From the IMG/VR virus record IMGVR_UViG_3300035146_000010: a stretch of 64,000 bases of DNA. One strand, written 5' to 3'. How positions within the stretch are numbered: position 1 is the first letter of the stretch; each line of letters opens with the position of its first letter. The translations under genes were made by a program, and so were the position numbers. This document shows positions 1-64,000 of the stretch, one piece after another. The notes below the pieces were generated by a model that was not told where the DNA came from, did no database searches, and saw only the letters and a list, made by a program, of their open reading frames with translations. Source of the DNA: a virus.

Positions 1-1
1 A

Positions 2-106
2 TACGGAACACAATTAAAAGATAACGGAACATATAAAAAATGTAATGGTGCATATGGATGTAATCTTTTAGAAAAAGTTTATGCAGCAATTAACTACAAT
101 TATTAA
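2..106 (+). CDS. 3' end of a small ORF truncated by the window edge (ends ...GAYGCNLLEKVYAAINYNY*)
   Basis: Frame is open from the window start to TAA at 104-106. It is followed by the same 26-nt stop/terminator module seen at 46234-46259. Confidence 0.3.
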   Translation, partial: YGTQLKDNGTYKKCNGAYGCNLLEKVYAAINYNY

Positions 107-117
107 GCCTTTATTAA

Positions 118-150
118 CTGCCCGAAAACCCCAGGCCGTAGGGCAGTTTT
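118..150 (+). terminator. Intrinsic terminator hairpin (ctgccc...gggcag + TTTT)
   Basis: GC-rich 6-bp stem at 118-123/141-146 followed by a T run. It lies downstream of a stop codon. Confidence 0.6.
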
Positions 151-200
151 AATGCAGCCTATAGCCGGTCCCAAGCCCGGATAAATGCAGAGGGGAAAAT
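141..200 (+). repeat. 60-nt GC-rich intergenic element, copy 1 (identical to 605-664)
   Basis: gggcagttttaatgcagcctatagccggtcccaagcccggataaatgcagaggggaaaat occurs identically twice. Each copy sits after a terminator and about 20 nt before an RBS. Confidence 0.9.
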
Positions 201-220
201 GATTATAGGAGATTACAGAA

Positions 221-568
221 ATGAAAGGATATTGGAGAAATAACAAAATAGATGAAATTTGGCCCGGATATTCAGATGATTATGACAATCCAGAATGTAA
301 AGAAAAAGCCTTTAATAATATGTTATCTAAAGATAAAGAAGATGGCGTACATCCTTGTTTAAATTGTCAAGAAAATCTTAAAACTTTTGAATGTCCTAAT
401 GATTTTACTTTTCTATCTGAAATGGAAAAGCAAGGTCAGGACATGGAAGATAAAGGTTTATCTTGGTGCCATTATTGTAAGCAATATATGGAACCAGATG
501 AAATACGATATTCTACCTTATGTCCAATACATCCAGAACGCCCAGAAGAAGAATGGGAAGATTTATAA
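221..568 (+). CDS. Small Cys/His-rich acidic protein, function unknown
   Basis: 115-aa ORF with a GGAG RBS upstream. Contains CxxC-type pairs (CLNCQ, CHYCKQ, CPIHP). Confidence 0.6.
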   Translation: MKGYWRNNKIDEIWPGYSDDYDNPECKEKAFNNMLSKDKEDGVHPCLNCQENLKTFECPNDFTFLSEMEKQGQDMEDKGLSWCHYCKQYMEPDEIRYSTLCPIHPERPEEEWEDL

Positions 569-582
569 CTAAAGCCTATAAT

Positions 583-614
583 CCCCCGAAGGCTAACGCC
601 GGAGGGGCAGTTTT
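583..614 (+). terminator. Terminator-like hairpin followed by TTTT
   Basis: ccccc..ggc/gcc..gggg interrupted stem, then cagtttt, immediately after the stop at 568. Confidence 0.45.
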
Positions 615-664
615 AATGCAGCCTATAGCCGGTCCCAAGCCCGGATAAATGCAGAGGGGAAAAT
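605..664 (+). repeat. 60-nt GC-rich intergenic element, copy 2
   Basis: Identical to 141-200. Confidence 0.9.
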
Positions 665-686
665 AACGTTAATAAAGGAGAGCAGT

Positions 687-992
687 ATGGATTTAAAACA
701 AAATGATTTTGAGTATTTGCAAAATCAGATACAGCAAGGAAAAATGACACCTGATGAAGCAAATATAGAAATAATTAGGATGCAAAGAGTATTATTGGTA
801 ACGGGAAAAATCCCGGCAGAAGTAAGAAAGGCTTTAAATAATGCAGTAAAAACAGGGTATCTTTTTCATTTAAAAAAAGATGGAAATAAGCCAGAAGTTT
901 ATTTTCATCCAAATTTTGATTACCTGGCCAAACAGGAAAGGTATGAACACGAATTAAAGGTATTAAATTCTTTAAAATCAGTTTGTACATAA
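687..992 (+). CDS. Hypothetical protein
   Basis: 101-aa ORF with AAGGAG RBS. Confidence 0.6.
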   Translation: MDLKQNDFEYLQNQIQQGKMTPDEANIEIIRMQRVLLVTGKIPAEVRKALNNAVKTGYLFHLKKDGNKPEVYFHPNFDYLAKQERYEHELKVLNSLKSVCT

Positions 993-1006
993 AAAGGAGA
1001 AATAAA

Positions 1007-1354
1007 ATGATAAAATATACGTTTGGTCCGTGGGAAATTGATGGCGAAGAGATAGGTGTTAATATAAATGTAAATGGGGAGAGGTTTTTTAAATCTATTG
1101 CTACAATTGATCCTTTCCCGGGACTATATCAAACTACGGATGCATTAAAAGAAGGAGAATGCAACGCTTGTTTAATTGTGTCGGCACCTGAAATGCTTGA
1201 AGTTATTATGGATGCATTTTTTGGGGAGGTGTCGGCGAGCGAAGATGTGCGTTACAAATGGCAAAAAATTATTGAGAAAGCAACGGGGAATAAAATTGAA
1301 CAAATTTTAGAAGAAAATAAAGGAAAAATAAAATGGGCGAAAAAGAGTTTATAG
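1007..1354 (+). CDS. Hypothetical protein
   Basis: Internal ATG preceded by aaaaggagaaataaaATG, the consensus RBS cassette of this genome. Product begins MIKYTFGPWEIDG. Confidence 0.6.
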   Translation: MIKYTFGPWEIDGEEIGVNINVNGERFFKSIATIDPFPGLYQTTDALKEGECNACLIVSAPEMLEVIMDAFFGEVSASEDVRYKWQKIIEKATGNKIEQILEENKGKIKWAKKSL

Positions 1355-1443
1355 AAAACATTAAGAATTTAGACAGGACAGAAAAAGAATTGTCTGTAAA
1401 AGAATGCAAAGCAAAAGCATACAAAGAAGTTTTTGATTTATAG
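1333..1443 (+). CDS. 36-aa chimeric small ORF (N-terminus resembles the 3103 gene; next segment is identical to part of the 2800 gene)
   Basis: ATG at 1333 with RBS. DNA at 1333-1386 nearly matches 3103-3156. DNA at 1378-1404 is identical to 2812-2838. Confidence 0.4.
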   Translation: MGEKEFIENIKNLDRTEKELSVKECKAKAYKEVFDL

Positions 1444-1819
1444 TTTTGTGTTCGGGGACTTTTAAAGTCCCCTTGCATAAGATTATAAATTATATAATAC
1501 GTTACAAAAAATAAAATAACAGGAGTATTATAATATTAATGACAGTTATTTTAAATATAGGGAAACCTTGCTATATAAAAGATTTGTTTAATTTTGACGG
1601 AACAGATAAATTATTTATAGGTAATTTTCTAGGCTTTAAATATTGCCGGCATTGTTCTAATATATCTGTTTTGTCTTTTATCTCCTGTCAAAAATTTGAA
1701 GAATTATTTTATTGTCATTCTTTATCATTTTTTATTATCAAGAAATTAGAATTAATTAAAATTATTTGTAATTTAATTTTTAAAAGAAATTGGAAATTAA
1801 TGTTTTACGGGAGAAAAAA

Positions 1820-2071
1820 ATGGTATATGTAGATAATGCAAACATTCCTTTTAGAAATATGCGTATGTCGCATATGGTTGCAGATAGCACAAAAGAATTA
1901 AATGACATGGCGCAAAAAATCGGATTATCTAAGAAATACATACAACATGAAAATTCATTTAATGAGCATTATGATGTTTGTGTTTCTAAGAAAAAATTAG
2001 CAATTAAATACGGGGCTATTTTAATTGATAGTAAAGAGTTAGTTGCTATTATAAAAAATAAAATTAAATAG
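1820..2071 (+). CDS. DUF4031-like protein
   Basis: MVYVDNANIPFRNMRMSHMVADSTKELNDMAQKIGL...HYDVCVSKKKLAIKYGA fits the DUF4031 pattern as I recall it. GGGAG RBS upstream. Confidence 0.55.
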   Translation: MVYVDNANIPFRNMRMSHMVADSTKELNDMAQKIGLSKKYIQHENSFNEHYDVCVSKKKLAIKYGAILIDSKELVAIIKNKIK

Positions 2072-2083
2072 AGGAGAACAACA

Positions 2084-2425
2084 ATGAACTACAGGGAAAT
2101 TTATAATAGTAAAGTTGAACAGTTTAAAATACAGACTGTAAGTCAAATGTTAATTGATCGTGGGTGTGTATATGATACTGTAAATAATAAATATGATATT
2201 GGTTCAGTTATTAAGTTCAGTACTGATTGTATTGTATTGTCAGTTGATTTTACTAAAGATCATATCAGGATAAGAAGTGATTACACTGATAGAACTGGAA
2301 CTAATCGACCTGTTGATGAATTCATTATTGATGAAATTTCATATGAAAAAAGTCCTGACGATATAATCAGAATAATTGATGATATATTTATGCAACGTAT
2401 TGAAGACTGTAAATATTTCAAATAA
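2084..2425 (+). CDS. Hypothetical protein
   Basis: 113-aa ORF with GAGGAG RBS, followed by a terminator. Confidence 0.6.
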   Translation: MNYREIYNSKVEQFKIQTVSQMLIDRGCVYDTVNNKYDIGSVIKFSTDCIVLSVDFTKDHIRIRSDYTDRTGTNRPVDEFIIDEISYEKSPDDIIRIIDDIFMQRIEDCKYFK

Positions 2426-2440
2426 TTGATAACTCTCTAA

Positions 2441-2478
2441 CAGCCCCAATAGGATTTTGTCTTTGTGGGGCTGTTTTT
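2441..2478 (+). terminator. Intrinsic terminator
   Basis: cagcccca...tggggctg 8-bp stem plus TTTTT. Confidence 0.7.
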
Positions 2479-2494
2479 GTAAGGAAGGTAACAC

Positions 2495-2797
2495 ATGAAA
2501 ACAATATCATTAAAAAAAGCAAAAAACTTAAAACGTAAGTGGAGAATGGTTGTTGATGTATATCCTACTATGCGGCAGGTTGTAAGGGATCACAAGGACG
2601 AATTATTAAAAGACGGTTTTGAGCATTGTGTAATTGGTACCGGTGTTACTGCGTATACACATGATCGCTGTGTATATTTACAACCGGTTCAATCAATCAA
2701 ATTTTTGAATGGCTGGTATCTTATTATAGGTGAGGGAACACCGGGAAGAAGAAAAAAGTATACTGGTTGGTGTATAAAGGTTGATTTGGAGGTGTGA
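2495..2797 (+). CDS. Hypothetical protein, paralog of 17111-17416
   Basis: Shared blocks: KRKW, DELLKDGF, IGTG..AYTH, LIIGEG.PGR.K, GWCI. Confidence 0.65.
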   Translation: MKTISLKKAKNLKRKWRMVVDVYPTMRQVVRDHKDELLKDGFEHCVIGTGVTAYTHDRCVYLQPVQSIKFLNGWYLIIGEGTPGRRKKYTGWCIKVDLEV

Positions 2798-2799
2798 TA

Positions 2800-3084
2800 A
2801 TGGGTGTAATAACAGAAAAAGAATTGTCTGTAAAAGAAGAAATAAAAAAGAGACCTATGTCTTTGGAAAATTATTTTAAAGACAAGGATTTTTGTTTAGA
2901 GCAAATGAGGGAGGCGAGAGAGTTATTTGGAAATAGAAAAACAACTCCCGAACAATATCAAGCAATATATAGGGTAATTGGATTTGTGTTGCTTTATGGT
3001 CCTGAAGAAATTAGATATATGGCGCAGGCACTAATTGACGAAGTAGCGAGGAGAGAAATATTTTTTATTACAAATGTTTGGTAA
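2800..3084 (+). CDS. Hypothetical protein
   Basis: ATG at 2800 follows GGAGGTG. The track ORF starts at an upstream GTG. Confidence 0.55.
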   Translation: MGVITEKELSVKEEIKKRPMSLENYFKDKDFCLEQMREARELFGNRKTTPEQYQAIYRVIGFVLLYGPEEIRYMAQALIDEVARREIFFITNVW

Positions 3085-3102
3085 GTAAAAAGGAGAAATA
3101 AA

Positions 3103-3513
3103 ATGGACGAAAAAGAGTTTATAGAAAATATTAAAAATTTAGACAGGACAGAAAAACAATTTGTTGAAATTGTTAATAACTTGTTTCAAGACAAGGGATT
3201 AGAAAGCAGACTAATTATAAAAGATAATTCTGATCCTGAAGTTGACTTGGCTTTCAGTTTACACGGCCCGACAAGCGAAGAACAACAGGCTGCTGAAATT
3301 GTGAGCACTGCAATGAAGACATACACCATAAATGGATGTAAAAATGTTATTCATGGGAATATTGGACAAAACCATGAATTACGTGATTTAGAAATTGTAG
3401 AAAAACAAATAAAAATGATGTTGCACTTGCATGAGAAAACAGCACAGCAACTAGGACTAACACCGGAAGAATACGAAAACCGGATGGACAAATTATTTGA
3501 AAGCCTACATTAA
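3103..3513 (+). CDS. Hypothetical protein
   Basis: 136-aa ORF with the consensus RBS cassette aaaaggagaaataaaATG. Confidence 0.6.
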   Translation: MDEKEFIENIKNLDRTEKQFVEIVNNLFQDKGLESRLIIKDNSDPEVDLAFSLHGPTSEEQQAAEIVSTAMKTYTINGCKNVIHGNIGQNHELRDLEIVEKQIKMMLHLHEKTAQQLGLTPEEYENRMDKLFESLH

Positions 3514-3743
3514 AGGAAGTATTTTTATGAAATGTTTTACTTTGATTTATTTTACAAAGCAATTTGATAAATTTGAGTATGTAGAAAAAGAAATACCAAG
3601 TACATATGATAAAAAGATTGTTTTAAAAGAAAATGAAAAAAAAATGTAAACAGTCAATGTCATAAAATGGTAAGTAAAGGATTTTTATTTTCAAGATTTG
3701 TTAATAATACATGGGAATTTAAAAAAAGAAGAGGTGAAAATAA

Positions 3744-3944
3744 ATGAATAAAAATAAACCAGTATTTACTGAAGTTTGCTATGGAACAATTACGCCTGAT
3801 ATGACATTACGTGATTATTTTGCTGCAAAAGCAATGCAAGGAATGAAAGCATCAGAAACAGAAATGGTTGGTTATAGCGTTGAAAATCTTGTTAAAAATG
3901 CTTATATCATTGCTGATCAAATGTTGTTGCAAAGGAAAAAATAA
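3744..3944 (+). CDS. Hypothetical small protein
   Basis: 66-aa ORF with GAGGTG RBS. Confidence 0.5.
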   Translation: MNKNKPVFTEVCYGTITPDMTLRDYFAAKAMQGMKASETEMVGYSVENLVKNAYIIADQMLLQRKK

Positions 3945-3954
3945 AAAAAAATAC

Positions 3955-3983
3955 TTTACTAAAATGTCTTTTAATAGTATTTT
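3955..3983 (+). promoter_or_regulatory. Class A sigma70-like promoter (TTTACT-17-TATTTT)
   Basis: Same A-tract + CTTTACT -35 box and 17-nt spacing as at 16752, 20209, 42016, 45878, 46310 and 39635 (minus strand). Confidence 0.5.
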
Positions 3984-4001
3984 AACTATAAAGAGGCAAA
4001 A

Positions 4002-4754
4002 ATGAACAACATAACTGATTATACGTATGCTGAAATAAACTATGATATTTGTTTTATTAAAAAAATAACTCCTTACCTTGATGATATAAAAGACAAAAAC
4101 GGAAGACCGTTAAGAAACAAAGCCCGTGCCTATGCCTGGTATTATGTTTTTAATAATAATATTAAGGCAGATGCTTATAGACGGGCCTACCATAGTAGAT
4201 ATAATCCTGAAACCGGAAAATTAGAAGAAATAATTAGAGGTGATTTGACAAAAAAAGAAGCGAAGGCCAGAAATGTTCGTATTTCAGTTAAGGCAAATGA
4301 GCTGCATTCTTACCCTTATATCCAGCAATGTGTAGAACTTATTGAAAAAGACCACATAAAAAAAATAAAAAAAACCTTACCGCAAAGTATGTTAGAACAA
4401 TTAGTTATACATGCCACCTACGATCCATCTATGTTTTTTACTCCGCGTGGAAGAGTGGCCTTTAAAACCTGGGAAGAAATACCGGAAAAATACCGGTGTT
4501 GTGTTGAAGGAATAGAAACAAGGGCATATGGAAAAGATGGAAATGTAAGAATATCTACAATAAAATTAGTTGATAGGGACAAGGCCCGGAAATATTTACT
4601 ACAAATTTGCCCCGGCCTGTTAGAAGCTGAAAAACATGAAATAATACATAAGACAATAGATGAAAACGGAGCAGTTGTTGGAATGGACGTAAAAAAACTT
4701 ACGGATGCAGAGTTAATTCAAAAATATCAGGAACTGAAGAACAGGGAGAAATAA
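4002..4754 (+). CDS. terS: Putative terminase small subunit
   Basis: N-terminal ARAYAWYYVF...ADAYRRA helix region and C-terminal KLVDRDKARKYLLQI segment resemble Terminase_2-type small subunits. This is pattern recall only. Confidence 0.45.
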   Translation: MNNITDYTYAEINYDICFIKKITPYLDDIKDKNGRPLRNKARAYAWYYVFNNNIKADAYRRAYHSRYNPETGKLEEIIRGDLTKKEAKARNVRISVKANELHSYPYIQQCVELIEKDHIKKIKKTLPQSMLEQLVIHATYDPSMFFTPRGRVAFKTWEEIPEKYRCCVEGIETRAYGKDGNVRISTIKLVDRDKARKYLLQICPGLLEAEKHEIIHKTIDENGAVVGMDVKKLTDAELIQKYQELKNREK

Positions 4755-4756
4755 AC

Positions 4757-5092
4757 ATGGAAACAGGCAGCATTGTGGCGTTGATTACATCCGGCTTTAC
4801 TATGCTGGGCGGGATATTAACAATAATGAAGGTGTTTAGCATGATACATAAAAAAGCAAAAGAGGAAGGACGCAAAGAAGAACAGTTTTGTGAAATTATT
4901 AAAGACGTGAACGGTTATGGTAAGAGATTATTAGAAGCTGAAAAAGATAATATGATAACAAAGAATAAAATAAATAAGCTTGAAAATGAAATATCTGCTA
5001 AGCTTGATGTTATCATTATTAAAACAGAGAGTACAGAAAAGAGAATGGACAGAATAGAAAATCATATATTTAATCAGGGAGAGAGAAAATGA
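4757..5092 (+). CDS. Membrane-anchored coiled-coil protein
   Basis: N-terminal hydrophobic helix (IVALITSGFTMLGGILTIMKVF) followed by a heptad-like charged region. Confidence 0.55.
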   Translation: METGSIVALITSGFTMLGGILTIMKVFSMIHKKAKEEGRKEEQFCEIIKDVNGYGKRLLEAEKDNMITKNKINKLENEISAKLDVIIIKTESTEKRMDRIENHIFNQGERK

Positions 5093-5292
5093 ACGCATTG
5101 CAAAATTTAAAAAAAAAGAATAATCCGGGACGACAAAGGAAATTTTAAAGGGTACAAGGGAAATCCATTGTTTCATCCAAATCCCAATATTAAAGGTTTT
5201 TCCAGTACAGAAAAAAGGCTGAAGGGGATTTGCACCAGGTAAATAAAAAGCAAAGCAAAGAGAGACGTGGAAAACTGGTAAAGAAAATATAA
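5089..5292 (+). pseudogene. Basic protein gene split over three frames (frameshifted gene or assembly error)
   Basis: Three consecutive short frames read MNALQNLKKKNNPGRQRKF / KGYKGNPLFHPNPNIKGFSSTEKRLK / GDLHQVNKKQSKERRGKLVKKI. The breaks are near A-runs. Confidence 0.4.
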
Positions 5293-5341
5293 AACCCACT
5301 ATCAAAAAGCGGGAAAATTAAAATATAAGTGGAGGAACCAA

Positions 5342-5635
5342 ATGAAAATAATTTCAGGTTTACAGTATTTAGTTACAAAAGTAGTATCAGTATTTAAAAT
5401 AATAAAAAGGCTTTATAATAAAGATAAATTAAATTTATCTAAAACAATAACAATCCCTTTTACAAACAGAAATGTTACAGTTGTATTTGGCTGGTTGGTC
5501 CGGGACAAATGGGCCTTGTTTTCTGTATCTATGTTCCAGGTAGAATGGGATTGTTGTTTATCTGTTTTTGAATTAAAAGTTTTAAAATTCAGAATACATA
5601 TAATCACTTATAAAAGAAAAGGAACATCAAAATGA
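5342..5635 (+). CDS. Hypothetical protein
   Basis: 97-aa ORF with GGAGGA RBS. Its stop overlaps the next start. Confidence 0.45.
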   Translation: MKIISGLQYLVTKVVSVFKIIKRLYNKDKLNLSKTITIPFTNRNVTVVFGWLVRDKWALFSVSMFQVEWDCCLSVFELKVLKFRIHIITYKRKGTSK

Positions 5636-5868
5636 AAATAGGCAAAAGACTGGGAAAACATTCTTTTTATTTATTGTTTTCCTTGATTATTGTCTTTGTT
5701 GTTACGGAGCTAATAAAGCCTTTTGTACTGTTTGGAATGTCTATAGAAAGCTGGCAATTGGTCCTGGGAACAACACTGGCCCTACACGGAAGTGTCTGGG
5801 GATGTGTGGCAACAAAGAATTTTCGTAAACAGATTAACAAAGACAGTACATTACCTGGAGGAAATTAA
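5632..5868 (+). CDS. Small membrane protein, holin candidate
   Basis: Two hydrophobic segments plus a charged C-terminus. Located upstream of the endolysin-like gene. Confidence 0.45.
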   Translation: MKIGKRLGKHSFYLLFSLIIVFVVTELIKPFVLFGMSIESWQLVLGTTLALHGSVWGCVATKNFRKQINKDSTLPGGN

Positions 5869-5869
5869 A

Positions 5870-6010
5870 ATGATTTTAGAATATCCTATATCACAAAAAT
5901 TTAATACTGACCCGGATATCGAAGAACAAGAAAAAAAGGATTCTATGAATAACAAAATAGATAAAACAAAAAAAGAAGATCAATATGAAAGAGGAGTGCG
6001 GAATGGATAA
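5870..6010 (+). CDS. Hypothetical small acidic/basic protein
   Basis: ATG after ctggaggaaattaaa RBS. Confidence 0.4.
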   Translation: MILEYPISQKFNTDPDIEEQEKKDSMNNKIDKTKKEDQYERGVRNG

Positions 6011-6245
6011 AGTATTAGTAGCTATTCGGGTTAAAGGACATTGTATTATTCAGGGAAGTGATAAAAAAGTAACTGACTGGGAAATTTTGGGAATATACGG
6101 TATAGAGAACAGGGGAAAGGCTATACAACGTTGTAACCGGATTGGGGATATATTAGTTAGTCTCCCCTTTAATACAGATTTTCCTGATGAAGTGCAATAT
6201 TTCGGAAAAGATGAAATTGTGTTTCAAAATACACAATATGCATAA
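6003..6245 (+). CDS. Hypothetical protein
   Basis: ATG after GAGGAG. Overlaps the previous stop. Confidence 0.5.
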   Translation: MDKVLVAIRVKGHCIIQGSDKKVTDWEILGIYGIENRGKAIQRCNRIGDILVSLPFNTDFPDEVQYFGKDEIVFQNTQYA

Positions 6246-6257
6246 AGGAGAAAATTT

Positions 6258-7130
6258 ATGAAACAACTAACATACGGACAAAGACTTTTTGAAGATTTAT
6301 TTGAATTAAATAATTTTGATATAAGAACAATGCAGGCACGACCAAGCGTGTTTGTTATTCGTAATTGTTGTATAGGTCAAAATGGAACAGATTTCACGTA
6401 TGCAAAAGATACCGGGGACAATATTTGTGATTCGATTATATTATATTCTCCAGTAAACGGGGAATATAATATTGTTGAAGGCCGGACTATCCCGCATAGA
6501 AAATATCAAAAAAGAATGGTAGAGGGAACAGCACGGGCAAATTATATTTCGCCTGGACTATACCCGTTTGCATTACGAAAAGGACATCATAGAGGAAAAG
6601 AGGCATTAGTCCAAAACAAGGCATATATAATTTTTCGTTCTGCCGATATGATTTTTGGTAATGAAGACGATTATGCTGATCCGGACGGATTTGTGGCTGA
6701 TAACCTGCATGGCAATGCTCCCTATTCTGCCGGGTGTATTACTATTGCCGGCGATATGATAATAAATGAAAAAACAGGTGAAGAAATAAGAACAGGAGAC
6801 TGGGCAGAAACGCATGACTGGATTTATAACATAAATAAATCACAAACATTTTTTAATACGGGAATATTTAATTATTCTGATATAAGTTCCCGAAACAGGA
6901 ACAATTGGAAATTGATGCCCGGTAGCTACGGAGAAAGGGTAGCAATGTTGCAATCCGGCCTGAGGATTAAACCGGATGGGGACTTTGGTCCAGTGACGTT
7001 TTTTGCATTAAGAAAAAAACAAGAGGAACTGGGCTTATTTTCTAATGGTATTTTTGATATACGGACAAGGAATATCTGGGACCAGATGCAGATATTAGAC
7101 GTTGCAAAAAATCCTACAGAGGAAATTTAA
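6258..7130 (+). CDS. Putative endolysin: YkuD-like (L,D-transpeptidase fold) catalytic domain plus C-terminal PG_binding_1 domain
   Basis: NLHGNAPYSAGCITIAGD resembles the H..(S/T).GC motif. C-terminal LQSGLRIKPDGDFGPVTFFALRKKQEELGL fits the peptidoglycan-binding repeat. Confidence 0.55.
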   Translation: MKQLTYGQRLFEDLFELNNFDIRTMQARPSVFVIRNCCIGQNGTDFTYAKDTGDNICDSIILYSPVNGEYNIVEGRTIPHRKYQKRMVEGTARANYISPGLYPFALRKGHHRGKEALVQNKAYIIFRSADMIFGNEDDYADPDGFVADNLHGNAPYSAGCITIAGDMIINEKTGEEIRTGDWAETHDWIYNINKSQTFFNTGIFNYSDISSRNRNNWKLMPGSYGERVAMLQSGLRIKPDGDFGPVTFFALRKKQEELGLFSNGIFDIRTRNIWDQMQILDVAKNPTEEI

Positions 7131-7141
7131 GGAGAAATAAA

Positions 7142-7474
7142 ATGAAAAAAATATTTTTAATACTTTTAATTTTTTTGTATGGTACTATATTATTTGTCGG
7201 GTGTGCGTCTATGAAAAAGCCGGATATTGACAAAGATTATACCGGTTTTACGGTTACAGAAAAAAAGATGCAGTATGAATATGATATGTGCTGTTATGCG
7301 CAACAATTTAGCAAAATAGATTTGAAGTGCGACAACATAAAAGACAGGAACCAAAAAGTAAATATGATCCTGTTATATAACACATTAAAGAATACGGATG
7401 CCCTCCCGATTATTTATAGAAAAACCGGTGAAGAAATAATGACGTTTGACGATTTTAATAAATATATACAATAA
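7142..7474 (+). CDS. Lipoprotein (spanin or exclusion candidate)
   Basis: Signal peptide with lipobox LFVGC. Lies immediately after the endolysin-like gene. Confidence 0.6.
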   Translation: MKKIFLILLIFLYGTILFVGCASMKKPDIDKDYTGFTVTEKKMQYEYDMCCYAQQFSKIDLKCDNIKDRNQKVNMILLYNTLKNTDALPIIYRKTGEEIMTFDDFNKYIQ

Positions 7475-7483
7475 GGGGACAAA

Positions 7484-8005
7484 ATGATTAAATATAAAAA
7501 CATACAATTAAAATCAGTTTATGATTTAACACATTATTTAAAAAATATGTCGATAAAAGATAAATCATATTTATTTATTCGGGAGAATGAATATAAAATT
7601 GAAAGCACGATATGGGAAGAAATGTTTGAAATTTATCTAGAGACTATTCCGGTTGGTTTTGTGTATATCAATAAGCAAGTGGAACACCGTAAAGCTGTTA
7701 TTAATGGAATATATATTATTCCTGAATATAGAACCGCACATATTGCATTAATGGCAATGTTATGTGTTTGTGTTTATATTTTTAATTTTTTAGGATATAA
7801 TAAAATAGAATCATCTACAATCGAACATAATAGTCCCAGTTATGTGTTTCAGGATTCCTATATGAAAAAGGAAGGAACACAAATACAGTCATTGTATTAT
7901 CAAAGAAAGTTTTATGATCAAAGTCTCTTTGGTTTACGTTTGTTTGAGTTTGAAGAATTATTAGAAAAACATAAAATTAAATTAAGCGATGTTAGAATAA
8001 TATGA
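7484..8005 (+). CDS. GNAT-family acetyltransferase-like protein
   Basis: INGIYIIPEYR...ALMAMLCVCVYIFNFLGYNKIESSTIEHNSPS resembles the RimJ/RimL-type GNAT core. The stop overlaps the terL start. Confidence 0.4.
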   Translation: MIKYKNIQLKSVYDLTHYLKNMSIKDKSYLFIRENEYKIESTIWEEMFEIYLETIPVGFVYINKQVEHRKAVINGIYIIPEYRTAHIALMAMLCVCVYIFNFLGYNKIESSTIEHNSPSYVFQDSYMKKEGTQIQSLYYQRKFYDQSLFGLRLFEFEELLEKHKIKLSDVRII

Positions 8006-9507
8006 CAAGTGTAAATTCTATGATTGCCGGAGATTTTGCGGCACAAATGTATAGAGAGTTAGAAATGAGACAATTAGCACGGTCTCATTTAGCTCCCTTT
8101 ACGCAGTACCTGTTCCCCATGTATCAACTAACAGGGATACATAAAGAGTATGCACAAATATTAACATTGTTTGCGCGGGGAGAAATAAAAAAATTAATTA
8201 TTTCAATGCCGCCTCAGCATGGTAAATCAGAATTGTCTACTTTGCGACTTCCGGCATTTATGTTTGGACAGAATCCAAATTTAAAAGCTGCAATTGCTAG
8301 TTATAACGCAACAAAGGCACGGGGATTTAATACAAAGCTGCAACGGATCATTGCAGATCCATTATATTTTAATTTGTTCCCGGAAACAACTATCAGTAGT
8401 ACTCCTTTTAGCCAAAAGTCTAAAACGGGAATGAAGTTTCAAAGAAAACAAGAAGAATTTGAAATAATAAATTATCAGGGTAGTTGTAAAGCGGTGGGAA
8501 GAGGGGGAGCCCTTACCGGTGACCCGGTGGATTTAATCCTTATGGATGATTTATACAAAGATTATGCGGAAGGGAATAGTCCTGTTGTTCGGGAAACGGT
8601 AATTGATTGGTATACTGCGGTTGTTCGTACAAGACTGCATAACAATAGTCAGCAATTAATTGTTTTTACCCGGTGGAACGAAGAAGATTTAATTGGATTT
8701 ATAGAAAGGTCGGACGACGAAAAGGTTATTTTACTTACCGAAAAAACACAATTAAATAATATTGACATTGATGCCTGGTATAAAATTAATTTCCCTGCTC
8801 TTGCAACAAAAGAATCGGAATTAAATGAATTTGATGGAAGAAAAGAGGGTGAACCGTTATGGCCGGAAAGACATAGCCAAAAAAAATTAATAAACGATAG
8901 AAACTTAGACGAAGAAAAATTTGAGTCCCTACATCAAGGAGATCCGAAGCCTTCTAAAGGATTATTATATAAAGGATTTAATATTTACATAACTAAGCCG
9001 GCCTTTAAGTGGAGAAAAAATTATACAGACGTTGCCGACACGGGAAAAGATTATTTGTGTAGTATTTGCTATGAAGTCGGAGTAGACGACATGATATATA
9101 TTACTGATATTTATTATACAGACGAACCGCAGGATAAAACAGAAATTGAAACGGCCGAATTATTAGACCGGAACAAAGTTAATATTGCATATGTAGAAAG
9201 TAATGCCGGTGGCCGGGCCTTTGCAAGAAATGTAGACGGGTTTACAAAGGGCCGGCATGTGTTGGAAACATTTTATCAGGGAGACAATAAGGAAAGCCGG
9301 ATTATTTCTAATTCAGCAGCTATACAAAGAAAAATTTTATTTCCCATAAACTGGACTACGCGGTGGCCAGAATTTGCAAGGGACATATTACGATTTAAAA
9401 GAAATTTTAAAGCAAATTCACATGATGATGCACCGGACGCTTTAACAGGAGTTTATGAAAAAAGCGGGTTGGCTCCAATTGATACAAAATCATTGTGGAG
9501 AAAATAA
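8002..9507 (+). CDS. terL: Terminase large subunit
   Basis: Walker A-like MPPQHGKSE, Walker B LILMDDLY, and C-terminal nuclease motif SHDDAPDALTG. Confidence 0.9.
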   Translation: MTSVNSMIAGDFAAQMYRELEMRQLARSHLAPFTQYLFPMYQLTGIHKEYAQILTLFARGEIKKLIISMPPQHGKSELSTLRLPAFMFGQNPNLKAAIASYNATKARGFNTKLQRIIADPLYFNLFPETTISSTPFSQKSKTGMKFQRKQEEFEIINYQGSCKAVGRGGALTGDPVDLILMDDLYKDYAEGNSPVVRETVIDWYTAVVRTRLHNNSQQLIVFTRWNEEDLIGFIERSDDEKVILLTEKTQLNNIDIDAWYKINFPALATKESELNEFDGRKEGEPLWPERHSQKKLINDRNLDEEKFESLHQGDPKPSKGLLYKGFNIYITKPAFKWRKNYTDVADTGKDYLCSICYEVGVDDMIYITDIYYTDEPQDKTEIETAELLDRNKVNIAYVESNAGGRAFARNVDGFTKGRHVLETFYQGDNKESRIISNSAAIQRKILFPINWTTRWPEFARDILRFKRNFKANSHDDAPDALTGVYEKSGLAPIDTKSLWRK

Positions 9508-9509
9508 AA

Positions 9510-9692
9510 ATGGAAAATGAAAAACTATATAGAATAGAATTATATTATGCAGTATTCGGAATTGTAGTAAATGTAAAAGATAATATTATCGTAGATGCGC
9601 CCCCTATAGCGCGTTGGATGGTAGGAAAACCGTTAGCTAAAATTAAAGTTTGGGTTGATAAGAAAAACGGTACAATTACAAAGATAAAATAA
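9510..9692 (+). CDS. Hypothetical small protein
   Basis: ATG after GGAGAAAATAAAA. Product begins MENEKLYRIELYY. Confidence 0.5.
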   Translation: MENEKLYRIELYYAVFGIVVNVKDNIIVDAPPIARWMVGKPLAKIKVWVDKKNGTITKIK

Positions 9693-9703
9693 AGGAGAAA
9701 ATA

Positions 9704-10351
9704 ATGAAATGTTTTTATTGTGGATCAAATTGTGATAAAAAATATTCAATAAAAGAATATGTAAAAAAAACGTTTACAAATTATGATATAGTGGCTTGTC
9801 CTGATTCTCAATATGTCTGTGATGATTGTGTTTGGGCATTTGGCAGCAATTCTGAAATACAAATGATAGATGGAGAAATTAGAAATGGAAGTCCCCGTAA
9901 TTATTCCTGGTTTATAACAAAAAATAAAAAAATAGCATTTACTAAAAAGCATATTGAGGAAATAAAATATTTATTATTTCATATCAAAAAAAAACCATTC
10001 AAATTAGTTATTGCAGATTCTGGACAAAAGCATTTATTATTTAGAGCTCCATGGAACTTTGATAAAAATAATTTTATATTGCAGTTTGAGGAACAACAAA
10101 TTATAGTTGATTTGAAGGAATTGGCAAAACGAATATTTATATGTAATAGACTAAGTGCTGCTATAGGAAAAGTAGCAATATTGAATCCTGATAAAGTACA
10201 ATATGCAATAGCTGTTCAAAAATACTGGAATGATTTAATTGAGTATGAGAAATGGCTCAAAATACATATGCAACCATTGTCACAGTTGGCGGTATGGTTA
10301 GCAAAAAATAAACAGGAGGCTCAAAATGAATATCAATCAGTTAACACCTGA
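9704..10351 (+). CDS. csf1: Csf1-like (type IV Cas8-like) protein with N-terminal Cys cluster
   Basis: CFYCGSNC...CPDSQYVCDDC zinc-finger-like N-terminus. About 215 aa. First gene of the csf1-cas11-cas7-cas5 order. Confidence 0.5.
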   Translation: MKCFYCGSNCDKKYSIKEYVKKTFTNYDIVACPDSQYVCDDCVWAFGSNSEIQMIDGEIRNGSPRNYSWFITKNKKIAFTKKHIEEIKYLLFHIKKKPFKLVIADSGQKHLLFRAPWNFDKNNFILQFEEQQIIVDLKELAKRIFICNRLSAAIGKVAILNPDKVQYAIAVQKYWNDLIEYEKWLKIHMQPLSQLAVWLAKNKQEAQNEYQSVNT

Positions 10352-10766
10352 AGAGTTCCGTTTAAAAATAGCAGGGCTATTGGACCCGCTGGGACAAATG
10401 GATGATTTGGGTAAAAAATCAATGGAAGATGAGGTTATAAGATTTGTATCAATATTGCCTGAAGTGTTTGGTGATAATTTGGACCGCAAAACACTATGGG
10501 AACGAATTGGCAATGGACTTGTTTCTTCATTGGCAAAAGCCGGTGGTGATGTTGAACTTTTTGTTAATCATTGTTTGGATTATGTTAAAGCAGATAGTGG
10601 TAAAGCTGCAGCAAATGAAAATTTACATTATTTTATTTCGACATTATCAACAAGAGATAAAGAATGGAAACAACAATTTCTACGTACAATTGAAAAAAAA
10701 CATTATCTTATTATTGTTAAATCCCGTGATACTTGGAATAAAAATAAAAAGGGAGGCACGAAATGA
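10326..10766 (+). CDS. cas11: Cas11-like small helical subunit
   Basis: 146-aa protein that reads as helical. Sits between the csf1-like and cas7-like genes and overlaps both neighbours. Confidence 0.4.
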   Translation: MNINQLTPEEFRLKIAGLLDPLGQMDDLGKKSMEDEVIRFVSILPEVFGDNLDRKTLWERIGNGLVSSLAKAGGDVELFVNHCLDYVKADSGKAAANENLHYFISTLSTRDKEWKQQFLRTIEKKHYLIIVKSRDTWNKNKKGGTK

Positions 10767-11707
10767 ATAAAACAGTAAGACCAAAAGTAAAACGTAGAAA
10801 AAAAGATATAGGAACAGTTAAAGTTCATTGTGTGTCTGAGACTTTGTCCCCATTAACGCACATGATGGAGACAGCTGGAAATGAGTCAATAATCAATAGG
10901 GAAAAGGTTATCCATAATGGTATGGAAAAATGGATACCTGTTTTGTCTGGAAATTCAATTCGTCATAAATTAATTCGTGATTCCGGTATGCATTATCTTC
11001 TTAATGCATGTAGCATGAGAAAGAAAATTGACATTAAACAGGCTAATTTTTTGTTTTATGGCGGTGGATTAACTGAAAGCAGCAACTCTGAGAAAATGAA
11101 AGAAATTGCCGAAATGTATGAATTGTTTCCACTTGTGAGGCTATTAGGGGCAAGTCTTCCGTGGCAAATAGTTGCAGGAAGTCTCATTGTGTTTCGCGGG
11201 AAATTAATTTGTGAAGAAAATAAACATTTTATTTATGAGTTATTGCCCGAAAAATTTGATATTGATTTGAATTGTCAACTGAAATCAAGTGAAGATTTTA
11301 TTCACGCATATCAATATACAAGAGGCGATATTACTCGACATAAGGATGTTGTTGAGATCGTTTCTCAAGATGAATTAGCATCGGATAAAAAAACCGGTTT
11401 AATGATTTATAACGGACAATGCATTATTACCGGATCATTATTTTATCACGGCTTTATCTTGAATAGAATATCGCGTAAAGAGGTCGGTGCCTTTTTTTTA
11501 TCTTTGGAAACATGGCAGGAATCCGGTGCGTTTCTTGGTGGCTATTCAAGAATTGGACATGGTAAATTGAAATTGAACGTCATGATCGAAGACAGCAAGG
11601 ATTTTATTTCCGCCAGCGATATTGACGACTGCATTGACGAATACATTAATCATGTTGAGGTTAATAAAGCCAAGTGTATCGAATGGCTTGATAAAAATTT
11701 TAAGTGA
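10763..11707 (+). CDS. csf2: Csf2 / Cas7-like RAMP protein
   Basis: IPVLSGNSIRHKLIRD (RAMP G-x-S-hR-G/H-xhR type motif) and C-terminal glycine loop GGYSRIGHGKL. ATGA overlap with the upstream gene. Confidence 0.7.
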   Translation: MNKTVRPKVKRRKKDIGTVKVHCVSETLSPLTHMMETAGNESIINREKVIHNGMEKWIPVLSGNSIRHKLIRDSGMHYLLNACSMRKKIDIKQANFLFYGGGLTESSNSEKMKEIAEMYELFPLVRLLGASLPWQIVAGSLIVFRGKLICEENKHFIYELLPEKFDIDLNCQLKSSEDFIHAYQYTRGDITRHKDVVEIVSQDELASDKKTGLMIYNGQCIITGSLFYHGFILNRISRKEVGAFFLSLETWQESGAFLGGYSRIGHGKLKLNVMIEDSKDFISASDIDDCIDEYINHVEVNKAKCIEWLDKNFK

Positions 11708-11715
11708 GGTCGTTT

Positions 11716-12396
11716 ATGGCAATAGAAAATTTTAAAGTAACGGCTTATTTGGTTGCACCAGTGGTGGGGGAAATACCACCACTGGACTCATTGTTGACTT
11801 ATCAGCTTGCATTTTATATGAATACATTCAAATCAAAAAAATATACAAAAGCAACACCTATAACTGAATTTGAACGTTTGCCGATACCGCTTACTGAATA
11901 TGATGTTGGAGGAGATAAAGTTAACTGTTGTTCTGATCCGGTTTATATAATTGAAACAGAATGGCATGATAAATTGGCAAAAAGATTTGAAACAGATATG
12001 CTTAGCACAATCATAGATCCACTAAAGAGAAAAACCATTAATATAGGGGGTGGGTATTTACGTTCAAGATTTCAGACGCTGCATGCTAAAATAATTAGTA
12101 GGGTGGTTTGGTTTGCTAGGGGGGACTCTGAGCAGGCATTACGATTATTGAAATATGTTAACTCGCTTGGTTATTTTAGAAAAATAGGATATGGTATTGT
12201 AAATAAATGGAATGTTGAAATAATAAAGGAAAATTTTTCAATATCCGCGCGGTGCTCCGGGAAAAAAATATTGATGAAGACTCTGCCTGTTTGTGATGCT
12301 ACTCGAAACATGGACGGTATTCGTTATGGATTTGGTGCATACAAACCACCCTACTGGCATCCAGAAAATCAGTGTGAGGTTGTGGTTCCATGTTAA
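11716..12396 (+). CDS. csf3: Csf3 / Cas5-like RAMP protein
   Basis: N-terminal VAPVVGEIPPLDSLLTYQLAF and C-terminal LGYFRKIGYGIVNKW glycine loop. ATG with GAGG RBS. Confidence 0.6.
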   Translation: MAIENFKVTAYLVAPVVGEIPPLDSLLTYQLAFYMNTFKSKKYTKATPITEFERLPIPLTEYDVGGDKVNCCSDPVYIIETEWHDKLAKRFETDMLSTIIDPLKRKTINIGGGYLRSRFQTLHAKIISRVVWFARGDSEQALRLLKYVNSLGYFRKIGYGIVNKWNVEIIKENFSISARCSGKKILMKTLPVCDATRNMDGIRYGFGAYKPPYWHPENQCEVVVPC

Positions 12397-12935
12397 ATGG
12401 TTATTATATAATACAACAATACGCAAATGTGATTCAGGATTATCCATTGTTTTTTACTTTTGCTAAAAAAAATAAATTATGGAAGTATATTTATCCACAC
12501 TATAGGTGGGACGTGTTGCAAATTATAGCACTTGTTTGCCTGTCTCCTGGAACTCTAAATGAAAAATATAATTTTTTACAAAGAGAACTTTATTATTTTT
12601 ATAATAAAATTGTTTGTACTTTTCATTTAAAAAAGAAAAATAAATGCAAACAAAAAAGGAGTATACCAAAACATAAAAATCATTGCGATATTTGTGGAAA
12701 AGATAAATTAGAATATATGACTAAATCATTATTTCCTGGAAAAAAAGTTTGTAATTATTGTTATATGCAGCATAAGCGCAAGTATGTGAATAAATATTAT
12801 GGGCGTCTGATAAAAACATGTGAATTATGTGGAAAAGAAACAAGAACAGGATTATATACAAGTGTTTTTCCTGGAAAAAAAGTTTGTATGAGCTGCTATC
12901 AAAAAGAAATGTATAGAAGGAAAAAAAAAAAATGA
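12390..12935 (+). CDS. Protein with two tandem zinc-ribbon units
   Basis: Repeated C..CGK-x(n)-FPGKKVC..CY units. Start overlaps the csf3 stop (ATGTTAA). Confidence 0.6.
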   Translation: MLNGYYIIQQYANVIQDYPLFFTFAKKNKLWKYIYPHYRWDVLQIIALVCLSPGTLNEKYNFLQRELYYFYNKIVCTFHLKKKNKCKQKRSIPKHKNHCDICGKDKLEYMTKSLFPGKKVCNYCYMQHKRKYVNKYYGRLIKTCELCGKETRTGLYTSVFPGKKVCMSCYQKEMYRRKKKK

Positions 12936-13345
12936 GAGTGGTTTTATATAATGTTGGACGTAATTTAAATCGTGCATATCGTACTTGTTTTAGTTTTGGA
13001 ATTGAAAAATTAATTTTAGTAAATTCACAGGATATAAGTATAAAATGGGAATTGAAAGGAAATCTGTTTGAAGCAAAAAATAAAGTTAAAATAATAGAAA
13101 CTAACATGATGCCATTGATTGATATGCATACAATTGCACTCGAAAATTATTATAAACAATCTATATATAATATCACATGGAACAATCTTGATACTATACT
13201 GATAGGTGGAGAAACGAAAGGGCTCCCTAAATTGATTAGTTGCCAGAAAGCAACAATACCAACAATCAATAATTTTTGTTTGACAGTAGAGGCATCATTA
13301 GCAATTGCCCTGTCGGAATGGAGACGAAATGTTAATACAGTGTGA
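12932..13345 (+). CDS. Minimal SPOUT (SpoU/TrmH/TrmL-like) RNA methyltransferase
   Basis: MRVVLYNVGRNLNRAYRTCFSFGIEKLILV and ILIGGETKGLP...ATIPTINNFCLTVEASLAIALSEW match the N- and C-terminal blocks of TrmL-type enzymes as I recall them. Confidence 0.6.
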   Translation: MRVVLYNVGRNLNRAYRTCFSFGIEKLILVNSQDISIKWELKGNLFEAKNKVKIIETNMMPLIDMHTIALENYYKQSIYNITWNNLDTILIGGETKGLPKLISCQKATIPTINNFCLTVEASLAIALSEWRRNVNTV

Positions 13346-14042
13346 CAAGCATACACAACAGGATTTAGAAATTTGGGATAGTTATGAGGAAGCCGATTTG
13401 ATTTATTATAATAATCATAATATGGTGGAAAAAGAACAAAAAGCTATTGATACTATTATCAATTTTGATAGTGATTATGTTAGTACTTCATGGGGCAAGG
13501 ACTCAACTGTTTTGGTGCATTTGTGTTATAGGGCACAAATTAAAATACCATTGGTGTGGATTATTGTTAAAGATATTGTAAATCCTTATTGTTTTGATGT
13601 TAGAAATTATTTTTTAAAAACTTATAATGTTAATTATTATGAGATAACCGAAAGCAGGTGGTATGATGGTAATCGCTATAGGGCCACAGGTGTTTTAGAA
13701 AATGGTTTTAAAAAAGCAGTTAAACAATTTGGAAAAAAATATATATCCGGTGTACGTGCTGAAGAGTCTGGAATAAGAAAAATGTTAACAAAAATTTATG
13801 GTGTAAAGACAGAAAAAACCTGCCGTCCGTTGGCATATTGGAAACAATCAGATATTTTTGCCTATTTGGCTCATTATCAATTGCCGGTTCATCCAAATTA
13901 CGGGATGTTGGGTGGTGGGAGATATAACCGTGAACATATACGGGTTGCTTCATTGGGCATTAAAAGAGGCGATGCTTTTGATAAATTGCTATGGGAAAAA
14001 GAATACTATCAAAATGAATTAAACAAAATTGGAGGAATATAA
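13329..14042 (+). CDS. CysH-like PAPS-reductase family PP-loop protein
   Basis: STSWGKDSTVLVHLC (PP-loop variant), ISGVRAEESGIRK, and CRPLAYWKQSDIFAYL. ATG after GGAGACGAA. Confidence 0.75.
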   Translation: MLIQCDKHTQQDLEIWDSYEEADLIYYNNHNMVEKEQKAIDTIINFDSDYVSTSWGKDSTVLVHLCYRAQIKIPLVWIIVKDIVNPYCFDVRNYFLKTYNVNYYEITESRWYDGNRYRATGVLENGFKKAVKQFGKKYISGVRAEESGIRKMLTKIYGVKTEKTCRPLAYWKQSDIFAYLAHYQLPVHPNYGMLGGGRYNREHIRVASLGIKRGDAFDKLLWEKEYYQNELNKIGGI

Positions 14043-14043
14043 A

Positions 14044-15285
14044 ATGGTAATGGAAGCACTGCGCACAGACGGCTGGTCAAATTTAATTGCCGGTATCGGT
14101 GTAAAGAAAAAAGATAAAACAGAAAATACATATTTTGTTGAAGATTATATTTTGGAAGATGAAGACTTGTCCGCGTTGTATGATGGAGAAGGACTGGCGG
14201 CAAATATAATTGATGCTGTACCGGATGATATGACACGGGCCGGGTGGACAATAGCAAATGACGAAAAAGAAAAAATACAAAATGAAATGAAAAGGATTAA
14301 AGCGGTATATTATTTAAACAAGGCATTAAAATATGCCCGTCTATATCGTGGGGCTATTGTTGTTATGATTACAGAGCGGGGAGAATTAGACAAGCCTATA
14401 CCGGCTAATCCTGGAAATGTAAAACGCCTGCGTGTATATTCTGCAAAAAGAATAATATTAACATCAACTGATATTGTAGAAGATCCGAATTCAGAATATT
14501 TTGATGACGTTGAAATATTTCATGTTTTAACCCGTTCCGGGAAAATGCTAGATATACATAGATCGCGTTGTTTGTGGTTTGGAGGCGAACTTGTATCTGA
14601 TGATTTTGAATTAGATCTTACCTATCAATATTGGGGACTGTCTACAATGCAAAGAATATGGGCCCGGTTAAAAAATTACGGAGCAGTGGAAAGGGCTGTT
14701 GCAAATTTGCTTTTGGAGTTTAATTTGGGGATATATGAATTTTCTAATTTAGCTGAAATATTAGCTATGAATAAAGAAGAAATGATGAGTGCTGTATACA
14801 CACGGTTAGAAGCTATAAACGCATGCAAGTCTATGTTAAACGCTGTTATGATCGGTGAAGGGGAGTCTTTTACAAGGGACTCTGCGAACCTGTCCGGTTT
14901 AGCGGACATTATAGATAGAATGATGATTAATTTAACCGGTGTTGCAAAGATCCCGGCAACTAAATTATTTCGGCGATCTCCTGCGGGAATGAATGCGACA
15001 GGCGAAAGCGATATAACTAACTATTATGATGATGTGAGTACACAACAGACACAAAAACTTGAACCGGAACTGCAAAAATTAATTAATGTAATCGGAAAAG
15101 CTGTTTATGGCAGCAACAAAGAAAATAAATATACAATTACTTTTAATTCTTTGTGGGAGCCGACTGAAAAAGAAAAAGCCGAAACAAAAAAATTAAATGC
15201 GGAAACACATTCAACTGATATTGCAAATCAAGTTATAGATGCGGAAGAGTCTCGTAAAATAAGGTATCCAGATTTGGAGGTATAG
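14044..15285 (+). CDS. Portal protein (DUF1073-like)
   Basis: N-terminal RTDGWSNLIAGIG..KKDK...LSALYDGEGLAANII..VPDDMTRAGW pattern. Size and position relative to terL also fit. Confidence 0.75.
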   Translation: MVMEALRTDGWSNLIAGIGVKKKDKTENTYFVEDYILEDEDLSALYDGEGLAANIIDAVPDDMTRAGWTIANDEKEKIQNEMKRIKAVYYLNKALKYARLYRGAIVVMITERGELDKPIPANPGNVKRLRVYSAKRIILTSTDIVEDPNSEYFDDVEIFHVLTRSGKMLDIHRSRCLWFGGELVSDDFELDLTYQYWGLSTMQRIWARLKNYGAVERAVANLLLEFNLGIYEFSNLAEILAMNKEEMMSAVYTRLEAINACKSMLNAVMIGEGESFTRDSANLSGLADIIDRMMINLTGVAKIPATKLFRRSPAGMNATGESDITNYYDDVSTQQTQKLEPELQKLINVIGKAVYGSNKENKYTITFNSLWEPTEKEKAETKKLNAETHSTDIANQVIDAEESRKIRYPDLEV

Positions 15286-15286
15286 C

Positions 15287-15508
15287 ATGTTTACTGTTTT
15301 ATTTATGATTTTTCTTTTGGGAATAGGTCTATTGTGGTCTATTAGAAAATGCTTATTATTAGAAAAAGAAGTAGTTCAAATTCATAAGGCAATAAGAGAA
15401 TCAATGGAAATTATGGCACATGGGCCCGTGGATGTTTCGTCTTTAAATGCGAATACAGAATACTTGAAAGAGAAACTTAAAAAGGACAAAAATGACAGAC
15501 ATAAATAA
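15287..15508 (+). CDS. Small membrane protein
   Basis: N-terminal hydrophobic helix. 73 aa. Confidence 0.45.
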   Translation: MFTVLFMIFLLGIGLLWSIRKCLLLEKEVVQIHKAIRESMEIMAHGPVDVSSLNANTEYLKEKLKKDKNDRHK

Positions 15509-16517
15509 AAAATTATTTTTAGAATTATTAAAATTAAAAAGAAAAGAAATGGGGCCCGGAAACAGGGCAAGGTCCAAAAATCCCGTAAAAGGAATTAATT
15601 GGATTTATCCGTTTTCTGTTGAGCGCAAATATGCAAAATGGCTACAGTCTATGATGCAACAGATTATTGAACCGGCTACAGAATTTGTCCGGGCGAATGT
15701 CGGAAACTGGATAAAGGAATATGCAGAAATGACGGCAGACGCCTATCCCGGTGATTTAAGAGTCAATATTGAAGATATTGAAAAAACGCTAAAGCAGATA
15801 TATGAAGAGAGGGGCGAAGAAGTCCGAACACTGATTGCAGATTTTGGATTTCAGGTATCCGGGCAAAATATACAACAATGGAAAAAATTTACAAAAAAAG
15901 TTTTGGGAGTGGAGTTTGTAATAACAGAGCCCTGGGAAATTGAAATAATAAAAGCCTGGGCGGAAGATAATTTCACATTGGTAAAATCCTTATCACAGGA
16001 ATATATAAAAAAAGTTAATACAATAGTTTCTGAAGCAGTAACGACAGGCCGGACAGCTGGGTATTTAGTTAAACAGCCGACATTCAAAGAAATAGAACAA
16101 GGAGTTTTTAGAAAGCTTAAAAAATGGAATAAGAATTATGCGGAATACCGGACAAGACTTATTGCACGGGATCAAGTAGGAAAATTACAAGGACAGTTTA
16201 CCCAGCGCAGGCAGGAAGACGCCGGAATAGATTCTTATTTTTGGGTAACTGCCGGGGATGAACGAGTCCGGGGAAATCCGGCCGGCCCGTGGAAAAATGC
16301 TGTTCCGTCCCACTACATTATGAGCGGTGTATTGTGTCGTTGGGATAATGTTACGTTGTATTCTGAAAATAACGGGAAGACGTGGAAAAAAAGAAAGGCG
16401 AAAATGCCGAAAGCACATCCGGGACAAGAAATACAGTGTCGTTGTTCCGCTATTCCAAATATGATAGATCTAGTCGAACAAGTTGATAAATTAATTGAAA
16501 ATGAAAAAGCAGCATAA
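15492..16517 (+). CDS. Head morphogenesis protein (Mu F / SPP1 gp7 family)
   Basis: YFWVTAGDERVRGNP...HPGQEIQCRCSAIP C-terminal motif. Follows the portal gene. Confidence 0.75.
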   Translation: MTDINKKLFLELLKLKRKEMGPGNRARSKNPVKGINWIYPFSVERKYAKWLQSMMQQIIEPATEFVRANVGNWIKEYAEMTADAYPGDLRVNIEDIEKTLKQIYEERGEEVRTLIADFGFQVSGQNIQQWKKFTKKVLGVEFVITEPWEIEIIKAWAEDNFTLVKSLSQEYIKKVNTIVSEAVTTGRTAGYLVKQPTFKEIEQGVFRKLKKWNKNYAEYRTRLIARDQVGKLQGQFTQRRQEDAGIDSYFWVTAGDERVRGNPAGPWKNAVPSHYIMSGVLCRWDNVTLYSENNGKTWKKRKAKMPKAHPGQEIQCRCSAIPNMIDLVEQVDKLIENEKAA

Positions 16518-16526
16518 GGGGAGAAA

Positions 16527-16691
16527 ATGCACGACGAAATAGTGATTTATAAAGTATTAGAAAGGGTGGAAGAATTAATCAAGGAAATTAAATATGGAAA
16601 AATTGTAATTGAATTACAAGAAAACAGTGATAAAATAGATATTGTTTCGGAAGTCCGGGAAAGATTTACAAAAAATAAAAAGCCGCATTAA
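16527..16691 (+). CDS. YezD/DUF2292-like small protein (54 aa)
   Basis: KYGKIVIELQENSDKIDIVSEVRERF pattern. GGGGAG RBS. Below the ORF-track length cutoff. Confidence 0.45.
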   Translation: MHDEIVIYKVLERVEELIKEIKYGKIVIELQENSDKIDIVSEVRERFTKNKKPH

Positions 16692-16698
16692 ATAATCC

Positions 16699-16811
16699 CT
16701 CATATTATCAGTACTTATAAACATAAAAATATATCAAACAATAAAAAGTACTTTACTTTATTTACCTTTATTGCTATTTTATGTACATAAAGTTAATAAA
16801 GGAGATTTGAA
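16699..16811 (+). promoter_or_regulatory. Regulatory cassette copy A: two AGTACT boxes, class A promoter (TTTACT 16752-16757, TATTTT 16775-16780) and conserved RBS leader
   Basis: About 115 nt that align with 45824-45938 and with the reverse complement of 39573-39689. Confidence 0.7.
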
Positions 16812-16982
16812 ATGAATAAAGTTTATGAAAAAATGATAGAAAGAATTGAAAACAATCAGGACCCAATTACAGGAGAAAAAATACAAACCGTTGGACAAAT
16901 TTTCGTGAAAAACGGTAAAGCATGTGACACAACTGGAAAAGAGGTAATATTAAATGATAAAGGAACATGGATATACAAATAA
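16812..16982 (+). CDS. Small protein (56 aa)
   Basis: First ORF after cassette A, with aaaggagatttgaaATG. Confidence 0.45.
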   Translation: MNKVYEKMIERIENNQDPITGEKIQTVGQIFVKNGKACDTTGKEVILNDKGTWIYK

Positions 16983-17130
16983 AAAATACTGGGATTGCTT
17001 ATGTGAAAGCAATTATATTCATTCTAAAAATGTTAGATGGTGTCTTAAATGCGGAGCAGATAGAGACGAGCAACCTGATTCTATTCAATCGGAGGTAGAA
17101 AAATATTTAAATGAAAACAATAACAATTGA
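16954..17130 (+). CDS. Small zinc-ribbon protein (58 aa)
   Basis: WDCLCES...WCLKCGAD. Overlaps both neighbours. Confidence 0.35.
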   Translation: MIKEHGYTNKKYWDCLCESNYIHSKNVRWCLKCGADRDEQPDSIQSEVEKYLNENNNN

Positions 17131-17416
17131 AGAGGCTGTCAAGCTCCGTAGAAAATGGAAATACGTTGCTAGTTGTTACAAAAATATGGTCGCTCTTAAA
17201 AATGACCATATGGACGAACTACTAAAAGACGGTTTTGATTTTTGTATTATCGGAACAGGGGATTCAGCATATACTCATTCCCTCCGTGTTTCTATTCAAT
17301 TTGTAAAATCCAGTTTATATTTAAACGGACAATTTTTAATTATAGGGGAGGGCTTTCCAGGAAGAAAAAAAAGTGTGCGTTATTTGGGCTGGTGCATACG
17401 AATTGAAAAAGATTAA
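17111..17416 (+). CDS. Hypothetical protein, paralog of 2495-2797
   Basis: See 2495-2797. Confidence 0.65.
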   Translation: MKTITIEEAVKLRRKWKYVASCYKNMVALKNDHMDELLKDGFDFCIIGTGDSAYTHSLRVSIQFVKSSLYLNGQFLIIGEGFPGRKKSVRYLGWCIRIEKD

Positions 17417-17437
17417 AAATAACTTGAAGGTTTTATT

Positions 17438-17632
17438 ATGTACAAAATCAAATTTTTTAGAAATCATATATTTTTTGATGAGATCAAGTTAAAAACTTTT
17501 AACGAGGTTGTCCATTATTGTGGTTCTGTGTCTAAATTGGATTATGGGTTGGATGATTGTCGTTTTGAGGTTTTTTTCTCAGATCCAGGTTCTAAAAAAT
17601 TGGATGAATTTATTGATATTTATTTTTTTTAA
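17438..17632 (+). CDS. Hypothetical small protein
   Basis: 64-aa ORF. Confidence 0.4.
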   Translation: MYKIKFFRNHIFFDEIKLKTFNEVVHYCGSVSKLDYGLDDCRFEVFFSDPGSKKLDEFIDIYFF

Positions 17633-17646
17633 ATAAGGAAATTTAA

Positions 17647-18105
17647 ATGAGATTATGGCACGAAACATTATTGCCGCACCTTCCCACATTGCAATTTAAC
17701 GGACAGCACCGGGAATGCTGCGCATTACGCGGAAACGGGTGGGATAAAAAGCATTCTACCGTAGAATATATTCATAATTACTCTAGATTATCTTTATACG
17801 AATATCATAGAAGATATTTAATTTTAAGAGAAATTCGGGAATACGAATATGATCTTAATTGGCTTAATCCCCGATATCGCGGGAAAAATTGTCCGGCTGA
17901 TAGTTTGACAACGGATCATTTTTATTCCGGTATTAAAAAATTACCGATTGTTTACCCGGAACACAATCAAAAATATCTTTTAGAGTGTATTGAATTGTTG
18001 TTGCAAAAAATACAGGCAAAACCGAAACAATATACTAAAAAAGATATACAGAGATTAGTTAAATTTAATAATTGTTTTTCAGTTTGTTTTGATTATGTTA
18101 AATAA
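17647..18105 (+). CDS. DenV-like pyrimidine-dimer glycosylase / TIGR02328-like family protein
   Basis: MRLWHETLLPHLPTLQFNGQHRECCALRGNGW N-terminal signature. Confidence 0.5.
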   Translation: MRLWHETLLPHLPTLQFNGQHRECCALRGNGWDKKHSTVEYIHNYSRLSLYEYHRRYLILREIREYEYDLNWLNPRYRGKNCPADSLTTDHFYSGIKKLPIVYPEHNQKYLLECIELLLQKIQAKPKQYTKKDIQRLVKFNNCFSVCFDYVK

Positions 18106-18135
18106 TTATATAGTACGTTACAAAAGGAGAAAAAA

Positions 18136-18477
18136 ATGGAGATATTATTTTTACTTTTAGCTATGGCATTTACTGGATTTTTAATATTGTGTTTTTTAGC
18201 AGAAATGGGATATGGTTCTAAAATAATTTTATCTTTGGCTTGTGTCATAACTATTTTTGGAACTTATGTCACTATGACAAATAACAAATATAAAATAATT
18301 AAGGAGGTAATGGTAAAAAAATCTATAAGAATAAATGGAACTCAGATTGTATCTGATGTTCCTGTTGTTTTTGAAGTGTATATTCAAAAATATAAATACT
18401 GGTCTGCGTTTAATAACGTGGTATTAAAAATAATTATCAAAAAAAGATTGAAAAAAAATTTTTTTGATGAGCAATAA
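18136..18477 (+). CDS. Membrane protein
   Basis: Two N-terminal hydrophobic helices. GGAG RBS. Confidence 0.5.
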   Translation: MEILFLLLAMAFTGFLILCFLAEMGYGSKIILSLACVITIFGTYVTMTNNKYKIIKEVMVKKSIRINGTQIVSDVPVVFEVYIQKYKYWSAFNNVVLKIIIKKRLKKNFFDEQ

Positions 18478-18483
18478 AAAAAG

Positions 18484-18512
18484 TTTCCTTTTTCAATTTA
18501 AAAACGTATAAT
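18484..18512 (+). promoter_or_regulatory. Class B promoter (TTTCCT-17-TATAAT)
   Basis: aaaaaagtttcctttttcaatttaaaaaNgtataatataa is nearly identical at 58456-58497 and similar at 49510-49547. Confidence 0.6.
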
Positions 18513-18643
18513 ATAAGTAAATGGCAACTGTGAAATTAAAATTGGAGGTGATGTCTATTGGATTAAAATAAAACTATAAATTACATACTAACACTTTGTG
18601 TATAAGATTTTAAGATTTTAGTACTTGATGACTCTATGCAGAT

Positions 18644-18737
18644 AGCCGGGTGGCGGAAGTGGAAGACGCGCCAAGGGATTGCCTTGGTGGGGGTAATAAC
18701 AAATAACTCCGTGCAGGTTCGATTCCTGCCCCGGCAA
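18644..18737 (+). tRNA. Class II (long variable arm, Leu-like) tRNA scaffold with a non-canonical anticodon loop
   Basis: Canonical elements: U8, D-arm GCGG-AAGUGGAAGA-CGC with G18G19, and T-arm GCAGG-UUCGAUU-CCUGC. The variable arm has a 5-bp stem. The acceptor is GCCGGG/CCCGGC with an A/A at positions 1-72, followed by A. The anticodon stem CCAAG/CUUGG closes the loop GGAUUGC, which lacks U33. Confidence 0.55.
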
Positions 18738-18861
18738 AGAAAAGTCCAACCGTAGCTGGTCATTGCGGATATGGCTATTAGTACCGGTACTTGTCCGGAA
18801 CAAGTTGCTAGTAAGAAAATAAAAACCTAGACCCGCTTTTTACTTTCGATTTAAACCAGTG

Positions 18862-18906
18862 TTGTTGCAGAGGGTGTTCTTGCCGGTTCGAGTCCGGCAG
18901 CAACAA
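18862..18906 (+). ncRNA. Acceptor-stem/T-arm minihelix (tRNA 3'-half-like element)
   Basis: 7-bp stem ttgttgc/gcaacaa enclosing a 13-nt linker and a perfect T-arm gccgg-ttcgagt-ccggc. No D or anticodon arm. Confidence 0.45.
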
Positions 18907-18941
18907 ATGAGGCGAAAGTCTCCAATTTTAACTTTGTTTTT

Positions 18942-19027
18942 TGTGTCTCCCGGTTAGTTCTGCACACACTAACCCTAGTAAGTTCCGATCAAAAACATTT
19001 TCAAATTTCTACTGACCGGGAGACACA
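18942..19027 (+). ncRNA. Long-range stem (about 17 bp) with a competing internal hairpin, upstream of gene 19055
   Basis: gtgtctcccggt (18943-18954) is perfectly complementary to accgggagacac (19015-19026), and pairing extends on both sides. There is an internal ggttag...ctaacc hairpin. Confidence 0.45.
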
Positions 19028-19054
19028 CACTTAAAAATAATAAAGGATAAATAA

Positions 19055-19780
19055 ATGAAGCTAGCAATAAAAGTTAACAATAAAGAAGAATTTCAAAAAG
19101 TACAAGAAAATATTTTTAAATGGAGTAAAACATTTCAGTGGTATTCAAATAAACTGGCTACGCAAGTGAGCCAGGATTTTAAAGATAGGTTTATACAGGA
19201 TGTCGGGTTTTATCCTTGTTATCCTTGTTATATTTGTCTAGATTTTACAAATAAAACAATGATGCATAGTTATGCTAATAAACGCACTTTGCAAAGCCGA
19301 AAATATATTTTTTTTCCGCATACTTTTGATTTAATACATTTTAATTTTAACTCTGAGCAAATTTGTTCTTACTTAGCAAAAAATAGTTATATTGCTTTTA
19401 AAAAAGAAAAACAATTCGAAAAAGAATATGGAGATGATTGGGAAGACAAAAGTCCTAATTGGGTAGTAGAAATGCGCCCATTATTTGGAAAGGTAATTCC
19501 ATTTGCATATTATTTAGATATATTCAAAAAAATATTTGAATGTGCGGATATTGAATTTGATTATATTCATTTTTATTTAGGTCATTGGGGTATAGAAAAT
19601 ACATCTGGCGATAAAAATTATTCATATAGTTATGCAAATTGGATGATCGATATTTTGCCAAAATCTAAAAAAATTGAAGAGGTTTACGAAATTGAAGAAA
19701 TAGAAGAATCTTTATTAATAGACAGAAAAAAAATTAGACAGGATAATATTATTAATATTCCTAATATAAAATTAAAATAA
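19055..19780 (+). CDS. Hypothetical protein
   Basis: 241-aa ORF with AAGGA RBS. Confidence 0.6.
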   Translation: MKLAIKVNNKEEFQKVQENIFKWSKTFQWYSNKLATQVSQDFKDRFIQDVGFYPCYPCYICLDFTNKTMMHSYANKRTLQSRKYIFFPHTFDLIHFNFNSEQICSYLAKNSYIAFKKEKQFEKEYGDDWEDKSPNWVVEMRPLFGKVIPFAYYLDIFKKIFECADIEFDYIHFYLGHWGIENTSGDKNYSYSYANWMIDILPKSKKIEEVYEIEEIEESLLIDRKKIRQDNIINIPNIKLK

Positions 19781-19792
19781 AGGAGAAATAAA

Positions 19793-20125
19793 ATGGAAGA
19801 ATCAAAAAAAGTAATTTCTTCACTTTGTACATTCGATGAAATGTATGATGCATCTGAAGAAGAAATTCAGGGAGAGCTTAAGCAGGTAAGCAAAGACAGG
19901 ATGAAGCGATCATGGAAACGAGATTTTCAACAAATTTATGATCAGTACGGTCAGGAAATAGACAATTCTAAACAGGAACTGGATGAAATGCGAATGAATC
20001 TTAAAGAGTACAAAGTCCAGTCTGTTGTAGAAAAAGAATTACAAATCAAAGACCTTGAAGAACAGCTGATTATTGTAGAAAAAGAATATAAACGGCTGTT
20101 TGAAGAAGACATAAAAAATTCATAG
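19793..20125 (+). CDS. Coiled-coil hypothetical protein
   Basis: 110-aa ORF with the consensus RBS cassette. Confidence 0.6.
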   Translation: MEESKKVISSLCTFDEMYDASEEEIQGELKQVSKDRMKRSWKRDFQQIYDQYGQEIDNSKQELDEMRMNLKEYKVQSVVEKELQIKDLEEQLIIVEKEYKRLFEEDIKNS

Positions 20126-20156
20126 CTTCATTAAATCTCTAGTCACTTTAATGTCT

Positions 20157-20188
20157 GTCCCCGGTAATTTTTATCGGGGACTTTTTTT
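20157..20188 (+). terminator. Intrinsic terminator
   Basis: gtccccg...cggggac stem plus a T7 run. Confidence 0.75.
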
Positions 20189-20208
20189 GAGAAATAATAA
20201 AAAAAGTC

Positions 20209-20237
20209 TTTACTTTTAAGTGTTATTTTTTTATACT
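20209..20237 (+). promoter_or_regulatory. Class A promoter (TTTACT-17-TATACT)
   Basis: aaaaagtcTTTACT plus a 17-nt spacer plus TATACT. Confidence 0.5.
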
Positions 20238-20274
20238 ATATATAAGTAAAACATTCGGTTGAGCAAAAAATGCA

Positions 20275-20325
20275 GGCCAGTTAAAAACAAGAGAAATCCA
20301 TCTTTTGTTTTAGCTGGCCTTTTTT
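20275..20325 (+). terminator. Long hairpin plus T-run between a promoter and the first head gene (attenuator/terminator)
   Basis: About 19-bp stem ggccagttaaaaacaagag/ctcttttgttttagctggcc-type with one bulge, followed by TTTTTT. It ends about 10 nt before the RBS of 20340. Confidence 0.6.
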
Positions 20326-20339
20326 ATTGGAGAAATTAA

Positions 20340-21683
20340 ATGCCATTGCCAAAACCAAAAAAGGGAGAAACACAAAAAGAATTCATGTCCAGATGTATGG
20401 GAGATCCGATCATGGTTAAAGAATTTCCGGATCAAAAACAACGTAGTGCCATATGCGCAACAGAATATAATAAACGAGATAAAGCAGATGTAAATTTTAA
20501 AAGCGATCAAATTCGTATTGATTATATTAGTTCCGATACAAACAAAGAATGGATTACAGAAAAATTTGAACTTACTTCTGAAGGGTACTTGAAAGGAAAA
20601 GCTGTTATTACAAATGTTGGTGTTTTTCCTTACCAGTTAAAAGACGGGACTGTTTTTTGGGAATTAAGACCACCTGAAGAAGTTTTTGATCAGGATAGTT
20701 TAGATTCTTTTAAAATGCTTCCATTAACCAATGAACATCCGCGCGAAAGAATAACAATAGATAATATAAAACAATACCAGGTAGGATATTCTGGTGATAG
20801 AATAGATCATGATGAATACCACGTTACTACTCCGTTAATTTTTACAGACAGAGAAACAATAATGGATATTCAGGAAGGAAAGCGGGCTATTAGTAACGGC
20901 TATACCTGCGATGTTGAAGAGACGCCGGGAGTATGGATGGGGATTCCGTATGACGGCATACAAAGAAATATCCGTGGCAACCACATTGCATTAGTGGACA
21001 GGGGCCGGGCCGGGGATGCTGCAATTTTAAGATTGGATTCCGCTGAAAATATCGGAATTCAAACAGACGAAAATAAAATCAAAGGAGTAGAGCCGATGGC
21101 ACAATTAAAAAAATTTAAAATTGATGGTGTGGAATATGAGGCCGAACCAGAAGTTATTCGTGCCTTAAATACGTCAGAAAAAAAAGTTGATAATCTTGAA
21201 AAAGAAATAGAACAACTTAAAAAAGACAAACTTACCCTTGAAGGGGAAAAAGATCAAAAAGAAGATGAACTCACTGAGCTTAAAAAACAATTAAAAGAAA
21301 GTGAAGAGAATCAAAATAATGATGAAGACATTGAAAATGCTGTACAACAACGCCTTGTTATTTGGGATGCTGCTAAACGGGCAGATGTTGAAATCAGAAA
21401 AGATTCAAAAGAAATGGATTTGAAAAAAGAAATAATTGTAAAATTGTTTCCGAATTCAAAAGAAAAAATTGATAAAGCCAAAGAGGCATATATTAATGCC
21501 CGGTTTGATGCTGCGTTGGAATATTTGGAAGGACAAGAAAACGAAGATTCCGAAGACGTTGAGGACATTCGGGTGGATTCCATTTCTCATGTTAGTAATA
21601 AAAAACTGGAACATAATTCTGATGCCGCTTACGATAAAATGGTAAACAGAATGACAAGTGCCTGGGAAAGGGAGGTAAATTAA
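20340..21683 (+). CDS. Prohead scaffold/protease-like protein (DUF2213-like N-terminal region plus coiled-coil C-terminus)
   Basis: KGETQKEFMSRCMGD...KQRSAICATEY leader, then GYLKGKAVITNVGVFPY...LRPPEEVF...LPLTNEHP. The C-terminus is a charged coiled coil. Confidence 0.6.
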   Translation: MPLPKPKKGETQKEFMSRCMGDPIMVKEFPDQKQRSAICATEYNKRDKADVNFKSDQIRIDYISSDTNKEWITEKFELTSEGYLKGKAVITNVGVFPYQLKDGTVFWELRPPEEVFDQDSLDSFKMLPLTNEHPRERITIDNIKQYQVGYSGDRIDHDEYHVTTPLIFTDRETIMDIQEGKRAISNGYTCDVEETPGVWMGIPYDGIQRNIRGNHIALVDRGRAGDAAILRLDSAENIGIQTDENKIKGVEPMAQLKKFKIDGVEYEAEPEVIRALNTSEKKVDNLEKEIEQLKKDKLTLEGEKDQKEDELTELKKQLKESEENQNNDEDIENAVQQRLVIWDAAKRADVEIRKDSKEMDLKKEIIVKLFPNSKEKIDKAKEAYINARFDAALEYLEGQENEDSEDVEDIRVDSISHVSNKKLEHNSDAAYDKMVNRMTSAWEREVN

Positions 21684-21684
21684 T

Positions 21685-22434
21685 ATGGCAGCGTATGGAA
21701 CAATAGACGAAGCTATCCGGGGATTAAAATATGGTCTAGGCCCGGACGGTAGAATTGAAGGTGGTTGGGCCTGCAAAGAAGCAGACGGGATTGAATTTGG
21801 TGATCCTGTTTTTGGATATGTCGGGGACAATATATCATGTTATAAATTCAAAAATGATGTTGGTAAAATTGTTTTTGATGCGGACTTTGAAGCGAGTAAT
21901 GTAATTACTATAACAGTAAACAGTGTGGCAGCTGCAGATGTAACATTTACTACAGACCACGACACGACAGCCGGACTAGTTGTAGATGCAATAAATGCAC
22001 TCACAGGAGTAAAAGCCGTTTTAGATTCTACAGACACTGACAACCGGACTTTTTTGATTCAGACCAAAGGACAAACTGCGGTAGTTGCTGAAGCGGTTAC
22101 CGGCGGAAGCGGACAACCGGACGGGACTATTACTTATGGTTCTTCTCAAGTATTTTTGGGCGTTGCTCTTTTCTCTCAAAACCAACCAAAGTTATACGAA
22201 CAGTATGATGCTGTTAATGTTATGGCTGATGGCGAACTTTGGGTGGAGCCAGTCGCGACTGTTTACGCAGGACAAGCCGGATATGTCGATAATGCAGCTA
22301 CAGACATTGGAGAATTTTCAAATGCCGGTGTTGAAATAAACGGAACATATAGAAGCAATGCGACTTCAGGAAATTTGGCCCGGTTACGTGTCCTTGGACA
22401 AAAACAAATGACCTATGCCGGTCTATTCGTATAA
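21685..22434 (+). CDS. Head decoration/cement-like protein carrying an inserted ~95-aa domain
   Basis: Position between the scaffold and major capsid genes. The internal domain (nt 21862-22137) is homologous to the sheath insert at 28670-28954. Confidence 0.5.
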   Translation: MAAYGTIDEAIRGLKYGLGPDGRIEGGWACKEADGIEFGDPVFGYVGDNISCYKFKNDVGKIVFDADFEASNVITITVNSVAAADVTFTTDHDTTAGLVVDAINALTGVKAVLDSTDTDNRTFLIQTKGQTAVVAEAVTGGSGQPDGTITYGSSQVFLGVALFSQNQPKLYEQYDAVNVMADGELWVEPVATVYAGQAGYVDNAATDIGEFSNAGVEINGTYRSNATSGNLARLRVLGQKQMTYAGLFV

Positions 22435-22456
22435 TGGAAATGGAGGAAAAATAAAA

Positions 22457-23395
22457 ATGGCAAAATTTAAAACAAGAGCGGACGTTCAGCATCTAGATGC
22501 CGGCGAAACTGCGTTTTTTAAACGACAATTGGAGTTTGTAAAAAGTAAAACGTACGATACAAAATATAAAAATCTGAAAGCAATGATGTTTCTTCCGGTT
22601 TCCACGGAAGCAAACCCAGGGGATGATTATATCGTATGGTATAGTTTTTCAAAAGCCGGCAAAGCAAAAATTATCTCTGATTATGCTCACGACTTTCCGC
22701 GCGTAGACGTTTACGCAGAGGAAAATCAAAGCAAAATTAAATCAATCGGGGCTAGTTACGGATATTCTACAAAAGAAATTCGAAGAGCTGCAAAAGCCGG
22801 AAACAAACTAAATACCCGTAGAGCAAATACCGCGCGCCGGGCAATTGAAGAGGAAATTGATGACATTGCCTGGAATGGAAATGAAGATTTCAATCTTCAA
22901 GGTTTTTTAAATTATCCCGGAATAACAGAGTATACAGTCCCGAACGACGGAACCGGTTCAAGTACTTTATGGTCGTCTAAAACTGCGGCGTTAATTATTC
23001 GAGACATGACAGGATTATTAAATTCGGTTTCTGTTCCGACTTACGGAAAAGAAGAAATTGATCAAATTTTACTTCCACGCGAACAATACAATTTGATTAA
23101 AACAACTGAAATGTCTGCCGGATCAGATTATACTATTTTAAAATTCTTTTTGGAAACTAATCCGGGAGTGTCTGTTGATATTCTTGACGAACTTGACGGG
23201 GCCGGAGATGGTGGACTTGATAGGATGGTTGGATATGTTCGTGACCCGGAACATCTAACTTTGGAAATTCCGCAACCGTTCGAGCAGCTTGAATATGACA
23301 AAAAAGGAATGGAATATGAAATTCCTTGTCATGCAGAATGTGGGGGAGTAATTATTTATTATCCCCAGTCAGTTGCCTTTGGTGACGGAATATAA
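22457..23395 (+). CDS. Major capsid protein
   Basis: MAKFKTRADVQHLDAGETAFFKRQLEFVKSKTYDTKYKNLKA start is typical of the capsid family that pairs with DUF2213. GGAGGA RBS. Position also fits. Confidence 0.75.
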   Translation: MAKFKTRADVQHLDAGETAFFKRQLEFVKSKTYDTKYKNLKAMMFLPVSTEANPGDDYIVWYSFSKAGKAKIISDYAHDFPRVDVYAEENQSKIKSIGASYGYSTKEIRRAAKAGNKLNTRRANTARRAIEEEIDDIAWNGNEDFNLQGFLNYPGITEYTVPNDGTGSSTLWSSKTAALIIRDMTGLLNSVSVPTYGKEEIDQILLPREQYNLIKTTEMSAGSDYTILKFFLETNPGVSVDILDELDGAGDGGLDRMVGYVRDPEHLTLEIPQPFEQLEYDKKGMEYEIPCHAECGGVIIYYPQSVAFGDGI

Positions 23396-23419
23396 AAATT
23401 AAAAAGGTGGAGGAACCAA

Positions 23420-23824
23420 ATGATTGTTAATTGGAATAAAAAGGGAGCCGGTTTATTAATTATATCCAGATTAAAATCGGGTAAAATTGTTAAGACAAAA
23501 CAACTATTGCCCGGTTTTAATGAGATACCGGACGACGACTGGGAAAGCATTAAACCCCAACTACAAAGTAAAATTGATAATGGAACAATCGAAATTATTA
23601 ATGAAGAAGTAAAACAGGAAATCGAGGTAAATGGAAAAGTCCGTACACGTAGAAATTCAGTAACAGAGTTTAAAGATTTACCGGCAGAAAAGGCACTTGA
23701 AATTGTTAAGGACACGTGGGATAGAAAAACTTTAATGAAATGGAAAGTAAAAGAAAACAGGGACGAAATCCGGGCAGCAATCGCGGAACAATTGGAACAA
23801 ATTAACAACCCGAAAAAAAAATAA
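23420..23824 (+). CDS. Hypothetical virion-module protein
   Basis: 134-aa ORF with GGAGGA RBS. Confidence 0.55.
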   Translation: MIVNWNKKGAGLLIISRLKSGKIVKTKQLLPGFNEIPDDDWESIKPQLQSKIDNGTIEIINEEVKQEIEVNGKVRTRRNSVTEFKDLPAEKALEIVKDTWDRKTLMKWKVKENRDEIRAAIAEQLEQINNPKKK

Positions 23825-23849
23825 AAATTAATTTCAAAGGAGTTTTGAA

Positions 23850-24152
23850 ATGATTTTAAAATGGACAGTAGACAGAATAAGAAAGCCGGTTGAAATTAAA
23901 GCAAAGGGCGGTACTGCTACCCTTTGCTTTATGCATAAAGATCAAATTGTACACGTGCCGGATTCTATCGGCGAAGAAGTAAAAAAGAAATTGTCTGATG
24001 ACATTTCTAATGGAAATATTATTGTTGAAGAAAACAAAATAGATGTTGAAGAAAACAAAACAGATGTTGAAGAAAACAAAACAGAAAGCAAAAAGAAAAC
24101 TACTAAAAAAGTAAAAGAAGACGATGAAGAAATTAACATCAAGGAATTATAA
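23850..24152 (+). CDS. Hypothetical protein with VEENK(I/T)D triple repeat
   Basis: 100-aa ORF. Contains a 21-nt x3 tandem repeat at 24024-24086. Confidence 0.55.
   Translation: MILKWTVDRIRKPVEIKAKGGTATLCFMHKDQIVHVPDSIGEEVKKKLSDDISNGNIIVEENKIDVEENKTDVEENKTESKKKTTKKVKEDDEEINIKEL
24024..24086 (+). repeat. 21-nt x3 in-frame tandem repeat
   Basis: gttgaagaaaacaaaa(t/c)aga(t/a) occurs three times. Confidence 0.85.
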
Positions 24153-24521
24153 ATGAGTGTTAGTACAATACTATCAACTATAGCCCCGCAATATGATTCA
24201 CTTGTTTCCAGAAGTGAATTTATTTCTTTAGCTGAAACACAAGTGAACCGTTGCTGGTTCCGAAACAAGGCAGATTTGGCAGTTGCGTTAATGACAGCTC
24301 ACATGATTTCTGTTTTCACGTCTTCTTATAGACAGGATGGAACAGGTGGATCAGTTACGAGCAAACGGGAGGGGGATTTGGCGCTTTCTTTTGCACAATC
24401 GGTAAATGGAAATTCCGATCTAAATCAAACATCTTATGGAAAACAATTTCAGTCTTTAATGAAAAGCGGAGGGTTTTTTATAGGATGTACCGGTGGAGGT
24501 ATTTTAAATAATGTCTGTTAA
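24153..24521 (+). CDS. Head-tail adaptor (DUF4054-like)
   Basis: AETQVNRCWFRNKADLAVALMTAHMI pattern. Position after the capsid genes. Confidence 0.5.
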   Translation: MSVSTILSTIAPQYDSLVSRSEFISLAETQVNRCWFRNKADLAVALMTAHMISVFTSSYRQDGTGGSVTSKREGDLALSFAQSVNGNSDLNQTSYGKQFQSLMKSGGFFIGCTGGGILNNVC

Positions 24522-25032
24522 AGTTGAAGAAATAGACCGGGGCTGGATAAGAATTTTAAGAGAGCTACGAAAATTAAACAACAGTTATACGGCTGTTGGT
24601 TTTTTTGGACATGGCGGAACTCCCGGTGACGATATTGCAGCCCGTGCCGCTGTGCAAGAACTTGGTGCAACAATAAAAGTAACAACTAAAATGCGTTTTT
24701 ATTTTCTTTATAAGTTTGGATTTATGCTAAAAAAAAGTATATTACGAATACCAAAACGGCCTTTTATGTCTGAAGCATATGATGATCATAAAAATAAAAT
24801 TAATAAACAATTAGATCGGGCGTATGACAATGTGTTATATGGAAGACATAAAGCTAAACAAGCATTGAGTAGGATTGGAGAAGCATGGGTTGGATTTATC
24901 AAACTATCTATACGAACAGGGAACTGGAAAAAAAATTCATCTTTCACAATAAAACAAAAAGGAAGTTCCCGGCCTTTAATTAAAGATGGCGAAATGTTTA
25001 ATGCTGTTCAGCATAAGGAGTTTATGAAATGA
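24511..25032 (+). CDS. Head-tail joining protein candidate
   Basis: Position only. Overlaps its neighbours. Confidence 0.35.
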   Translation: MSVKVEEIDRGWIRILRELRKLNNSYTAVGFFGHGGTPGDDIAARAAVQELGATIKVTTKMRFYFLYKFGFMLKKSILRIPKRPFMSEAYDDHKNKINKQLDRAYDNVLYGRHKAKQALSRIGEAWVGFIKLSIRTGNWKKNSSFTIKQKGSSRPLIKDGEMFNAVQHKEFMK

Positions 25033-25394
25033 CATTGATTTCCGGCACACAAATGTATAATTATTCTGTTGGAAAATATGTTGAGGGAGAATGGACGGAA
25101 AGTCCGGCAGAGCCTGGAACATTTAATGGAAGTATTCAACCATTAAATTATAAAGAACTCAATGCATTACAAATAGGCCGGGAAGATAAGGGAAAAATAA
25201 AAATATATTCTGATATTGAATTGCCGATAGGAAGTGAAATAGAAGTTGGACAAGAAGAAATGGAAAAAACAAGTGGAGCAATAATTACCTGGCAAGGAAA
25301 ATTATGGGAAGTAATAAAACAGGTTTCATATCAAATGGGGATTATTTCTCACTATAAATTTATAGCAGAATATCGCGGACCAGTGGAAACATAA
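25029..25394 (+). CDS. Neck/tail-completion protein candidate
   Basis: Position only. Confidence 0.35.
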   Translation: MTLISGTQMYNYSVGKYVEGEWTESPAEPGTFNGSIQPLNYKELNALQIGREDKGKIKIYSDIELPIGSEIEVGQEEMEKTSGAIITWQGKLWEVIKQVSYQMGIISHYKFIAEYRGPVET

Positions 25395-25403
25395 GGAGAT
25401 AGA

Positions 25404-25658
25404 ATGCATGAAACTAAATTACAAAAATATACGGCCTACTTGGAAACATCACTTGTTTTTCTTATTAATGAGTTATGGCTGGCGCCTGAAAAAATGGGGG
25501 CAATCGTTGCTGAATGTTCCTCAGAGGCGATCAAGGGAATATTTGGAAATAAAAATGGCCGGGGACAACTTAATAAAGACTGGTTACAGCGATTTGAAGA
25601 CGGATTCGCACAACAATTGTGTGACGAACTAAAGCAATATGCAATAAAGGAGAATTAA
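25404..25658 (+). CDS. Hypothetical protein
   Basis: 84-aa ORF with GGAG RBS. Confidence 0.45.
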   Translation: MHETKLQKYTAYLETSLVFLINELWLAPEKMGAIVAECSSEAIKGIFGNKNGRGQLNKDWLQRFEDGFAQQLCDELKQYAIKEN

Positions 25659-25659
25659 A

Positions 25660-26049
25660 ATGGCAGGATTTACAAATGCAGTTGCAGCGGCTACGCTAAA
25701 TGCTTTTATTTCTGATTTAAGTACTAATTGTTATTTGGCATTATATACTGTTGTTCCCGGAGAGGATGGAACAGGCGGAACGGAAGCGGATTATACCGGA
25801 TATGCAAGACAGCAAATAACGAATTGGAATAGCGCAACCCTTGCCGATCCGTCAGTTAAATCAAATAACGAACAAATTAATTTTCCTCAATGCACTGCAG
25901 GATCTAATACAATAGTCGGCTGGGCAATTGTAAATGCTCTTTCAGGTGGGACAGTACAATTTGTTGGTTCGTTTACAAGTAGTTTAGAAGTTAGTAACGG
26001 CATTACTCCGATTATCGGGGATGAAGATTTGGAATTAAGGCTGGATTAA
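25660..26049 (+). CDS. Hypothetical virion protein
   Basis: 129-aa ORF with AAGGAG RBS. Confidence 0.5.
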   Translation: MAGFTNAVAAATLNAFISDLSTNCYLALYTVVPGEDGTGGTEADYTGYARQQITNWNSATLADPSVKSNNEQINFPQCTAGSNTIVGWAIVNALSGGTVQFVGSFTSSLEVSNGITPIIGDEDLELRLD

Positions 26050-26059
26050 GGATAATATA

Positions 26060-27505
26060 ATGGCAGTTGTTTGGTGTAATCCTGCTAATGTAGGAACAGA
26101 GGACGGAATAACAAGGGCGACAGGTTGGGTCTACATGGCTGACGCTCTTATAGACGGAAATTTAAATACAACTGATGGCATTCGTGTAGCTGATAGTGGA
26201 GACGGTGCCGTTTTGCCTGGCACACTTGCATGGGTAGAGGGAAGTATAACAATAAACACCAGTGAAGATCTTACCGGAAGTTTGACCGCTGGTGATTTTA
26301 TCGCTAAGTCGGATTTTGATACAGACGACAATGAAACTCCGCATGAAATTGCGTCTATTACTAGTTCAGTCATAACACTCACAAAAGTGTATGTGGGCGC
26401 AACGGAAACAATAAGTGGAAATATAAAAATTTCTACGTTCGACGATTTAAACTGGTCCTTAAATGTTGCATCTATTCCGGTTAGTTGTGGATGGAAAAGC
26501 ACAGATACTACAGAGGCAACAGGCTGGACATTTTTAAGAAAAACCGGAACTAAAACTGGCACTGGAATTGATATTGCTGCAAATGGTGTGTCTTTGTATC
26601 GGGCTGGCGCATTTAGATATGACAGAAATTTAGAAGTATATGGAATATATATAATTACTATTATAAATTTTTATGCTCTTAGTGCTGCCGACGAAAGTAT
26701 GTATATACAAACAACAATAAAATCTTATTTTGAAAATATCTGGTCTTGTGGAAGTGACGACCAGGGAATATATATGGGGTATGGAATTAAAGATACAGAA
26801 TTTTTTAATGTGCATTGCCACGCAAACGATGATGGAATTTTGTTTAGCGGGAACCGACCTTATTTTTGCAGCGTTTATTGTTACTATAATACTTATGGAA
26901 TATGGTGTAATGAAAATGATTTTTTTGCAACAAACGTACATCTAAAAAATAATACGCATGGAATTGATATATTTAATTCCGGTGATCATACGTTAATAAA
27001 TGTTGAATTTGATGGAAATACTAATAATATAACTTTTGGTGGTAGTTATGATGTTAGTTCGGAGCGTCCTGGCTTAGCGATACAAAATTTTAATCTTGTT
27101 GCCGGTGATAATAGAAGCTATTTTAAAAACGGAACTATTATTGCAGAGACTACTGAGGTTAGGACAACAAACAGCAGAAAATTTGAGGCTACCTCTGCAA
27201 CGGAATACATAATAGAATGTTGTAAATATTTTCCGGTTAATTCCGGTGTTTCTGCTACATTGTCTTTTTATGCAAAAAATGACGTGAGTTTTAACGGAAA
27301 TTTTGAAGCAAGTGTCTGGTTTGAAGGAATTAAAATAACCGATTGGACAGAAAAGACATTAACAACAGATTTTGCACAATATACAATTGTTGCTAATGCT
27401 ATAGATATAGACAAAGACGGACATGTGGAATTAAGGCTGCGCGCAAGAGGAACGGCCGGAACTGTTTATCTTGCTGATGATTCTACAGACTATGGAGTAA
27501 GCTAA
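26060..27505 (+). CDS. Parallel beta-helix repeat protein (possible depolymerase or structural appendage)
   Basis: Successive ~22-aa units: IYMGYG.., ..NVHCHANDDGILFSG.., ..YNTYGIWCN.., ..NNTHGIDIFNSG.., ..VEFDGNTNNI. Confidence 0.5.
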   Translation: MAVVWCNPANVGTEDGITRATGWVYMADALIDGNLNTTDGIRVADSGDGAVLPGTLAWVEGSITINTSEDLTGSLTAGDFIAKSDFDTDDNETPHEIASITSSVITLTKVYVGATETISGNIKISTFDDLNWSLNVASIPVSCGWKSTDTTEATGWTFLRKTGTKTGTGIDIAANGVSLYRAGAFRYDRNLEVYGIYIITIINFYALSAADESMYIQTTIKSYFENIWSCGSDDQGIYMGYGIKDTEFFNVHCHANDDGILFSGNRPYFCSVYCYYNTYGIWCNENDFFATNVHLKNNTHGIDIFNSGDHTLINVEFDGNTNNITFGGSYDVSSERPGLAIQNFNLVAGDNRSYFKNGTIIAETTEVRTTNSRKFEATSATEYIIECCKYFPVNSGVSATLSFYAKNDVSFNGNFEASVWFEGIKITDWTEKTLTTDFAQYTIVANAIDIDKDGHVELRLRARGTAGTVYLADDSTDYGVS

Positions 27506-28323
27506 TGTATGTGAACGGATTATCTTTATTTATTTATGATAACAGGGCATATATTAATGGTCTTGCTCTTTTGCTATATGTTGTAGAAAGTACAAACTTA
27601 TCTGGATTTGGATTAAGTGAAAGCAACGAAGAAAGTACATTAACCGGAACAGGTAGTTTGAATGGAAATGAAACAAGTGTTTCTGATAGCCTGTCTTCTA
27701 TTTTTGCAATAGGAAATTTATTTGGATTCGGATTAAGCGAAAGTACCGCAGCAGCAAGTTTTTTGTCCGACGATTTGCCAAAAATAGAAACTTGTCAGGA
27801 ATTTTTTAAATTTTTAAGAACGTGGATAAATAAAATACTAAATGAAGACCGGGGATTGTCTGTACAAATTATTAAATCACATCAAAATGCTCCGGCATTA
27901 AAAGCGCAACATATTGTTATAGACTATAGTCCACGTAGAACAAAAACAGGTAGAGCAACAAAAACAGATCCGGCCCCGGCCCCGGAAAATCCCGGAGACA
28001 TGGAAGAGGGACTGGTCTATATAATTGAAGACTATTCTTACGTAGTAGAGTTACGTGAAGAAAATGGATGTGGAGATTATTTAAAATATATTGTTGATAG
28101 TATTGAAACGCACGATACACAGCAATTATTTTTTGAAAATAAAGTTTCTTTTTTACGGTCAGGGGATATTCAAAATGTCCCGCGACTTGATGATACGTTT
28201 TGGAAAAAACAAGCAGTTGTTGAAATTGAAATAGGTCTTCCGACATATCTTAAAGATATGGGTGAAGGTTGGATAGATGAAATTAACTACACTGCAACTA
28301 TTGGAGGTTTACAAAATGAGTAG
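27505..28323 (+). CDS. Neck/terminator-like protein with N-terminal GFGLSES repeats
   Basis: C-terminal SHQNAPALKAQHIVIDYSP..KTG segment resembles neck terminator proteins. The recall is weak. Confidence 0.35.
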   Translation: MYVNGLSLFIYDNRAYINGLALLLYVVESTNLSGFGLSESNEESTLTGTGSLNGNETSVSDSLSSIFAIGNLFGFGLSESTAAASFLSDDLPKIETCQEFFKFLRTWINKILNEDRGLSVQIIKSHQNAPALKAQHIVIDYSPRRTKTGRATKTDPAPAPENPGDMEEGLVYIIEDYSYVVELREENGCGDYLKYIVDSIETHDTQQLFFENKVSFLRSGDIQNVPRLDDTFWKKQAVVEIEIGLPTYLKDMGEGWIDEINYTATIGGLQNE

Positions 28324-29668
28324 TTTAAATAATGTCGTAAGTGTTTCTATTAGTAGAGAAACACAATCAGTCACTCAGGCAGCGTTCGGGACTCCGGGAA
28401 TAATAGCTGAATTTTCTACTACAAAAACAACAGTTGAATTTGATAGATATCGGGAATATGCTTCACTGACAGAAATGTCAGAAGATGGATGGGGCACAGA
28501 CGATGAAGTTTATCAGGCGGCTAGTTTAATTTTCAGCCAAAATCCAAAAGTAGATAAAGTAATGGTTGGTCGCAAAGATTCCGGTGATGCTGACTGGGAC
28601 GAAGCATTAACAACAATAAGTTTATCGTCTAACGACTGGTATGTTTTTTGTATTATCGCAAGTCATGCAGGAACAGTTGTTTTTGATGCTGACTTTGTCG
28701 CTTCTAATGCGATTGATTTTACAATTAATGATACAGTAGTTACTACTGTTAATTTTACTACAGATCAGGCAACCACAATGTCCGCTATTAAAGCACAAAT
28801 CGAAAGCGATGTAACCGGATCATCCGTGACAATAGATTCCAGTGACCCGGATAATCGGACTTTAATAATTGAGGTGTTTGGACAAAGTGGAGTTGATAGC
28901 GTTTCTGTTGCAGTTACCGGTGGAGTATCACAACCGGCCGCGGCGATCACTTATATAAATGAAGATGATTATAAAGAAGCGGCAGCTTGGGCAGAGACAC
29001 AAAAAAAATTATTTATTTATTGTTCAAGCTCTTCGGCTATAAAAAATCCGAGTAGTACCAGTGATATTGCCTACTTTGTAAAAAATCTCGGGTATGAACG
29101 GACAATAAGTTGTTACCATACCGATGCGCAAGGAGATGCAGATCCGGCATTTTTTGAAACAGGATGGATTGGTGAAACTCTTCCGTATGATCCTGGTTCA
29201 CAAACATGGTGCTACAAAACTATTACCGGATTGTCCCCGTATAGTTTGAAGTCTTCTGAAAGAACTGCTATACTTGCAAAAAATTGTAATATCTATACAA
29301 CAACCGGCGGTATAAATAATACCGAACAAGGAAAAGTTGCAAGCGGTGAATTTATAGATGTTATGCGGGGACTGGATTGGCTTGAAGCTAGATTACAAGA
29401 GGCTGTTTGGTCCGATCTTGCAAGTGAACGGAAAATCCCATACACTGACGAAGGCGTTACAATGGTTACCGGAACTATTCGGGGAGTATTAGAAGAGGCA
29501 GCACGGGCCGGACTTTTAGTTTTAGAAAGCATTGAAATATCTGCTCCGGCCGTTGCGGATATTCCAACAGCAAGTAGAACAGCACGAACATTACCGGACA
29601 TAAATTTTTCAGCTACTTTGCAGGGAGCAATTCACAAAGTAGAAATTGAAGGAATTGTGACAATATAA
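28316..29668 (+). CDS. Tail sheath protein (DUF3383-like) with an inserted domain
   Basis: MSSLNNVVSVSISRETQSVTQAAFGTPGII start. Followed by a DUF3277-like tube gene. Confidence 0.7.
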   Translation: MSSLNNVVSVSISRETQSVTQAAFGTPGIIAEFSTTKTTVEFDRYREYASLTEMSEDGWGTDDEVYQAASLIFSQNPKVDKVMVGRKDSGDADWDEALTTISLSSNDWYVFCIIASHAGTVVFDADFVASNAIDFTINDTVVTTVNFTTDQATTMSAIKAQIESDVTGSSVTIDSSDPDNRTLIIEVFGQSGVDSVSVAVTGGVSQPAAAITYINEDDYKEAAAWAETQKKLFIYCSSSSAIKNPSSTSDIAYFVKNLGYERTISCYHTDAQGDADPAFFETGWIGETLPYDPGSQTWCYKTITGLSPYSLKSSERTAILAKNCNIYTTTGGINNTEQGKVASGEFIDVMRGLDWLEARLQEAVWSDLASERKIPYTDEGVTMVTGTIRGVLEEAARAGLLVLESIEISAPAVADIPTASRTARTLPDINFSATLQGAIHKVEIEGIVTI

Positions 29669-29682
29669 ATGGAGGAAGAAAA

Positions 29683-30120
29683 ATGAGAGATCCACAAGTT
29701 AGAACATACGATCCCAAAAAAGTTGTAATTACTTGGGGCACAATAATTTTTACAGGATATATGTCCGGCACATTTATTACAATTGCACGTAGTGGAGATA
29801 TATTTGAAAAGGATAAGGGCAGTGACGGAACAATTGACCGTATTAACAAAAACGCGGTCGATTTTGCGGTTACCGTAACGTTAAAACAAACATCTATTAC
29901 AAATGATTTATTGTCGGCAGCAATGAAAATTGACATAGAAAGCAATACAAGTATTTACCCGCTAACTGTTGCAGACGTGGGCGGCACAACTTTATTTTTT
30001 GCCAGTCAAGCGTGGATAGGAAAAGATCCGGATGATGAACATTCTGATTCTTTAGTAGGCAGGGAATGGAGATTCGACACAGGTCCGGCAGAAAAATTCA
30101 CCGGTGGAAATATTGCGTAA
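29683..30120 (+). CDS. Tail tube protein (DUF3277-like)
   Basis: YDPKKVVITWGTIIFTGYMSGTFITIAR...GSDGTIDRINKNAVDFAVTVTLKQTSITNDLLS. Confidence 0.7.
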   Translation: MRDPQVRTYDPKKVVITWGTIIFTGYMSGTFITIARSGDIFEKDKGSDGTIDRINKNAVDFAVTVTLKQTSITNDLLSAAMKIDIESNTSIYPLTVADVGGTTLFFASQAWIGKDPDDEHSDSLVGREWRFDTGPAEKFTGGNIA

Positions 30121-30143
30121 TTTAAAAAAAGTGGAGGAACCAA

Positions 30144-30623
30144 ATGGAAGAACAAAAAGAATTAATCATTGATGGGATTAAGTTTCAGTTGTACCCGCTC
30201 AATGTAATGACTGCTCTTAAGCTGGATAAAAAGGTAGTATCTTTATTACTACCGGTTTTGTCGGGAGTGGATGATTTTGATTTAGACGCTGAAATAGATC
30301 TTGGAAAAGCCATGTCGGCGTTTAGTACCAGCCTTGCAAATATGAAAGATGAAGATTTTATTTCTTTTGTAAAAGAAATGTTGTCTACAATAGTTGTAGA
30401 AGTCCCCGGACAGGCTCCAACTCAAATTCAATCTGAGTCGGAAATAAATACAGTGTTTAAAGGATCAATTGTAACAATTTATAAATTGCTATGGGAGGTG
30501 ATGAAGTTTAACAATTTCTCCCCTTTCGTGGTGGCGGATGGTGGAACAGGAATGATTCAAACAATTATCTCAAGAAAGGCAGGTCAGCAGAAAATGCAAA
30601 GTGGAAAAGGATCGGCAAAATAG
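30144..30623 (+). CDS. Tail assembly chaperone (short form)
   Basis: Position between the tube and tape measure genes. A -1 frame stays open to 30817. Confidence 0.6.
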   Translation: MEEQKELIIDGIKFQLYPLNVMTALKLDKKVVSLLLPVLSGVDDFDLDAEIDLGKAMSAFSTSLANMKDEDFISFVKEMLSTIVVEVPGQAPTQIQSESEINTVFKGSIVTIYKLLWEVMKFNNFSPFVVADGGTGMIQTIISRKAGQQKMQSGKGSAK

Positions 30624-30817
30624 GCGATCTAACCGGGGAGTTAGAATGGGAATGGCCGGTATGGAAATTATGTTTATTAAATAATATTCCTTTATCTGAA
30701 ATAAAAAATCACTGGACCTTAAAGGATGTGCAAAAGGCTCTTGATTTTTTAGAAATGCAAAACGATTATGAAACGGCTTCCCATGCATTTTTTGAAGACA
30801 GAATAAAGAAAAAATGA
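30603..30817 (+). CDS. -1 frame extension of the tail chaperone (putative G-T-like frameshift product)
   Basis: The frame -1 relative to 30144 is open from about 30590 to the TGA at 30815-30817 (...WEWPVWKLCLLNNIPLSEIKNHWTLKDVQKALDFLEMQNDYE...). Candidate slip sites are GGAAAAG (30603) and GCAAAAT (30615). Confidence 0.45.
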
Positions 30818-32430
30818 CAGTACGGGAACTTATAAATAAAATTGGTTTTAAAGTAGACCAAGGACAGGCAAAAAAGGCAGAAAAGTCTGTCAAAAAAATG
30901 TCTACTAAAATGAAGCTTGCAATCGGTAGCGTTGTTGCCGGAGTGCTTTGGATTGGTAAATCTGCAATTAGTGCCGCAGCGGACATGGAAATGCTAACAA
31001 CACAATTTGAAGTTATGTTGGGAAGTACGGAAGCAGCGAATGATATGATGCAGCAATTAAGAAGTTTTGCTGCATCAACTCCGTTTGCGTTAGAAGATTT
31101 AGCAAAAGGCACACAAACATTATTATCATATAAAGTTAGTTCTGAAGATGTGTTAGGCGTTATGCGAATGCTTGGCGATACTGCCCAGGGAAATTCTGAA
31201 AATTTAAAAACTTTGTCTACTGCATTCGGCAGAATTACCGCTGACGGTAAAGCTACTGGAGAAACATTAAATATGATTCAGGAAAGGGGCATTGGAATTT
31301 ATTCAGAATTAGCTGAAATGAAAGGAACAACTGTTGTACAATTAAGAAAAATGGTATCGGCCGGACAAATATCTGCCGCAGATGTTAAAGCGTCGTTTGA
31401 ACGGATGACAAGTGAAGGCGGAATGTTTTTTCAAGGAATGGAAAAACAATCAAAAACATTTCTTGGACTTGTTTCTACAATGAAGGATAATTTTAAAGAC
31501 TTATTAGCTGAGGTCGGATCAGCGTTACTTCCTGTTATGAAAGAAGTTGTAGAAATTATTACAAAGCTTGTACAAGGTCCGCTTGGTGAATTAATAGCAG
31601 TAATTGTAAATAATTTAACACCTGTTTTACAAATGCTTGGACAGCTGCTAGGCCCGTTGTTTGAAGCATTAATTCCGGTTTTTATGGCATTAAATGCAGT
31701 TATTAAACCGTTTATAGAAATACTAACAGGTATATTATTACCGGTACTTCAAGCCGTTGTCCCGTTATTTCAAGTATTTTCCGAAGTGTTTTTAATAATC
31801 GGAGAGATTTTAACTCACTTAGTTCCGTTATTTCAGGCACTGGGACAAATTATATTTTTTGTTGTTAATATTGTTGTTTTGATGTTACAAGTTCTTATGC
31901 CTCTCATAGAAGTGATAGGATGGATTATAGGAATTGTTGCAGATATCTTGACACCGATATTTGCTATTTTTGCGGATCTTTTAAGCATTATATTTAGTAT
32001 TCTTGAACCGTTGATGCCTTTATTTGTTTTGTTCGGAAAAGTTTTATCCTGGGTTGCTAAAATTTTGGGAGTTCTTTTGTGGCCGATTAAAATAATTGTT
32101 GAAGGTATTAAATGGGTCGTGGATAGAATAAAAGATTTGGTTGATTGGATTATGGGGGAAGACGAAGACAAAAAGAAAAAAGAAGAAGACGAAAAAAAGA
32201 AATCTCTAAAACCAACTACTTTAAAAATGAAAGCTTCATCCTTAGCAAGTAATATGAAAGGTGGAATGAAGGGCGGAAATGTTGCAAATGTAAATATGAC
32301 AAATAATGTTGGAGTAAATGCCCAGGGAAATATTGGCAGTAAGGCCGGGGCCGAACGTGTAATGAAAGAGGCTGCTAAATCTGTATTTACAGTAGAGTTA
32401 CAAAAAATATTAATTAATTCCGGGTACTAA
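30814..32430 (+). CDS. Tail tape measure protein
   Basis: FASTPFALEDLAKGTQTLLSY...GDTAQGNSENLKTLSTAFGRITADGKATGETLNMI core, followed by a long hydrophobic helical region. Confidence 0.85.
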   Translation: MTVRELINKIGFKVDQGQAKKAEKSVKKMSTKMKLAIGSVVAGVLWIGKSAISAAADMEMLTTQFEVMLGSTEAANDMMQQLRSFAASTPFALEDLAKGTQTLLSYKVSSEDVLGVMRMLGDTAQGNSENLKTLSTAFGRITADGKATGETLNMIQERGIGIYSELAEMKGTTVVQLRKMVSAGQISAADVKASFERMTSEGGMFFQGMEKQSKTFLGLVSTMKDNFKDLLAEVGSALLPVMKEVVEIITKLVQGPLGELIAVIVNNLTPVLQMLGQLLGPLFEALIPVFMALNAVIKPFIEILTGILLPVLQAVVPLFQVFSEVFLIIGEILTHLVPLFQALGQIIFFVVNIVVLMLQVLMPLIEVIGWIIGIVADILTPIFAIFADLLSIIFSILEPLMPLFVLFGKVLSWVAKILGVLLWPIKIIVEGIKWVVDRIKDLVDWIMGEDEDKKKKEEDEKKKSLKPTTLKMKASSLASNMKGGMKGGNVANVNMTNNVGVNAQGNIGSKAGAERVMKEAAKSVFTVELQKILINSGY

Positions 32431-32987
32431 TGATGGCTGATTTGCCTTTTAATTTATTTTTTAAATATAACAGAGCTTACGGAGTAGGCAATATAAAATT
32501 TGATTTAATAATGAGCGAAGATCATAATTTTGAATCTGACGTTACGGACCACCCGGTTGAAGATGGTTCTAATATAACAGACCACATACAAAACAGACTA
32601 GAAAACGGAACGCTTACCGGAATTATTTCAAATTTTAGTATTAACACACCCGGTCTATATTCTAACAGGGCACAAGATGCATTTGATGCGTTAGTAGCTC
32701 TCTGGAAAGAAAAAACATTAGTGACAATAACTACTGTTTTACGGGTGTATGAAAATGTAGCAATTGTTAGTATTCCTATTGCACGTGATACAGATTCCGG
32801 GGAGAGCATTACTATTCAAGTTTCTTTTAAGCAAGTAAAAACAGTAAAATTACAAGAAGTTACTTTGGAATTAGATGTAAAAGTTCAGGATTTAAAAAGT
32901 AATAAAAACAGACAGGTAGCAAAAAAAACGGAAGTAGGCCGGACAACAAAACAAAATACAACGGCAAACCCGTACTGGGCAGGATAA
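32430..32987 (+). CDS. Baseplate/tail hub-proximal protein
   Basis: Position after the tape measure gene. ESDVTDHPVEDGSNITDHI motif. Confidence 0.4.
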   Translation: MMADLPFNLFFKYNRAYGVGNIKFDLIMSEDHNFESDVTDHPVEDGSNITDHIQNRLENGTLTGIISNFSINTPGLYSNRAQDAFDALVALWKEKTLVTITTVLRVYENVAIVSIPIARDTDSGESITIQVSFKQVKTVKLQEVTLELDVKVQDLKSNKNRQVAKKTEVGRTTKQNTTANPYWAG

Positions 32988-33346
32988 TGGATAATATACC
33001 GACATATCAAGACACTTCGAGCAGCTTTGAACAAGAAATTATTTTAGGCGATCGCTTGATGATTATAACATTGTTTTGGAACTCTCGAAGTGGAGCGTGG
33101 TACATGGATATAGAAGACAATGAAACCGGGGACAGCGTAAGCGGTGTAAAACTTATTCCTGATTGGCCGGTTTTAAGACAGTACCGGGCCTATATCCCGG
33201 ATTTTGACGGTGACATAATGGTAATTGCTATAGATACGGATGTGGACGAACGAATTACATATGAAAATCTAAATGACGGGTATGAACTAAACTATATAAC
33301 AGCTGAAGAACTTGAGCAATGGGAAGATTATAATGGCGTGGGATAG
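32987..33346 (+). CDS. Hypothetical baseplate-module protein
   Basis: 119-aa ORF with ATGA-type coupling. Confidence 0.45.
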   Translation: MDNIPTYQDTSSSFEQEIILGDRLMIITLFWNSRSGAWYMDIEDNETGDSVSGVKLIPDWPVLRQYRAYIPDFDGDIMVIAIDTDVDERITYENLNDGYELNYITAEELEQWEDYNGVG

Positions 33347-34190
33347 GTATACAAAAATAACAGTTACAAATGAAGGTACCGGACTGGTTATTAGTGATCT
33401 TGATATAGATTTTGATATTAACCGGTCTATAACGCTGGCAGAAAACACGGCAGAATTGACCGTATACAATGCTCAAGAAACTACCCGGAAACAGGTTTTA
33501 AAAAAAGGAGCTACTATAGTATTTGAAGCCGGATATAAAGATGAATCAGTGGCTACTATCTTTGCCGGGAGTATTACAAAAAGCAATTCGTATAAAAACG
33601 GAAATGATGTTATTACAGAAATAAAAGCAGTTGCTGGAAGGGGATCAAACATAAGTTTAAAAAATATTGATATTAGTATTTCTTATTCGGCTGGAACATT
33701 TCTGAGTAGACCTATCCGGGACATTGCAGCGCTTATGGGGCTTGTTATACACGGAATAGAAACGGCAAACATTAAACTACCTAATGGGTGGGTTTTTGCC
33801 GGAAGTGTAAATGGTGCTTTAAGATATATACATGATGTGCTTAGTTCTTCCGGTATAAATATGTATATAGATAATAATGAATTAGTGATACATAATGTTA
33901 CCGGGACAAGCCGTTTTAATATTGTTTTATTATCCTATGAAGGTGGATTATTAAAAATAGAAGATATTACGGAAGCAGAAAATCAATCATCCACTTCTAA
34001 AAATAAAAGCAAAGAAGTTAAAAAAAAATTAAAATTTGATTCTTTGTTAATATCTCAATTACAAATAAATTGTCCGGTAACATTTAGAACAGAAAATTTA
34101 AATGCTACTTATATTGTAGAAAAATTAAGATTTTTTGGAAATAATTACGGCGGTGATTTTAATTGTGAAGGTGAGGTAATAGAACAATGA
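33333..34190 (+). CDS. Baseplate hub protein (late control D / XkdQ-like)
   Basis: ITVTNEG..LVISDLDIDFDINRS...ELTVYN...GATIVFEAGY pattern. The ATG is inside the track ORF, which starts at a TTG. Confidence 0.5.
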   Translation: MAWDRYTKITVTNEGTGLVISDLDIDFDINRSITLAENTAELTVYNAQETTRKQVLKKGATIVFEAGYKDESVATIFAGSITKSNSYKNGNDVITEIKAVAGRGSNISLKNIDISISYSAGTFLSRPIRDIAALMGLVIHGIETANIKLPNGWVFAGSVNGALRYIHDVLSSSGINMYIDNNELVIHNVTGTSRFNIVLLSYEGGLLKIEDITEAENQSSTSKNKSKEVKKKLKFDSLLISQLQINCPVTFRTENLNATYIVEKLRFFGNNYGGDFNCEGEVIEQ

Positions 34191-34774
34191 TTGAAGGCAC
34201 AGTAGACATATTTGAAAAGTTTTTTAAGAGTCGCGAAGAGTGTATTCATACTTGTCTGCCGGGAAAAATAACAAGATATGATGCAGACAAAAGAAAAGCG
34301 GTTGTTAAACCACTTGTAAAAATAAAAAATAAAAACGGGGCAATAATAGAAGTCCCGGCAATAAGTGAAGTTCCGGTTATTTGTCCCGGCGGTTCAAATT
34401 TTTCTTTAACATGGGATATTAAAAATGGAGATGGTTGTTTAATTTTGTTTGCCGAAACAGGGATAGGAAATTATTTAAATAGTTCCGGGCAGGTTGTGGA
34501 AGCCGATGATATGTCCCGTTTCTCTCTTACGGATGCAATTTGCATTCCGGGATTGTTCCCGTTTTCATCTGTGCCGGACAGTAATGTAATAATTGAAAGT
34601 ACATTAAATTCAAAATTAAAAATAGAAAATAAAACAGAAAATTTAAATACATTGTTACAAGATTTAATTACAGCAATAAAAGATATAACAACTACCGGAG
34701 GGTATTCTGTAAATCCGGCCAGTCAATTATCTCTAACAAATATAGCAACCAGGATAGAAACATTATTGGAGTAA
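34187..34774 (+). CDS. Baseplate central spike (Gp138-N / gpV-like)
   Basis: CLPGKITRYDADKRKAVVKPL...VPAISEVPVICPGGSNFSLTWDIKNGDGCLILFAE. Confidence 0.6.
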   Translation: MIEGTVDIFEKFFKSREECIHTCLPGKITRYDADKRKAVVKPLVKIKNKNGAIIEVPAISEVPVICPGGSNFSLTWDIKNGDGCLILFAETGIGNYLNSSGQVVEADDMSRFSLTDAICIPGLFPFSSVPDSNVIIESTLNSKLKIENKTENLNTLLQDLITAIKDITTTGGYSVNPASQLSLTNIATRIETLLE

Positions 34775-34776
34775 TT

Positions 34777-35139
34777 ATGAAAAATTTATATTTAAATAAA
34801 GAAACAAGTGATTTAGAATTAAAAAATTTTAATTTAAGATTAACGGAAAATAATACTGAGTGGCTTTCACAAAGAATCGAAAACGAATTTAAGTTTTTTT
34901 ATGGGGAGTGGTTCGCAGAGCAGACAAGGGGCCTAGATCATTTTGGCAAAGTTTTAAAAAAACAAGTCGACGTTGATCAGGTATATGCATTATATTATGA
35001 TTTTCTTAAAAATATAACAGGCGTTAGTTCTATTGAAAGCTTTGAGGTTGATTATGTTCGTGAAACAAGAACATATACAATTAATTTTGTGGTTATAAGT
35101 GAAGAAAATGAAACAGTTGAAGGGAGCGTGACAGTGTAA
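34777..35139 (+). CDS. Baseplate wedge protein (gp25/XkdS-like)
   Basis: Size, position, and the ENEFKFFYGEWFAEQTRGLD pattern. Confidence 0.5.
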   Translation: MKNLYLNKETSDLELKNFNLRLTENNTEWLSQRIENEFKFFYGEWFAEQTRGLDHFGKVLKKQVDVDQVYALYYDFLKNITGVSSIESFEVDYVRETRTYTINFVVISEENETVEGSVTV

Positions 35140-36602
35140 TGGGTTATTTTATAGATTCTACCGGATTCCATAAAAAAACATATTCTGAATTAAAAACAGA
35201 ATATGAAAACGAATTTAAAGCAGCGTTTGGGGATGACATTGATCTTGATCCGTCCGGTCCGTTTGGGGAACTGGTCGGGTTACTTGCTCAAAGGGATTCA
35301 GATATTTGGGAAGGTGTAGAAGAAATTTACAATAGCAGAGATCCAAACGCAGCTGAAGGAATGTCTTTAGATAAAATAGCAGCCGAAACCGGTATTATAC
35401 GACAGGAAGCCACAGAGACTTCAGTATATGTCGTATTGTTATACGGAACCGAAGGCACATTAATTGAAGCTGGAAAAGAAGCCCGGCAAAGTATCGGAGA
35501 CTATTCCGATATGAGCTATGTTTTACAAGAAAATACAACAATTACAAAAACGGCAGCAAGAGAAATTGAATTAACTGTACAAACTCCCGCGGATTTGGAA
35601 GTATTTACAATTACAATAGATAGTGTAGATTATAGTTACGCTGCTAGTGTTGGAAGCGATGACGCTGAGGAAGTTGCTTGGCAATTAAAGACAGCGATCG
35701 AGGCCGGAGTATTTACCGGAACAGTTGCGCAAAACGGAGCAACATTGACAATAACAGATACTAACACCGCCAATGACGCTATGAACATAGATTGGACAGC
35801 AAATATTGATTTAGATTTGTTAGCAAGTGGGGGAACTTTTGAGGCCTCTCTTGCCGGCGAAATTCCGTTAAGCGCGAACAGCTTAGACACAATTGTTACG
35901 CCGGTGTCCGGCTGGGACAGTGTTATAAATCCGAATTCCGGTATAACAGGAAGAAAAAAAGAAACTGATTCTGAGTTTCGTATTCGGCGTGCAAATACAT
36001 TATTTACCGGAAATGCAACAGATGATGCGATGATCCGGGCAATTAGTAATAATGTTTCCGGGATTACTGCGGTGTCTATGACGAGCAATCGGGAAGAAAC
36101 AACAAGCAGTGAAGACATACCTCCACATAGTTATGAAGTTGTCGTGGTTGGGGGGGATGAAGACGACATTGCACAGCAAATTTGGTTGACACAACCATCT
36201 GGGATAGGAAGTTACGGGAACACAGAAAAAACGGTTGTCGATTCCCAGGGAATTACTCAGACAATCTATTTCAGCCGGCCTACTCCGGTGTATATACATG
36301 TCCGAGTCAGCCGGGATTTATATGATGAAGAGTCCTACCCATCTAATGGGGATGATTTGATAAAAGAATATATTGTGGATTGGTCCTTGATAAATCAAAC
36401 AATCGGAAAGGACGTAATCCCGCAAAGATTAAGTACTCCAATTTATCAAGTTCCCGGAGTCGGAAAAATTTTAATTGAGACAGACGGGACGGCCAGCCCC
36501 GGCGATGCTCCGTCATATTCTACAGACATCATTGAAATTGCAAATAGAGAATATGGGGATTTTGCAACAGATAGAATTGTTGTACAAGACTTAACACCGT
36601 AA
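35139..36602 (+). CDS. Baseplate J-like protein
   Basis: DPSGPFGELVGLLAQRDSDIWEGVEEIY...AEGMSLDKIAAETGIIRQEAT. Confidence 0.7.
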   Translation: MGYFIDSTGFHKKTYSELKTEYENEFKAAFGDDIDLDPSGPFGELVGLLAQRDSDIWEGVEEIYNSRDPNAAEGMSLDKIAAETGIIRQEATETSVYVVLLYGTEGTLIEAGKEARQSIGDYSDMSYVLQENTTITKTAAREIELTVQTPADLEVFTITIDSVDYSYAASVGSDDAEEVAWQLKTAIEAGVFTGTVAQNGATLTITDTNTANDAMNIDWTANIDLDLLASGGTFEASLAGEIPLSANSLDTIVTPVSGWDSVINPNSGITGRKKETDSEFRIRRANTLFTGNATDDAMIRAISNNVSGITAVSMTSNREETTSSEDIPPHSYEVVVVGGDEDDIAQQIWLTQPSGIGSYGNTEKTVVDSQGITQTIYFSRPTPVYIHVRVSRDLYDEESYPSNGDDLIKEYIVDWSLINQTIGKDVIPQRLSTPIYQVPGVGKILIETDGTASPGDAPSYSTDIIEIANREYGDFATDRIVVQDLTP

Positions 36603-36615
36603 AAGGAAAAATAAA

Positions 36616-37137
36616 ATGGACGGATATTCAATAGAACAAAAAACATACACGAATGCAGAACTTTTAATTTCTCAGTTTTCGGATAGTGATAAATTAAAAA
36701 GTATTGTAAATGCAGCCAATGCACGGGCAGACGATATAGAAACAGCCGTTTTTGAAATTAGAAGTGAGTTTGATTTAGATGTTGCCGTGGGAGTACAGTT
36801 GGATATTTTGGGCAGTATTTTTAATGAAGACCGGGACGGCCGGACAGATACGGTTTACCGGACAGCTATAAAAAGCAAAGGAGCTAACCAATTTTCCGGG
36901 GAGCCGGAAAGTATTATATCAATTTTAACAAGTACTTTTTTAGCAACATATGTACATTATCGACCATTTTATGATGCAAAATATTATATATCAACAGATA
37001 TTGATATTTCATCTGAGGATTTAGTTCCGTTTTCTCCGGCAGGAGTAAAACCACTTGTCGAGGCGTATTATGTTACAGACGGAAATGGAAATTATGTTGT
37101 AGACGGACAGGGAAAAATTTTAACAGTGATTAAGTGA
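36616..37137 (+). CDS. Baseplate/tail protein (DUF2612 or Tail_P2_I-like)
   Basis: LISQFSDSDKLKSIV...DLDVAVGVQLDILGSIF. Confidence 0.5.
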   Translation: MDGYSIEQKTYTNAELLISQFSDSDKLKSIVNAANARADDIETAVFEIRSEFDLDVAVGVQLDILGSIFNEDRDGRTDTVYRTAIKSKGANQFSGEPESIISILTSTFLATYVHYRPFYDAKYYISTDIDISSEDLVPFSPAGVKPLVEAYYVTDGNGNYVVDGQGKILTVIK

Positions 37138-37149
37138 AGGAGAAATAAA

Positions 37150-38559
37150 ATGGCATATACAACAATTAGTCCGCCTGATTTTGATCCGGCAACCAGTTTA
37201 AATTTAACTGACATTTTATGGGCAATGCAGGGAGTAGCAGCGGACAGGGACAAACAAGTTCCATTATCTCTACTAAAAGAATTTATCAACACAGACATAA
37301 CGTTGACCGGAACAATGATTCACGGGCCGGGCAATTATACAGTTTCTACTCAGGCCGGATTTAATGAACTGATAGAACGAACTGCCGCGAATACATATAA
37401 ACTTAAAGACGAAGTAATTACAATAAAATTAAAATACTTGTCTGGCGGTTATTTGTGTTATGGCGGGACTTCTTATTTATCGGACGGCGATACCTGGGGA
37501 GTATTGCAGACAAATAATTGTACCCGGTTTGAAATAGAAGACGGCGGGCATTTAGCAGTCGGGGACGAACCATTTCAATTATATATAGAAGAGGGCGGTT
37601 ACTTTAAAGTTCCATGTGAGGGGATAGGCTCAGCCGCTTTTTCTGCAACTGATACTAGTAGTCATTTTTTCTGTGCAAATAGTGGTATAGTATTAGATCA
37701 ATGTTCAGTAAAAAATCGGCTTGTTGAAGCGGACACTATTTATAGAATTTTTCATGGTAACGTGCAAGATAATTGTCTTTTTAGAAATTGTTTTGTTCAA
37801 AATTTTAATAGTGATGCTGCCTCTGTTTTTGGTGTAGTTGTTTTTAGTCGTTGTTTTTCTGTTAATGGTTGTTGGGCAGATACTATTTCTACTGGTGCTT
37901 ATCAGCTTGAGATTTTTGCAGAATCTGGATATTTAAATAATACTAGAGCAACAAATATTTCTGGAACAGGAAATGGTGACATATTCGTTTATCATGATAA
38001 TATTGTTATTGCTGGAGCATATGTAAAAAATATTATAAATTCAACAGGCAGCGGAAATGTTTCTGGATTTTATCAATGTGATCAAATATCTGCTTGTCAA
38101 ATACAAACAATAGAAGCATATTCTGGTTCCATTTACTGTTTTTATGCATGTGATCAAATATCTGCTTGTTTTGTAGACGATGCAGAAACAGTAGACGGAA
38201 CTATTTATGGATATCAGGGTTGTAATCAAATTTCTGCGTGTAAAGCAAGTACTTTTGTCAGTACTGGAACTGGTCTTATTTTTGGATATAGACTATGTTA
38301 TGCACTATCGTCTTGCAAAGCTACAAGTTTTCAATCAAATTCTGGAAATGTATATGGATTTTATGAATGTCATGATATGGCAGCATTAATCACAACATTA
38401 TTGAGTTCTACTTCTGGTACAGTTAATGGATATTATAATTGTACTGAAGGAGCAGCGTTTGAAACAGATGTGGGAACAAATAGTGCCAATGATTATATGG
38501 ATACTGCAGACACAAATGTTACAAATAAAAATTCAATACAAGATATTTTTACAACATAA
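37150..38559 (+). CDS. Tail fiber / receptor-binding protein with C-terminal Cys-containing repeats
   Basis: Last gene of the tail module. Contains repeated G.(I/V)YGFY.C.QISAC units. Confidence 0.6.
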   Translation: MAYTTISPPDFDPATSLNLTDILWAMQGVAADRDKQVPLSLLKEFINTDITLTGTMIHGPGNYTVSTQAGFNELIERTAANTYKLKDEVITIKLKYLSGGYLCYGGTSYLSDGDTWGVLQTNNCTRFEIEDGGHLAVGDEPFQLYIEEGGYFKVPCEGIGSAAFSATDTSSHFFCANSGIVLDQCSVKNRLVEADTIYRIFHGNVQDNCLFRNCFVQNFNSDAASVFGVVVFSRCFSVNGCWADTISTGAYQLEIFAESGYLNNTRATNISGTGNGDIFVYHDNIVIAGAYVKNIINSTGSGNVSGFYQCDQISACQIQTIEAYSGSIYCFYACDQISACFVDDAETVDGTIYGYQGCNQISACKASTFVSTGTGLIFGYRLCYALSSCKATSFQSNSGNVYGFYECHDMAALITTLLSSTSGTVNGYYNCTEGAAFETDVGTNSANDYMDTADTNVTNKNSIQDIFTT

Positions 38560-38560
38560 T

Positions 38561-38595
38561 AAAAAAGTCCGGGACTGCTCCCGGACTTAATTGTT
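38561..38595. terminator. Bidirectional terminator between convergent genes
   Basis: agtccggga-ctgc-tcccggact 9-bp stem, flanked by an A-run and T-rich sequence. Confidence 0.75.
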
Positions 38596-39057
38596 TTAGT
38601 CTATTTTATACCGAATACCTACTATAATTTTATTGTAGGTGATCGGTGCCGGCTTTTCTTCATATTCAAAATAATACACATGTTTGCTAACATAATACTG
38701 CCCTATACTAGAAACAACAATGTGTCCGCACATGTGTTCTACTTCTATAAAAAAGAAATCTAAAAAAGTAACACCTATTCCATATGTGTATTGTTCGTAA
38801 TAGGGACTGTTTTTTAGAAAATCCCCGTCAGTCGGGTAAAACCAGCTCTTCAATCCGCCATAAAAATACGGAGAAAAATATTTAAAATCAGTCCCGTATT
38901 TTATTTTCAGATCGATTGTACCGACAGTATTATGATCATTCATTTCATAATACCGTCCGCATCCTGCATTAAATTCCAGCCATCCGGGAATAACTCCCTG
39001 ATAACTAAATGCGTTTGTTGAAATAAATAATAAAAGTACAAATATTATTTTTTTCAT
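38596..39057 (-). CDS. Secreted beta-barrel-like outer-membrane protein candidate
   Basis: ATG at 39057 with GGAGGA RBS. Signal peptide MKKIIFVLLLFISTNAFS. The mature part is rich in alternating Y/G/aromatic strands. Confidence 0.55.
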   Translation of the reverse strand: MKKIIFVLLLFISTNAFSYQGVIPGWLEFNAGCGRYYEMNDHNTVGTIDLKIKYGTDFKYFSPYFYGGLKSWFYPTDGDFLKNSPYYEQYTYGIGVTFLDFFFIEVEHMCGHIVVSSIGQYYVSKHVYYFEYEEKPAPITYNKIIVGIRYKID

Positions 39058-39192
39058 TTTTGATCCTCCAATTTTTTTAACTTTGATTAAAAATACCGGG
39101 GCATTAAGCCCCGGTATCATCACACTTTTTAAAACATTTTCTGAGGTGTATTTTTGAAACTCCCCGGTTTTGCGGTTGCCCGAGGAAAACCG

Positions 39193-39321
39193 TTAACAAG
39201 ATAAGTGACACATTGCAATAATGGTAACCATTATTACAGACGCTATCAGCGCGGTGATAACTACAGAAGCGATAAATATTTTAATATCAACTTTAACGCT
39301 TTTTTTATCACCTTTTTTCAT
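39193..39321 (-). CDS. 42-aa single-pass hydrophobic peptide
   Basis: GGAGG RBS. MKKGDKKSVKVDIKIFIASVVITALIASVIMVTIIAMCHLSC. Below the ORF-track cutoff. Confidence 0.45.
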   Translation of the reverse strand: MKKGDKKSVKVDIKIFIASVVITALIASVIMVTIIAMCHLSC

Positions 39322-39407
39322 TTTAGACCTCCAATTTTAATTTTTGTCCTGTCTCTTCAGTGCCGGGTGGACAGTTCCGGCAGACGCCCATAAGGGCGTT
39401 TCGACTT

Positions 39408-39572
39408 TTAATGATGTTTCTTTTCTATACATTCGTCATCGTCTTGATCCCAGATTTCCCAGTTCTTTAAACCCAAATCAAAAATCACATCGTAGCAATC
39501 ATGAACTGATGGGAACTCCCCGACAAAAAATCTTTCGTTTGTTTCTTTGTTATATTCCATTAACTCTAACAT
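39408..39572 (-). CDS. 54-aa acidic small protein
   Basis: First ORF after cassette copy C (aaaggagatcagaaATG). Confidence 0.45.
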   Translation of the reverse strand: MLELMEYNKETNERFFVGEFPSVHDCYDVIFDLGLKNWEIWDQDDDECIEKKHH

Positions 39573-39689
39573 TTCTGATCTCCTTTATTAACTTTGTTAT
39601 ATTAATAATATACGGAATAAAGATAATAAAGTAAAGTACTTTTTTATGCATAAGAATAAAAATATATTCGTAAGTACTGGTTTTATGAG
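39573..39689 (-). promoter_or_regulatory. Regulatory cassette copy C (minus strand): two AGTACT boxes at 39673-39678 and 39635-39640, -35 at 39630-39635, -10 at 39607-39612
   Basis: The reverse complement aligns with cassettes at 16699-16811 and 45824-45938. Confidence 0.7.
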
Positions 39690-39692
39690 TGG

Positions 39693-40115
39693 TTATTTAA
39701 CCATTTCAAATATGTTAGAAATTTGGGCATCTTTTTTATCAGATTTCCGTTTCATAGCATCTATTTTTGCGCTTTGTCTAAGAAATGGCTGGGTTGCTTC
39801 GTGGATTCTAATTAGCATTGTTTCTACTATATTATTTGTGTCTTCTTGCAATATAGTTAATTCATTTTCTCTTTTGCGTAGATAATTATATTTTTCTCTA
39901 TTAGAACTAATTTGTTTTTTTAATTTAGAAATTTCATTATTTTTTTGTACAATAATTTGTTGTAATTCTTTTTTAATTTCTTGTATTTGTTTTTTATTTT
40001 TTTCTTGATATTCTTTTTTTGTTTCCTGCCGGCCCTGTTCCCGGCCTTTTTTTATTCCGTCTCTTCTTGCTTTTTTAACCTGCTTTGATATAATTCTAAA
40101 AAATAATTTTTTCAT
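39693..40115 (-). CDS. Basic coiled-coil protein
   Basis: 140-aa ORF with GGAGAA RBS. Confidence 0.55.
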   Translation of the reverse strand: MKKLFFRIISKQVKKARRDGIKKGREQGRQETKKEYQEKNKKQIQEIKKELQQIIVQKNNEISKLKKQISSNREKYNYLRKRENELTILQEDTNNIVETMLIRIHEATQPFLRQSAKIDAMKRKSDKKDAQISNIFEMVK

Positions 40116-40127
40116 GGTTTTCTCCTT

Positions 40128-40472
40128 TTATAAAGTTATCCCGTTTAAAGAAAATTCTGGAATGTTGTCCCCGTCTACGCAGTAAAAAAGATGAAAACAA
40201 TATTTATGAATATTTATATAATTTTCTTTTTTGGGAAAAATCATTATTACTTTTTTATCTGTTCCGAAAAATAAGTTTTTAATATATAATATTTCTTCGT
40301 GTGGCGGATACCGATTTGGCCTCGACAAAGACAAATGCCACCATCTTTTGTCGTCATTTTCTATGTTGCAAGAACAAATCACAAGTAAATTTCCTTTCCG
40401 ATACATAGCCCCATCTGTTCGTTTTTCTATCAGATCAAAATTAGCTTCTTTAATTTTCTGCTCATTTATCAT
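40128..40472 (-). CDS. Hypothetical protein (WWHLSLSRPNRYPPHEE motif)
   Basis: 114-aa ORF. Confidence 0.55.
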   Translation of the reverse strand: MINEQKIKEANFDLIEKRTDGAMYRKGNLLVICSCNIENDDKRWWHLSLSRPNRYPPHEEILYIKNLFFGTDKKVIMIFPKKENYINIHKYCFHLFYCVDGDNIPEFSLNGITL

Positions 40473-40634
40473 ATGTCTAATCCCACTATTTTATATTTTA
40501 GATTTTTTAAATACGGTTTTTGCATATAGTCTTTTGCTCCCTGTTCGCTGTTAAAAGCAACTAAATGATTTGTCCCCTCCCAGCATAGGGGATATATTTG
40601 ATTGTCGAATGAACTTTTAAAAAGAATAAAATAT

Positions 40635-41738
40635 TTATTTTCCATTTTCTCTTCCTACAAACATAACGATTGCAAAAGAAATTGGAGCAATTAAATCTAT
40701 AAATATAGCCGGGAATACACTCAGCCAAAATTGTATCATTTCCGGCTTCCATCTAAAAATAGAATTCATCCACAAATAAAAATCAGGCGGACTTTTTTTA
40801 ACAATTGTTATGTTTTTATTTTTTCTTAAATTAGTTAATTTTTTTAATACATTATTTAATTCTTTTTTTGCGCTGTAGTATCTCCAACGAAAAGCATTAT
40901 ATTGTTTTTTGTTTTTTTCAATATTTTCTTTTGTCGTGTATTGAGATAACACAGATTGTAGTTGTTTTATATCCTCTTTAAGTATCCTGGCCCGTTCCTG
41001 GTATTCCTGTTTTTGTTCCGCATATTCCATATTTTTTATATCATTTTCTGCAATCAATTTTTCCTGTTTGTATTGCAAATTAAGTTTTTCTATGCGGGCA
41101 TTATACTGTCCGGCCACGGTACTGATCATAGAAAATACAGTAACAATAATCCATAATAAAGAAAAAACAAAAATTAAAGCATATTGTTTCTTTTTAAAAA
41201 ACAGTACTATTAATTCAAACGCACTAACAGCAAAAGCAACCATTATGGTTGCTAATAACAAAGACCGGAACGGACTCAAAAATTCCCGGAGCCAGTTGTC
41301 TGAATAATACACAGACATGTACGTGGCTCCTATACCGATAACTAATAATATATATTTCAAAATTGATATCCAGTTATTAAATTTAATAACCGGTTTTTTA
41401 AATTGAGTAACATCTAATTTAACAGTGTCTTTTTTTTGTTTGATTTTATTTACAACTTTTTTAACCGGGAGTTTTTTTATTTTGTCCGGCAGTTGGCTGA
41501 TCGTGAGTTTATTATTTTCAACCAAAAGAAACTTTTTGTTTTTGAGATAGGACAATATTTTGTAAATAGAATTTTTATCCAATCCGGTTTCTTCCTTTAT
41601 ATACGAAAGTTTTGGAATTTTTCCGTATTTTTTAAAATAATATTCTAAAATTTTTTTCATTTTTTCAATATCATTCAATGATATTGTTTTAGGTTCCGGT
41701 TTTTTCATTCTTTTTATTTTTCCTTTAATTGTTTTCAC
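40635..41738 (-). CDS. wHTH-like N-terminal domain fused to a multi-pass membrane plus coiled-coil protein
   Basis: GTG start overlapping the upstream stop (GTGA). N-terminal LSYIKEETGLDKNSIYKILSYLKNKKFLL, then 4 hydrophobic helices, a coiled coil and 2 more helices. Confidence 0.6.
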   Translation of the reverse strand: MKTIKGKIKRMKKPEPKTISLNDIEKMKKILEYYFKKYGKIPKLSYIKEETGLDKNSIYKILSYLKNKKFLLVENNKLTISQLPDKIKKLPVKKVVNKIKQKKDTVKLDVTQFKKPVIKFNNWISILKYILLVIGIGATYMSVYYSDNWLREFLSPFRSLLLATIMVAFAVSAFELIVLFFKKKQYALIFVFSLLWIIVTVFSMISTVAGQYNARIEKLNLQYKQEKLIAENDIKNMEYAEQKQEYQERARILKEDIKQLQSVLSQYTTKENIEKNKKQYNAFRWRYYSAKKELNNVLKKLTNLRKNKNITIVKKSPPDFYLWMNSIFRWKPEMIQFWLSVFPAIFIDLIAPISFAIVMFVGRENGK

Positions 41739-41908
41739 TGAGGCAACTCTGCTACCATCACAACTCTTAGTTTTTCTTTAGATGCTATATTATGCGCCAT
41801 TTTAGATGCAGATTTAAAATTGTTCGCGGGAAGTTCTATTTGTTTACAAGATTTTGCCTTAGCACTATCTGAAGTTTTTTTAAAAAATATTCTATAGGTA
41901 TATTTCAT
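41735..41908 (-). CDS. 57-aa small basic protein
   Basis: ATG at 41908 after GGAGTG. Its stop overlaps the GTG of the next gene. Confidence 0.4.
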   Translation of the reverse strand: MKYTYRIFFKKTSDSAKAKSCKQIELPANNFKSASKMAHNIASKEKLRVVMVAELPQ

Positions 41909-42015
41909 GCTGCACTCCTTTTTTCCGTTAATAGTTATATTATACTATTTTAAACACAAAAAGAAATAATTATTTTCCAAAAAGTGAAATTTTTTTAAAA
42001 AAAATTAAAAAGTAC

Positions 42016-42043
42016 TTTACTTGATCACTGTTTTTGTTATTTT
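42016..42043 (+). promoter_or_regulatory. Class A promoter with a single AGTACT box
   Basis: aaaaagtacTTTACT plus 16-17 nt plus TATTTT. Divergent from the minus-strand island. Confidence 0.5.
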
Positions 42044-42072
42044 AGTATTAAAGTTAAAAATTGGAGGTTAAA

Positions 42073-42507
42073 ATGGAAGAACAAAAACAACAAGAAGTAC
42101 AATTTTTGTACGAATTGCTAAAACGTTGTAATTCGCTTACAATCGAATGTTTTTTAAAAGGGAAAGCGTTACCTTTGTCTATTCGTAAACGAGGAATAGA
42201 TAAAGTATCGGTTGTAAAAATGAATGAAATGCAGTTCGAAGATTTTAAAAATAATATATTTATTTTTAAAGTCCGTGATGTGAATTCCAAATTTATAATC
42301 GGAGCGGAGGAAATTGAATCTATTGTTCCATTATATCAAGAACACGCTATTAAAATAGAAATGGACGAAGACGAACAAGTGTCCTTTGAAGTTTCTAAAA
42401 CATATTCAAAAGTGCAAAAAATTTTAATTGTGTTGATAGATGGAATGCACGTTGAAATTTCATTTAAAACGTCCACAATAGCAAAAAAACAAAACGAACC
42501 GCATTAA
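42073..42507 (+). CDS. Hypothetical protein
   Basis: ATG after TTGGAGG. Confidence 0.55.
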   Translation: MEEQKQQEVQFLYELLKRCNSLTIECFLKGKALPLSIRKRGIDKVSVVKMNEMQFEDFKNNIFIFKVRDVNSKFIIGAEEIESIVPLYQEHAIKIEMDEDEQVSFEVSKTYSKVQKILIVLIDGMHVEISFKTSTIAKKQNEPH

Positions 42508-42530
42508 GCGGTTTGTTAAAATTAGCTTTA

Positions 42531-42558
42531 ACGGCCCCATGTTCCGGGGCCGTTTTTT
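42531..42558 (+). terminator. Intrinsic terminator
   Basis: acggcccc...ggggccgt stem plus T6. A near-identical copy lies at 44883-44912. Confidence 0.8.
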
Positions 42559-42581
42559 AAAAATCTAAAAAGGAGAAAATT

Positions 42582-43166
42582 ATGAATTGTTCCGTAGTAG
42601 AAGAAATGTATTATGGTTATAATAATTTATTGCACCAAAAAGTAAATAAATATTTTATTTTAACCGGGGTAGACCGGGAAGAATTACAAGGCCAGGCAAA
42701 TTTAATTTTTATGGAGTGTGTCACATCATTTTTAAAAATACCAAACAGAAAACATTCTTTTTCTACTCATTTATGTAATTCCCTGGAATGGGAAATTATA
42801 CGATTTTTGGAAAAAGAAGAAAAAAAAAGAAAATCAGAAATCAGTATTGTTACAAAAATAGATGATGCTGAATATTATGGAAATGAATATTACATTGATC
42901 CGTTAGCACACGATGATTATTGTGTGCAAACAATTGAACTTAATGATTTAATAAATAATTTAAATGGGGATCTGGCAAAAGAGTGTAAATATATATTACG
43001 TTTAATTTTGCATCCTACGGAAAAACAAAAACGAGAGTTCCCGTATAAAAGCAGAAAAATGAGCCGGAAATCCATACAAAAATATCTGAGAGAAAAAGGG
43101 TGGAAAATTACCACCATAAAAAATTGCTTTAGAAAAATAAGGCAGGAAATAATAAATGAATTATAA
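42582..43166 (+). CDS. Sigma-70 family (ECF-like) factor candidate
   Basis: Region-2-like GQANLIFMECVTSF...LCNSLEWEIIRFL and a C-terminal HTH SRKSIQKYLREKGWKITTIKNCFRKIRQ. Confidence 0.45.
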   Translation: MNCSVVEEMYYGYNNLLHQKVNKYFILTGVDREELQGQANLIFMECVTSFLKIPNRKHSFSTHLCNSLEWEIIRFLEKEEKKRKSEISIVTKIDDAEYYGNEYYIDPLAHDDYCVQTIELNDLINNLNGDLAKECKYILRLILHPTEKQKREFPYKSRKMSRKSIQKYLREKGWKITTIKNCFRKIRQEIINEL

Positions 43167-44463
43167 ACATAAACTTTTACGGCCCTATCAAAACATACAT
43201 ATAAATAAAATGATTAATATTTTACAAAAACAGGGAGCAGCCCTGGATGGGAGTGATACCGGAACCGGTAAAACATATACATCAATAGCATTGGCAAAAT
43301 TATTAAAATGTAAAATAATCGCCTTAGTCCCAAAAAATAGTATTTCTACATGGCAGGAAATTGCTGATGCATTTGAAGTTCCCATAATAGCTTTTAACTA
43401 CGAACAATATCAAAGAGGGAATATAGAATGTTTACGTAGAACAGAATACATGCAAACATTTTATGACAGAAGAGGAAAAAGGAAAAAAAGAAGAGTAGTA
43501 AAATTTCAATGGCTGACTGATAAAAATGATCTTATTGTTTTTGATGAGGCCCACCGGTGTGGGAGTTATTCTACATTGAATGGAAAAATATTAAGATTTT
43601 CTAAAAAAACAAATAGCAAAATATTGTCCCTGTCTGCAACCATAACAGATAAGGCAACAGATATGTATAATATTGGGTTGGTGCTGGGACTTTTTTCTGA
43701 TTGGATGGGATTCCAAACATGGGGATATAATAGAGGAATTACAGATGGGCATTTCGGTGGATTTGATTTTAATGCGTCCAAATCCAATTTGATAAAAATA
43801 CATAATGATATATATCCAAAATACGGGGCAAGAATGAAGGCAAGTGAAATACCAGGCTTTCCAAAAAACAATATTATCAGTGAAGCATATGATATGGAGT
43901 CGGCCGTAAAAATACAAAACCTATATGATGACATAAAAGGAATCATAGAAATCACAAAACGGATAAAGGCCCGGCAGGAAATAGAATTATTAAAAGTATC
44001 TACTATGATAGAAATGACTAGTGATTTGCTTGCAAAAGGGCATAGCGTTTGTTTGTTTGTGAATTTCAAGCAGACAATAACAGAACTATCAAAAAAACTA
44101 AAAACAAATTGCATTATAGACGGGGGCGTTGCCGGAAAAAATCGAATAAAAAACATGAGGGATTTCCAAAATAATAAAAGCAAAATAATATTATTGAATT
44201 CCAGGGCTGGCGGTGAATCCATATCTCTGCACGATACTCAGGGAGGGCACCCGAGAGTAAGTATAATAAGTCCACCTGAAAGTGCTAAAAATCTAAAACA
44301 GGTTTTTGGAAGAACTGTCCGGGAGGGAACAAAGGCAGATTATGTAACTCAAAAAATAATATTTTGCAGGAATACCATAGAAGAAGAAGTCGCAAAAAAT
44401 TTAAAAAGAAAAATCCGTAATATTGACATGATTAATGACGGAGATTTTGGAGAGCTAATATGA
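43156..44463 (+). CDS. SF2 (DEAD/SNF2-like) helicase
   Basis: GSDTGTGKT (motif I), VFDEAHRCG (motif II), SATITD (motif III), QVFGRTVREG (motif VI). Confidence 0.75.
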   Translation: MNYKHKLLRPYQNIHINKMINILQKQGAALDGSDTGTGKTYTSIALAKLLKCKIIALVPKNSISTWQEIADAFEVPIIAFNYEQYQRGNIECLRRTEYMQTFYDRRGKRKKRRVVKFQWLTDKNDLIVFDEAHRCGSYSTLNGKILRFSKKTNSKILSLSATITDKATDMYNIGLVLGLFSDWMGFQTWGYNRGITDGHFGGFDFNASKSNLIKIHNDIYPKYGARMKASEIPGFPKNNIISEAYDMESAVKIQNLYDDIKGIIEITKRIKARQEIELLKVSTMIEMTSDLLAKGHSVCLFVNFKQTITELSKKLKTNCIIDGGVAGKNRIKNMRDFQNNKSKIILLNSRAGGESISLHDTQGGHPRVSIISPPESAKNLKQVFGRTVREGTKADYVTQKIIFCRNTIEEEVAKNLKRKIRNIDMINDGDFGELI

Positions 44464-44738
44464 TACTTAGTATTATTCATTTGTTGTCACAAGAGAAAAA
44501 AAGATTTATTATAGAAACAAATAAATTTCCTGATTATGTTTTAATGTCTTCTACTACACTTTTAGATTTAGAAAAAGAAGTACAAAAGCAAAATAAAATG
44601 GAACATAATCAAAATGTGCATTTACATAAATTTGAAAATATGAATATATTATTATTAGAAGATTTAAGAAAAAACGAATTTATTTTTTATGATAAAGAAA
44701 AATTAAAAGAATTTATGTATCGATCATTTTATAGTTAA
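44460..44738 (+). CDS. Hypothetical protein
   Basis: 92-aa ORF with ATGA coupling. Confidence 0.5.
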   Translation: MILSIIHLLSQEKKRFIIETNKFPDYVLMSSTTLLDLEKEVQKQNKMEHNQNVHLHKFENMNILLLEDLRKNEFIFYDKEKLKEFMYRSFYS

Positions 44739-44753
44739 TTTTGGAGAATTATT

Positions 44754-44870
44754 ATGAAAAAATTTAAAGACCTGTCTATCGGTTTTATTGTCGGTATTAT
44801 TGACAGCTATGGGGCTGTGCACTCTAGGTTTGATGATGATTGTAATGTCCAATTTTTAGAATTGGACTAA
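44754..44870 (+). CDS. 38-aa small protein
   Basis: GGAG RBS. Followed by a terminator. Confidence 0.3.
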   Translation: MKKFKDLSIGFIVGIIDSYGAVHSRFDDDCNVQFLELD

Positions 44871-44882
44871 ACATAAAACTTT

Positions 44883-44912
44883 AACGGCCCTTATGTTTCG
44901 GGGCCGTTTTTT
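44883..44912 (+). terminator. Intrinsic terminator
   Basis: aacggccc...ggggccgtt plus a T run. Confidence 0.8.
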
Positions 44913-44929
44913 ATTTTAAGAGGTATTCA

Positions 44930-45820
44930 ATGTTTAATGCAAAAGCATTTTGCGAAGATTATGATATAACTATTCCAGATACAATAAAAAATACACAAGA
45001 GGGCTGGGTAAATATTTGCTGTCCTTTTTGCGATGATAGAACAAATCACGGCGGAATAAATATTGACGGCGGATATTATTATTGCTGGAAATGTGGATGG
45101 CACCCGTTATATGATTTAATTTTAGAATTAACAAATTCTAATCCAAATAAAATTATACAACAATACTCCCGTCCTTTTATCCAAAAGAAAAAAAGAAAAA
45201 AGAAAGTTAAAGAACTTAAACTGCCAGCAGAAACTATTCCGTTGCAAAAACCGCATAAAGATTATTTAATAAAAAGAAATTTAAACCCGGAACAATTAGT
45301 TATAGAATGGAACATTAAAGGAACAGATATCATTGGACCGTATAGTTATAGAATATTAGCACCGATCGAATATAAAAAAAGAATTGTTTCTTATCAAGCA
45401 AGGGATATTACCGGGAAATCTAGTTTACGTTATAAGGCTTGTAAAATAGATAATGAAATAATACAACATAAACATATTGTATACGGAATAGATAAAATAA
45501 AAAATAAAACAGGGATATTAGTTGAGGGCCTGATTGATGTTTGGAAGATTGGGCCGGGTGCTGTTTGTACGTTCGGTACTGCTTTTACTATTCAGCAAGT
45601 TCGATTTATAATAAAACATTTTGATAGAATATTTATTTTATACGATCAGGGACAAAAAGCACAAAAAAAGGCAAAAGAATTATCATATCAATTAAGTCCT
45701 TTTATCGATGTCGAATTATTAAAAATTTCTGGAAAATTTTCTGATCCGGGAAATATGACAAATAAAGAAGTTAGCTATTTAAGAAAGCATACAATCAAAA
45801 AATGGTATAATGCTAAATAA
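44930..45820 (+). CDS. DNA primase (zinc finger plus TOPRIM)
   Basis: CCPFCDDRTNHGGI...YYCWKCGWH zinc finger. ILVEGLIDVWK and LYDQGQKAQKKA TOPRIM-like blocks. Confidence 0.7.
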   Translation: MFNAKAFCEDYDITIPDTIKNTQEGWVNICCPFCDDRTNHGGINIDGGYYYCWKCGWHPLYDLILELTNSNPNKIIQQYSRPFIQKKKRKKKVKELKLPAETIPLQKPHKDYLIKRNLNPEQLVIEWNIKGTDIIGPYSYRILAPIEYKKRIVSYQARDITGKSSLRYKACKIDNEIIQHKHIVYGIDKIKNKTGILVEGLIDVWKIGPGAVCTFGTAFTIQQVRFIIKHFDRIFILYDQGQKAQKKAKELSYQLSPFIDVELLKISGKFSDPGNMTNKEVSYLRKHTIKKWYNAK

Positions 45821-45823
45821 CTG

Positions 45824-45938
45824 CTCATAAAACCAGTACTTATAAATATAAAAATATATTAAGCAGTAAAAAAGTACTTTACTTTATTTACTTTATTCTG
45901 TATATTATATACATAAAGTTAATAAAGGAGATTTTAAA
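45824..45938 (+). promoter_or_regulatory. Regulatory cassette copy B: AGTACT boxes at 45835-45840 and 45873-45878, -35 at 45878-45883, -10 at 45901-45906
   Basis: Aligns with 16699-16811. Confidence 0.7.
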
Positions 45939-46088
45939 ATGAATAAAAAACAAATTAAAAAAGCGTATAGATTTTATAACAAAGTTATTGAAGATAATTC
46001 TTTAAGATCAGAAATATCTAAACAAATTAAAAAACATTCGTTTAAACATTTTTTGTCTGTTTTAGAATTTGCTAACAGACAATTTTAA
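45939..46088 (+). CDS. 49-aa small basic protein
   Basis: First ORF after cassette B. Confidence 0.45.
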   Translation: MNKKQIKKAYRFYNKVIEDNSLRSEISKQIKKHSFKHFLSVLEFANRQF

Positions 46089-46238
46089 AATAGACCTAGA
46101 TTAACTCAAGTTTTAATTACTGCATATCCGGCCAGGTGCAGTAGTTTGGGAAAAGGATGTACAGTTTTAAGAGTAGGATATAATTCTATTGGATTTTCTT
46201 GGAAAGCTGGCGCATACGGATGTATATTATCTTATTAA
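46089..46238 (+). other. ATG-less open frame continuing in-frame past the TAA at 46086-46088
   Basis: 49 sense codons (NRPRLTQVLITAYPARCSSLGKGCTVLRVGYNSIGFSWKAGAYGCILSY*). It ends in the same 26-nt module as 102-127. Confidence 0.3.
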
Positions 46239-46249
46239 GCCTTTATTAA

Positions 46250-46286
46250 CTGCCCGAAAGCCGGCAACCGGCCGTAGGGCAGTTTT
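46250..46286 (+). terminator. Intrinsic terminator (variant of 118-150)
   Basis: ctgccc...gggcag plus TTTT. Confidence 0.65.
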
Positions 46287-46309
46287 ATATAAATTTTTTT
46301 AAAAAATCC

Positions 46310-46340
46310 TTTACTTTTATTTAGCATTATTTTATATAAT
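46310..46340 (+). promoter_or_regulatory. Class A promoter (TTTACT ... TATATAAT)
   Basis: aaaaaatccTTTACT plus a 17-19-nt spacer plus TATATA/TATAAT. Confidence 0.5.
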
Positions 46341-46374
46341 CCTTTATGAAAGTAAAATTTATAAAATAAAAGAA

Positions 46375-46410
46375 GAAACAGGAAACAGCCGGATTTTCCT
46401 GTTTCTTTTT
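46375..46410 (+). terminator. Leader hairpin 1 plus T-run
   Basis: gaaacaggaaa/tttcctgtttc 11-bp stem plus TTTTT. Confidence 0.65.
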
Positions 46411-46418
46411 GTTTATTA

Positions 46419-46478
46419 AAGGGTAATTATCATATATTCGGCCCCCATTTTTGGGGATATGGTGATTACCCTTTTTTT
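46419..46478 (+). terminator. Leader hairpin 2: 17-bp stem with a nested mini-hairpin, plus a T7 run
   Basis: aagggtaattatcatat / atatggtgattaccctt (two G-U pairs) enclosing cccc-attttt-gggg. Ends about 20 nt before the ATG of 46500. Confidence 0.6.
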
Positions 46479-46499
46479 ATTCCCCGGAGGTACTTGTAA

Positions 46500-47696
46500 A
46501 TGATAATTAGAGTACAAAAAAACAAAAATAATCCATATGTAATAATTAATAAAAATTTTTTACAAAATAAAAATCTTTCTTGGAAAGCAAAGGGATTGTT
46601 ATCTTATTTGCTGAGTTTGCCTGATAATTGGGAAATTAAGGTAGAAGATTTAAAAAACAGATCTACAGATGGAAGGGACTCTACCAATACTATTATTAAA
46701 GAACTTATTACGTACGGATATATAAAAAGAAAACCAAAACCAAAAGAAAAAGGAAAATTTGGTGGATATGATTATATGGTTTATGAGGAACCGTTACTGG
46801 AAACCCGTAACGGTTTGTCCGTAACGGAAAACCCGAAAGTAGTAAATAATAATAATATAGTAAATAATAAAGAGGAAATAAATGACTCTAGCGAGTCAAA
46901 AACATCTTCTATGAATAAAATAACAAAATATTGGAATAGTCTAAGCCATACAAGAAAACATAAGGAATCATCTAAAAAAACAAATCAAAAAATAAATCAG
47001 CTAATATTAGATTTAAAAAATGGTAAATTTTCTAATTACTTTTGGGACAAAGAGTTTTTAAAAACAAATAAAATATCTAAAAAATATTTGTCTAAAAAAT
47101 GGACAGATCAGGAAATCGAAAAAATATTAAAACGAGTTAATAATTTATACCGGTCAGAATATTGGCCGTATGATAAAACTAAATTGCCCCGTGATCTTAG
47201 TACCGTTTTTTATAATCAATCAACAGGCAAATCGTTTTTTTTATTATGTCTCAAAAACCCGCCGCAGTTATTAAATAAAGAAAAAAGACAAAAACCGAAA
47301 AATGTAGAAATGTTTAATAAATTTTTAGAGCTGTTTCCCAAAACTCCCCCATCCAAATTTGTAAAAATATTTAATGAATATTGGGAACGGGTGGAAAAAA
47401 TAATGAATGAAATTGAGCCGTATTATCGACACACTTCATTCGGTTCCTATTTGGGAAATATAAAACATATGCATAGATTTGTGGATTTTCATATTGCATG
47501 GATAAAAAAACAAAGTAGCATTTTCCCCGGACTTTTGAAAGGATGTCCGTGGGAAAATTTCAAAGATTTTGTATTATCTGAACATGGATATTATTTAGAA
47601 CCGGATTCAGATATTATGAAATTAATAATTAGAGATTGGGAACGGTCTCAAAGAAGATCAAAAAGGAGAAAAAAAAATGAGTACCTTGAAATGTAA
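46500..47696 (+). CDS. Replication initiator / replisome organizer-like protein (N-terminal wHTH)
   Basis: LSWKAKGLLSYLLSLPDNWEIKVEDL...NTIIKELITYGYIKR. Confidence 0.5.
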   Translation: MIIRVQKNKNNPYVIINKNFLQNKNLSWKAKGLLSYLLSLPDNWEIKVEDLKNRSTDGRDSTNTIIKELITYGYIKRKPKPKEKGKFGGYDYMVYEEPLLETRNGLSVTENPKVVNNNNIVNNKEEINDSSESKTSSMNKITKYWNSLSHTRKHKESSKKTNQKINQLILDLKNGKFSNYFWDKEFLKTNKISKKYLSKKWTDQEIEKILKRVNNLYRSEYWPYDKTKLPRDLSTVFYNQSTGKSFFLLCLKNPPQLLNKEKRQKPKNVEMFNKFLELFPKTPPSKFVKIFNEYWERVEKIMNEIEPYYRHTSFGSYLGNIKHMHRFVDFHIAWIKKQSSIFPGLLKGCPWENFKDFVLSEHGYYLEPDSDIMKLIIRDWERSQRRSKRRKKNEYLEM

Positions 47697-48117
47697 AGCT
47701 TGGAATAAAAAAACAAAAAAAATGTTTCGTGGAGGCCCGGCTGATTTGCTTATGGATTTTCGTGACAGTAAAATTTATGAGTTTGATTTTGAGAATAATG
47801 ATTGGAACGAAACAAACGATTATGAAATATTGCAATATACCGGATTAAAAGATAAAAACGGTAAAAAAATTTATGAAGGGGATATTATACTTACTCAAAC
47901 TTATTCTACCCGTCCTTATTCTGTTAACGCAAAATTTAAAAGATTTAAGGCTGTTGTTGAATTAGTAATAGATACTACTTGTGATGTGTCTGAGTATCGG
48001 GCAATTATAAAAGAAAAAATGGAAAATTATAGATATTCTTCGTTTGGTGATTTTTTTGATTGTGAAGTGATAGGTAATATATATGAAAATCCGGAATTGT
48101 TAAAAGAGGAAAAATGA
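47677..48117 (+). CDS. YopX-family protein
   Basis: KCKAWNKKTKKMF..., LKDKNGKKIYEGDII, EVIGNIYENPELL. Confidence 0.75.
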   Translation: MSTLKCKAWNKKTKKMFRGGPADLLMDFRDSKIYEFDFENNDWNETNDYEILQYTGLKDKNGKKIYEGDIILTQTYSTRPYSVNAKFKRFKAVVELVIDTTCDVSEYRAIIKEKMENYRYSSFGDFFDCEVIGNIYENPELLKEEK

Positions 48118-49508
48118 ATATGAAAATAATCAAAAAGAAAATTGATTCAGAGCCGGAAAAGGATTTGTTAATAGGACTGATTGTTTCAGACAGGTTTATC
48201 CGGGAAATATTTCCTATATTGGATTTGTCATACATTCAAATCAGTTATATTAAAAAAATAGCTGGGTGGTGTGTTGCATATTATAAAAAATATAATAAAG
48301 CACCTTTTCAGGATATAGAAAAAATATTTAAACAAGAAAAACGAAAAGGTAAACTGAAAGATGAAATGATTGAGTTGATAGAAGATTTTTTAATTCAGCT
48401 CAATAAGCGATATACAGAATTAGAAAATTTTAATGAAAAATATTTAATTGATTCCGCGGAATTTTATTTAAAAAAACGCAACATGGAATTATTGCGGGAT
48501 GATTTGGATGTGTATTTGATTCAAAATGAAATTGGAAAAGCGGAGTTGTTGTTATCGTCTCATAGCAGGATAGAAAAATTACATTCTAATTATATAGATG
48601 TCATAAAAGACCATAAAAAAATAATTTCTAGTTTGATGCAGGATGATAATGAAATATTTAGTTTTCCCGGGGCGTTGGGAGAGTTGGTAGGCCCAGTATG
48701 TAGAGGTGATTTTTTTAGTTTTATTGCGCCTGCAAAAAGGGGAAAATCCTGGTGGCTGATTGATTTTGCAGTTCGCTCATTGTTCAAGCAGCTTAAAGTT
48801 TTATTTGTGAGTATGGAAATGCCGGAGAAACAATTGTTGCAGCGCATACACCAGGGAATGCATGGACAAAGCAAAAAAGAAAGACATGAAATACAGATAC
48901 CGTTTTTTACAGAGAAAAATGAATTACGGCATACATTTGAAAAAAGAAAAGGGCTGAGTGTAAAAAAGGTAATTGAGAAAGCAAAAAAATTAGAGGTGAT
49001 GATTGGACAGGGGCAATTAAATATTGTTTGTTACCCGTCCCGGAGTGTGAATTTAGATATGATAAAAAATGAAATACAAAATGCAGCTCACTATACTAAA
49101 TTTTACCCTGATGTAATTGTTATAGACTATTTGGATATTTTAAAACCTGAACCCAGTTCCCCACGTGAAATACGGCATGCAATTGATTATACCTGGTCTA
49201 CTGCTAGGGGACTTGCTCAAGAAATAAATTGTATTGTGGTAACTGCCAGCCAGGGTAACCGGTCTACATTTAAAAAAGACATTGATGAAGAGGGAGTTGC
49301 TGAAGATATTAGAAAGTTGGCGCATGTAACACATATGATAGCATTAAATCAGAGCAAAGAAAATAAAGAAAATAATGTTATGCGTTTGGGATCTCTAGTT
49401 GTCCGGGAAGAGGAATTTTTTGTCGGTGAGGAAGTGTTAGTGGCATACCAATACGGGATAGGGAAGGCATACCTGGATAGCCGGTGGGAGAAAGATGTTC
49501 TTTTTTAA
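48114..49508 (+). CDS. DnaB-like replicative helicase
   Basis: Walker A APAKRGKSW, Walker B VIVIDYLDIL, VVTASQGNR. Confidence 0.7.
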   Translation: MNMKIIKKKIDSEPEKDLLIGLIVSDRFIREIFPILDLSYIQISYIKKIAGWCVAYYKKYNKAPFQDIEKIFKQEKRKGKLKDEMIELIEDFLIQLNKRYTELENFNEKYLIDSAEFYLKKRNMELLRDDLDVYLIQNEIGKAELLLSSHSRIEKLHSNYIDVIKDHKKIISSLMQDDNEIFSFPGALGELVGPVCRGDFFSFIAPAKRGKSWWLIDFAVRSLFKQLKVLFVSMEMPEKQLLQRIHQGMHGQSKKERHEIQIPFFTEKNELRHTFEKRKGLSVKKVIEKAKKLEVMIGQGQLNIVCYPSRSVNLDMIKNEIQNAAHYTKFYPDVIVIDYLDILKPEPSSPREIRHAIDYTWSTARGLAQEINCIVVTASQGNRSTFKKDIDEEGVAEDIRKLAHVTHMIALNQSKENKENNVMRLGSLVVREEEFFVGEEVLVAYQYGIGKAYLDSRWEKDVLF

Positions 49509-49515
49509 AAAAAGT

Positions 49516-49544
49516 TTTCTTTTTTTTTCATAAAAACGTATAAT
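49516..49544 (+). promoter_or_regulatory. Class B-like promoter (TTTCTT-17-TATAAT)
   Basis: Similar to 18484-18512 and 58463-58491. Confidence 0.5.
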
Positions 49545-49573
49545 ATAATTATAAATAACAAAAGGAGAAATAA

Positions 49574-50173
49574 ATGAAAAAACAAATAATTGCAGCAATT
49601 AAGGATATTTCAGAGCTGGGAGTGGATTTTGATATATCGCTGGATGAAGCTGAAAAATATGGCGAGGATGTTTTGATTGCAGAATTGGAAGAGGCGGCTG
49701 TCATTTTGGAAGACGGCGACAAATTACAAAAATCTACAGTTGATACTTTTACAGAATTGGAAATTGATATACCGGCAGGAATAAAAATTGTCCCGTCTAA
49801 AAAACCAGTTACCAAAAAACCGGTTTCCAATAAAAAATCTAAAAAGCAAAAAAAAGCACCGATTAAAAAATCTAAAAAAAATGAAAAACCAAAATCTGCA
49901 AAACCAAAAACAGATAAAAAAGAAATTAAAAAATCCCAAAAAAATAAATACCGAAAAAAAAGCAGTGATTTGAGTAATGAACTGGCAAAACTTTTAGAAG
50001 AGGCAGATTACACACAAAAAGAAATCAGGGAGGAGTTGTTTGATCGTTTTGATGGAAAGATACCAAAAAAAAGAATTTCTGATTTGCTTTCCTGTGTGAA
50101 AAACCCTAAATATAATATTTTTGATAATTTGGTTGTTATTGATGATGATGGGATAATGAAATTTGAAAAGTGA
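49574..50173 (+). CDS. Lys-rich protein (acidic N-terminus, poly-basic middle)
   Basis: 199-aa ORF with the consensus RBS. Confidence 0.55.
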   Translation: MKKQIIAAIKDISELGVDFDISLDEAEKYGEDVLIAELEEAAVILEDGDKLQKSTVDTFTELEIDIPAGIKIVPSKKPVTKKPVSNKKSKKQKKAPIKKSKKNEKPKSAKPKTDKKEIKKSQKNKYRKKSSDLSNELAKLLEEADYTQKEIREELFDRFDGKIPKKRISDLLSCVKNPKYNIFDNLVVIDDDGIMKFEK

Positions 50174-51227
50174 ATATGATTATATTTGGCATTTAAAAAA
50201 TGCTGACTTTAAAAAAGATAAGGGAAAAGTTTTTTCCGGTTTTGCTGGTGGTGGCGGTTCAACAATGGGATATAAACTAGCTGGGTTTGATGTTATTGGA
50301 TTTAATGAAGTGGATAAAAAAATGGCTGAATGTTATATTCAAAATCACAATCCAAAATATTCATATGTAGAACCAATACAAAAATTTAAAATTAGAAATA
50401 ATCTGCCTGATGCTTTATATGATCTTGATATATTAGACGGCAGTCCGCCATGCTCTTCTTTTTCTATTGCCGGCAATCGGCATAGGGATTGGGGCAAAGA
50501 AAAACAATTTAGAGAGGGAATGGAAAAGCAAATCCTTGATACATTGTTTTTTGATTTTATTGACTTGGCAAAAAAATTACAATCAAAAGTTGTAGTGGCT
50601 GAAAATGTTCATGGTATTTTGCTTGGCATGGCAAAAAAATATATGAAAAATATATTGTATGCATTTGATGCAGCTAATTATTTTGTTGATTTTAAATTAT
50701 TGGATTCTTCTTTGATGGGAGTTCCTCAAGTTCGGCGGCGTGTTATATTTTATGCAATACGGAAAGATTTGATTAAAAATATTAAACATACTGGCATGCA
50801 TATAAAAAAACCGGTACTGGATTTAGATTTTAATTTTGATACGATTTTTTTTGAAAAAATAATGGATGAAAATGGAGACAAAATAACAAAACATAATTAT
50901 GATATTTGGAAACATAGAAAATATGGGGAAAAGGTTATGTTTCGCACTAAAAAAAGAATTGGAATGAAAGCAAGTAATTTTCCATTGCAATATGTTTACA
51001 AAGAAAATGTTATGCCAGTTATACCGTCTACCGGGAAAAACGCATTGTGTTTGTTTCATAAACCTTTAAAGGTTAGTGAAACTGAAATTATAAAAGGATC
51101 AACGTTTCCATTAGATTATAATTTTTGCAATGCAAATATTAATTATGTGTGTGGGATGTCTGTTCCACCTGTTATGATGGCAAATATATCAAAAAGGATT
51201 TATGATCAATGGCTGAAGAATATATAG
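50163..51227 (+). CDS. DNA (cytosine-5)-methyltransferase
   Basis: FSGFAGGGGS (motif I), DGSPPCSSFS (IV), AENV (VI), QVRRRVIF (VIII), GMSVPP (X). The apparent start is a TTG. Confidence 0.85.
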   Translation: MKSEYDYIWHLKNADFKKDKGKVFSGFAGGGGSTMGYKLAGFDVIGFNEVDKKMAECYIQNHNPKYSYVEPIQKFKIRNNLPDALYDLDILDGSPPCSSFSIAGNRHRDWGKEKQFREGMEKQILDTLFFDFIDLAKKLQSKVVVAENVHGILLGMAKKYMKNILYAFDAANYFVDFKLLDSSLMGVPQVRRRVIFYAIRKDLIKNIKHTGMHIKKPVLDLDFNFDTIFFEKIMDENGDKITKHNYDIWKHRKYGEKVMFRTKKRIGMKASNFPLQYVYKENVMPVIPSTGKNALCLFHKPLKVSETEIIKGSTFPLDYNFCNANINYVCGMSVPPVMMANISKRIYDQWLKNI

Positions 51228-53458
51228 ATTTTTTAAAAAGCAAAATTAAAAAAATTGATAATTGTGGGTTTGATATTGGTGTTGAAAATATAAACCCGGT
51301 TTTATATAAATTTCAAAAATACATTGTTTCTTTGTCTTTGAAAAAAGGCAAGTTTGCTGTGTTTGGAGAAACAGGGACAGGCAAAACAGCAATACAATTA
51401 TCCTGGGCAGAAGAGGTTGTTAAAAAAACAAAAAAAAATGTTTTGATATTTGCCCCTTTGGGAGTTAATGCACAAACAATACAAAAAGGAAAAAATACAT
51501 TTAATGTTATTGTCAACAAATTACAACATTTTGATGAAATAAATGCTCCGGCAATTTATATTTCTAATTATGAGCAAATTGATAATATAAATATTAATGA
51601 TTTTGTTGGTATTGCATTAGATGAAAGTAGTATTTTAAAATCTTTTTGTGGAAAAATGAGAAATAAAATAATTGATGTTTGTAAAGATGTAAAATACAAA
51701 TTGGCACTTACGGCTACACCGTCCCCGAATGATCTTATGGAACTTGGAAATCATTCTGAATTTTTAAATGAAATGTCTTATAGTGAAATGCTGGCAATGT
51801 TTTTTGTTCATGATGGTGGGAACACATCAAACTGGATTTTAAAAAATCATGCAAAAAATGATTTTTATTCCTGGGTAGGTGAATGGGCGGTTGTATATAC
51901 TAATCCGGCTGATTTGGGTTTTAAAAATGAATCTAAAATGTATGAATTGCCGGATATACAATATAATGAAATAAAAATAAAAACACCGAAAAAAAATAAT
52001 GGATTGTTATTTAATGATTTTGCTGTTAATGCAACTTCGTTTAACAAGGAATTGCGAAGAACAATTGAAATCAGAATGAATGAAGTTAAAAAAATTATTG
52101 ATGGCAACAAAAATGAATTTATTATTGTATGGGTAAAACAAAATGCTGAGGCTGACTATTTAAAAAATATTTTGAATGGCTATGATTATAGAGAGGTCAG
52201 AGGCAGTGATCCAATACAAAAAAAAGAAAAAAATCTGATAGGATTTTTAAATAAAAAATTTAAAATACTTATTACAAAAGAAAGTATTGCCGGTATGGGT
52301 TTAGATTATTCGCATTGTCATATTCAAATACATGCCGGGCTTGATTTTAGTTTTGAAAAATTATATCAATCGGTTCGGCGTAGTTACCGGTTTGGTCAAA
52401 AAGAAAAAGTACATATACATATTATAACTACAGACACAATGCACAATGTAATAGCAATAATAAAAAGAAAGGAAAAAACATTTAACATGATGAGGGACGA
52501 AATGAAAAAAGTTGTTAATAAAAAAAGGAACAAAAAAATAAAGTTGGCAAATGATACTGATGTATTTACAATTGATGATTGTATTTTGGTGAAGGGTGAT
52601 TGTGTTCAAAAAATTAAAGACATAAAAAGTGAAAGTATTGGCTATAGTATTTTCAGTCCGCCTTTTGCCAGCTTGTATACATATAGTGATCACATTGAAG
52701 ATATGGGCAACAGTAAAAATTATAAACAGTTTTTTCAGCATTTTTCTTTTTTGGTTGATGAACTGTACCGGGTGATTGAAAGCGGGCGCAATGTTTCTGT
52801 GCATTGTATGAATATTCCCACAAGAAAACAATTTGACGGATATATTGGTTTGTATGATTTCAGAGGAGATATTATTAATTTATTTAAAGAAAAAGGGTTT
52901 ATTTATCATTCAGAGGTTTGTATCTGGAAAAATCCTGTTGTTGCGATGCAAAGAACAAAAGCGCTTGGGCTGTTGCACAAGCAAATAAAAAAAGATTCTA
53001 CTATGTGCCGGCAGGGACTTCCTGATTATTTAATCACATTCCGTAAACCAGGTGAAAATAAAAAACCTGTTGCCGGGGAGTTTGATCATTATTGTGGTGA
53101 AGATAAATTTTTCGGAAATAAAAATATGTCTATTGAGATCTGGCAGCGGTATGCCAGTCCTGTGTGGATGGATATAAACCCGTCTAATACATTGCAGTTT
53201 AGAAATGCAAAAGATGAAAATGATGAAAAACATATCTGTCCATTGCAGCTGGATGTTATACATCGTGCATTACAGTTGTGGTCGATTGAAGGGGATATTG
53301 TATTAGATCCGTTTTCCGGGATTGGCAGTACGCCGTATGAATCGTTATTGCTAAATAGGTTGGCATATGCGATAGAACTAAAAAGTTCTTACTATGAAGA
53401 AGCAAAAAAAAATATTAAATTGGCGGTAAATGAAAAAATGAGAAAAAAATTTTTTTAG
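51209..53458 (+). CDS. SF2 helicase fused to an N6/N4 DNA methyltransferase
   Basis: N-terminal FGETGTGKT, LDESSILK, LTATPSPN. C-terminal IFSPPFASLY (motif IV-like) and VLDPFSGIGST (motif I). Confidence 0.8.
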   Translation: MAEEYIDFLKSKIKKIDNCGFDIGVENINPVLYKFQKYIVSLSLKKGKFAVFGETGTGKTAIQLSWAEEVVKKTKKNVLIFAPLGVNAQTIQKGKNTFNVIVNKLQHFDEINAPAIYISNYEQIDNININDFVGIALDESSILKSFCGKMRNKIIDVCKDVKYKLALTATPSPNDLMELGNHSEFLNEMSYSEMLAMFFVHDGGNTSNWILKNHAKNDFYSWVGEWAVVYTNPADLGFKNESKMYELPDIQYNEIKIKTPKKNNGLLFNDFAVNATSFNKELRRTIEIRMNEVKKIIDGNKNEFIIVWVKQNAEADYLKNILNGYDYREVRGSDPIQKKEKNLIGFLNKKFKILITKESIAGMGLDYSHCHIQIHAGLDFSFEKLYQSVRRSYRFGQKEKVHIHIITTDTMHNVIAIIKRKEKTFNMMRDEMKKVVNKKRNKKIKLANDTDVFTIDDCILVKGDCVQKIKDIKSESIGYSIFSPPFASLYTYSDHIEDMGNSKNYKQFFQHFSFLVDELYRVIESGRNVSVHCMNIPTRKQFDGYIGLYDFRGDIINLFKEKGFIYHSEVCIWKNPVVAMQRTKALGLLHKQIKKDSTMCRQGLPDYLITFRKPGENKKPVAGEFDHYCGEDKFFGNKNMSIEIWQRYASPVWMDINPSNTLQFRNAKDENDEKHICPLQLDVIHRALQLWSIEGDIVLDPFSGIGSTPYESLLLNRLAYAIELKSSYYEEAKKNIKLAVNEKMRKKFF

Positions 53459-53471
53459 GAGAAAATTATAT

Positions 53472-53816
53472 ATGTATAATAATATTAGGGTTTATGTTGC
53501 TGGAGCGTATAGTGCATGCAATGTTTTAGATGTATTAAAAAATATTGGAAAGGGAGAAAAATTGTCTTTAGAGGTTTTTAAAGCGGGGTTTTGTCCGTGG
53601 CATGATAAGGATTTTATTATACATGATCCTGATTTTGAATATACAGTTGATATGTTTTATAATTATTCCCTTGCTTGGTTGGAAGTTTCTGATTGTGTGT
53701 TGTTGGTTCCAGGATGGGAAAATAGTATTGGAACCAAAAAAGAAATTGAAATGGCAAAGGAATTAAAATTAAAAATATATTATTCTTTGGAAGATTTAAA
53801 AAATGATTATAATTAA
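53472..53816 (+). CDS. DUF4406 / nucleoside 2-deoxyribosyltransferase-like protein
   Basis: VYVAGAYSA... and CVLLVPGWENSIGTKKEIEMAKELKLKIYY. Confidence 0.5.
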   Translation: MYNNIRVYVAGAYSACNVLDVLKNIGKGEKLSLEVFKAGFCPWHDKDFIIHDPDFEYTVDMFYNYSLAWLEVSDCVLLVPGWENSIGTKKEIEMAKELKLKIYYSLEDLKNDYN

Positions 53817-53830
53817 GGAGAAAATTATAT

Positions 53831-54847
53831 ATGGAAATTAAAACTGATGAATTAAAAAATGTATTAAATACTCTGTTTGCTTATGTATCGAAAAAAAATA
53901 ATATAGTGAGTGATGTGTTTAGCAAATTTATTTTTGATAATGATAAAATATTTATTGTGAATGAAGAATATGCATTTGAGATCCCGTTTGATATTGATTT
54001 ATCGGCTGTGCTGGGTGTTGATGAAATGATTAAAATCATAAACGGAATATCTGCTGAAAAAATAAATATGAAAATAAAAGATGATTTTTTGTTGATAAAA
54101 TCCGGCAATACAAAGGCCAAGATAATTTGCAATGAAGTAAAAGAAGAAAATAAAAAATTTATTGATGTTAATTATAAATGGAAAAAAGTGCCGGATAATT
54201 TTAATATGGGAGTTGGTCTGTGTATTTTTTCTGCTGCAAAAGATGATTATATGTATGTGTATAATAATATACACATACATGATAATATGATTACCAGTAC
54301 TGATAATTTAAGGATCAGTAAATTTTTATTGGAAGAAAAAATGGACGAATTTTTGCTTCCGTTAATTTCTGCAAAATTTTTATGTAAACACAAAACAAAA
54401 AAATATTTTTTAGAAAAAAATATGGTGCACTTTAAAAATGATGACGGAACAATTTTTCATTCAAGAATTGTGTCTGGGGATTTTCCTGATATAAATCAAT
54501 TTTTTATTTTGGATAAAAAAAATATTTTTTATACATTTCCTGATGATATTAAAAATACAATTAAACTTGTTTCTACTCTTGCAGAGGGGGAGTTTGATGT
54601 AGATAAAAGAATAGAAATAAAAATACAAAATAATAGTATGAAATGTAAGGCAAAAAATACAAAGGGGTGGATTGAAAGTGATATAAAGCTTGATATTGGA
54701 ATTGATTTTGAATTTAAAATAAACCCGGTATTTTTGTTAGACATTTTAAATTTATCTATGAAGTTTACAATTATTGATGATAGGTTTATATTTATCAGTG
54801 ATAATTTTTTCCATTCATTTATGGTGGATTTGATGGAAGGCAAATAA
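53831..54847 (+). CDS. Sliding clamp candidate
   Basis: Size is about 340 aa. Sits between the nucleotide/DNA-modification genes and the polymerase, with the clamp loader downstream. No motif-level proof. Confidence 0.35.
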   Translation: MEIKTDELKNVLNTLFAYVSKKNNIVSDVFSKFIFDNDKIFIVNEEYAFEIPFDIDLSAVLGVDEMIKIINGISAEKINMKIKDDFLLIKSGNTKAKIICNEVKEENKKFIDVNYKWKKVPDNFNMGVGLCIFSAAKDDYMYVYNNIHIHDNMITSTDNLRISKFLLEEKMDEFLLPLISAKFLCKHKTKKYFLEKNMVHFKNDDGTIFHSRIVSGDFPDINQFFILDKKNIFYTFPDDIKNTIKLVSTLAEGEFDVDKRIEIKIQNNSMKCKAKNTKGWIESDIKLDIGIDFEFKINPVFLLDILNLSMKFTIIDDRFIFISDNFFHSFMVDLMEGK

Positions 54848-57391
54848 ATGAATGGATTTTTTTATGATGAAAAAGAAAAAAAGAAAAAGTTTAAAAAGAA
54901 AAATAATAAAATAACGGAGTATACTTGTAGTAGTTGTGGATTAAATGAACAATGTGAATCTCCAAAAATGAAGCCATCCGGTTCTGGGAAACTGAATATA
55001 TTAGTAGTTGCTGAAGCTCCTGGCAAAAAAGAAGACCAAACAGGAACGCAGCTGGTTGGAGAATCCGGGCAGGAGTTAAGAAAGCATTTGAAAAATCTGG
55101 GATATTCCCTTGATGAGGATTTTTGGAAAACCAATGCAGTTACATGCCGGCCGCCTGGAAACAGGAAACCGACTATTAAAGAAATCAGATGTTGCAATCC
55201 AAACTTGATGAAGTTTATAAAAGAAAAAAAGCCGGACAAAATAATAGCTTTGGGCGGTACGGCCTTTCAATCTCTTACAGGGGAAACCGGAATAGAAAAA
55301 TGGAATGGATATGCTATACCTGATCAGAAATTGGGCTGTTGGATATATCCATTAAATCACCCGTCTTTTTTGATCCGCAACAAAAATGATGATCTTTTAA
55401 AAAAACAATTTAAAAGCGGACTAAAGTTTGCTATAGAAGATGATAGAGAATTTCCTGTATATTCTGATATAGAAGAATTTGTAGAAGTTTTAAACAGTCC
55501 GTTTGAGGCAATTATTTTTATGCAGGGAATTTTGGATGGAACAATTACTGCAAATGATATCGAAACAACCGGCAAAGCTCCGTACAAAAAAGGACATGAA
55601 ATAATATGTGTTTCTATTGCTGTGTCTGTTAACAGGGTTGTTGTTTTTCCATTTTTCAAAGACAAAGAATTTAGAAAGGAATTTAAAAAGTTTTTGAAAA
55701 ATAAAAAAATAAAAAAAATAGCGCATAACATGAAGTTTGAAGACAAATGGTATAGGGTTATTTTAAAAACAAAAACAAAGGGCTGGTATTGGGACACAAT
55801 GATCGGGGCACATATTGCCGACAACAGACGAGGAATAACCGGTTTGAAAGATCAGGTATATATCAATTATGGGATAAGGGGATATGATGATGAAATATCG
55901 CCTTTTTTTGAATCAGGCGATAAATCGTCACATGCTTTTAACCGCATAAAAGAATGTGATTTGAGAAAGTTAATGATATATTGTGGGTTAGATAGTTTGT
56001 TTTCTTTGTGTTTATATAAAGAACAAGAAAAAAATATGAGTGCAATTGATTTTGTATCGTACGATTTACTACATCAGGGAGTTTTGGAATTTTGTGAAAT
56101 AGAACAAAACGGGATTTGTGTAAATACTGAATATTATAATAAAGCAGTTAATCACGTAACTAAAAAAATGGACAAAATAGAAAAAGATATAATGAATAGT
56201 AAGGAAGTTGGAAAATGGGACGGAAGAAAAGAATTTAAATTTACGTCCAATAAAGACCTGCCGCACTTACTATTTGATATTTTAAATATTCAATCGATTA
56301 TAAAAACAAAAAAAGGGAATAAATCTGTATCAGGAGAAGCACTGGAAAAAATAAAATATCCGTTCGTTAAAAAAATAGTTAAGTGGAGAAAATTAAAAAA
56401 AATACGGGACACCTATTTACAAGGATATATTCGGGAAAATGTAAATGGAAAAATGTATCCGTCATTTCATTTAAATACAACAGTCACCTACCGCCCTAGT
56501 TGTTCCAATCCAAATTTTGCTAACATACCAAAACATGAGGAGCGTGCAAAAAAATATACCCGTAAAGGGATTATTCCAAGTCCGGGAAGGCAGCTAGCTG
56601 AGGTTGATTATTCTCAAATTGAAGTTCGTATTGGTGCCTGTTATCACAAAGATCCGGCCATGATTAAATATATAAAAGACACGTCTACAGACATGCACCG
56701 TGATCAGGCAATGGAATTATTTTTGTTAAAAGAAAATGAAATAACAAAAGAACATAGACAACTTTCTAAAAATAAATTTGTGTTTCCGCAGTTTTATGGG
56801 GACTGGTGGAAGTCGTGCGCGGAAGCAATCTGGAAAGATTTAGACAATGAAACAAAAATCCATTTGAAAAAAAATGGAGTAAATGGTTTAGGAAGGCTGA
56901 TTATAAAAAATGGTAAGATCTTGGATTGTACTGGATTTTATAAACATGTCCAAAAAGTTGAAAAAAAATTATGGAATGAAAAATTTCCTGTTTATAATCA
57001 GTGGAGAAATGATAATTGGAAAGCATATCAAAAAACCGGGACAATAAAAACATTATCTAATTTTGAACTTATAAAAAAAATGGACAGAAAGGACGCCTCT
57101 AATTATCCGATCCAGGGGAGTGCTTTTCATTGTTTATTACTAAGTATGATTTATATAAATAAGTATCTAAGAAAATATAAATTCAAAACGAATATAATAG
57201 GACAAATTTATGACAGTATTGTTTTTGATATGTGTCCTGAAGAAAAAGAAAAATTAAAGCCAGTTATTCGTTATGTGATGACAAAAAAAATTAAAAAAAT
57301 GTTTCCGTGGATCATTGTCCCGTTAGAAATAGAAATGGAAGTTTCTGAAATAGACGGGAATTGGTATGAAATGCATGAGGAGAAAATATGA
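54848..57391 (+). CDS. Family-4 UDG-like domain fused to a family A DNA polymerase (3'-5' exo plus pol)
   Basis: VVAEAPGKKEDQTGTQLVGESGQEL (UDG family 4 motif), DIETTG (Exo I), VDYSQIEVRI (motif A), RQLSKNKFVFPQFYG (motif B), GQIYDSIVFD (motif C variant). Confidence 0.85.
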   Translation: MNGFFYDEKEKKKKFKKKNNKITEYTCSSCGLNEQCESPKMKPSGSGKLNILVVAEAPGKKEDQTGTQLVGESGQELRKHLKNLGYSLDEDFWKTNAVTCRPPGNRKPTIKEIRCCNPNLMKFIKEKKPDKIIALGGTAFQSLTGETGIEKWNGYAIPDQKLGCWIYPLNHPSFLIRNKNDDLLKKQFKSGLKFAIEDDREFPVYSDIEEFVEVLNSPFEAIIFMQGILDGTITANDIETTGKAPYKKGHEIICVSIAVSVNRVVVFPFFKDKEFRKEFKKFLKNKKIKKIAHNMKFEDKWYRVILKTKTKGWYWDTMIGAHIADNRRGITGLKDQVYINYGIRGYDDEISPFFESGDKSSHAFNRIKECDLRKLMIYCGLDSLFSLCLYKEQEKNMSAIDFVSYDLLHQGVLEFCEIEQNGICVNTEYYNKAVNHVTKKMDKIEKDIMNSKEVGKWDGRKEFKFTSNKDLPHLLFDILNIQSIIKTKKGNKSVSGEALEKIKYPFVKKIVKWRKLKKIRDTYLQGYIRENVNGKMYPSFHLNTTVTYRPSCSNPNFANIPKHEERAKKYTRKGIIPSPGRQLAEVDYSQIEVRIGACYHKDPAMIKYIKDTSTDMHRDQAMELFLLKENEITKEHRQLSKNKFVFPQFYGDWWKSCAEAIWKDLDNETKIHLKKNGVNGLGRLIIKNGKILDCTGFYKHVQKVEKKLWNEKFPVYNQWRNDNWKAYQKTGTIKTLSNFELIKKMDRKDASNYPIQGSAFHCLLLSMIYINKYLRKYKFKTNIIGQIYDSIVFDMCPEEKEKLKPVIRYVMTKKIKKMFPWIIVPLEIEMEVSEIDGNWYEMHEEKI

Positions 57392-57561
57392 GTTATGATA
57401 AAATTATTGATGAAATTAGTAGAGAAATTGATAAAACATACAAACAGCTTTTTATTGATGGGCCTTATATAGAATATGATGGCGGATATTTGCTTGGTTT
57501 AATTGCAGCTTTGGAAATAATTAAAAAATACAATAATAAGGAGAAACAAAATGGCACTTGA
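57388..57561 (+). CDS. 57-aa small protein
   Basis: ATGA overlap with the polymerase stop. Also overlaps the next start. Confidence 0.4.
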   Translation: MSYDKIIDEISREIDKTYKQLFIDGPYIEYDGGYLLGLIAALEIIKKYNNKEKQNGT

Positions 57562-58456
57562 TAAAAAATATCGGCCGGGAAATTGGGATGATTTTTATGG
57601 AAATATTCCTACTGTAAAAAGTTTGAAGGCAGTGATTTCTAAGGATGATCCGCCCCATTCTTATTTTTTTTCCGGTCCGCCTGGTTGCGGTAAAACGACA
57701 TTGGCAAGGATTTTGACAAATGAATTGGAATGCCATGTTAATGATTTAAGAGAAATTAACATGGGAAATAATCGTGGAATAGATACGGCTAGAGAAATAA
57801 TTAATAATGTATATTTCCAGCCTATGTATGGAAAAACGAAAGTATATTTGCTGGATGAGGTGCATAAATCCACGTCAGAATTTCAAAATGCAATGTTGAA
57901 AATAGTTGAGGAACCGCCGGAACATGTTTATTTTGTTTTTTGTACCACGGAGCCGGAACGGGTAATAAATACAATTAAGTCCCGGTGTGCTTGTTATTCG
58001 GTTTCTTTGCTGCCTGAAAAAAGAATTAAAAAATTGTTATTTTCTATTTGTGAAAAAGAAAATATTGAATTGAAAGAGGAGTATTTTGATGAAATAGCAA
58101 AAGCCAGTGCCGGTTCACCCCGGCAGGCACTAATAATTTTGGACCAGGTGAAGGGTGTTGAAGAAAAATATATAACTAAGTCTATACAGAAATACAGTGA
58201 TAGGGATGCCGTTGATGTAAAAAAATTATGCCGTGCTTTGTTAGAAAGAAGAAACTGGAAAGTAATTTCTAAAATTATTAAGGGGATAGAGGCAGAGCCG
58301 GAAACGGTAAGAAGAGCTGTATTAGGATATATGGCTGCGGTTGCGTTGAATAATTCTAATTCTCAAGCCTTTATTGTTATAGATAATTTTCAGGATAATT
58401 TTTTTGATTCTGGAAAGGCTGGTTTAGTATTAGCATGTTATTCATCTTTGCTATAA
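57551..58456 (+). CDS. AAA+ clamp-loader subunit (gamma/tau / RFC-like)
   Basis: GPPGCGKTTLARIL, YLLDEVH, TIKSRC. Confidence 0.8.
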   Translation: MALDKKYRPGNWDDFYGNIPTVKSLKAVISKDDPPHSYFFSGPPGCGKTTLARILTNELECHVNDLREINMGNNRGIDTAREIINNVYFQPMYGKTKVYLLDEVHKSTSEFQNAMLKIVEEPPEHVYFVFCTTEPERVINTIKSRCACYSVSLLPEKRIKKLLFSICEKENIELKEEYFDEIAKASAGSPRQALIILDQVKGVEEKYITKSIQKYSDRDAVDVKKLCRALLERRNWKVISKIIKGIEAEPETVRRAVLGYMAAVALNNSNSQAFIVIDNFQDNFFDSGKAGLVLACYSSLL

Positions 58457-58462
58457 AAAAAG

Positions 58463-58491
58463 TTTCCTTTTTCAATTTAAAAATGTATAAT
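58463..58491 (+). promoter_or_regulatory. Class B promoter (TTTCCT-17-TATAAT)
   Basis: Nearly identical to 18484-18512, including the flanks. Confidence 0.6.
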
Positions 58492-58515
58492 ATAATTATA
58501 TAAGGAGAGTTTAAT

Positions 58516-59088
58516 GTGAAAAAAAGAAAAAATACAAGTCGCTACGATTGTTTAGAAATTGAAAAGCAAGAAAGCGAAGAAAAAGAACAGAAACCTCAAA
58601 ATGATTATGAAAAAGATTTAAAAATTAACAAGTATGATCTTGTTAATGAATTTAATAATCATCCGTTTTTGTATATGAAATATGTCAAGCTGGCAACGGA
58701 AGCGGATATTGAGGTAAGGAGGCTTAGAGAAAAAGTTGATTTTATCAAGGCAGAATTATACGTGCGTATTCGGGAAGAACGGGAAATGGCTAAGGAAAAG
58801 GTTACAGAGACAATTTTGGATAGTCTAATAAAGTTGGATGATAACTATCAAAAAGCATATGAAGACTATTTAGTAGAATTAGAAAACAGCAAAATATTGT
58901 CCGGGGCGGTAGAGGCTTTTTCACAAAGAAAATCCGGGCTGGAAAACACAGTAAAATTATTTTTGAATAATTATTATTCTCATCCTGTTGAGAGTAATGA
59001 TGAAAATAAAAGATCTCTGGAACAAGAGGGATTACAAAAACTTTCAAGGAAAAAAAGGAGAAAAACTAATGACAAAAAAGAGAAATAA
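58516..59088 (+). CDS. Coiled-coil protein upstream of SSB (recombination mediator candidate)
   Basis: GTG start after GGAGAG. Assignment is by position only. Confidence 0.45.
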   Translation: MKKRKNTSRYDCLEIEKQESEEKEQKPQNDYEKDLKINKYDLVNEFNNHPFLYMKYVKLATEADIEVRRLREKVDFIKAELYVRIREEREMAKEKVTETILDSLIKLDDNYQKAYEDYLVELENSKILSGAVEAFSQRKSGLENTVKLFLNNYYSHPVESNDENKRSLEQEGLQKLSRKKRRKTNDKKEK

Positions 59089-60178
59089 AAAAGGCAAAAA
59101 AAAAGGTAGTGTGAGTGATGCTCTCCGGAAGAGTGTAGACAACAGTGTAGAGGAAAGAAGCTCTGAGGGAACCGGATACGGAATTTTAAATTTTTCCAAT
59201 TTGGATGTGAGTACTGATGAACTGCCTTTTTTTAAACCGAATAAAGGGAAAAACAGAATTGATGTGATCCCGTTTTGGGTAGAAACAGATAAACATCCGT
59301 CTGAAAGCGCCCGAAAAAATGGGGCAGATTATCGGATAAATGTTCATGTACATAAAGGCCTGGGCCCGGATAGAAACAAAACGTTGATCTGTCTGGAAGA
59401 AACGTATGGTAAACCATGTCCTGTTTGTGAAAAAAGACGAAAATTGCAGGAACAGGGAGCGAGTGCAGATTTAATTAAGATGTTAAAACCACAGTACCGG
59501 GTTTTGTACAATGTGATAGATTTGGACAATGAGGAAAAAGGGATTCAAATTATGGATGTTGCCTATTACTCATTTGAGAGGAATATTGTGGATGATGTTA
59601 CTGACGGAAAAAAGGGACGGATATATTTTCCTGATCTGGAAAATGGAAGTACAATTATTTTTAAAGCAAAACCCAGTAAATTTCAAGGTCATTCTTTTAT
59701 GAAAATTCTGGAAGGGAGTTTTGCTCTGGAAGATCGGGAAGAGGCTTATGAAGAATCTATTGTTGATGAAGCTTTTAAACTGGATGAAATGCTTATTGTT
59801 CCCACATATGAAGAAGCTAAAAAATTGGTTAATATGGTATCAGATGAAGATATGGATGAAGACGAAGATGATGATGATTGGGATGATGATGACGATAACG
59901 AAGTAGAGGAAGAAGAAGACGATTTTGATGATGACGATGATGATTGGGATGATGATGACGAAGATGATTATGACGATGATGATGATTGGGATGATGATGA
60001 CGATAACGAAGTAGAGGAAGAAGAAGACGATTTTGATGATGACGATGATGATGAAATAGAGGAAGAGCCCAAAAAATCGGTTAAACGCAAAAAGTCAACA
60101 ACTGAAAAAAAGACGAAAAAACCGGCAAAAACAAAAAGCATAAAATCTAAAAAGACGAAAACCAGGAATAGAAAATGA
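59069..60178 (+). CDS. gp32-like ssDNA-binding protein with a long acidic repeat tail and a basic end
   Basis: Zinc site H...CPVCEKRRK, OB-like core, and a DDDDWDDDDDNEVEEEEDDFDDDDDD duplication. ATG after AAGGAG. Confidence 0.65.
   Translation: MTKKRNKKGKKKGSVSDALRKSVDNSVEERSSEGTGYGILNFSNLDVSTDELPFFKPNKGKNRIDVIPFWVETDKHPSESARKNGADYRINVHVHKGLGPDRNKTLICLEETYGKPCPVCEKRRKLQEQGASADLIKMLKPQYRVLYNVIDLDNEEKGIQIMDVAYYSFERNIVDDVTDGKKGRIYFPDLENGSTIIFKAKPSKFQGHSFMKILEGSFALEDREEAYEESIVDEAFKLDEMLIVPTYEEAKKLVNMVSDEDMDEDEDDDDWDDDDDNEVEEEEDDFDDDDDDWDDDDEDDYDDDDDWDDDDDNEVEEEEDDFDDDDDDEIEEEPKKSVKRKKSTTEKKTKKPAKTKSIKSKKTKTRNRK
59870..60053 (+). repeat. 108-nt-period direct duplication inside the SSB acidic tail
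   Basis: gatgatgattgggatgatgatgacgataacgaagtagaggaagaagaagacgattttgatgatgacgatgatgat occurs at 59870 and again at 59978. Confidence 0.85.
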
Positions 60179-60375
60179 AAAAGGATTTAATAAAACTCAA
60201 AGACGCAATGGATATTGTTGAGCAATATCGACCCCGGCCACGGCGACAGACTATGTATTTTTGGGTTTTGAAGGAAAAAATCGGGGAATTTATTGACGGT
60301 CATTATTTTTTTGACCGTCAAAAACTTATTAAAATGCTTGAGGAAAAATATGGCAGCCAGAAGAAAAATAGTTGA
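60175..60375 (+). CDS. Small HTH-like protein
   Basis: 66-aa ORF with ATGA coupling. IKLKDAMDIVEQY...TMYFWVLKEKIG. Confidence 0.4.
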   Translation: MKKDLIKLKDAMDIVEQYRPRPRRQTMYFWVLKEKIGEFIDGHYFFDRQKLIKMLEEKYGSQKKNS

Positions 60376-61408
60376 AGAAATTGAAGAACGGGTGAAACGT
60401 CCCAAGTCAAATGAAAATAAAAAATTATTATCTACTGGATGTACTATTTTGGATTTGGTTACCGGCAAGTATCCGTATGGCATTATTAATATTGTTGGTG
60501 ATACTTCTACCGGGAAAACATATCTAACATTAGAAACACTGGCCTATCTTATACAAAAAAATAATAAAAAAATAAAATGGTTTTGGGATAAGGCAGAGGG
60601 CCGGTTTTCTTGGGACACACAAAGTCGGTATGGGTATGAAATTTTAACTGAGGAAATGGAAAACCGAAAATCCAAAACGGTTGAGGACATGGCATTTAAT
60701 TTACAACATGAACTTAAGTCTTTAAAAAAAGATACTGTTTTAGTATATGTTGTAGACTCTCTTGATGGCCTGTCCAGTGATGAGGAAATTATCCGGGACG
60801 AAAAAAAATATCAGGCAAAATCAAAAGGTAAAAAATTAGAAAAAGGAACATATGGAATGGGAAAGGCGCGTGATATGTCCCGGTTTTTTCGATTACGCAC
60901 AAAAGACATAGAAGATAAAAAATGTCTTTTAATAATAATATCCCAGGTTAGAGAAAATATTGGGGTTTCGTTCGGGAGAAAATACCGGCGTAACGGCGGA
61001 AAGGGACTAGACCATTACGCTAATAGTATTGTGTGGTTGGCTGTTGCTGAAAGACATAAAAAGAAAGGTCGGGAAATTGGGGCAACAATAAAAATCAAGC
61101 CCGATAAAACTAGCAACGGAACTCCCGGCCGTGAAGGATTTATTGAGTTAATTTATGATTATGGTGTCGATAATGTTGGTACTAACATAAATTTTCTATA
61201 TGACCTTAAAACGGATACCGGAAAAAATATATCTGATATGCATAAAAAATTATTAGACTGGGACGGGAAGGAACTAACCAGAAAAAAACTAATACGTTAC
61301 ATAGAAAAAAATGATTTAGAAGATGAATTGGAACGGAGGGTGGTTAGTAAGTGGAATGAAATTGAGGATAGTATTTCTAGTAAGGAGAGAAAACCGAAAT
61401 GGCAATAA
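60350..61408 (+). CDS. RecA/UvsX-like recombinase
   Basis: Walker A GDTSTGKTY, Walker B VYVVDSLDGL, IIISQVREN. Confidence 0.7.
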   Translation: MAARRKIVEEIEERVKRPKSNENKKLLSTGCTILDLVTGKYPYGIINIVGDTSTGKTYLTLETLAYLIQKNNKKIKWFWDKAEGRFSWDTQSRYGYEILTEEMENRKSKTVEDMAFNLQHELKSLKKDTVLVYVVDSLDGLSSDEEIIRDEKKYQAKSKGKKLEKGTYGMGKARDMSRFFRLRTKDIEDKKCLLIIISQVRENIGVSFGRKYRRNGGKGLDHYANSIVWLAVAERHKKKGREIGATIKIKPDKTSNGTPGREGFIELIYDYGVDNVGTNINFLYDLKTDTGKNISDMHKKLLDWDGKELTRKKLIRYIEKNDLEDELERRVVSKWNEIEDSISSKERKPKWQ

Positions 61409-61791
61409 AAACAAGCAGTGCAAAAGCTAAGGGCCGGAACTTGCAAAAATGGGTATGTAAAAAATTGGCCGACGTGTTTAAACTTTCGCATGGTTATGCG
61501 GATACTGCGGACATAAAGCCCCGGCCAATGGGACAAAGCGGTGTTGATATTATTTTTAATTCGGATCAAGCGCAAGACCTATATCCATATTCCATAGAGT
61601 GCAAATCAACAGAGCACTTTAATTTAAATGAAACATTAAAACAAGCCAAGAAAAATTGTGTTTCGGGAACAGAGTGGTTAATAGTTTTAAAGAAAAAAAG
61701 TTTTAAAAATCCGATCGTAATTATGGATTTTGATGTTTTTGTTTCTTTAAATATAAGTAGGTTGTTTCGGATGGGTGCTATTGATGATTAA
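61399..61791 (+). CDS. PD-(D/E)xK nuclease (Holliday-junction resolvase-like)
   Basis: GVDIIF...YSIECKS core. About 130 aa. Follows the recombinase gene. Confidence 0.45.
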   Translation: MAIKTSSAKAKGRNLQKWVCKKLADVFKLSHGYADTADIKPRPMGQSGVDIIFNSDQAQDLYPYSIECKSTEHFNLNETLKQAKKNCVSGTEWLIVLKKKSFKNPIVIMDFDVFVSLNISRLFRMGAIDD

Positions 61792-62698
61792 AAAATTAGT
61801 TATAAATAATTTTCAAAATTGGGAAAATGCAAAATTTAATTTTTGTCCCGGTGTTAATATAATTGTGGGCCCGACTGATTCCGGGAAATCTGCTTTTTAT
61901 AGGATATTAAAATGGATTTTTCAAAATGTTCCGTCCGGTGACGGCTATGTCCAGCATGGTCAAGATATGTGCAAAGGGATTGTTGTGTTAGATGACAACA
62001 CAAAAGTAATAAGAAAAAGAATAAAAAATAATAATGAGTATAAAATTATAAAAGGAGAAATTAAAAAATCATATAAAGCCTTTGGACAGAAAGTCCCTGA
62101 AGATATACAAACAGTAATAAATTTAGAAGATATTAATTTTCAGGACCAGAGCGATTCTCATTTTTTGCTTTCTAAAAGTTCCGGCGAAATTTCCAGATAT
62201 TTCAATAAAGTTGTTGATTTGGAAAAAATTGATGATGTGATTAAGGGAGCGGAAAAGGAACGGCGCGAAACAGTAACAAAAATAAACTATATTGATAGCG
62301 AAATAAAAGAAGAAGAAAAAGAGTTACTTGAATATGAATGGATAGATGCGGCTGAAAAAGAATTATTGCAGTTAGAAAAATTGGAAAATGCAGTAGACAA
62401 AATAAAAGATAAAGTAATTAAGATTGATGAAATAATATTAGAAAATAAAAAAATAGAAGATTATCAAGTCGAAATAAATTTAAAAAATGCAAATAAAGAA
62501 TACCGGGAAATTAATGTGAAACACGAAGAATTAAAAAGACATAAATCTATCTTGGAAAAATTAAAAAATATAGAAACATCTTTAAATGAATTAAATATCG
62601 GGATAGAGCAAACAACCAAATTAATATCTAAAAGCCAAAAAAAATATAATGAGGTAATGGGAGACCGTTGTCCCCTTTGTCAGGGAGAGATAAAATGA
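61784..62698 (+). CDS. Rad50/SbcC/gp46-like ATPase, N-terminal half ending at the zinc hook
   Basis: MIKKLVINNFQNW...VGPTDSGKSAF Walker A, a long coiled coil, and a C-terminus ...DRCPLCQGEIK*. Confidence 0.6.
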   Translation: MIKKLVINNFQNWENAKFNFCPGVNIIVGPTDSGKSAFYRILKWIFQNVPSGDGYVQHGQDMCKGIVVLDDNTKVIRKRIKNNNEYKIIKGEIKKSYKAFGQKVPEDIQTVINLEDINFQDQSDSHFLLSKSSGEISRYFNKVVDLEKIDDVIKGAEKERRETVTKINYIDSEIKEEEKELLEYEWIDAAEKELLQLEKLENAVDKIKDKVIKIDEIILENKKIEDYQVEINLKNANKEYREINVKHEELKRHKSILEKLKNIETSLNELNIGIEQTTKLISKSQKKYNEVMGDRCPLCQGEIK

Positions 62699-62889
62699 TA
62701 TCTAAAATTTTTATAACAGTATATATTATAATAACAATTGGATGGGTTTCTTTTTATTATAATTCAAAAATAAAAGAAATTATATATGATGATAATTTTA
62801 AAATTAAAGAAAATAATATCAATATAGCTACGGCTATTTGGGTGTCTATTGCAATTATTTGTATAATTTTATTATGGAGGAATGTATGA
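62695..62889 (+). CDS. Small two-helix membrane protein
   Basis: ATGA coupling. GGGAGAG RBS. Confidence 0.45.
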   Translation: MISKIFITVYIIITIGWVSFYYNSKIKEIIYDDNFKIKENNINIATAIWVSIAIICIILLWRNV

Positions 62890-63131
62890 AACTTTTAAAA
62901 ATTAAAATTAGATTGTCTATATATGTATTATTTTTATCTGTATTGATTTTAGCATGGGCGTTTGCTGTCTTGTATCCGTTATTTTTTTGGTATGAAAATC
63001 CTCAATGTACCCAGATGCAAATTTTAAGAAGATTTTGGAAAACATATTTAGTTTTTCTTTTAAATCTTCCTGTTATTTTTCATATGTTATATGTTTTGCG
63101 AAAGTGTAAAGGACAAAAAAATGACAAATAA
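62886..63131 (+). CDS. Small membrane protein
   Basis: ATGA coupling. GGAGGA RBS. Confidence 0.45.
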   Translation: MKLLKIKIRLSIYVLFLSVLILAWAFAVLYPLFFWYENPQCTQMQILRRFWKTYLVFLLNLPVIFHMLYVLRKCKGQKNDK

Positions 63132-63996
63132 AGTGGATGCAATTTTTTGTGCTGATTTGCACTTAATGGAACGGGTTCCGCCTTGTCGAACGGACAAAGA
63201 TTTTATTAAAATACAATTAGATAAAATTTATTGGATTCTTACGTGGCAGGATAAATATGAATGCCCGGTGTTTGTTGCCGGGGACATTTTCGACAAATCC
63301 CGTTTGTCTAAAGAATCGGACATCAGGTGGATAGAAGTTTTCAATACTTCAAATAGGGGATTGTTTGTAATTCCTGGACAACATGATTTGCCGAATCATA
63401 ATATAGAAAAATTTGGCGATTCTTCTTTGGGAGTTGTTGAAAAGTCTGTTGAAGATTTCTTTGTTGATCCTGTTCCGTTCGAAACAATAAGTACTTATTG
63501 GAAGATAGGCAACAGAAACATTGCAATGATACACAAATTAATTCATAAAAATAATGACAGTAAAATTAAAGCAGACGGAAAAATAATTTCATATAGTGCA
63601 AAACGGATACTTAAAGAAAACCCGGATTATGATGTAATAGTTTCCGGGGATAATCATAAAACGTTTGTGCAAGAGTGCCAGGGCCGGCTGCTTGTTAATC
63701 CGGGTAGTATGTTGCGTTTAACTGCGGCACAAATAGATCACCGGCCGTGCGTATTTTTGTATAATGCAGAAAACAATACAGTACGGCCGGAATATTTTCC
63801 GATTAAAAAATCGTCCGTTGTCCGGGACTACATAGATATAGAAAAAGAACATTCTAATGAAATGGACGCATATGTGGACCGGTTAAACGATAATGAAGAA
63901 ATTGGCTTGAGCTACGATAGTAATATGAAAAAGTTTTTACAAAAAAATAATATAGAAAAATCGGTTGTTAAAAAAATTTGGTCTTGGATGGAGTAG
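63121..63996 (+). CDS. Mre11/SbcD/gp47-like metallophosphoesterase nuclease
   Basis: FCADLHL (motif I), VAGDIFD (II), IPGQHD (III), VSGDNHK (V). Confidence 0.7.
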   Translation: MTNKVDAIFCADLHLMERVPPCRTDKDFIKIQLDKIYWILTWQDKYECPVFVAGDIFDKSRLSKESDIRWIEVFNTSNRGLFVIPGQHDLPNHNIEKFGDSSLGVVEKSVEDFFVDPVPFETISTYWKIGNRNIAMIHKLIHKNNDSKIKADGKIISYSAKRILKENPDYDVIVSGDNHKTFVQECQGRLLVNPGSMLRLTAAQIDHRPCVFLYNAENNTVRPEYFPIKKSSVVRDYIDIEKEHSNEMDAYVDRLNDNEEIGLSYDSNMKKFLQKNNIEKSVVKKIWSWME

Positions 63997-64000
63997 GTTA

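Follow-up and report, generated by a model that had tools for sequence, protein, structure and literature searches.

What does a CRISPR-Cas effector module do in the packaging region of a phage when it comes with neither a CRISPR array nor a nuclease? The question is raised by seven genes of a viral contig that the original prediction described as a type IV-B-like module. The window analyzed here is the whole 64-kb stretch of DNA at hand, out of a source contig of 65,406 bp, so that ~1.4 kb lies outside the view.

Genomic setting of the module

The identification of this element as a phage was borne out by the window proteins, which include terminase, portal, MuF-like protein, protease, major capsid protein, PolA, DnaB, and RecA, as expected of a tailed phage of ~65 kb. 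The upstream boundary of the module is the terminase large subunit gene (terL; 8002..9507, + strand; Pfam Terminase_6N, E 7.5e-8; Terminase-T7_RNaseH-like, E 6e-6), the product of which has its best tblastn matches in Bacteroides fragilis siphophages (46% identity). The downstream boundary is the portal protein gene (14029..15285, + strand, probable start ATG 14044), identified by Pfam Phage_portal_3 (E 1.6e-85) and by the JGI annotation of L001, a contig that was assembled from another sequencing run and carries an identical copy of the module. The next gene encodes a MuF-like head morphogenesis protein (15492..16517, + strand; faint match of the identical L001 gene to PF04233 Phage_Mu_F), a homologue of which lies directly downstream of the module in the related contigs L007, L018, and L068.

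Between these boundaries, at 9704-14042, both the ORFs and their flanks confirm seven tightly coupled + strand genes, as originally described. All seven ORFs are intact, with junctions that either overlap by 4-41 nt or leave gaps of at most ~10 nt with alternative starts; on the terL side, an 11-nt gap precedes gene 1. A 65-aa ORF from the ORF list (9495..9692, + strand), located between terL and gene 1, may not belong to the module: the family search returned no match, and there is no similarity to the small ORF found at the same place in L068. The module thus sits inside the head-morphogenesis operon, tightly coupled with terL and portal. A terminator scan revealed nothing terminator-like that stands out before 20157, and promoter and terminator counts did not exceed those in shuffled sequences; from gene order alone, transcription of the module together with the packaging genes, and hence late, is probable.

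An intact subtype IV-B core

Gene 1 (csf1; 9704..10351, + strand, 215 aa) encodes the Cas8-like large subunit of type IV, which has a Cys4 zinc cluster (CFYCGSNC...CPDSQYVCDDC) at its N-terminus; it matches the PADLOC typeIV_Cas8 profile PDLC01574 over residues 2-210 (E 9.9e-63) and, below the curated cutoff, NCBIfam TIGR03114 cas8u_csf1 (E 3.6e-12). A csf1 homologue occupies the equivalent position in 46 of the 54 compared loci. The small subunit gene cas11 (10326..10766, + strand, 146 aa; PADLOC typeIV_Cas11 PDLC01570, E 2.7e-44; PDLC01573, E 4.1e-38) follows, a slot that in related loci is always between csf1 and cas7. Gene 3 (10763..11707, + strand, 314 aa), which contains SGNSIRHKLIRD and GGYSRIGHGKL, encodes the backbone RAMP subunit Csf2/Cas7 (PADLOC typeIV_Cas7, E 8e-84). 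Gene 4 (11704..12396, + strand, 230 aa, start GTG 11704 or ATG 11716) contains PPLDSLLTYQLAF and LGYFRKIGYGIV and encodes Csf3/Cas5, with matches to PADLOC typeIV_Cas5 PDLC01727 over residues 7-229 (E 1e-32), PHROG phrog_34599 (E 5e-30), NCBIfam TIGR03116 (E 6.7e-8, under the cutoff), and, in the JGI annotation of the identical L001, a weak match to PF27782 Csf3.

The RAMP fold proposed for gene 3 was recovered in an AF2 model (pLDDT 86.1, pTM 0.83), for which the top Foldseek match was the type IV-A Csf2 7xg0_D (E 2.3e-13, TM 0.62), along with the type IV-B structure 7jhy_a (E 4.3e-9, TMt 0.71) and then type III Csm3. The Cas7 profile searched against PDB matched the type IV-B Csf2 7jhy (E 1.9e-8) and 11fs, 'Cas7c' (E 4.6e-15); IV-A Csf2 structures gave no match up to E 1.

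Genes 1-4, consecutive and canonically ordered, are thus each matched by an independent type IV Cas profile (E values from 1e-32 to 8e-84), far beyond chance. These genes (csf1-cas11-csf2/cas7-csf3/cas5), together with the cysH-like gene 7 (below), make the region an intact subtype IV-B effector module. The profile searches proposed in the original prediction therefore agree with its assignment of genes 1-4, and the motifs that it quoted for genes 1, 3, 4, and 7 are all present in the translations.

The module also proved to be array-less, as had been stated. No CRISPR array was detected in the 64-kb window by TRF, direct repeat search, or k-mer scan; the sole array-like candidate, a 30-nt pair at 38068 and 38140, lies inside a repetitive coding region. 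No cas6, dinG-like helicase, or adaptation gene was found among the 32 window proteins scanned, and the larger ORFs tested yielded no Cas6, no DinG, and no convincing Cas3.

The lack of an array, adaptation genes, and nuclease, along with scores far under the cutoffs of the NCBIfam Csf1/Csf2/Csf3 equivalog models, could indicate a decaying or non-functional CRISPR remnant acquired by the phage. We consider this highly improbable, given the seven intact, overlapping ORFs, the identical copy in L001, and the conservation of homologues at 35-66% identity, with gene order kept across dozens of contigs and 53 invariant columns in an alignment of 29 Cas7 homologues, including GNE..IN.E and SGN..RH.

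A phage-borne complex with neither array nor nuclease could instead function as an anti-CRISPR sponge that locks crRNAs or other guides of the host into an inert complex, disarming RNA-guided immunity; sequestration of host crRNAs was also among the roles suggested in the original prediction. This idea has been published for type IV-B (PMC7038947, PMC8175902), whose presence shows a negative correlation with that of other CRISPR systems (PMC7038947), and it is compatible with the retention and conservation of Cas5, the usual binder of the crRNA handle. The authors of PMC7038947 themselves deemed it unlikely, however, and the Mycobacterium IV-B complex, which forms a type III-like filament on RNA, failed to incorporate I-E crRNAs that were co-expressed with it (PMC7937560). 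Furthermore, a late packaging operon implies the wrong timing for an anti-CRISPR, and nothing about a sponge calls for a PP-loop enzyme or a dedicated RNA methyltransferase, nor for phosphatases or radical SAM enzymes. We regard this explanation as rather unlikely.

Accessory genes and their candidate substrates

Genes 5 and 6 were left unnamed in the original prediction. Gene 5 (12390..12935, + strand, 181 aa) encodes an orphan accessory protein in which a helical N-terminal domain (~80 aa) is joined by a basic linker to two CxxC...CxxC zinc ribbons. It produced only weak zinc-ribbon matches in Pfam (Prok-RING_2, zf-dskA_traR; E ~0.01-0.06), and its AF2 model (pLDDT 73.5) had no structural match in Foldseek (best E 0.32). 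Among 5.8 billion proteins, we identified 3 homologues, two with one ribbon and the third being the shorter gene call of the same contig. Homologues fill the slot between cas5 and the gene 6 counterpart in L007/L014, L056, and L057/L058; a 170-aa ORF in this slot of L068 is a candidate counterpart by position.

Gene 6 (12932..13345, + strand, 137 aa) is predicted to encode a minimal SPOUT (SpoU/TrmH-TrmL-like) RNA ribose 2'-O-methyltransferase. RNA is the suggested substrate because the protein passes the Pfam SpoU_methylase cutoff (31.8 bits vs 29.7) and the nearest solved relatives of its family profile are tRNA 2'-O-methyltransferases, namely, the TrmH Gm18 enzymes 7edc and 1zjr (E 5e-5) and TrmL/YibK 1j85 and 7d51 (E 2e-3). 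The known substrates of SPOUT enzymes are tRNA and rRNA, with a protein as the one exception (PMC9508554). The three SPOUT motifs are conserved in the family, which includes 37 proteins among 5.8 billion and only 70 clusters among 1.84 billion, a size indicating that ordinary TrmL and TrmH were not matched. All 42 loci examined have type IV Cas7/Cas5 and/or a CysH-like gene adjacent to the SPOUT gene: 9/9 viral and 30/30 metagenomic loci from scans for which the SPOUT family was the only seed, and 3/3 loci from context look-ups. This SPOUT family is thus exclusive to type IV-B-like modules and lies near the cysH-like gene.

It is conceivable that the SPOUT and CysH-like proteins modify tRNA or rRNA of the translation apparatus, apart from any Csf-bound RNA. 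For instance, anticodon loops might be shielded from host ribotoxins, with the Csf proteins playing a separate or scaffolding role. Phage counter-measures to anticodon nucleases have a precedent in T4 Pnkp/Rnl1, and both the relationship of gene 6 to TrmH and TrmL and weak matches of gene 7 to the PP-loop enzymes TilS and TtcA fit such a role. Against it, the SPOUT gene never occurs away from type IV genes in those 42 loci, a sign that it is coupled to the complex physically or functionally, and 31 related loci have no tRNA genes within ~8 kb of the module. We judge this possibility quite unlikely.

Fusions within the SPOUT family join it to HCx5R Cys-phosphatases, with the two domains in either order, and to HAD domains; in L066 and L067, a separate phosphatase gene adjoins or lies near the SPOUT gene. 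In L013, an HD-domain gene is located between cas5 and cysH, a slot filled in L019 by its cluster-mate. The window itself contains no phosphatase gene. Some SPOUT-bearing relatives carry CRISPR arrays, namely, L066 (two arrays and Cas6), L085 (15 repeats), and L098, and thus there is guide capacity within the lineage.

Gene 7 (13305..14042, + strand, 245 aa, start TTG 13305 or ATG 13329), which contains SWGKDSTVLVHLC, GVRAEESGIRK, and PLAYWKQSDIFAYL, encodes a cysH-like (CasCysH-type) protein of the PP-loop ATP-pyrophosphatase fold. Its assignment to the PAPS-reductase family was upheld by Pfam PAPS_reduct (E 6.4e-11, 43 bits vs 22.5 cutoff), with matches to the PDB PAPS reductases 6vpu and 1sur at E 5e-4 to 3e-3 and scores against NCBIfam PAPS/APS reductase models far under the cutoffs. 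It was refined to the Cas-linked kind, without the catalytic cysteine: an alignment of 35 sequences retains SWGKDS and G.R..ES..R (conserved at >= 90%) but no conserved C-terminal cysteine. The PAPS_reduct match, the conserved SWGKDS, and the missing cysteine agree with the published description of CasCysH (PMC8175902).

A DNA-directed role also merits consideration, in which the complex would borrow a guide and bind DNA that the CysH-like enzyme modifies. Variants of this scheme are marking of phage DNA at packaging and silencing of a competitor in the manner of type IV-A. The CysH family also includes the DNA-modifying enzymes DndC (DNA phosphorothioation) and BREX BrxP, and gene 7 weakly matches BrxP (E 3e-5), which counts against an RNA-directed reading, as do other loci where PAPS-reductase/DUF3440 and ParB_N genes join the module and better suit a DNA-directed role. 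Adjacency of the module to terL or portal (in the window, L007, L018, and L068), the existence of array-bearing relatives, and the silencing of DNA targets by type IV-A (PMC11656645) point in the same direction. Nevertheless, gene 7 lacks the catalytic cysteine that sulfur chemistry needs (PMC8175902), its dedicated partner is a ribose 2'-O-methyltransferase, an enzyme whose target 2'-OH is absent from DNA, no DinG or RecD helicase was found in or adjoining the module, and module position varies (L002, L020, and L039 have it next to PolA and replication genes). On this evidence, DNA marking or silencing appears unlikely.

A proposed RNA-modifying complex and its relatives

We give slightly better than an even chance to an RNA-bound Csf complex with RNA-modifying accessory enzymes that is produced late and serves the phage in RNA-based conflicts. 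Under this proposal, Csf1, Cas5, several Cas7 subunits, and Cas11 would assemble into a type III-like filament on RNA supplied by a source other than an array of the phage's own, and the complex, having no nuclease partner, would act as a platform or specificity factor for RNA-modifying enzymes. The CysH-like PP-loop protein would adenylylate and thereby activate a substrate, the SPOUT enzyme would methylate a ribose 2'-OH, and a phosphoesterase present in relatives (Cys-type, HAD, or HD) would trim a phosphate. Transcribed with the packaging genes, probably late, the module would probably benefit the phage in conflicts with RNA-acting host defenses or rival elements. From sequence, the two enzymes may target Csf-bound RNA, as we propose, with tRNA, rRNA, or a small molecule as other candidates.

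That the module pairs a CysH-like enzyme with a dedicated RNA 2'-O-methyltransferase suggests that the job of type IV-B is to modify RNA. Methylation itself cannot be essential to IV-B generally, given that SPOUT is present in only ~10% of Cas7-seeded viral modules (5/38 loci, 3 distinct). Related modules were detected in at least 38 IMG/VR viral contigs, and phage- or prophage-borne type IV-B has already been published (PMC7038947, PMC10848311, PMC11656645), so that the module in the window is not unique; the new part, and the most informative one, is genes 5 and 6. The nearest plasmid relative, from Thermococcus nautili, has the same gene order as the window, with two hypothetical proteins in the places of csf1 and cas11, a RAMP protein, an annotated Cas6 in the place of cas5, and a PAPS reductase.

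Core genes and subtype of the phage module

Seven consecutive plus-strand genes lie between the genes for the large terminase subunit (8002-9507) and the portal protein (14029-15285; Phage_portal_3, E = 1.6e-85), at exactly the ORF coordinates given in the original prediction, which had placed an array-less type IV-B-like effector module at this site; both flanking genes are as it had named them, and all the peptide motifs it quoted were found in the module translations. The genes encode Csf1 (gene 1, 9704-10351, +), Cas11 (gene 2, 10326-10766, +), Csf2/Cas7 (gene 3, 10763-11707, +), Csf3/Cas5 (gene 4, 11704-12396, +), a zinc-ribbon protein of 181 aa (gene 5, 12390-12935, +), a predicted SPOUT methyltransferase of 137 aa (gene 6, 12932-13345, +), and a CysH-like protein (gene 7, 13305-14042, +; PAPS_reduct, E = 6.4e-11). 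By ORF coordinates, consecutive module genes overlap by 4-41 nt, and with the alternative ATG starts chosen by the JGI gene caller for the identical contig they are at most ~10 nt apart.

The type IV-B-like character proposed for the module was borne out by profile searches, in which PADLOC models matched the first four proteins over nearly their full lengths: typeIV_Cas8/Csf1 for gene 1 (E = 9.9e-63, residues 2-210, including an N-terminal Cys4 cluster), typeIV_Cas11 for gene 2 (E = 2.7e-44 and 4.1e-38), typeIV_Cas7 for gene 3 (E = 8e-84), and typeIV_Cas5 for gene 4 (E = 1e-32, residues 7-229). Pfam-A produced no match in genes 1-4, and the NCBIfam equivalogs TIGR03114-03116 (Csf1, Csf2, and Csf3) scored 46.4, 41.9, and 32.4 bits, below their cutoffs of 140, 130, and 140, which are annotation thresholds and no defining feature of subtype IV-B. 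The far better fit of the PADLOC profiles suggests that the NCBIfam Csf models do not cover the divergent clade to which the phage module belongs.

Structure comparison led to the same assignment. The AlphaFold2 model of gene 3, a monomer fold computed from a 29-homolog alignment (pLDDT 86.1, pTM 0.83), was closest, in a Foldseek comparison with the PDB, to type IV-A Csf2 subunits (7xg0_D, E = 2.3e-13, TM 0.62); the 7JHY Csf2 of type IV-B (E = 4.3e-9, target TM 0.71) ranked next, along with type III Csm3. The sequence profile of gene 3 likewise matched the 7JHY Csf2 (E = 1.9e-8), and recovered no IV-A Csf2 from the PDB at E-values up to 1. Its top PDB sequence match was 11fs, “Cas7c” (E = 4.6e-15, full length, 330 aa). 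The “Cas7c” entries 11fs, 11hc, and 11hd, with 7 chains each, may be new structures of a type IV-like complex that bears on the phage Cas7 family; the name is generic in the literature, where no paper on 11fs was found. An invariant GNE..IN.E motif of Cas7 falls in a low-confidence loop of the model (residues 35-40) and, judging by alignment, is the putative equivalent of the “catalytic loop” of Mycobacterium Csf2, which contains Asp42 (PMC7937560). Single-sequence PDB searches with Csf1, Cas11, and Cas5 returned no matches, these sequences being too divergent for such searches to be informative.

No CRISPR array was detected in the 64 kb of the 65,406-bp contig by Tandem Repeats Finder, a spaced direct-repeat search, or a k-mer chain scan, and no Cas6, DinG, Cas10, Cas1, or Cas2 was found among the 32 window proteins subjected to profile searches (7 from the module and 25 others), as had been stated from the sequence alone. 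The replication-module helicase, 29 kb from the module, gave generic SF2 matches only. Because no array, Cas6, DinG, or adaptation genes were found, and csf1, cas11, csf2, csf3, and a cysH-like gene are all present, the locus falls within the definition of subtype IV-B (PMC7038947, PMC8175902, PMC12669027), and the predicted subtype stands. The sole candidate for a mini-array or solitary repeat, a 30-nt pair at 38068/38140, was rejected as part of a repetitive coding region (38068-38169) for a tail fiber-like protein, whose reiterated G(F/Y)Y.C..IS.C motif is the source of the false array-like repeat; other short repeats in the window were discarded as low-complexity or operator-like.

The plasmid-borne IV-B systems (Mycobacterium sp. 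JS623, PDB 7JHY, PMC7937560; Rhodococcus; Thermococcus nautili) share with the phage module the five-gene order csf1-cas11-csf2-csf3-cysH-like, the lack of an array, cas6, helicase, and adaptation genes, a Cas7 that in the phage matches 7JHY in both fold and sequence, and a CysH-like protein with a PP-loop and without the catalytic Cys (PMC8175902). The phage module differs from them in its tailed-phage carrier, its placement in the morphogenesis operon, and two extra genes (zinc-ribbon and SPOUT) between cas5 and the cysH-like gene; its Cas7 shares just 23-29% identity with the plasmid-encoded IV-B proteins. In the closest plasmid match, from T. nautili, two hypothetical genes, a RAMP gene, a “Cas6”-annotated gene, and a PAPS reductase gene follow one another in matching order.

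Carriage of IV-B loci by phages, prophages, and archaeal viruses is already documented, in the “Fuxiviridae” viruses of Bathyarchaeia (PMC10848311) and in prophages and lytic phages (PMC7038947, PMC11656645); like the window, these combine a viral carrier with Csf1, Cas11, Cas7, Cas5, and an adjacent CysH-like protein, and have no adaptation module. The fuxivirus has a two-repeat mini-array and an archaeal host, whereas no array was found in the window and its TerL is closest to those of Bacteroides and Porphyromonas phages. Type IV-A systems (Csf complex and DinG; PDB 7XG0, 8RC3) provide the best structural match for the Cas7 fold and have Csf1 and Cas5 homologous to those of the window, but they possess a CRISPR array, Cas6/Csf5, and the DinG helicase and silence DNA, whereas no array, Cas6, or DinG was found in the window; furthermore, type IV-A mostly lacks Cas11, which is encoded in the window.

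Within cas5, near its 5' end, a G+C-rich hairpin with 10 perfectly paired bp (11758-11785, +; CCAGTGGTGG...CCACCACTGG, ~-21 kcal/mol) stands out in a genome of 33% G+C. A related phage contig (L007) carries a 9-bp hairpin of different sequence at the homologous cas5 codons, and folding at this position is weak in five other homologs; the hairpin could be a by-product of Pro/Gly codons or a regulatory or binding element.

The SPOUT family and other accessory genes

Gene 6 is predicted to encode an RNA ribose 2'-O-methyltransferase of the SpoU/TrmH class. The protein matches Pfam SpoU_methylase (PF00588) with 31.8 bits against a gathering score of 29.7, and its family retains the three SPOUT motifs, N..R..R...FG, IGGE.G.P, and LTVEA.LAI, involved in SAM binding and catalysis. 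The nearest PDB entries to the family profile are the tRNA Gm18 methyltransferase TrmH (7edc, 1zjr; E ~5e-5) and then TrmL/YibK (E ~2e-3). Gene 6 has the SPOUT domain and the three motifs in common with these enzymes and is of minimal size (137 aa versus ~160 aa for TrmL), but it belongs to a very divergent, isolated family that always occurs in type IV-B-like modules and is sometimes fused to phosphatases. The family comprises 37 proteins among 5.8 billion, or 70 representative clusters among 1.84 billion at E-values up to 1e-3, and the latter search did not match ordinary TrmL or TrmH.

The exclusive association of this SPOUT family with type IV-B-like modules is the main new result of the analysis. 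A type IV Cas7/Cas5 and/or cysH-like gene was located directly beside the SPOUT gene in 9/9 IMG/VR loci and 30/30 metagenome loci retrieved by SPOUT-seeded scans and in all three context look-ups, and these loci include lineages with a Cas7 too divergent to be found by the Cas7 scan. The association is exclusive within these 42/42 loci, since the pattern-based scans can pick up a relative only if it has the seed motifs. Among the viral modules retrieved with Cas7 as the seed, a SPOUT gene is present in only about 10%. SPOUT enzymes act on tRNA or rRNA, with a single protein-substrate exception (PMC9508554); modification of tRNA or rRNA by a free-standing enzyme, functionally separate from its neighbors, conflicts with the complete linkage to Cas genes and appears improbable. 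In the freely searchable literature, which excludes subscription-only sources, no paper linking SPOUT, SpoU, or TrmH proteins to type IV CRISPR was found; a survey of CRISPR-linked genes lists for IV-B only CysH and an ADP-ribosyltransferase (bioRxiv 10.1101/270033), and no methyltransferase is mentioned in PMC7038947.

Two gene orders recur in these loci, Cas7-Cas5-SPOUT-CysH, as in the window, and Cas7-CysH-SPOUT-Cas5. In some family members, the SPOUT domain is fused, either before or after it, to a Cys-phosphatase domain whose (H/F)Cx5R motif is intact (P0122, P0134, P0145, P0151, P0124) or to a HAD-type phosphatase domain (P0138, P0118); in another, the partner is a zinc finger (P0119), and a stand-alone phosphatase gene adjoins or lies near the SPOUT gene in two loci, L066, where it is a Cys-phosphatase, and L067. 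By domain composition, the fusions to phosphatases form a gene-fusion (Rosetta-stone) link between predicted 2'-O-methylation and dephosphorylation.

Three type IV-B-like relatives that carry both SPOUT and CysH also contain CRISPR arrays with 37-nt repeats. The Chloroflexi MAG contig RFGV01000537.1 (L066) has two arrays, at 174-660 and 4343-4962, as well as Cas6; in L085, an array of 15 repeats (17-1106) lies upstream of Csf1, a Cas11-Cas7 fusion, Cas5, SPOUT, and CysH; and in L098, the array (994-1258) is situated just after CysH. The 29 spacers of these relatives matched neither the window nor any fetched locus.

In an alignment of 35 gene 7 homologs from related loci, the SWGKDS PP-loop and the G.R..ES..R motif are kept at >=90%, and no conserved C-terminal cysteine is present in the 35 sequences. 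The protein also fell short of the PAPS/APS reductase equivalogs, with 42.8 bits versus 154 for PRK02090 and 24.5 versus 165 for TIGR00434. Because the conserved C-terminal Cys is missing and the equivalog scores are below the cutoffs, we regard gene 7 as CysH-like and not as an enzyme of sulfate assimilation; the possibility of a bona fide PAPS/APS reductase, with its ECGLH-type catalytic Cys, was rejected. At the sequence level, gene 7 shows the published signature of the Cas-linked CasCysH, in which the ATP alpha-hydrolase/PP-motif is retained and sulfonucleotide reduction is lost (PMC8175902). The gene 5 protein has a helical domain at its N terminus, a linker rich in lysine, and two ribbons of the CxxC...CxxC type; three homologs were found among 5.8 billion proteins, and its AlphaFold2 model (pLDDT 73.5) had no structural match in Foldseek (best E = 0.32).

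The Cas7-seeded scan of IMG/VR yielded 38 viral contigs, almost all with csf1-cas11-cas7-cas5. A cysH-like gene was present within the fetched flank in 30 of these, and 6 of the other 8 have a radical SAM gene instead. Such conservation of the module makes it extremely improbable that the locus is a decayed remnant. Radical SAM genes (PF04055) that replace the cysH-like gene downstream of cas5 were observed in L008, L009, L010, L022, L026, L029, and L043, accompanied in L009, L029, and L043 by a gene for a B12-binding domain. Recurrent additions to the module are a PAPS_reduct/DUF3440 and ParB_N pair, a small HTH protein, and an HD-domain protein. The pair is inserted between cas5 and the cysH-like gene in L002 (6782-8535), L054 (5512-7220), L023, L024, L030, and L036, and its PAPS_reduct+DUF3440 member is a second, different PAPS-reductase-family gene in these cassettes. 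Two contigs whose Cas7 is 66% (L054) and 53% (L056) identical to that of the window carry after the module an unusual phage cargo, a nonulosonic-acid-type sugar biosynthesis cluster (L054, 7385-14658; L056, 5971-12789) of NeuB, DegT aminotransferase, epimerase/dehydratase, GFO_IDH_MocA oxidoreductase, and acetyltransferase, with a faint CMP-transferase-like match in L054.

The position of the module in phage genomes varies, from between terL and portal in the window to between portal and MuF in L007/L014, L018, and L068, of which L007/L014 (E = 1e-199) and L068 are close relatives by TerL; in L002, L020, and L039, it adjoins PolA/replication genes. The type IV-B module behaves as a mobile accessory cassette. 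No Cas7 homolog was found in 50,697 GenBank phage records, and hence no cultured phage that could serve as a model.

A possible role in RNA modification

In one type IV-B complex, Cas7 and Cas11 form a filament on RNA that is heterogeneous in sequence but uniform in length, and co-expressed crRNAs were not taken up (PMC7937560). The phage Csf complex would similarly bind RNA, and its accessory enzymes, a PP-loop adenylylating enzyme and a ribose 2'-O-methyltransferase, with phosphoesterases or radical SAM enzymes in relatives, would modify the RNA that the complex holds or recognizes; both the RNA binding and the RNA modification are what we infer for the phage module. The overlaps that tie the module to terL and portal suggest that it is co-transcribed with them, late in infection. 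Were the complex purely a sponge for crRNAs, the enzymatic accessories would be left unexplained and the placement in a late operon would be at odds with such a role, so that we consider this quite unlikely.

DNA has no 2'-OH, and the dedicated SPOUT partner therefore argues for RNA and not DNA as the substrate. RNA-guided marking of DNA is in keeping with the kinship of CysH to DndC and BrxP (a weak BrxP match was obtained), the ParB/DUF3440 companions in related modules, and the proximity to packaging genes; set against these are the missing catalytic Cys, a partner enzyme specific for RNA, and the absence of a helicase, and on balance it seems unlikely.

The reading that we put forward, tentatively and as a possible but still doubtful one, is that the module constitutes a CRISPR-derived RNA-modification machine, in which the filament would hold a guide or substrate RNA and present defined riboses or ends to the 2'-O-methyltransferase, the PP-loop adenylylator, and the phosphatase or radical SAM enzyme that relatives encode. 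Such a machine would be the counterpart, in viruses of prokaryotes, of guide-directed 2'-O-methylation by box C/D RNPs or of Pnkp/Hen1-type repair of RNA, directed against host defenses that cleave RNA or are guided by it, and the array-bearing L066, L085, and L098 would be programmable RNA-modifying CRISPR systems. Pnkp/Hen1-type systems join a phosphoesterase and an ATP-dependent adenylylating enzyme with the Hen1 2'-O-methyltransferase in acting on RNA ends, and phages use T4 Pnkp/Rnl1-type repair against host ribotoxins. The likeness of the module to both is a functional analogy only, drawn from domain content: the methyltransferase Hen1 has a Rossmann fold and the ligases do not belong to the PP-loop proteins, so there is no homology to the module enzymes, and no kinase or ligase was detected in the phage module. 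As to its purpose, counter-defense or inter-element conflict is our conjecture.

To our knowledge, the cysH-like neighbor has so far been the sole clue to the function of IV-B. The SPOUT family provides a second, sharper one, being found only in these modules, near the cysH-like gene, and repeatedly fused to phosphatases, and it points to RNA over DNA as the substrate. Subtype IV-B is the one long-known CRISPR-Cas subtype without an assigned function in recent reviews (PMC8175902; PMC11656645, 2024), and the 2025 classification update derives its function merely by analogy with IV-A (PMC12669027). If the module modifies RNA, a CRISPR effector would have a biochemical output of a new kind, and a programmable RNA-modifying tool might follow; the array-bearing relatives supply natural guide RNAs for assays of this activity. 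Should this reading be wrong, the seven genes would still make a compact phage system suited to working out what IV-B does.

Carrier phage, host, and other features of the window

The window covers nearly the whole genome of a tailed phage, with genes for the terminase, portal, MuF-like protein, prohead protease, and major capsid protein (phrog_264), as well as DnaB and RecA. The replication and DNA-modification genes at 54848-57391, 51209-53458, and 50163-51227 include unusual fusions: the family-A DNA polymerase (PolA) carries an N-terminal UDG-superfamily domain, an architecture also seen in L002, L020, and L039, and an SF2 helicase is joined to an N6/N4 DNA methyltransferase. This group of genes also encodes a methyltransferase for C5 of cytosine. 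No integrase was identified among the window ORFs covered by a non-exhaustive scan.

The database entry for the identical Cas7 protein, which lies on a contig of 65,406 bp, bears the label “MAG: Nitrosopumilaceae archaeon”. The TerL of the window is 46% identical to those of Bacteroides fragilis siphophages and 44% to those of Porphyromonas phages, its RecA, DnaB, and PolA are of bacterial type, and 12/12 GTDB contigs that encode a related Cas7 come from genomes or MAGs of bacteria, all of which disfavor an archaeal origin; the major capsid protein has matches in phages from several different bacterial phyla. Given the TerL kinship and the uniformly bacterial GTDB relatives, the archaeal label is probably a binning artifact, a conclusion we hold with moderate confidence, and these proteins point to a bacterial host, possibly of the Bacteroidota. 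A scan for sigma-70 promoters and terminators and a search for the Bacteroidota-type TTTG...TAnnTTTG promoter gave counts no higher than in shuffled sequences.

A 580-nt non-coding stretch (18478-19054) contains a tRNA-like element (18645-18735, +), reported by ARAGORN as a 96-nt “tRNA-Asn(att)” and matched in Rfam only by tRNA-Sec at a sub-threshold 23 bits, in which the acceptor and T arms pair perfectly, the variable arm is long, and the anticodon loop is aberrant; farther on, at ~18868-18905, there is another hairpin resembling a T arm. Since 31 related loci showed no tRNA within ~8 kb of their modules, no link between this element and the module is evident. A type II hammerhead ribozyme (39343-39406, -; Rfam RF02276, 40.7 bits versus a gathering score of 37), with 58% G+C in a region of ~30% G+C, is located in a 570-nt non-coding gap between two minus-strand genes, which belong to the single block of the phage genome encoded on that strand (38.6-41.9 kb). 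Finally, a long Asp/Glu-rich repeat with a 108-nt unit (59843-60054) lies within the gene for a 396-aa protein.

Follow-up and report, generated by a model that had tools for sequence, protein, structure and literature searches.

A type IV-B cassette between the terminase and portal genes of a tailed phage

The stretch of DNA analysed here (64,000 nucleotides, referred to below as the window) is part of a myovirus-like phage genome of about 65 kb, in which a set of CRISPR-Cas type IV-B genes lies between the terminase and portal genes. All of the open reading frames in this interval were assigned, and they are listed here with the two flanking genes and the two zinc ribbons encoded within one of them.

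8002..9507, plus strand: terminase large subunit, upstream flank (phrog_38, 4e-87)
9704..10351, plus strand: csf1, type IV large subunit, Cas8-like, with an N-terminal Cys-rich zinc finger (PADLOC typeIV_Cas8, 1e-62; TIGR03114, 4e-12, under the equivalog cut-off)
10326..10766, plus strand: cas11, type IV small subunit (PADLOC typeIV_Cas11, 2.7e-44; same position kept in related loci L001-L004)
10763..11707, plus strand: csf2, Cas7 backbone subunit (PADLOC typeIV_Cas7, 8e-84; TIGR03115, 7e-11; phrog_22746, 2e-72)
11704..12396, plus strand: csf3, Cas5 (PADLOC typeIV_Cas5, 1e-32; TIGR03116, 7e-8)
12390..12935, plus strand: ZnR, clade-specific zinc-ribbon protein of 181 aa (open reading frame; homologs P0039, P0040, L002:6492-7004 and L001:3796-4290)
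12684..12761, plus strand: zinc ribbon unit 1 of ZnR (C99, C102, C121, C124), in all homologs
12819..12896, plus strand: zinc ribbon unit 2 of ZnR (C144, C147, C166, C169), a 135-nt tandem duplication, phage-specific and missing from the homologs
12932..13345, plus strand: SPOUT, predicted minimal SpoU/TrmH-class methyltransferase of 137 aa, Csf-associated family (PF00588, motifs, AF2/Foldseek, linkage)
13329..14042, plus strand (frame open from 13305): cysH-like, PP-loop / PAPS-reductase-fold protein (PF01507, 6e-11; phrog_2302, 4e-25)
14029..15285, plus strand: portal protein, downstream flank (PF06381, 1.6e-85)

By gene content and profile matches the cassette is predicted to be a complete type IV-B system (csf1-cas11-csf2-csf3-…-cysH-like), and the flanking terminase places the operon in the head/packaging (head-morphogenesis) module of a tailed phage. 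As the preliminary description had stated, two translationally coupled genes are inserted between csf3 and the cysH-like gene: ZnR and csf3 share 7 nt at the csf3 stop, and the stop of ZnR and the start of SPOUT lie within one ATGA. At the downstream edge, the portal frame has an ATG at 14044, directly after the cysH-like stop.

No DinG helicase or Cas10-like HD subunit was found among the open reading frames between terminase and portal; helicases encoded elsewhere in the window match ResIII/Helicase_C, DnaB_C and SNF2-type helicase models. The 64-kb window likewise has no CRISPR array, cas6 or adaptation genes. Its sole 30-nt repeat pair, at 38068/38140, was considered as a mini-CRISPR array and rejected, as it lies inside a 469-aa open reading frame (37150-38559). 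No candidate RNA gene was found near the operon, and a GC-rich hairpin within csf3 (11758-11785) was discarded as a conserved RNA element on finding that relatives do not keep it. Scans for promoters and terminators were uninformative in this AT-rich DNA. The phage also encodes a tRNA-like gene. An archaeal (Nitrosopumilaceae) host, as given by the NCBI bin label, was judged unlikely, the RecA, DnaB, PolA and clamp-loader genes being of bacterial type. Neither the operon nor Csf2 nor SPOUT had a match in 50,697 deposited phage genomes (blastn and tblastn), so there is no cultured relative or curated annotation to draw on.

The last gene of the cassette bears out the earlier call of a PP-loop enzyme in the module. 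Its start is most likely ATG 13329 rather than TTG 13305, because the resulting N-terminus (MLIQC...) fits those of its homologs. An alignment of 14 family members shows an invariant, PP-loop-like S-x-G-K-[DQ]-S motif, kept here as S-x-G-K-D-S, and the family profile matches structures of PAPS reductase and CysD. The protein nevertheless does not classify as a PAPS reductase (CysH proper): it scores 42.8 bits against the 154 needed for NF002537, and the ECG[LI]H-type C-terminal cysteine motif, sought by eye in the same alignment, occurs in 0 of the 14 members. A jackhmmer 'CysH' match at 3103-3513 of the window was set aside as probable profile drift.

ZnR carries a duplicated zinc ribbon

ZnR consists of a helical N-terminal domain (aa ~9-79), a basic linker and two tandem zinc ribbons, which form the C-terminal end as two CxxC...PGKKVCxxC units (aa 99-124 and 144-169) set 45 aa, or 135 nt, apart. 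The duplication is visible in the DNA, as had been noted before: TTTCCTGGAAAAAAAGTTTGTA occurs exactly twice in the gene, at 12732 and 12867, and a further 20-nt pair (12684/12819) is 80% identical. A 22-nt exact repeat within the 546 nt of ZnR is not a product of chance. The homologs P0039, P0040, L002 and L001 keep the N-terminal ~90 aa and have a single zinc ribbon each; because they carry only one, the second ribbon is a lineage-specific duplication, and because they keep the N-terminal region, ATG 12390 is supported as the start of ZnR. The 139-aa protein called by NCBI is truncated.

No Pfam or PADLOC family lies above threshold for ZnR, its Pfam, NCBIfam and PHROG matches amounting to sub-threshold zinc-finger noise. 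Among these, a DksA/TraR C4 zinc finger was rejected, as both cut-offs were missed (PF01258, 13.8 vs 24.9 bits; NF008243, 16.8 vs 96). The AF2 model is of moderate confidence (pLDDT 71) and found no significant structural neighbour with Foldseek.

SPOUT is a minimal member of the SpoU/TrmH class

The 137-aa protein encoded by the second inserted gene matches PF00588 (SpoU_methylase) over residues 2-126 with an E-value of 1.8e-7 and 31.8 bits, where 29.7 are required, and most of its homologs carry a precomputed PF00588 assignment. Across 34 aligned family members the three SpoU motifs vary little or not at all, and among the residues kept in this way are N11, R17, G92, E94, I109 and L117-E120. 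These motifs align to NLSAILRT, GAE..G and IPM...SLNVS of TrmH, with N11, R17 and E94 falling on Asn35, Arg41 and the Glu of motif 2 in TrmH; in motif 3 the SPOUT family has an invariant Thr (Thr118) where TrmH has Asn. The AF2 model is confident (pLDDT 85.8, pTM 0.82) and its Foldseek matches are without exception SpoU/TrmH enzymes (TrmH, TrmL, RlmB and TrmJ, with TM scores of 0.76-0.80); over the whole chain it aligns with the knotted structures 1v2x, 4kdz and 6qh8 ('knotted YibK') at TM 0.74-0.80. By sequence the relationship is distant, as phmmer found no match among PDB sequences and TrmH/YibK were reached by the family profile only, not by the single sequence.

The earlier assignment to TrmL/TrmH-type SPOUT enzymes therefore stands in part. 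Profile, motifs and predicted fold confirm SPOUT as a member of the SpoU/TrmH class and a predicted methyltransferase; orthology with TrmL (the tRNA Um34/Cm34 methyltransferase) is ruled out by a TIGR00185 score of 15.9 against 190.6 bits, and every NCBIfam equivalog cut-off was missed. SPOUT shares with TrmL, TrmH, TrmJ and RlmB the fold, the three SpoU motifs, the motif-1 Arg and Asn and the motif-2 Glu, and it is of TrmL-like size. It differs from them in identity (12-24% among the listed fold matches), in motif 1 (NLNRAYRT rather than N.GA..R), in the motif-3 Thr, and in that SPOUT genes adjoin Csf and CysH genes only and are often fused to a phosphatase. Pfam and the AF2 model reveal no RNA-recognition extension of its own.

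SPOUT is linked to Csf and CysH-like genes and is repeatedly joined to phosphatases

About 17 distinct loci were retrieved through SPOUT. The CysH-like gene is present in all of them and Csf genes in all but one, the exception (L020) being cut by the contig end, in at least six gene orders and at GC contents of 23-67%. Conserved linkage with csf genes, raised earlier for both inserted genes, thus holds for SPOUT but not for ZnR, whose linkage is confined to one AT-rich phage clade in which its place in the locus varies. The SPOUT family comprises about 70 clusters in 1.84 billion protein representatives; it gave 3 matches in 185,579 species genomes and none in 72,556 plasmids or 50,697 deposited phage records, so that, as far as sequence searches tell, it occurs almost only beside type IV-B operons. 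It is also the most conserved component across loci, at 31-76% identity against 19-25% for Csf2.

The picture from the Csf side is different. A search for related loci from a single Csf2 found none and Csf2 alignments offered no usable conserved stretch, so this side was sampled through six individual Csf2 homolog contexts, which are not a census. Five of the six are plain IV-B loci without SPOUT, one of them with a 60% identical Csf2. The core Csf system therefore works without SPOUT, which is an optional add-on.

Phosphatases recur as partners. Fusions of SPOUT to a PTP or HAD phosphatase account for 23% of 73 representatives and occur in both orders (7 PTP::SPOUT, 8 SPOUT::PTP, 1 HAD::SPOUT and 1 SPOUT::HAD), with Cx5R[ST] intact in most phosphatase-SPOUT fusions. 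Separate PTP genes are found in loci L005, L006, L008 and L013, and L012 has a metallophosphatase; among solved structures, lambda phosphatase and the CthPnkp 2',3'-phosphatase domain (4J6O) come nearest to it, and ApaH-type Np4N hydrolases are also related to it. The PTP partners resemble phosphoanhydride phosphatases of the Siw14/PFA-DSP kind more than any known RNA 3'-phosphatase. In the window's own clade no phosphatase was detected in the cluster or elsewhere.

Two further contexts deserve mention. In L008 a Cas6 gene and a 9-repeat CRISPR array lie beside PTP-SPOUT-CysH; none of its spacers matched the loci retrieved here, nor did either of the two spacer cores searched against the viral collection find a match there. 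In L020 and L023 the genes directly ahead of SPOUT encode a DndC/DndB-resembling pair, made up of a ParB-like protein and an IbrA-like PAPS_reduct+DUF3440 protein.

Comparison with known systems

Type IV-B is the one CRISPR-Cas subtype of still-unknown function, array-less and nuclease-less and with an enigmatic CysH-like partner (PMC8175902, PMC11656645). Its complex binds heterogeneous RNA without sequence specificity, and RNA co-purifies with it (PMC7937560). The canonical system on a Mycobacterium sp. JS623 plasmid (PMC7937560) resembles the phage cassette in its four effector genes and their order, in the cysH-like accessory gene, in having no array, cas6 or adaptation genes, and in its location on a mobile element. 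The phage cassette differs in the insertion of ZnR and SPOUT between csf3 and cysH and in its carrier, a lytic-type tailed phage with the genes in the head-morphogenesis module, whereas canonical systems reside on a plasmid or ICE. The type IV-B system of a Bathyarchaeia 'Fuxiviridae' virus (PMC10848311) is likewise a virus-encoded effector set with a CysH-like protein and has a mini-array, for which the array of the relative L008 is a parallel. Its description mentions neither SPOUT nor a phosphatase or zinc-ribbon gene, however, and the virus is archaeal, in contrast to the bacterial-type replication genes of the window. The reviews consulted name only CysH-like, ADP-ribosyltransferase and RecD genes as linked to IV-B (PMC8175902, PMC11656645). 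The preliminary description was not aware of any account of a Cas7/Cas5 filament combined with an RNA methyltransferase and a PP-loop enzyme; our literature searches likewise found none, and we regard the operon as a variant of the known type IV-B system.

Beyond CRISPR-Cas, a parallel in logic is bacterial Pnkp-Hen1, which likewise combines a ribose-freeing phosphatase, a 2'-O-methyltransferase and an ATP-using adenylating enzyme; the phosphatase domain of CthPnkp (4J6O) is among the relatives of the L012 metallophosphatase. This likeness is one of analogy, not membership: SPOUT has a predicted knot and not the Rossmann fold of Hen1, the ATP enzyme is of the PP-loop / PAPS-reductase fold, the scaffold would be a Cas7 filament, the window itself is without a phosphatase, and no operon protein matched polynucleotide kinase, RNA ligase or Hen1-type methyltransferase families.

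A possible RNA end-marking function

The preliminary description had proposed an RNA-modifying complex rather than a nuclease, an idea that gains from the phosphatases fused to or neighbouring SPOUT and from the Cas6 and array of L008. RNA methylation by SPOUT, and any thiolation-type role of the PP-loop enzyme, are putative. For at least the SPOUT-bearing branch, the substrate is argued to be RNA because a SpoU-class enzyme only sensibly acts on a ribose 2'-OH and the SPOUT family occurs almost only beside these cassettes; the recurring phosphatase fusions would further point to a ribose that bears a phosphate, in the simplest case at an RNA end. We infer that SPOUT is an accessory enzyme dedicated to phage type IV-B complexes, which methylates the 2'-O position of RNA ribose and probably does so to mark an end of the RNA.

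As we envisage it, Csf1, Cas11, Csf2 and Csf3 would build a Cas7 filament on RNA and the Csf complex would bring SPOUT to that RNA, in the window's clade probably via the translationally coupled ZnR. SPOUT would then move a methyl group from S-adenosylmethionine onto a ribose 2'-OH, and the CysH-like PP-loop enzyme may carry out the ATP-driven activation (adenylation) of a further group on the same substrate. Because sister SPOUT domains are fused to, or encoded beside, a phosphomonoesterase, the favoured site is the terminal ribose, which would first be cleared of a 2',3'-cyclic, 2'- or 3'-phosphate; Cas6 and most defence RNases leave ends of this kind. The benefit to the phage would be 2'-O-methyl-marked RNA that withstands transesterifying RNases and exonucleases, with a chemical logic as in Pnkp-Hen1. 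We put forward this scheme as a whole, with ZnR and SPOUT as accessory parts of a phage-borne, array-less Csf system, with a confidence that falls slightly short of even. The Siw14/PFA-DSP-like character of the PTPs, the motif-3 Thr, the internal-site habit of SpoU enzymes, the Csf2-side loci without SPOUT and the want of a candidate RNA gene near the operon count against the scheme, and the end-healing step may not apply to the window's clade, since no phosphatase was found there.

The internal-site habit lends itself to a different proposal, which we regard as unlikely: Csf complexes with SPOUT (plus phosphatase and CysH-like protein) could be RNA-guided or RNA-scaffolded modifiers in which the Cas7-bound RNA pairs with a target and so sets the positions at which the tethered SPOUT methylates internal 2'-OH groups. 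To our knowledge all characterised SpoU enzymes (TrmH, TrmL, TrmJ, RlmB), the top fold matches of SPOUT, methylate internal nucleotides and none acts on termini. A bona fide array and Cas6 adjoin PTP-SPOUT-CysH in L008, and SPOUT has no RNA-recognition domain of its own. The concept would make the complex a CRISPR-derived analogue of the box C/D sRNP/snoRNP, where an RNA-protein complex positions a 2'-O-methyltransferase by base-pairing, albeit with unrelated proteins (the Rossmann-fold methyltransferase fibrillarin, L7Ae and Nop5) and with a guide-chosen site that is not in evidence here. Array and Cas6 are missing from the window and most relatives, however, the L008 spacers found no partner in the searches described above, internal sites hardly explain the recurrent phosphatase fusions, and the published IV-B complex bound heterogeneous RNA with no sequence specificity (PMC7937560). 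If true, guided or scaffolded methylation would mean that CRISPR effector scaffolds can serve a non-nucleolytic purpose of the RNA-editing type, and might yield a programmable 2'-O-methylation tool.

The phosphatases could also point to the opposite end of the RNA, trimming a 5'-tri- or diphosphate; adenylylation of the 5' phosphate would then fall to the CysH-like enzyme and methylation of the 2'-OH on the first nucleotide to SPOUT, giving a cap-1-like mark by which RNA is hidden or stabilised. The affinity of the PTPs to phosphoanhydride-hydrolysing Siw14/PFA-DSP enzymes, the ApaH-type relatives of the L012 metallophosphatase and the PP-loop motif of the CysH-like proteins all suit such a mark, and the cysteine-phosphatase superfamily does include RNA 5'-triphosphatases (metazoan capping enzyme, BVP, PIR1). 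Yet HAD fusions exist as well, for which we know of no 5'-polyphosphatase precedent; we know of no PP-loop enzyme that adenylylates RNA 5' ends; and the window's clade has no phosphatase. We consider a 5' mark distinctly improbable.

It is very doubtful that RNA is not the substrate at all, and that CysH-like protein, SPOUT and phosphatase act on a nucleotide or small molecule (such as an immune signalling nucleotide whose 2'-OH and phosphate groups are free) or on the DNA backbone in a Dnd/IbrAB-like manner, with Csf as scaffold or sensor. The DndC/DndB-resembling pair ahead of SPOUT in L020 and L023, the small phosphorylated molecules on which PFA-DSP-like PTPs work and the want of an RNA-binding extension in the minimal SPOUT would agree with this, but the SpoU motifs, catalytic Arg included, are strictly kept, and we know of no SpoU-class enzyme acting on anything other than RNA. 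Cas7, Cas5 and Cas11 are, moreover, RNA-binding scaffolds, and RNA co-purifies with IV-B complexes (PMC7937560).

SPOUT might instead be an ordinary tRNA/rRNA 2'-O-methyltransferase, turned by the phage on its own or the host's translation RNAs, for example to blunt anticodon nucleases, that merely shares a moron island with Csf. A weak similarity to TrmL, the tRNA-like gene of the phage and the many related Csf loci that do without SPOUT speak for this. Its strict co-location with CysH-like genes (and with Csf, save in the contig-cut L020) despite shuffled orders and very different hosts, the near absence of the family from cellular genomes, plasmids and other phages, the stop-start overlaps between the operon's genes and a TIGR00185 score of 15.9 bits against the 190.6 needed make this highly improbable. 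That SPOUT is a catalytically dead, purely structural or dimerisation subunit, as the motif-3 Asn-to-Thr change, its very small size (137 aa) and a Pfam score barely over threshold could hint, is scarcely credible, for N11, R17, G92, E94, the IP motif and LTVEA are invariant in a family otherwise 31-76% identical, as expected of an active site kept by selection, and TrmL enzymes are active at a length of about 150 aa.

Returning to the end-marking proposal, the linkage of SPOUT, together with its frequent fusion to phosphatases, is the first concrete clue that type IV-B complexes may chemically modify RNA. If the modification were guide-directed, these operons would be CRISPR-derived systems whose function forms a class of its own, with potential as a tool; if it protects RNAs from defence RNases, it would amount to a new way for phages to counter defence.

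Two added genes in a phage-borne type IV-B cassette

Seven genes run gap-free on one strand between terminase and portal, with overlapping stops and starts.

Cassette and flanking genes (E, PADLOC Cas profile)
8002-9507: terminase large subunit
9704-10351: csf1 (E = 1e-62)
10326-10766: cas11 (E = 3e-44)
10763-11707: csf2 (E = 8e-84)
11704-12396: csf3 (E = 1e-32)
12390-12935: ZnR, zinc-ribbon protein
12932-13345: SPOUT, methyltransferase-family protein
13305/13329-14042: cysH-like
14029-15285: portal

NCBIfam agrees with PADLOC at lower scores, and the composition matches the published definition of type IV-B (PMC8175902), the cassette conforming to each defining feature of gene content that was tested. 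The two coupled genes reported in the preliminary description between the csf3-like and cysH-like genes are confirmed, within a cassette that is complete by PADLOC and encodes an entire IV-B RNA-binding scaffold. The 64-kb window contains neither a CRISPR array nor cas6 nor adaptation genes. The CysH-like protein is of the PP-loop type, and in the family alignment it is missing the C-terminal cysteine motif typical of reductases. A perfect 10-bp GC-rich hairpin (CCAGTGGTGG…CCACCACTGG; 11758-11785, + strand) inside the csf3 5' end is not conserved in related loci.

The window constitutes the bulk of a ~65-kb tailed phage genome, with further structural genes (Mu-F-like minor head protein, head protease, major head protein, tail sheath, tape measure and baseplate) and bacterial-type replication genes (UDG-fused family A polymerase, DnaB, clamp loader and RecA). 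Identical proteins occur in an NCBI MAG labelled Nitrosopumilaceae archaeon (contig 65,406 bp, PVI88_ locus tags), a label we read, in view of the bacterial-type genes, as a binning artefact; with its myovirus structural genes and its RecA, DnaB, PolA and clamp loader of bacterial type, the contig is probably a mis-binned bacteriophage. The cassette (9704-14042 in the window) always lies within the head-morphogenesis module when compared with related loci L001-L004, between terminase and portal in the window and between portal and Mu-F in the relatives, which suggests late co-expression with structural genes.

Other features of the window
18643-18738 (+): 96-nt tRNA-like gene, tRNA-Asn(att) by ARAGORN, with long variable arm and atypical anticodon loop; Rfam adds just a tRNA-Sec match below threshold (23.4 bits)
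39343-39406 (-): type II hammerhead ribozyme (Rfam RF02276, 40.7 bits versus gathering score 37); CUGAnGA/GAAA/GUC core intact; 58% GC versus 33% for the genome
54848-57391: family A DNA polymerase with N-terminal uracil-DNA-glycosylase-superfamily domain, also at 22-2505 of L023, another SPOUT-positive phage
59843-60052: 108-nt GAT/GAA-rich tandem duplication, an Asp/Glu-rich tract within ORF 58988-60178

SPOUT and ZnR proteins

The 137-aa SPOUT protein exceeds the Pfam SpoU_methylase threshold (31.8 versus 29.7 bits), and all three SpoU motifs (NLNRAYRT..FG; IGGE..G.P; IP…LTVEA.LAI.L.E) show little or no variation across 34 aligned family members, in keeping with its original assignment. Aligning the family profile to T. 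thermophilus TrmH places N11 and R17 on the Asn and Arg of NLSAILRT and E94 on the motif-2 Glu, with Thr118 replacing the motif-3 Asn. The expected fold for 12932-13345 is supported by a confident AF2 model (pLDDT 85.8, pTM 0.82), whose best 50 PDB neighbors listed are all SpoU/TrmH-class SPOUT proteins (whole-chain TM up to 0.80): the characterized RNA 2'-O-methyltransferases TrmH, TrmL/YibK, RlmB, TrmJ, CspR, RlmR, NHR/TSR, AviRb and TARBP1, and otherwise putative RNA methyltransferases of the SpoU/TrmH family. Judged by sequence conservation, SPOUT belongs to the SpoU class, and selection acts strongly on its active-site pattern. Orthology to TrmL was rejected (TIGR00185, 15.9 versus 190.6 bits).

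The family is small: searching 1.84 billion representatives exhaustively with its profile gave 68 proteins at E ≤ 1e-10. Three matches, all MAG contigs, were found in 185,579 species genomes and none in 72,556 plasmids or 50,697 deposited phages, and a viral structure library contained no phage counterpart. No other protein of the cassette is as conserved as SPOUT, with 31-76% identity between loci where Csf2 shares 19-25%.

ZnR (181 aa) ends in two CxxC…PGKKVCxxC units spaced 45 aa apart, and the DNA-level duplication first noticed there is real: an exact 22-mer recurs (12732, 12867), and a 20-mer at 12684 has an 80% identical copy at 12819. Four homologs (P0039, P0040, L002:6492-7004 and L001:3796-4290) retain a basic linker and the N-terminal ~90 residues (LFFTFAK.N, YP.Y..D..QII, LQRELY.F), which supports ATG 12390 as the true start; all four carry a single ribbon, so the second arose by recent duplication. 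In the AF2 model (pLDDT 71) a helical N-domain is followed by two units, each a ribbon plus a helix; it has no significant structural neighbor, and no curated family (Pfam, NCBIfam, PHROG, PADLOC profiles) matches above threshold. Among the loci compared, ZnR is confined to an AT-rich clade, and in L001 it lies upstream of csf1.

SPOUT is a dedicated but optional accessory in CysH/Csf loci

SPOUT homologs at 36-76% identity were collected with their contexts from metagenomes, IMG/VR and GTDB genomes and annotated uniformly by iterative HMMs, yielding ~17 distinct loci (window, L001, L002, L004, L005, L006, L008, L012-L014, L016/L021, L017-L020, L022, L023). A CysH-like gene lies within a few kb of SPOUT in every one, and Csf1, Csf2 and Csf3 occur wherever there is enough flank; among such loci the association is exclusive. 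The sole locus without visible Csf genes, L020, has a contig end 2.4 kb upstream and shares its IbrA-like/ParB-like/SPOUT arrangement with the complete L023. Gene orders vary widely (Csf2-CysH-PTP-x-SPOUT-Csf3 in L005, Csf2-x-Csf3-PTP-CysH-SPOUT-Csf1 in L006, Csf1-Cas11-x-Csf2-CysH-PTP-SPOUT-Csf3 in L013), and a GC content of 23-67% indicates very diverse hosts. Immediately upstream of SPOUT, L023 (6782-8942) and L020 (769-2868) encode a long PAPS_reduct+DUF3440 (IbrA-like) protein and a ParB-like protein, a pair resembling DndC/DndB and, in L023, present besides the ordinary CysH-like gene. One SPOUT-positive phage has a radical-SAM-like gene directly 3' of cysH (L004/L015, 8120-8965).

Viewed from Csf2, the pattern differs: in six contexts sampled from 65 Csf2 homologs, SPOUT occurred in one (L023). 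The P0086 locus and L024-L027 carry plain Csf1-Cas11-Csf2-Csf3-CysH, SPOUT and ZnR being absent by tblastn on DNA from L024-L027 and by gene and Pfam list from the P0086 locus. The L027 Csf2 is 60% identical to that of the window, yet its locus lacks SPOUT. Found in one of six Csf2-side contexts, but from its own side always with CysH and, where flank suffices, with Csf, SPOUT is a dedicated but optional accessory. The csf linkage proposed for both genes holds for SPOUT as seen from its own loci, for ZnR only within one clade, and not from the Csf2 side, where five of six loci lack SPOUT. In plain IV-B cassettes, phage and chromosomal, an ~80-aa wHTH ORF between csf3 and cysH (L024 8556-8792, L025 6860-7099, L026 7589-7831) often fills the slot occupied by ZnR and SPOUT in the window; downstream of the SPOUT-negative L025 cassette lie DUF362 and radical SAM genes (8009-12191).

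Phosphatases usually accompany SPOUT outside the window's clade

In loci beyond the window's clade, SPOUT usually adjoins a phosphatase gene. The PTP-type enzymes of L005, L006, L008 and L013 have an intact HCx5R(S/T)G motif and most resemble Siw14, TpbA and plant PFA-DSPs; the small HAD-like protein of L017 bears a DxDGT motif; and L012 encodes a calcineurin-like metallophosphatase (PF00149, 9e-17), to which lambda phosphatase, the C. thermocellum Pnkp 2',3'-phosphatase domain (4J6O; PMC3675462) and ApaH-like enzymes are the nearest solved structures. Single-ORF fusions account for 17 of 73 family representatives (7 PTP::SPOUT, 8 SPOUT::PTP, 1 HAD::SPOUT, 1 SPOUT::HAD), among them P0112, P0124, P0128, P0141 and P0147, and occur at L014 6695-7453, L016 6671-7384 and L021 7671-8384. 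That fusions arose independently, in both orders and to two unrelated phosphatase folds, argues strongly that methyltransferase and phosphomonoesterase share a substrate.

A CRISPR array adjoins cas6 in the Csf/PTP/SPOUT/CysH locus L008, a Chloroflexi-labelled MAG contig (4344-4968; nine 37-nt repeats, GTTGCAACCTATTCGATCCGTTGGAGGATACAAAAAG, ending in a handle-like tail, ACAAAAAG, with 30-36-nt spacers). Its spacers matched nothing in the fetched loci, nor did two spacer cores in the viral collection.

A possible end-marking chemistry

The phosphatase partners point to a phosphate-bearing ribose, and hence to an RNA end like those left by Cas6 or defence RNases. We tentatively favor 2'-O-methylation of such an end after phosphate removal, by SPOUT acting with the Csf complex and the CysH-like enzyme. 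The Csf filament would hold an RNA whose target ribose initially bears a 2',3'-cyclic, 2'- or 3'-phosphate; a minimal SPOUT dimer would be brought to it, in the window perhaps by the translationally coupled ZnR, and would methylate the ribose 2'-OH, while the CysH-like enzyme may adenylate a further group. This order would parallel Pnkp-Hen1, in which dephosphorylation precedes a terminal 2'-O-methylation that immunizes RNA against re-cleavage (PMC3675462). Against end-marking, however, the window's clade lacks a phosphatase, close relatives dispense with SPOUT, the PTPs are similar to phosphoanhydride phosphatases, no candidate RNA gene lies near the window operon, and SPOUT has Thr for the motif-3 Asn.

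Guide-directed internal methylation of a target RNA, with an array present in L008 and absent from the window, is unlikely, and a 5' cap-like modification more unlikely again. A substrate other than RNA is improbable; that SPOUT is an independent tRNA/rRNA methyltransferase is very doubtful beside its exclusive association with CysH/Csf. An inactive subunit, Thr118 set against three conserved motifs, is hardly credible.

Earlier publications describe phages and archaeal viruses that carry type IV-B cassettes with CysH-like genes (PMC10848311, PMC11656645). The combination was initially thought undescribed, and as far as our full-text literature search reached, we found no account that links a SPOUT/SpoU methyltransferase, a phosphatase or this zinc-ribbon protein to type IV. 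A CRISPR-linked-gene census and reviews name only CysH-like, ADP-ribosyltransferase and RecD as IV-B-linked, and the association is absent from broad surveys of phage conflict systems. The RNA-modifying complex first proposed is partly supported and considerably sharpened, strengthened by the SPOUT linkage and phosphatase fusions and qualified by the restriction of ZnR to the AT-rich clade. What emerges is a phage-borne IV-B branch with an accessory set that would modify RNA ribose; for the CRISPR-Cas subtype that is understood least, this is the first chemical hypothesis specific enough to test; guide-directed methylation, if true, would be a categorically new activity.
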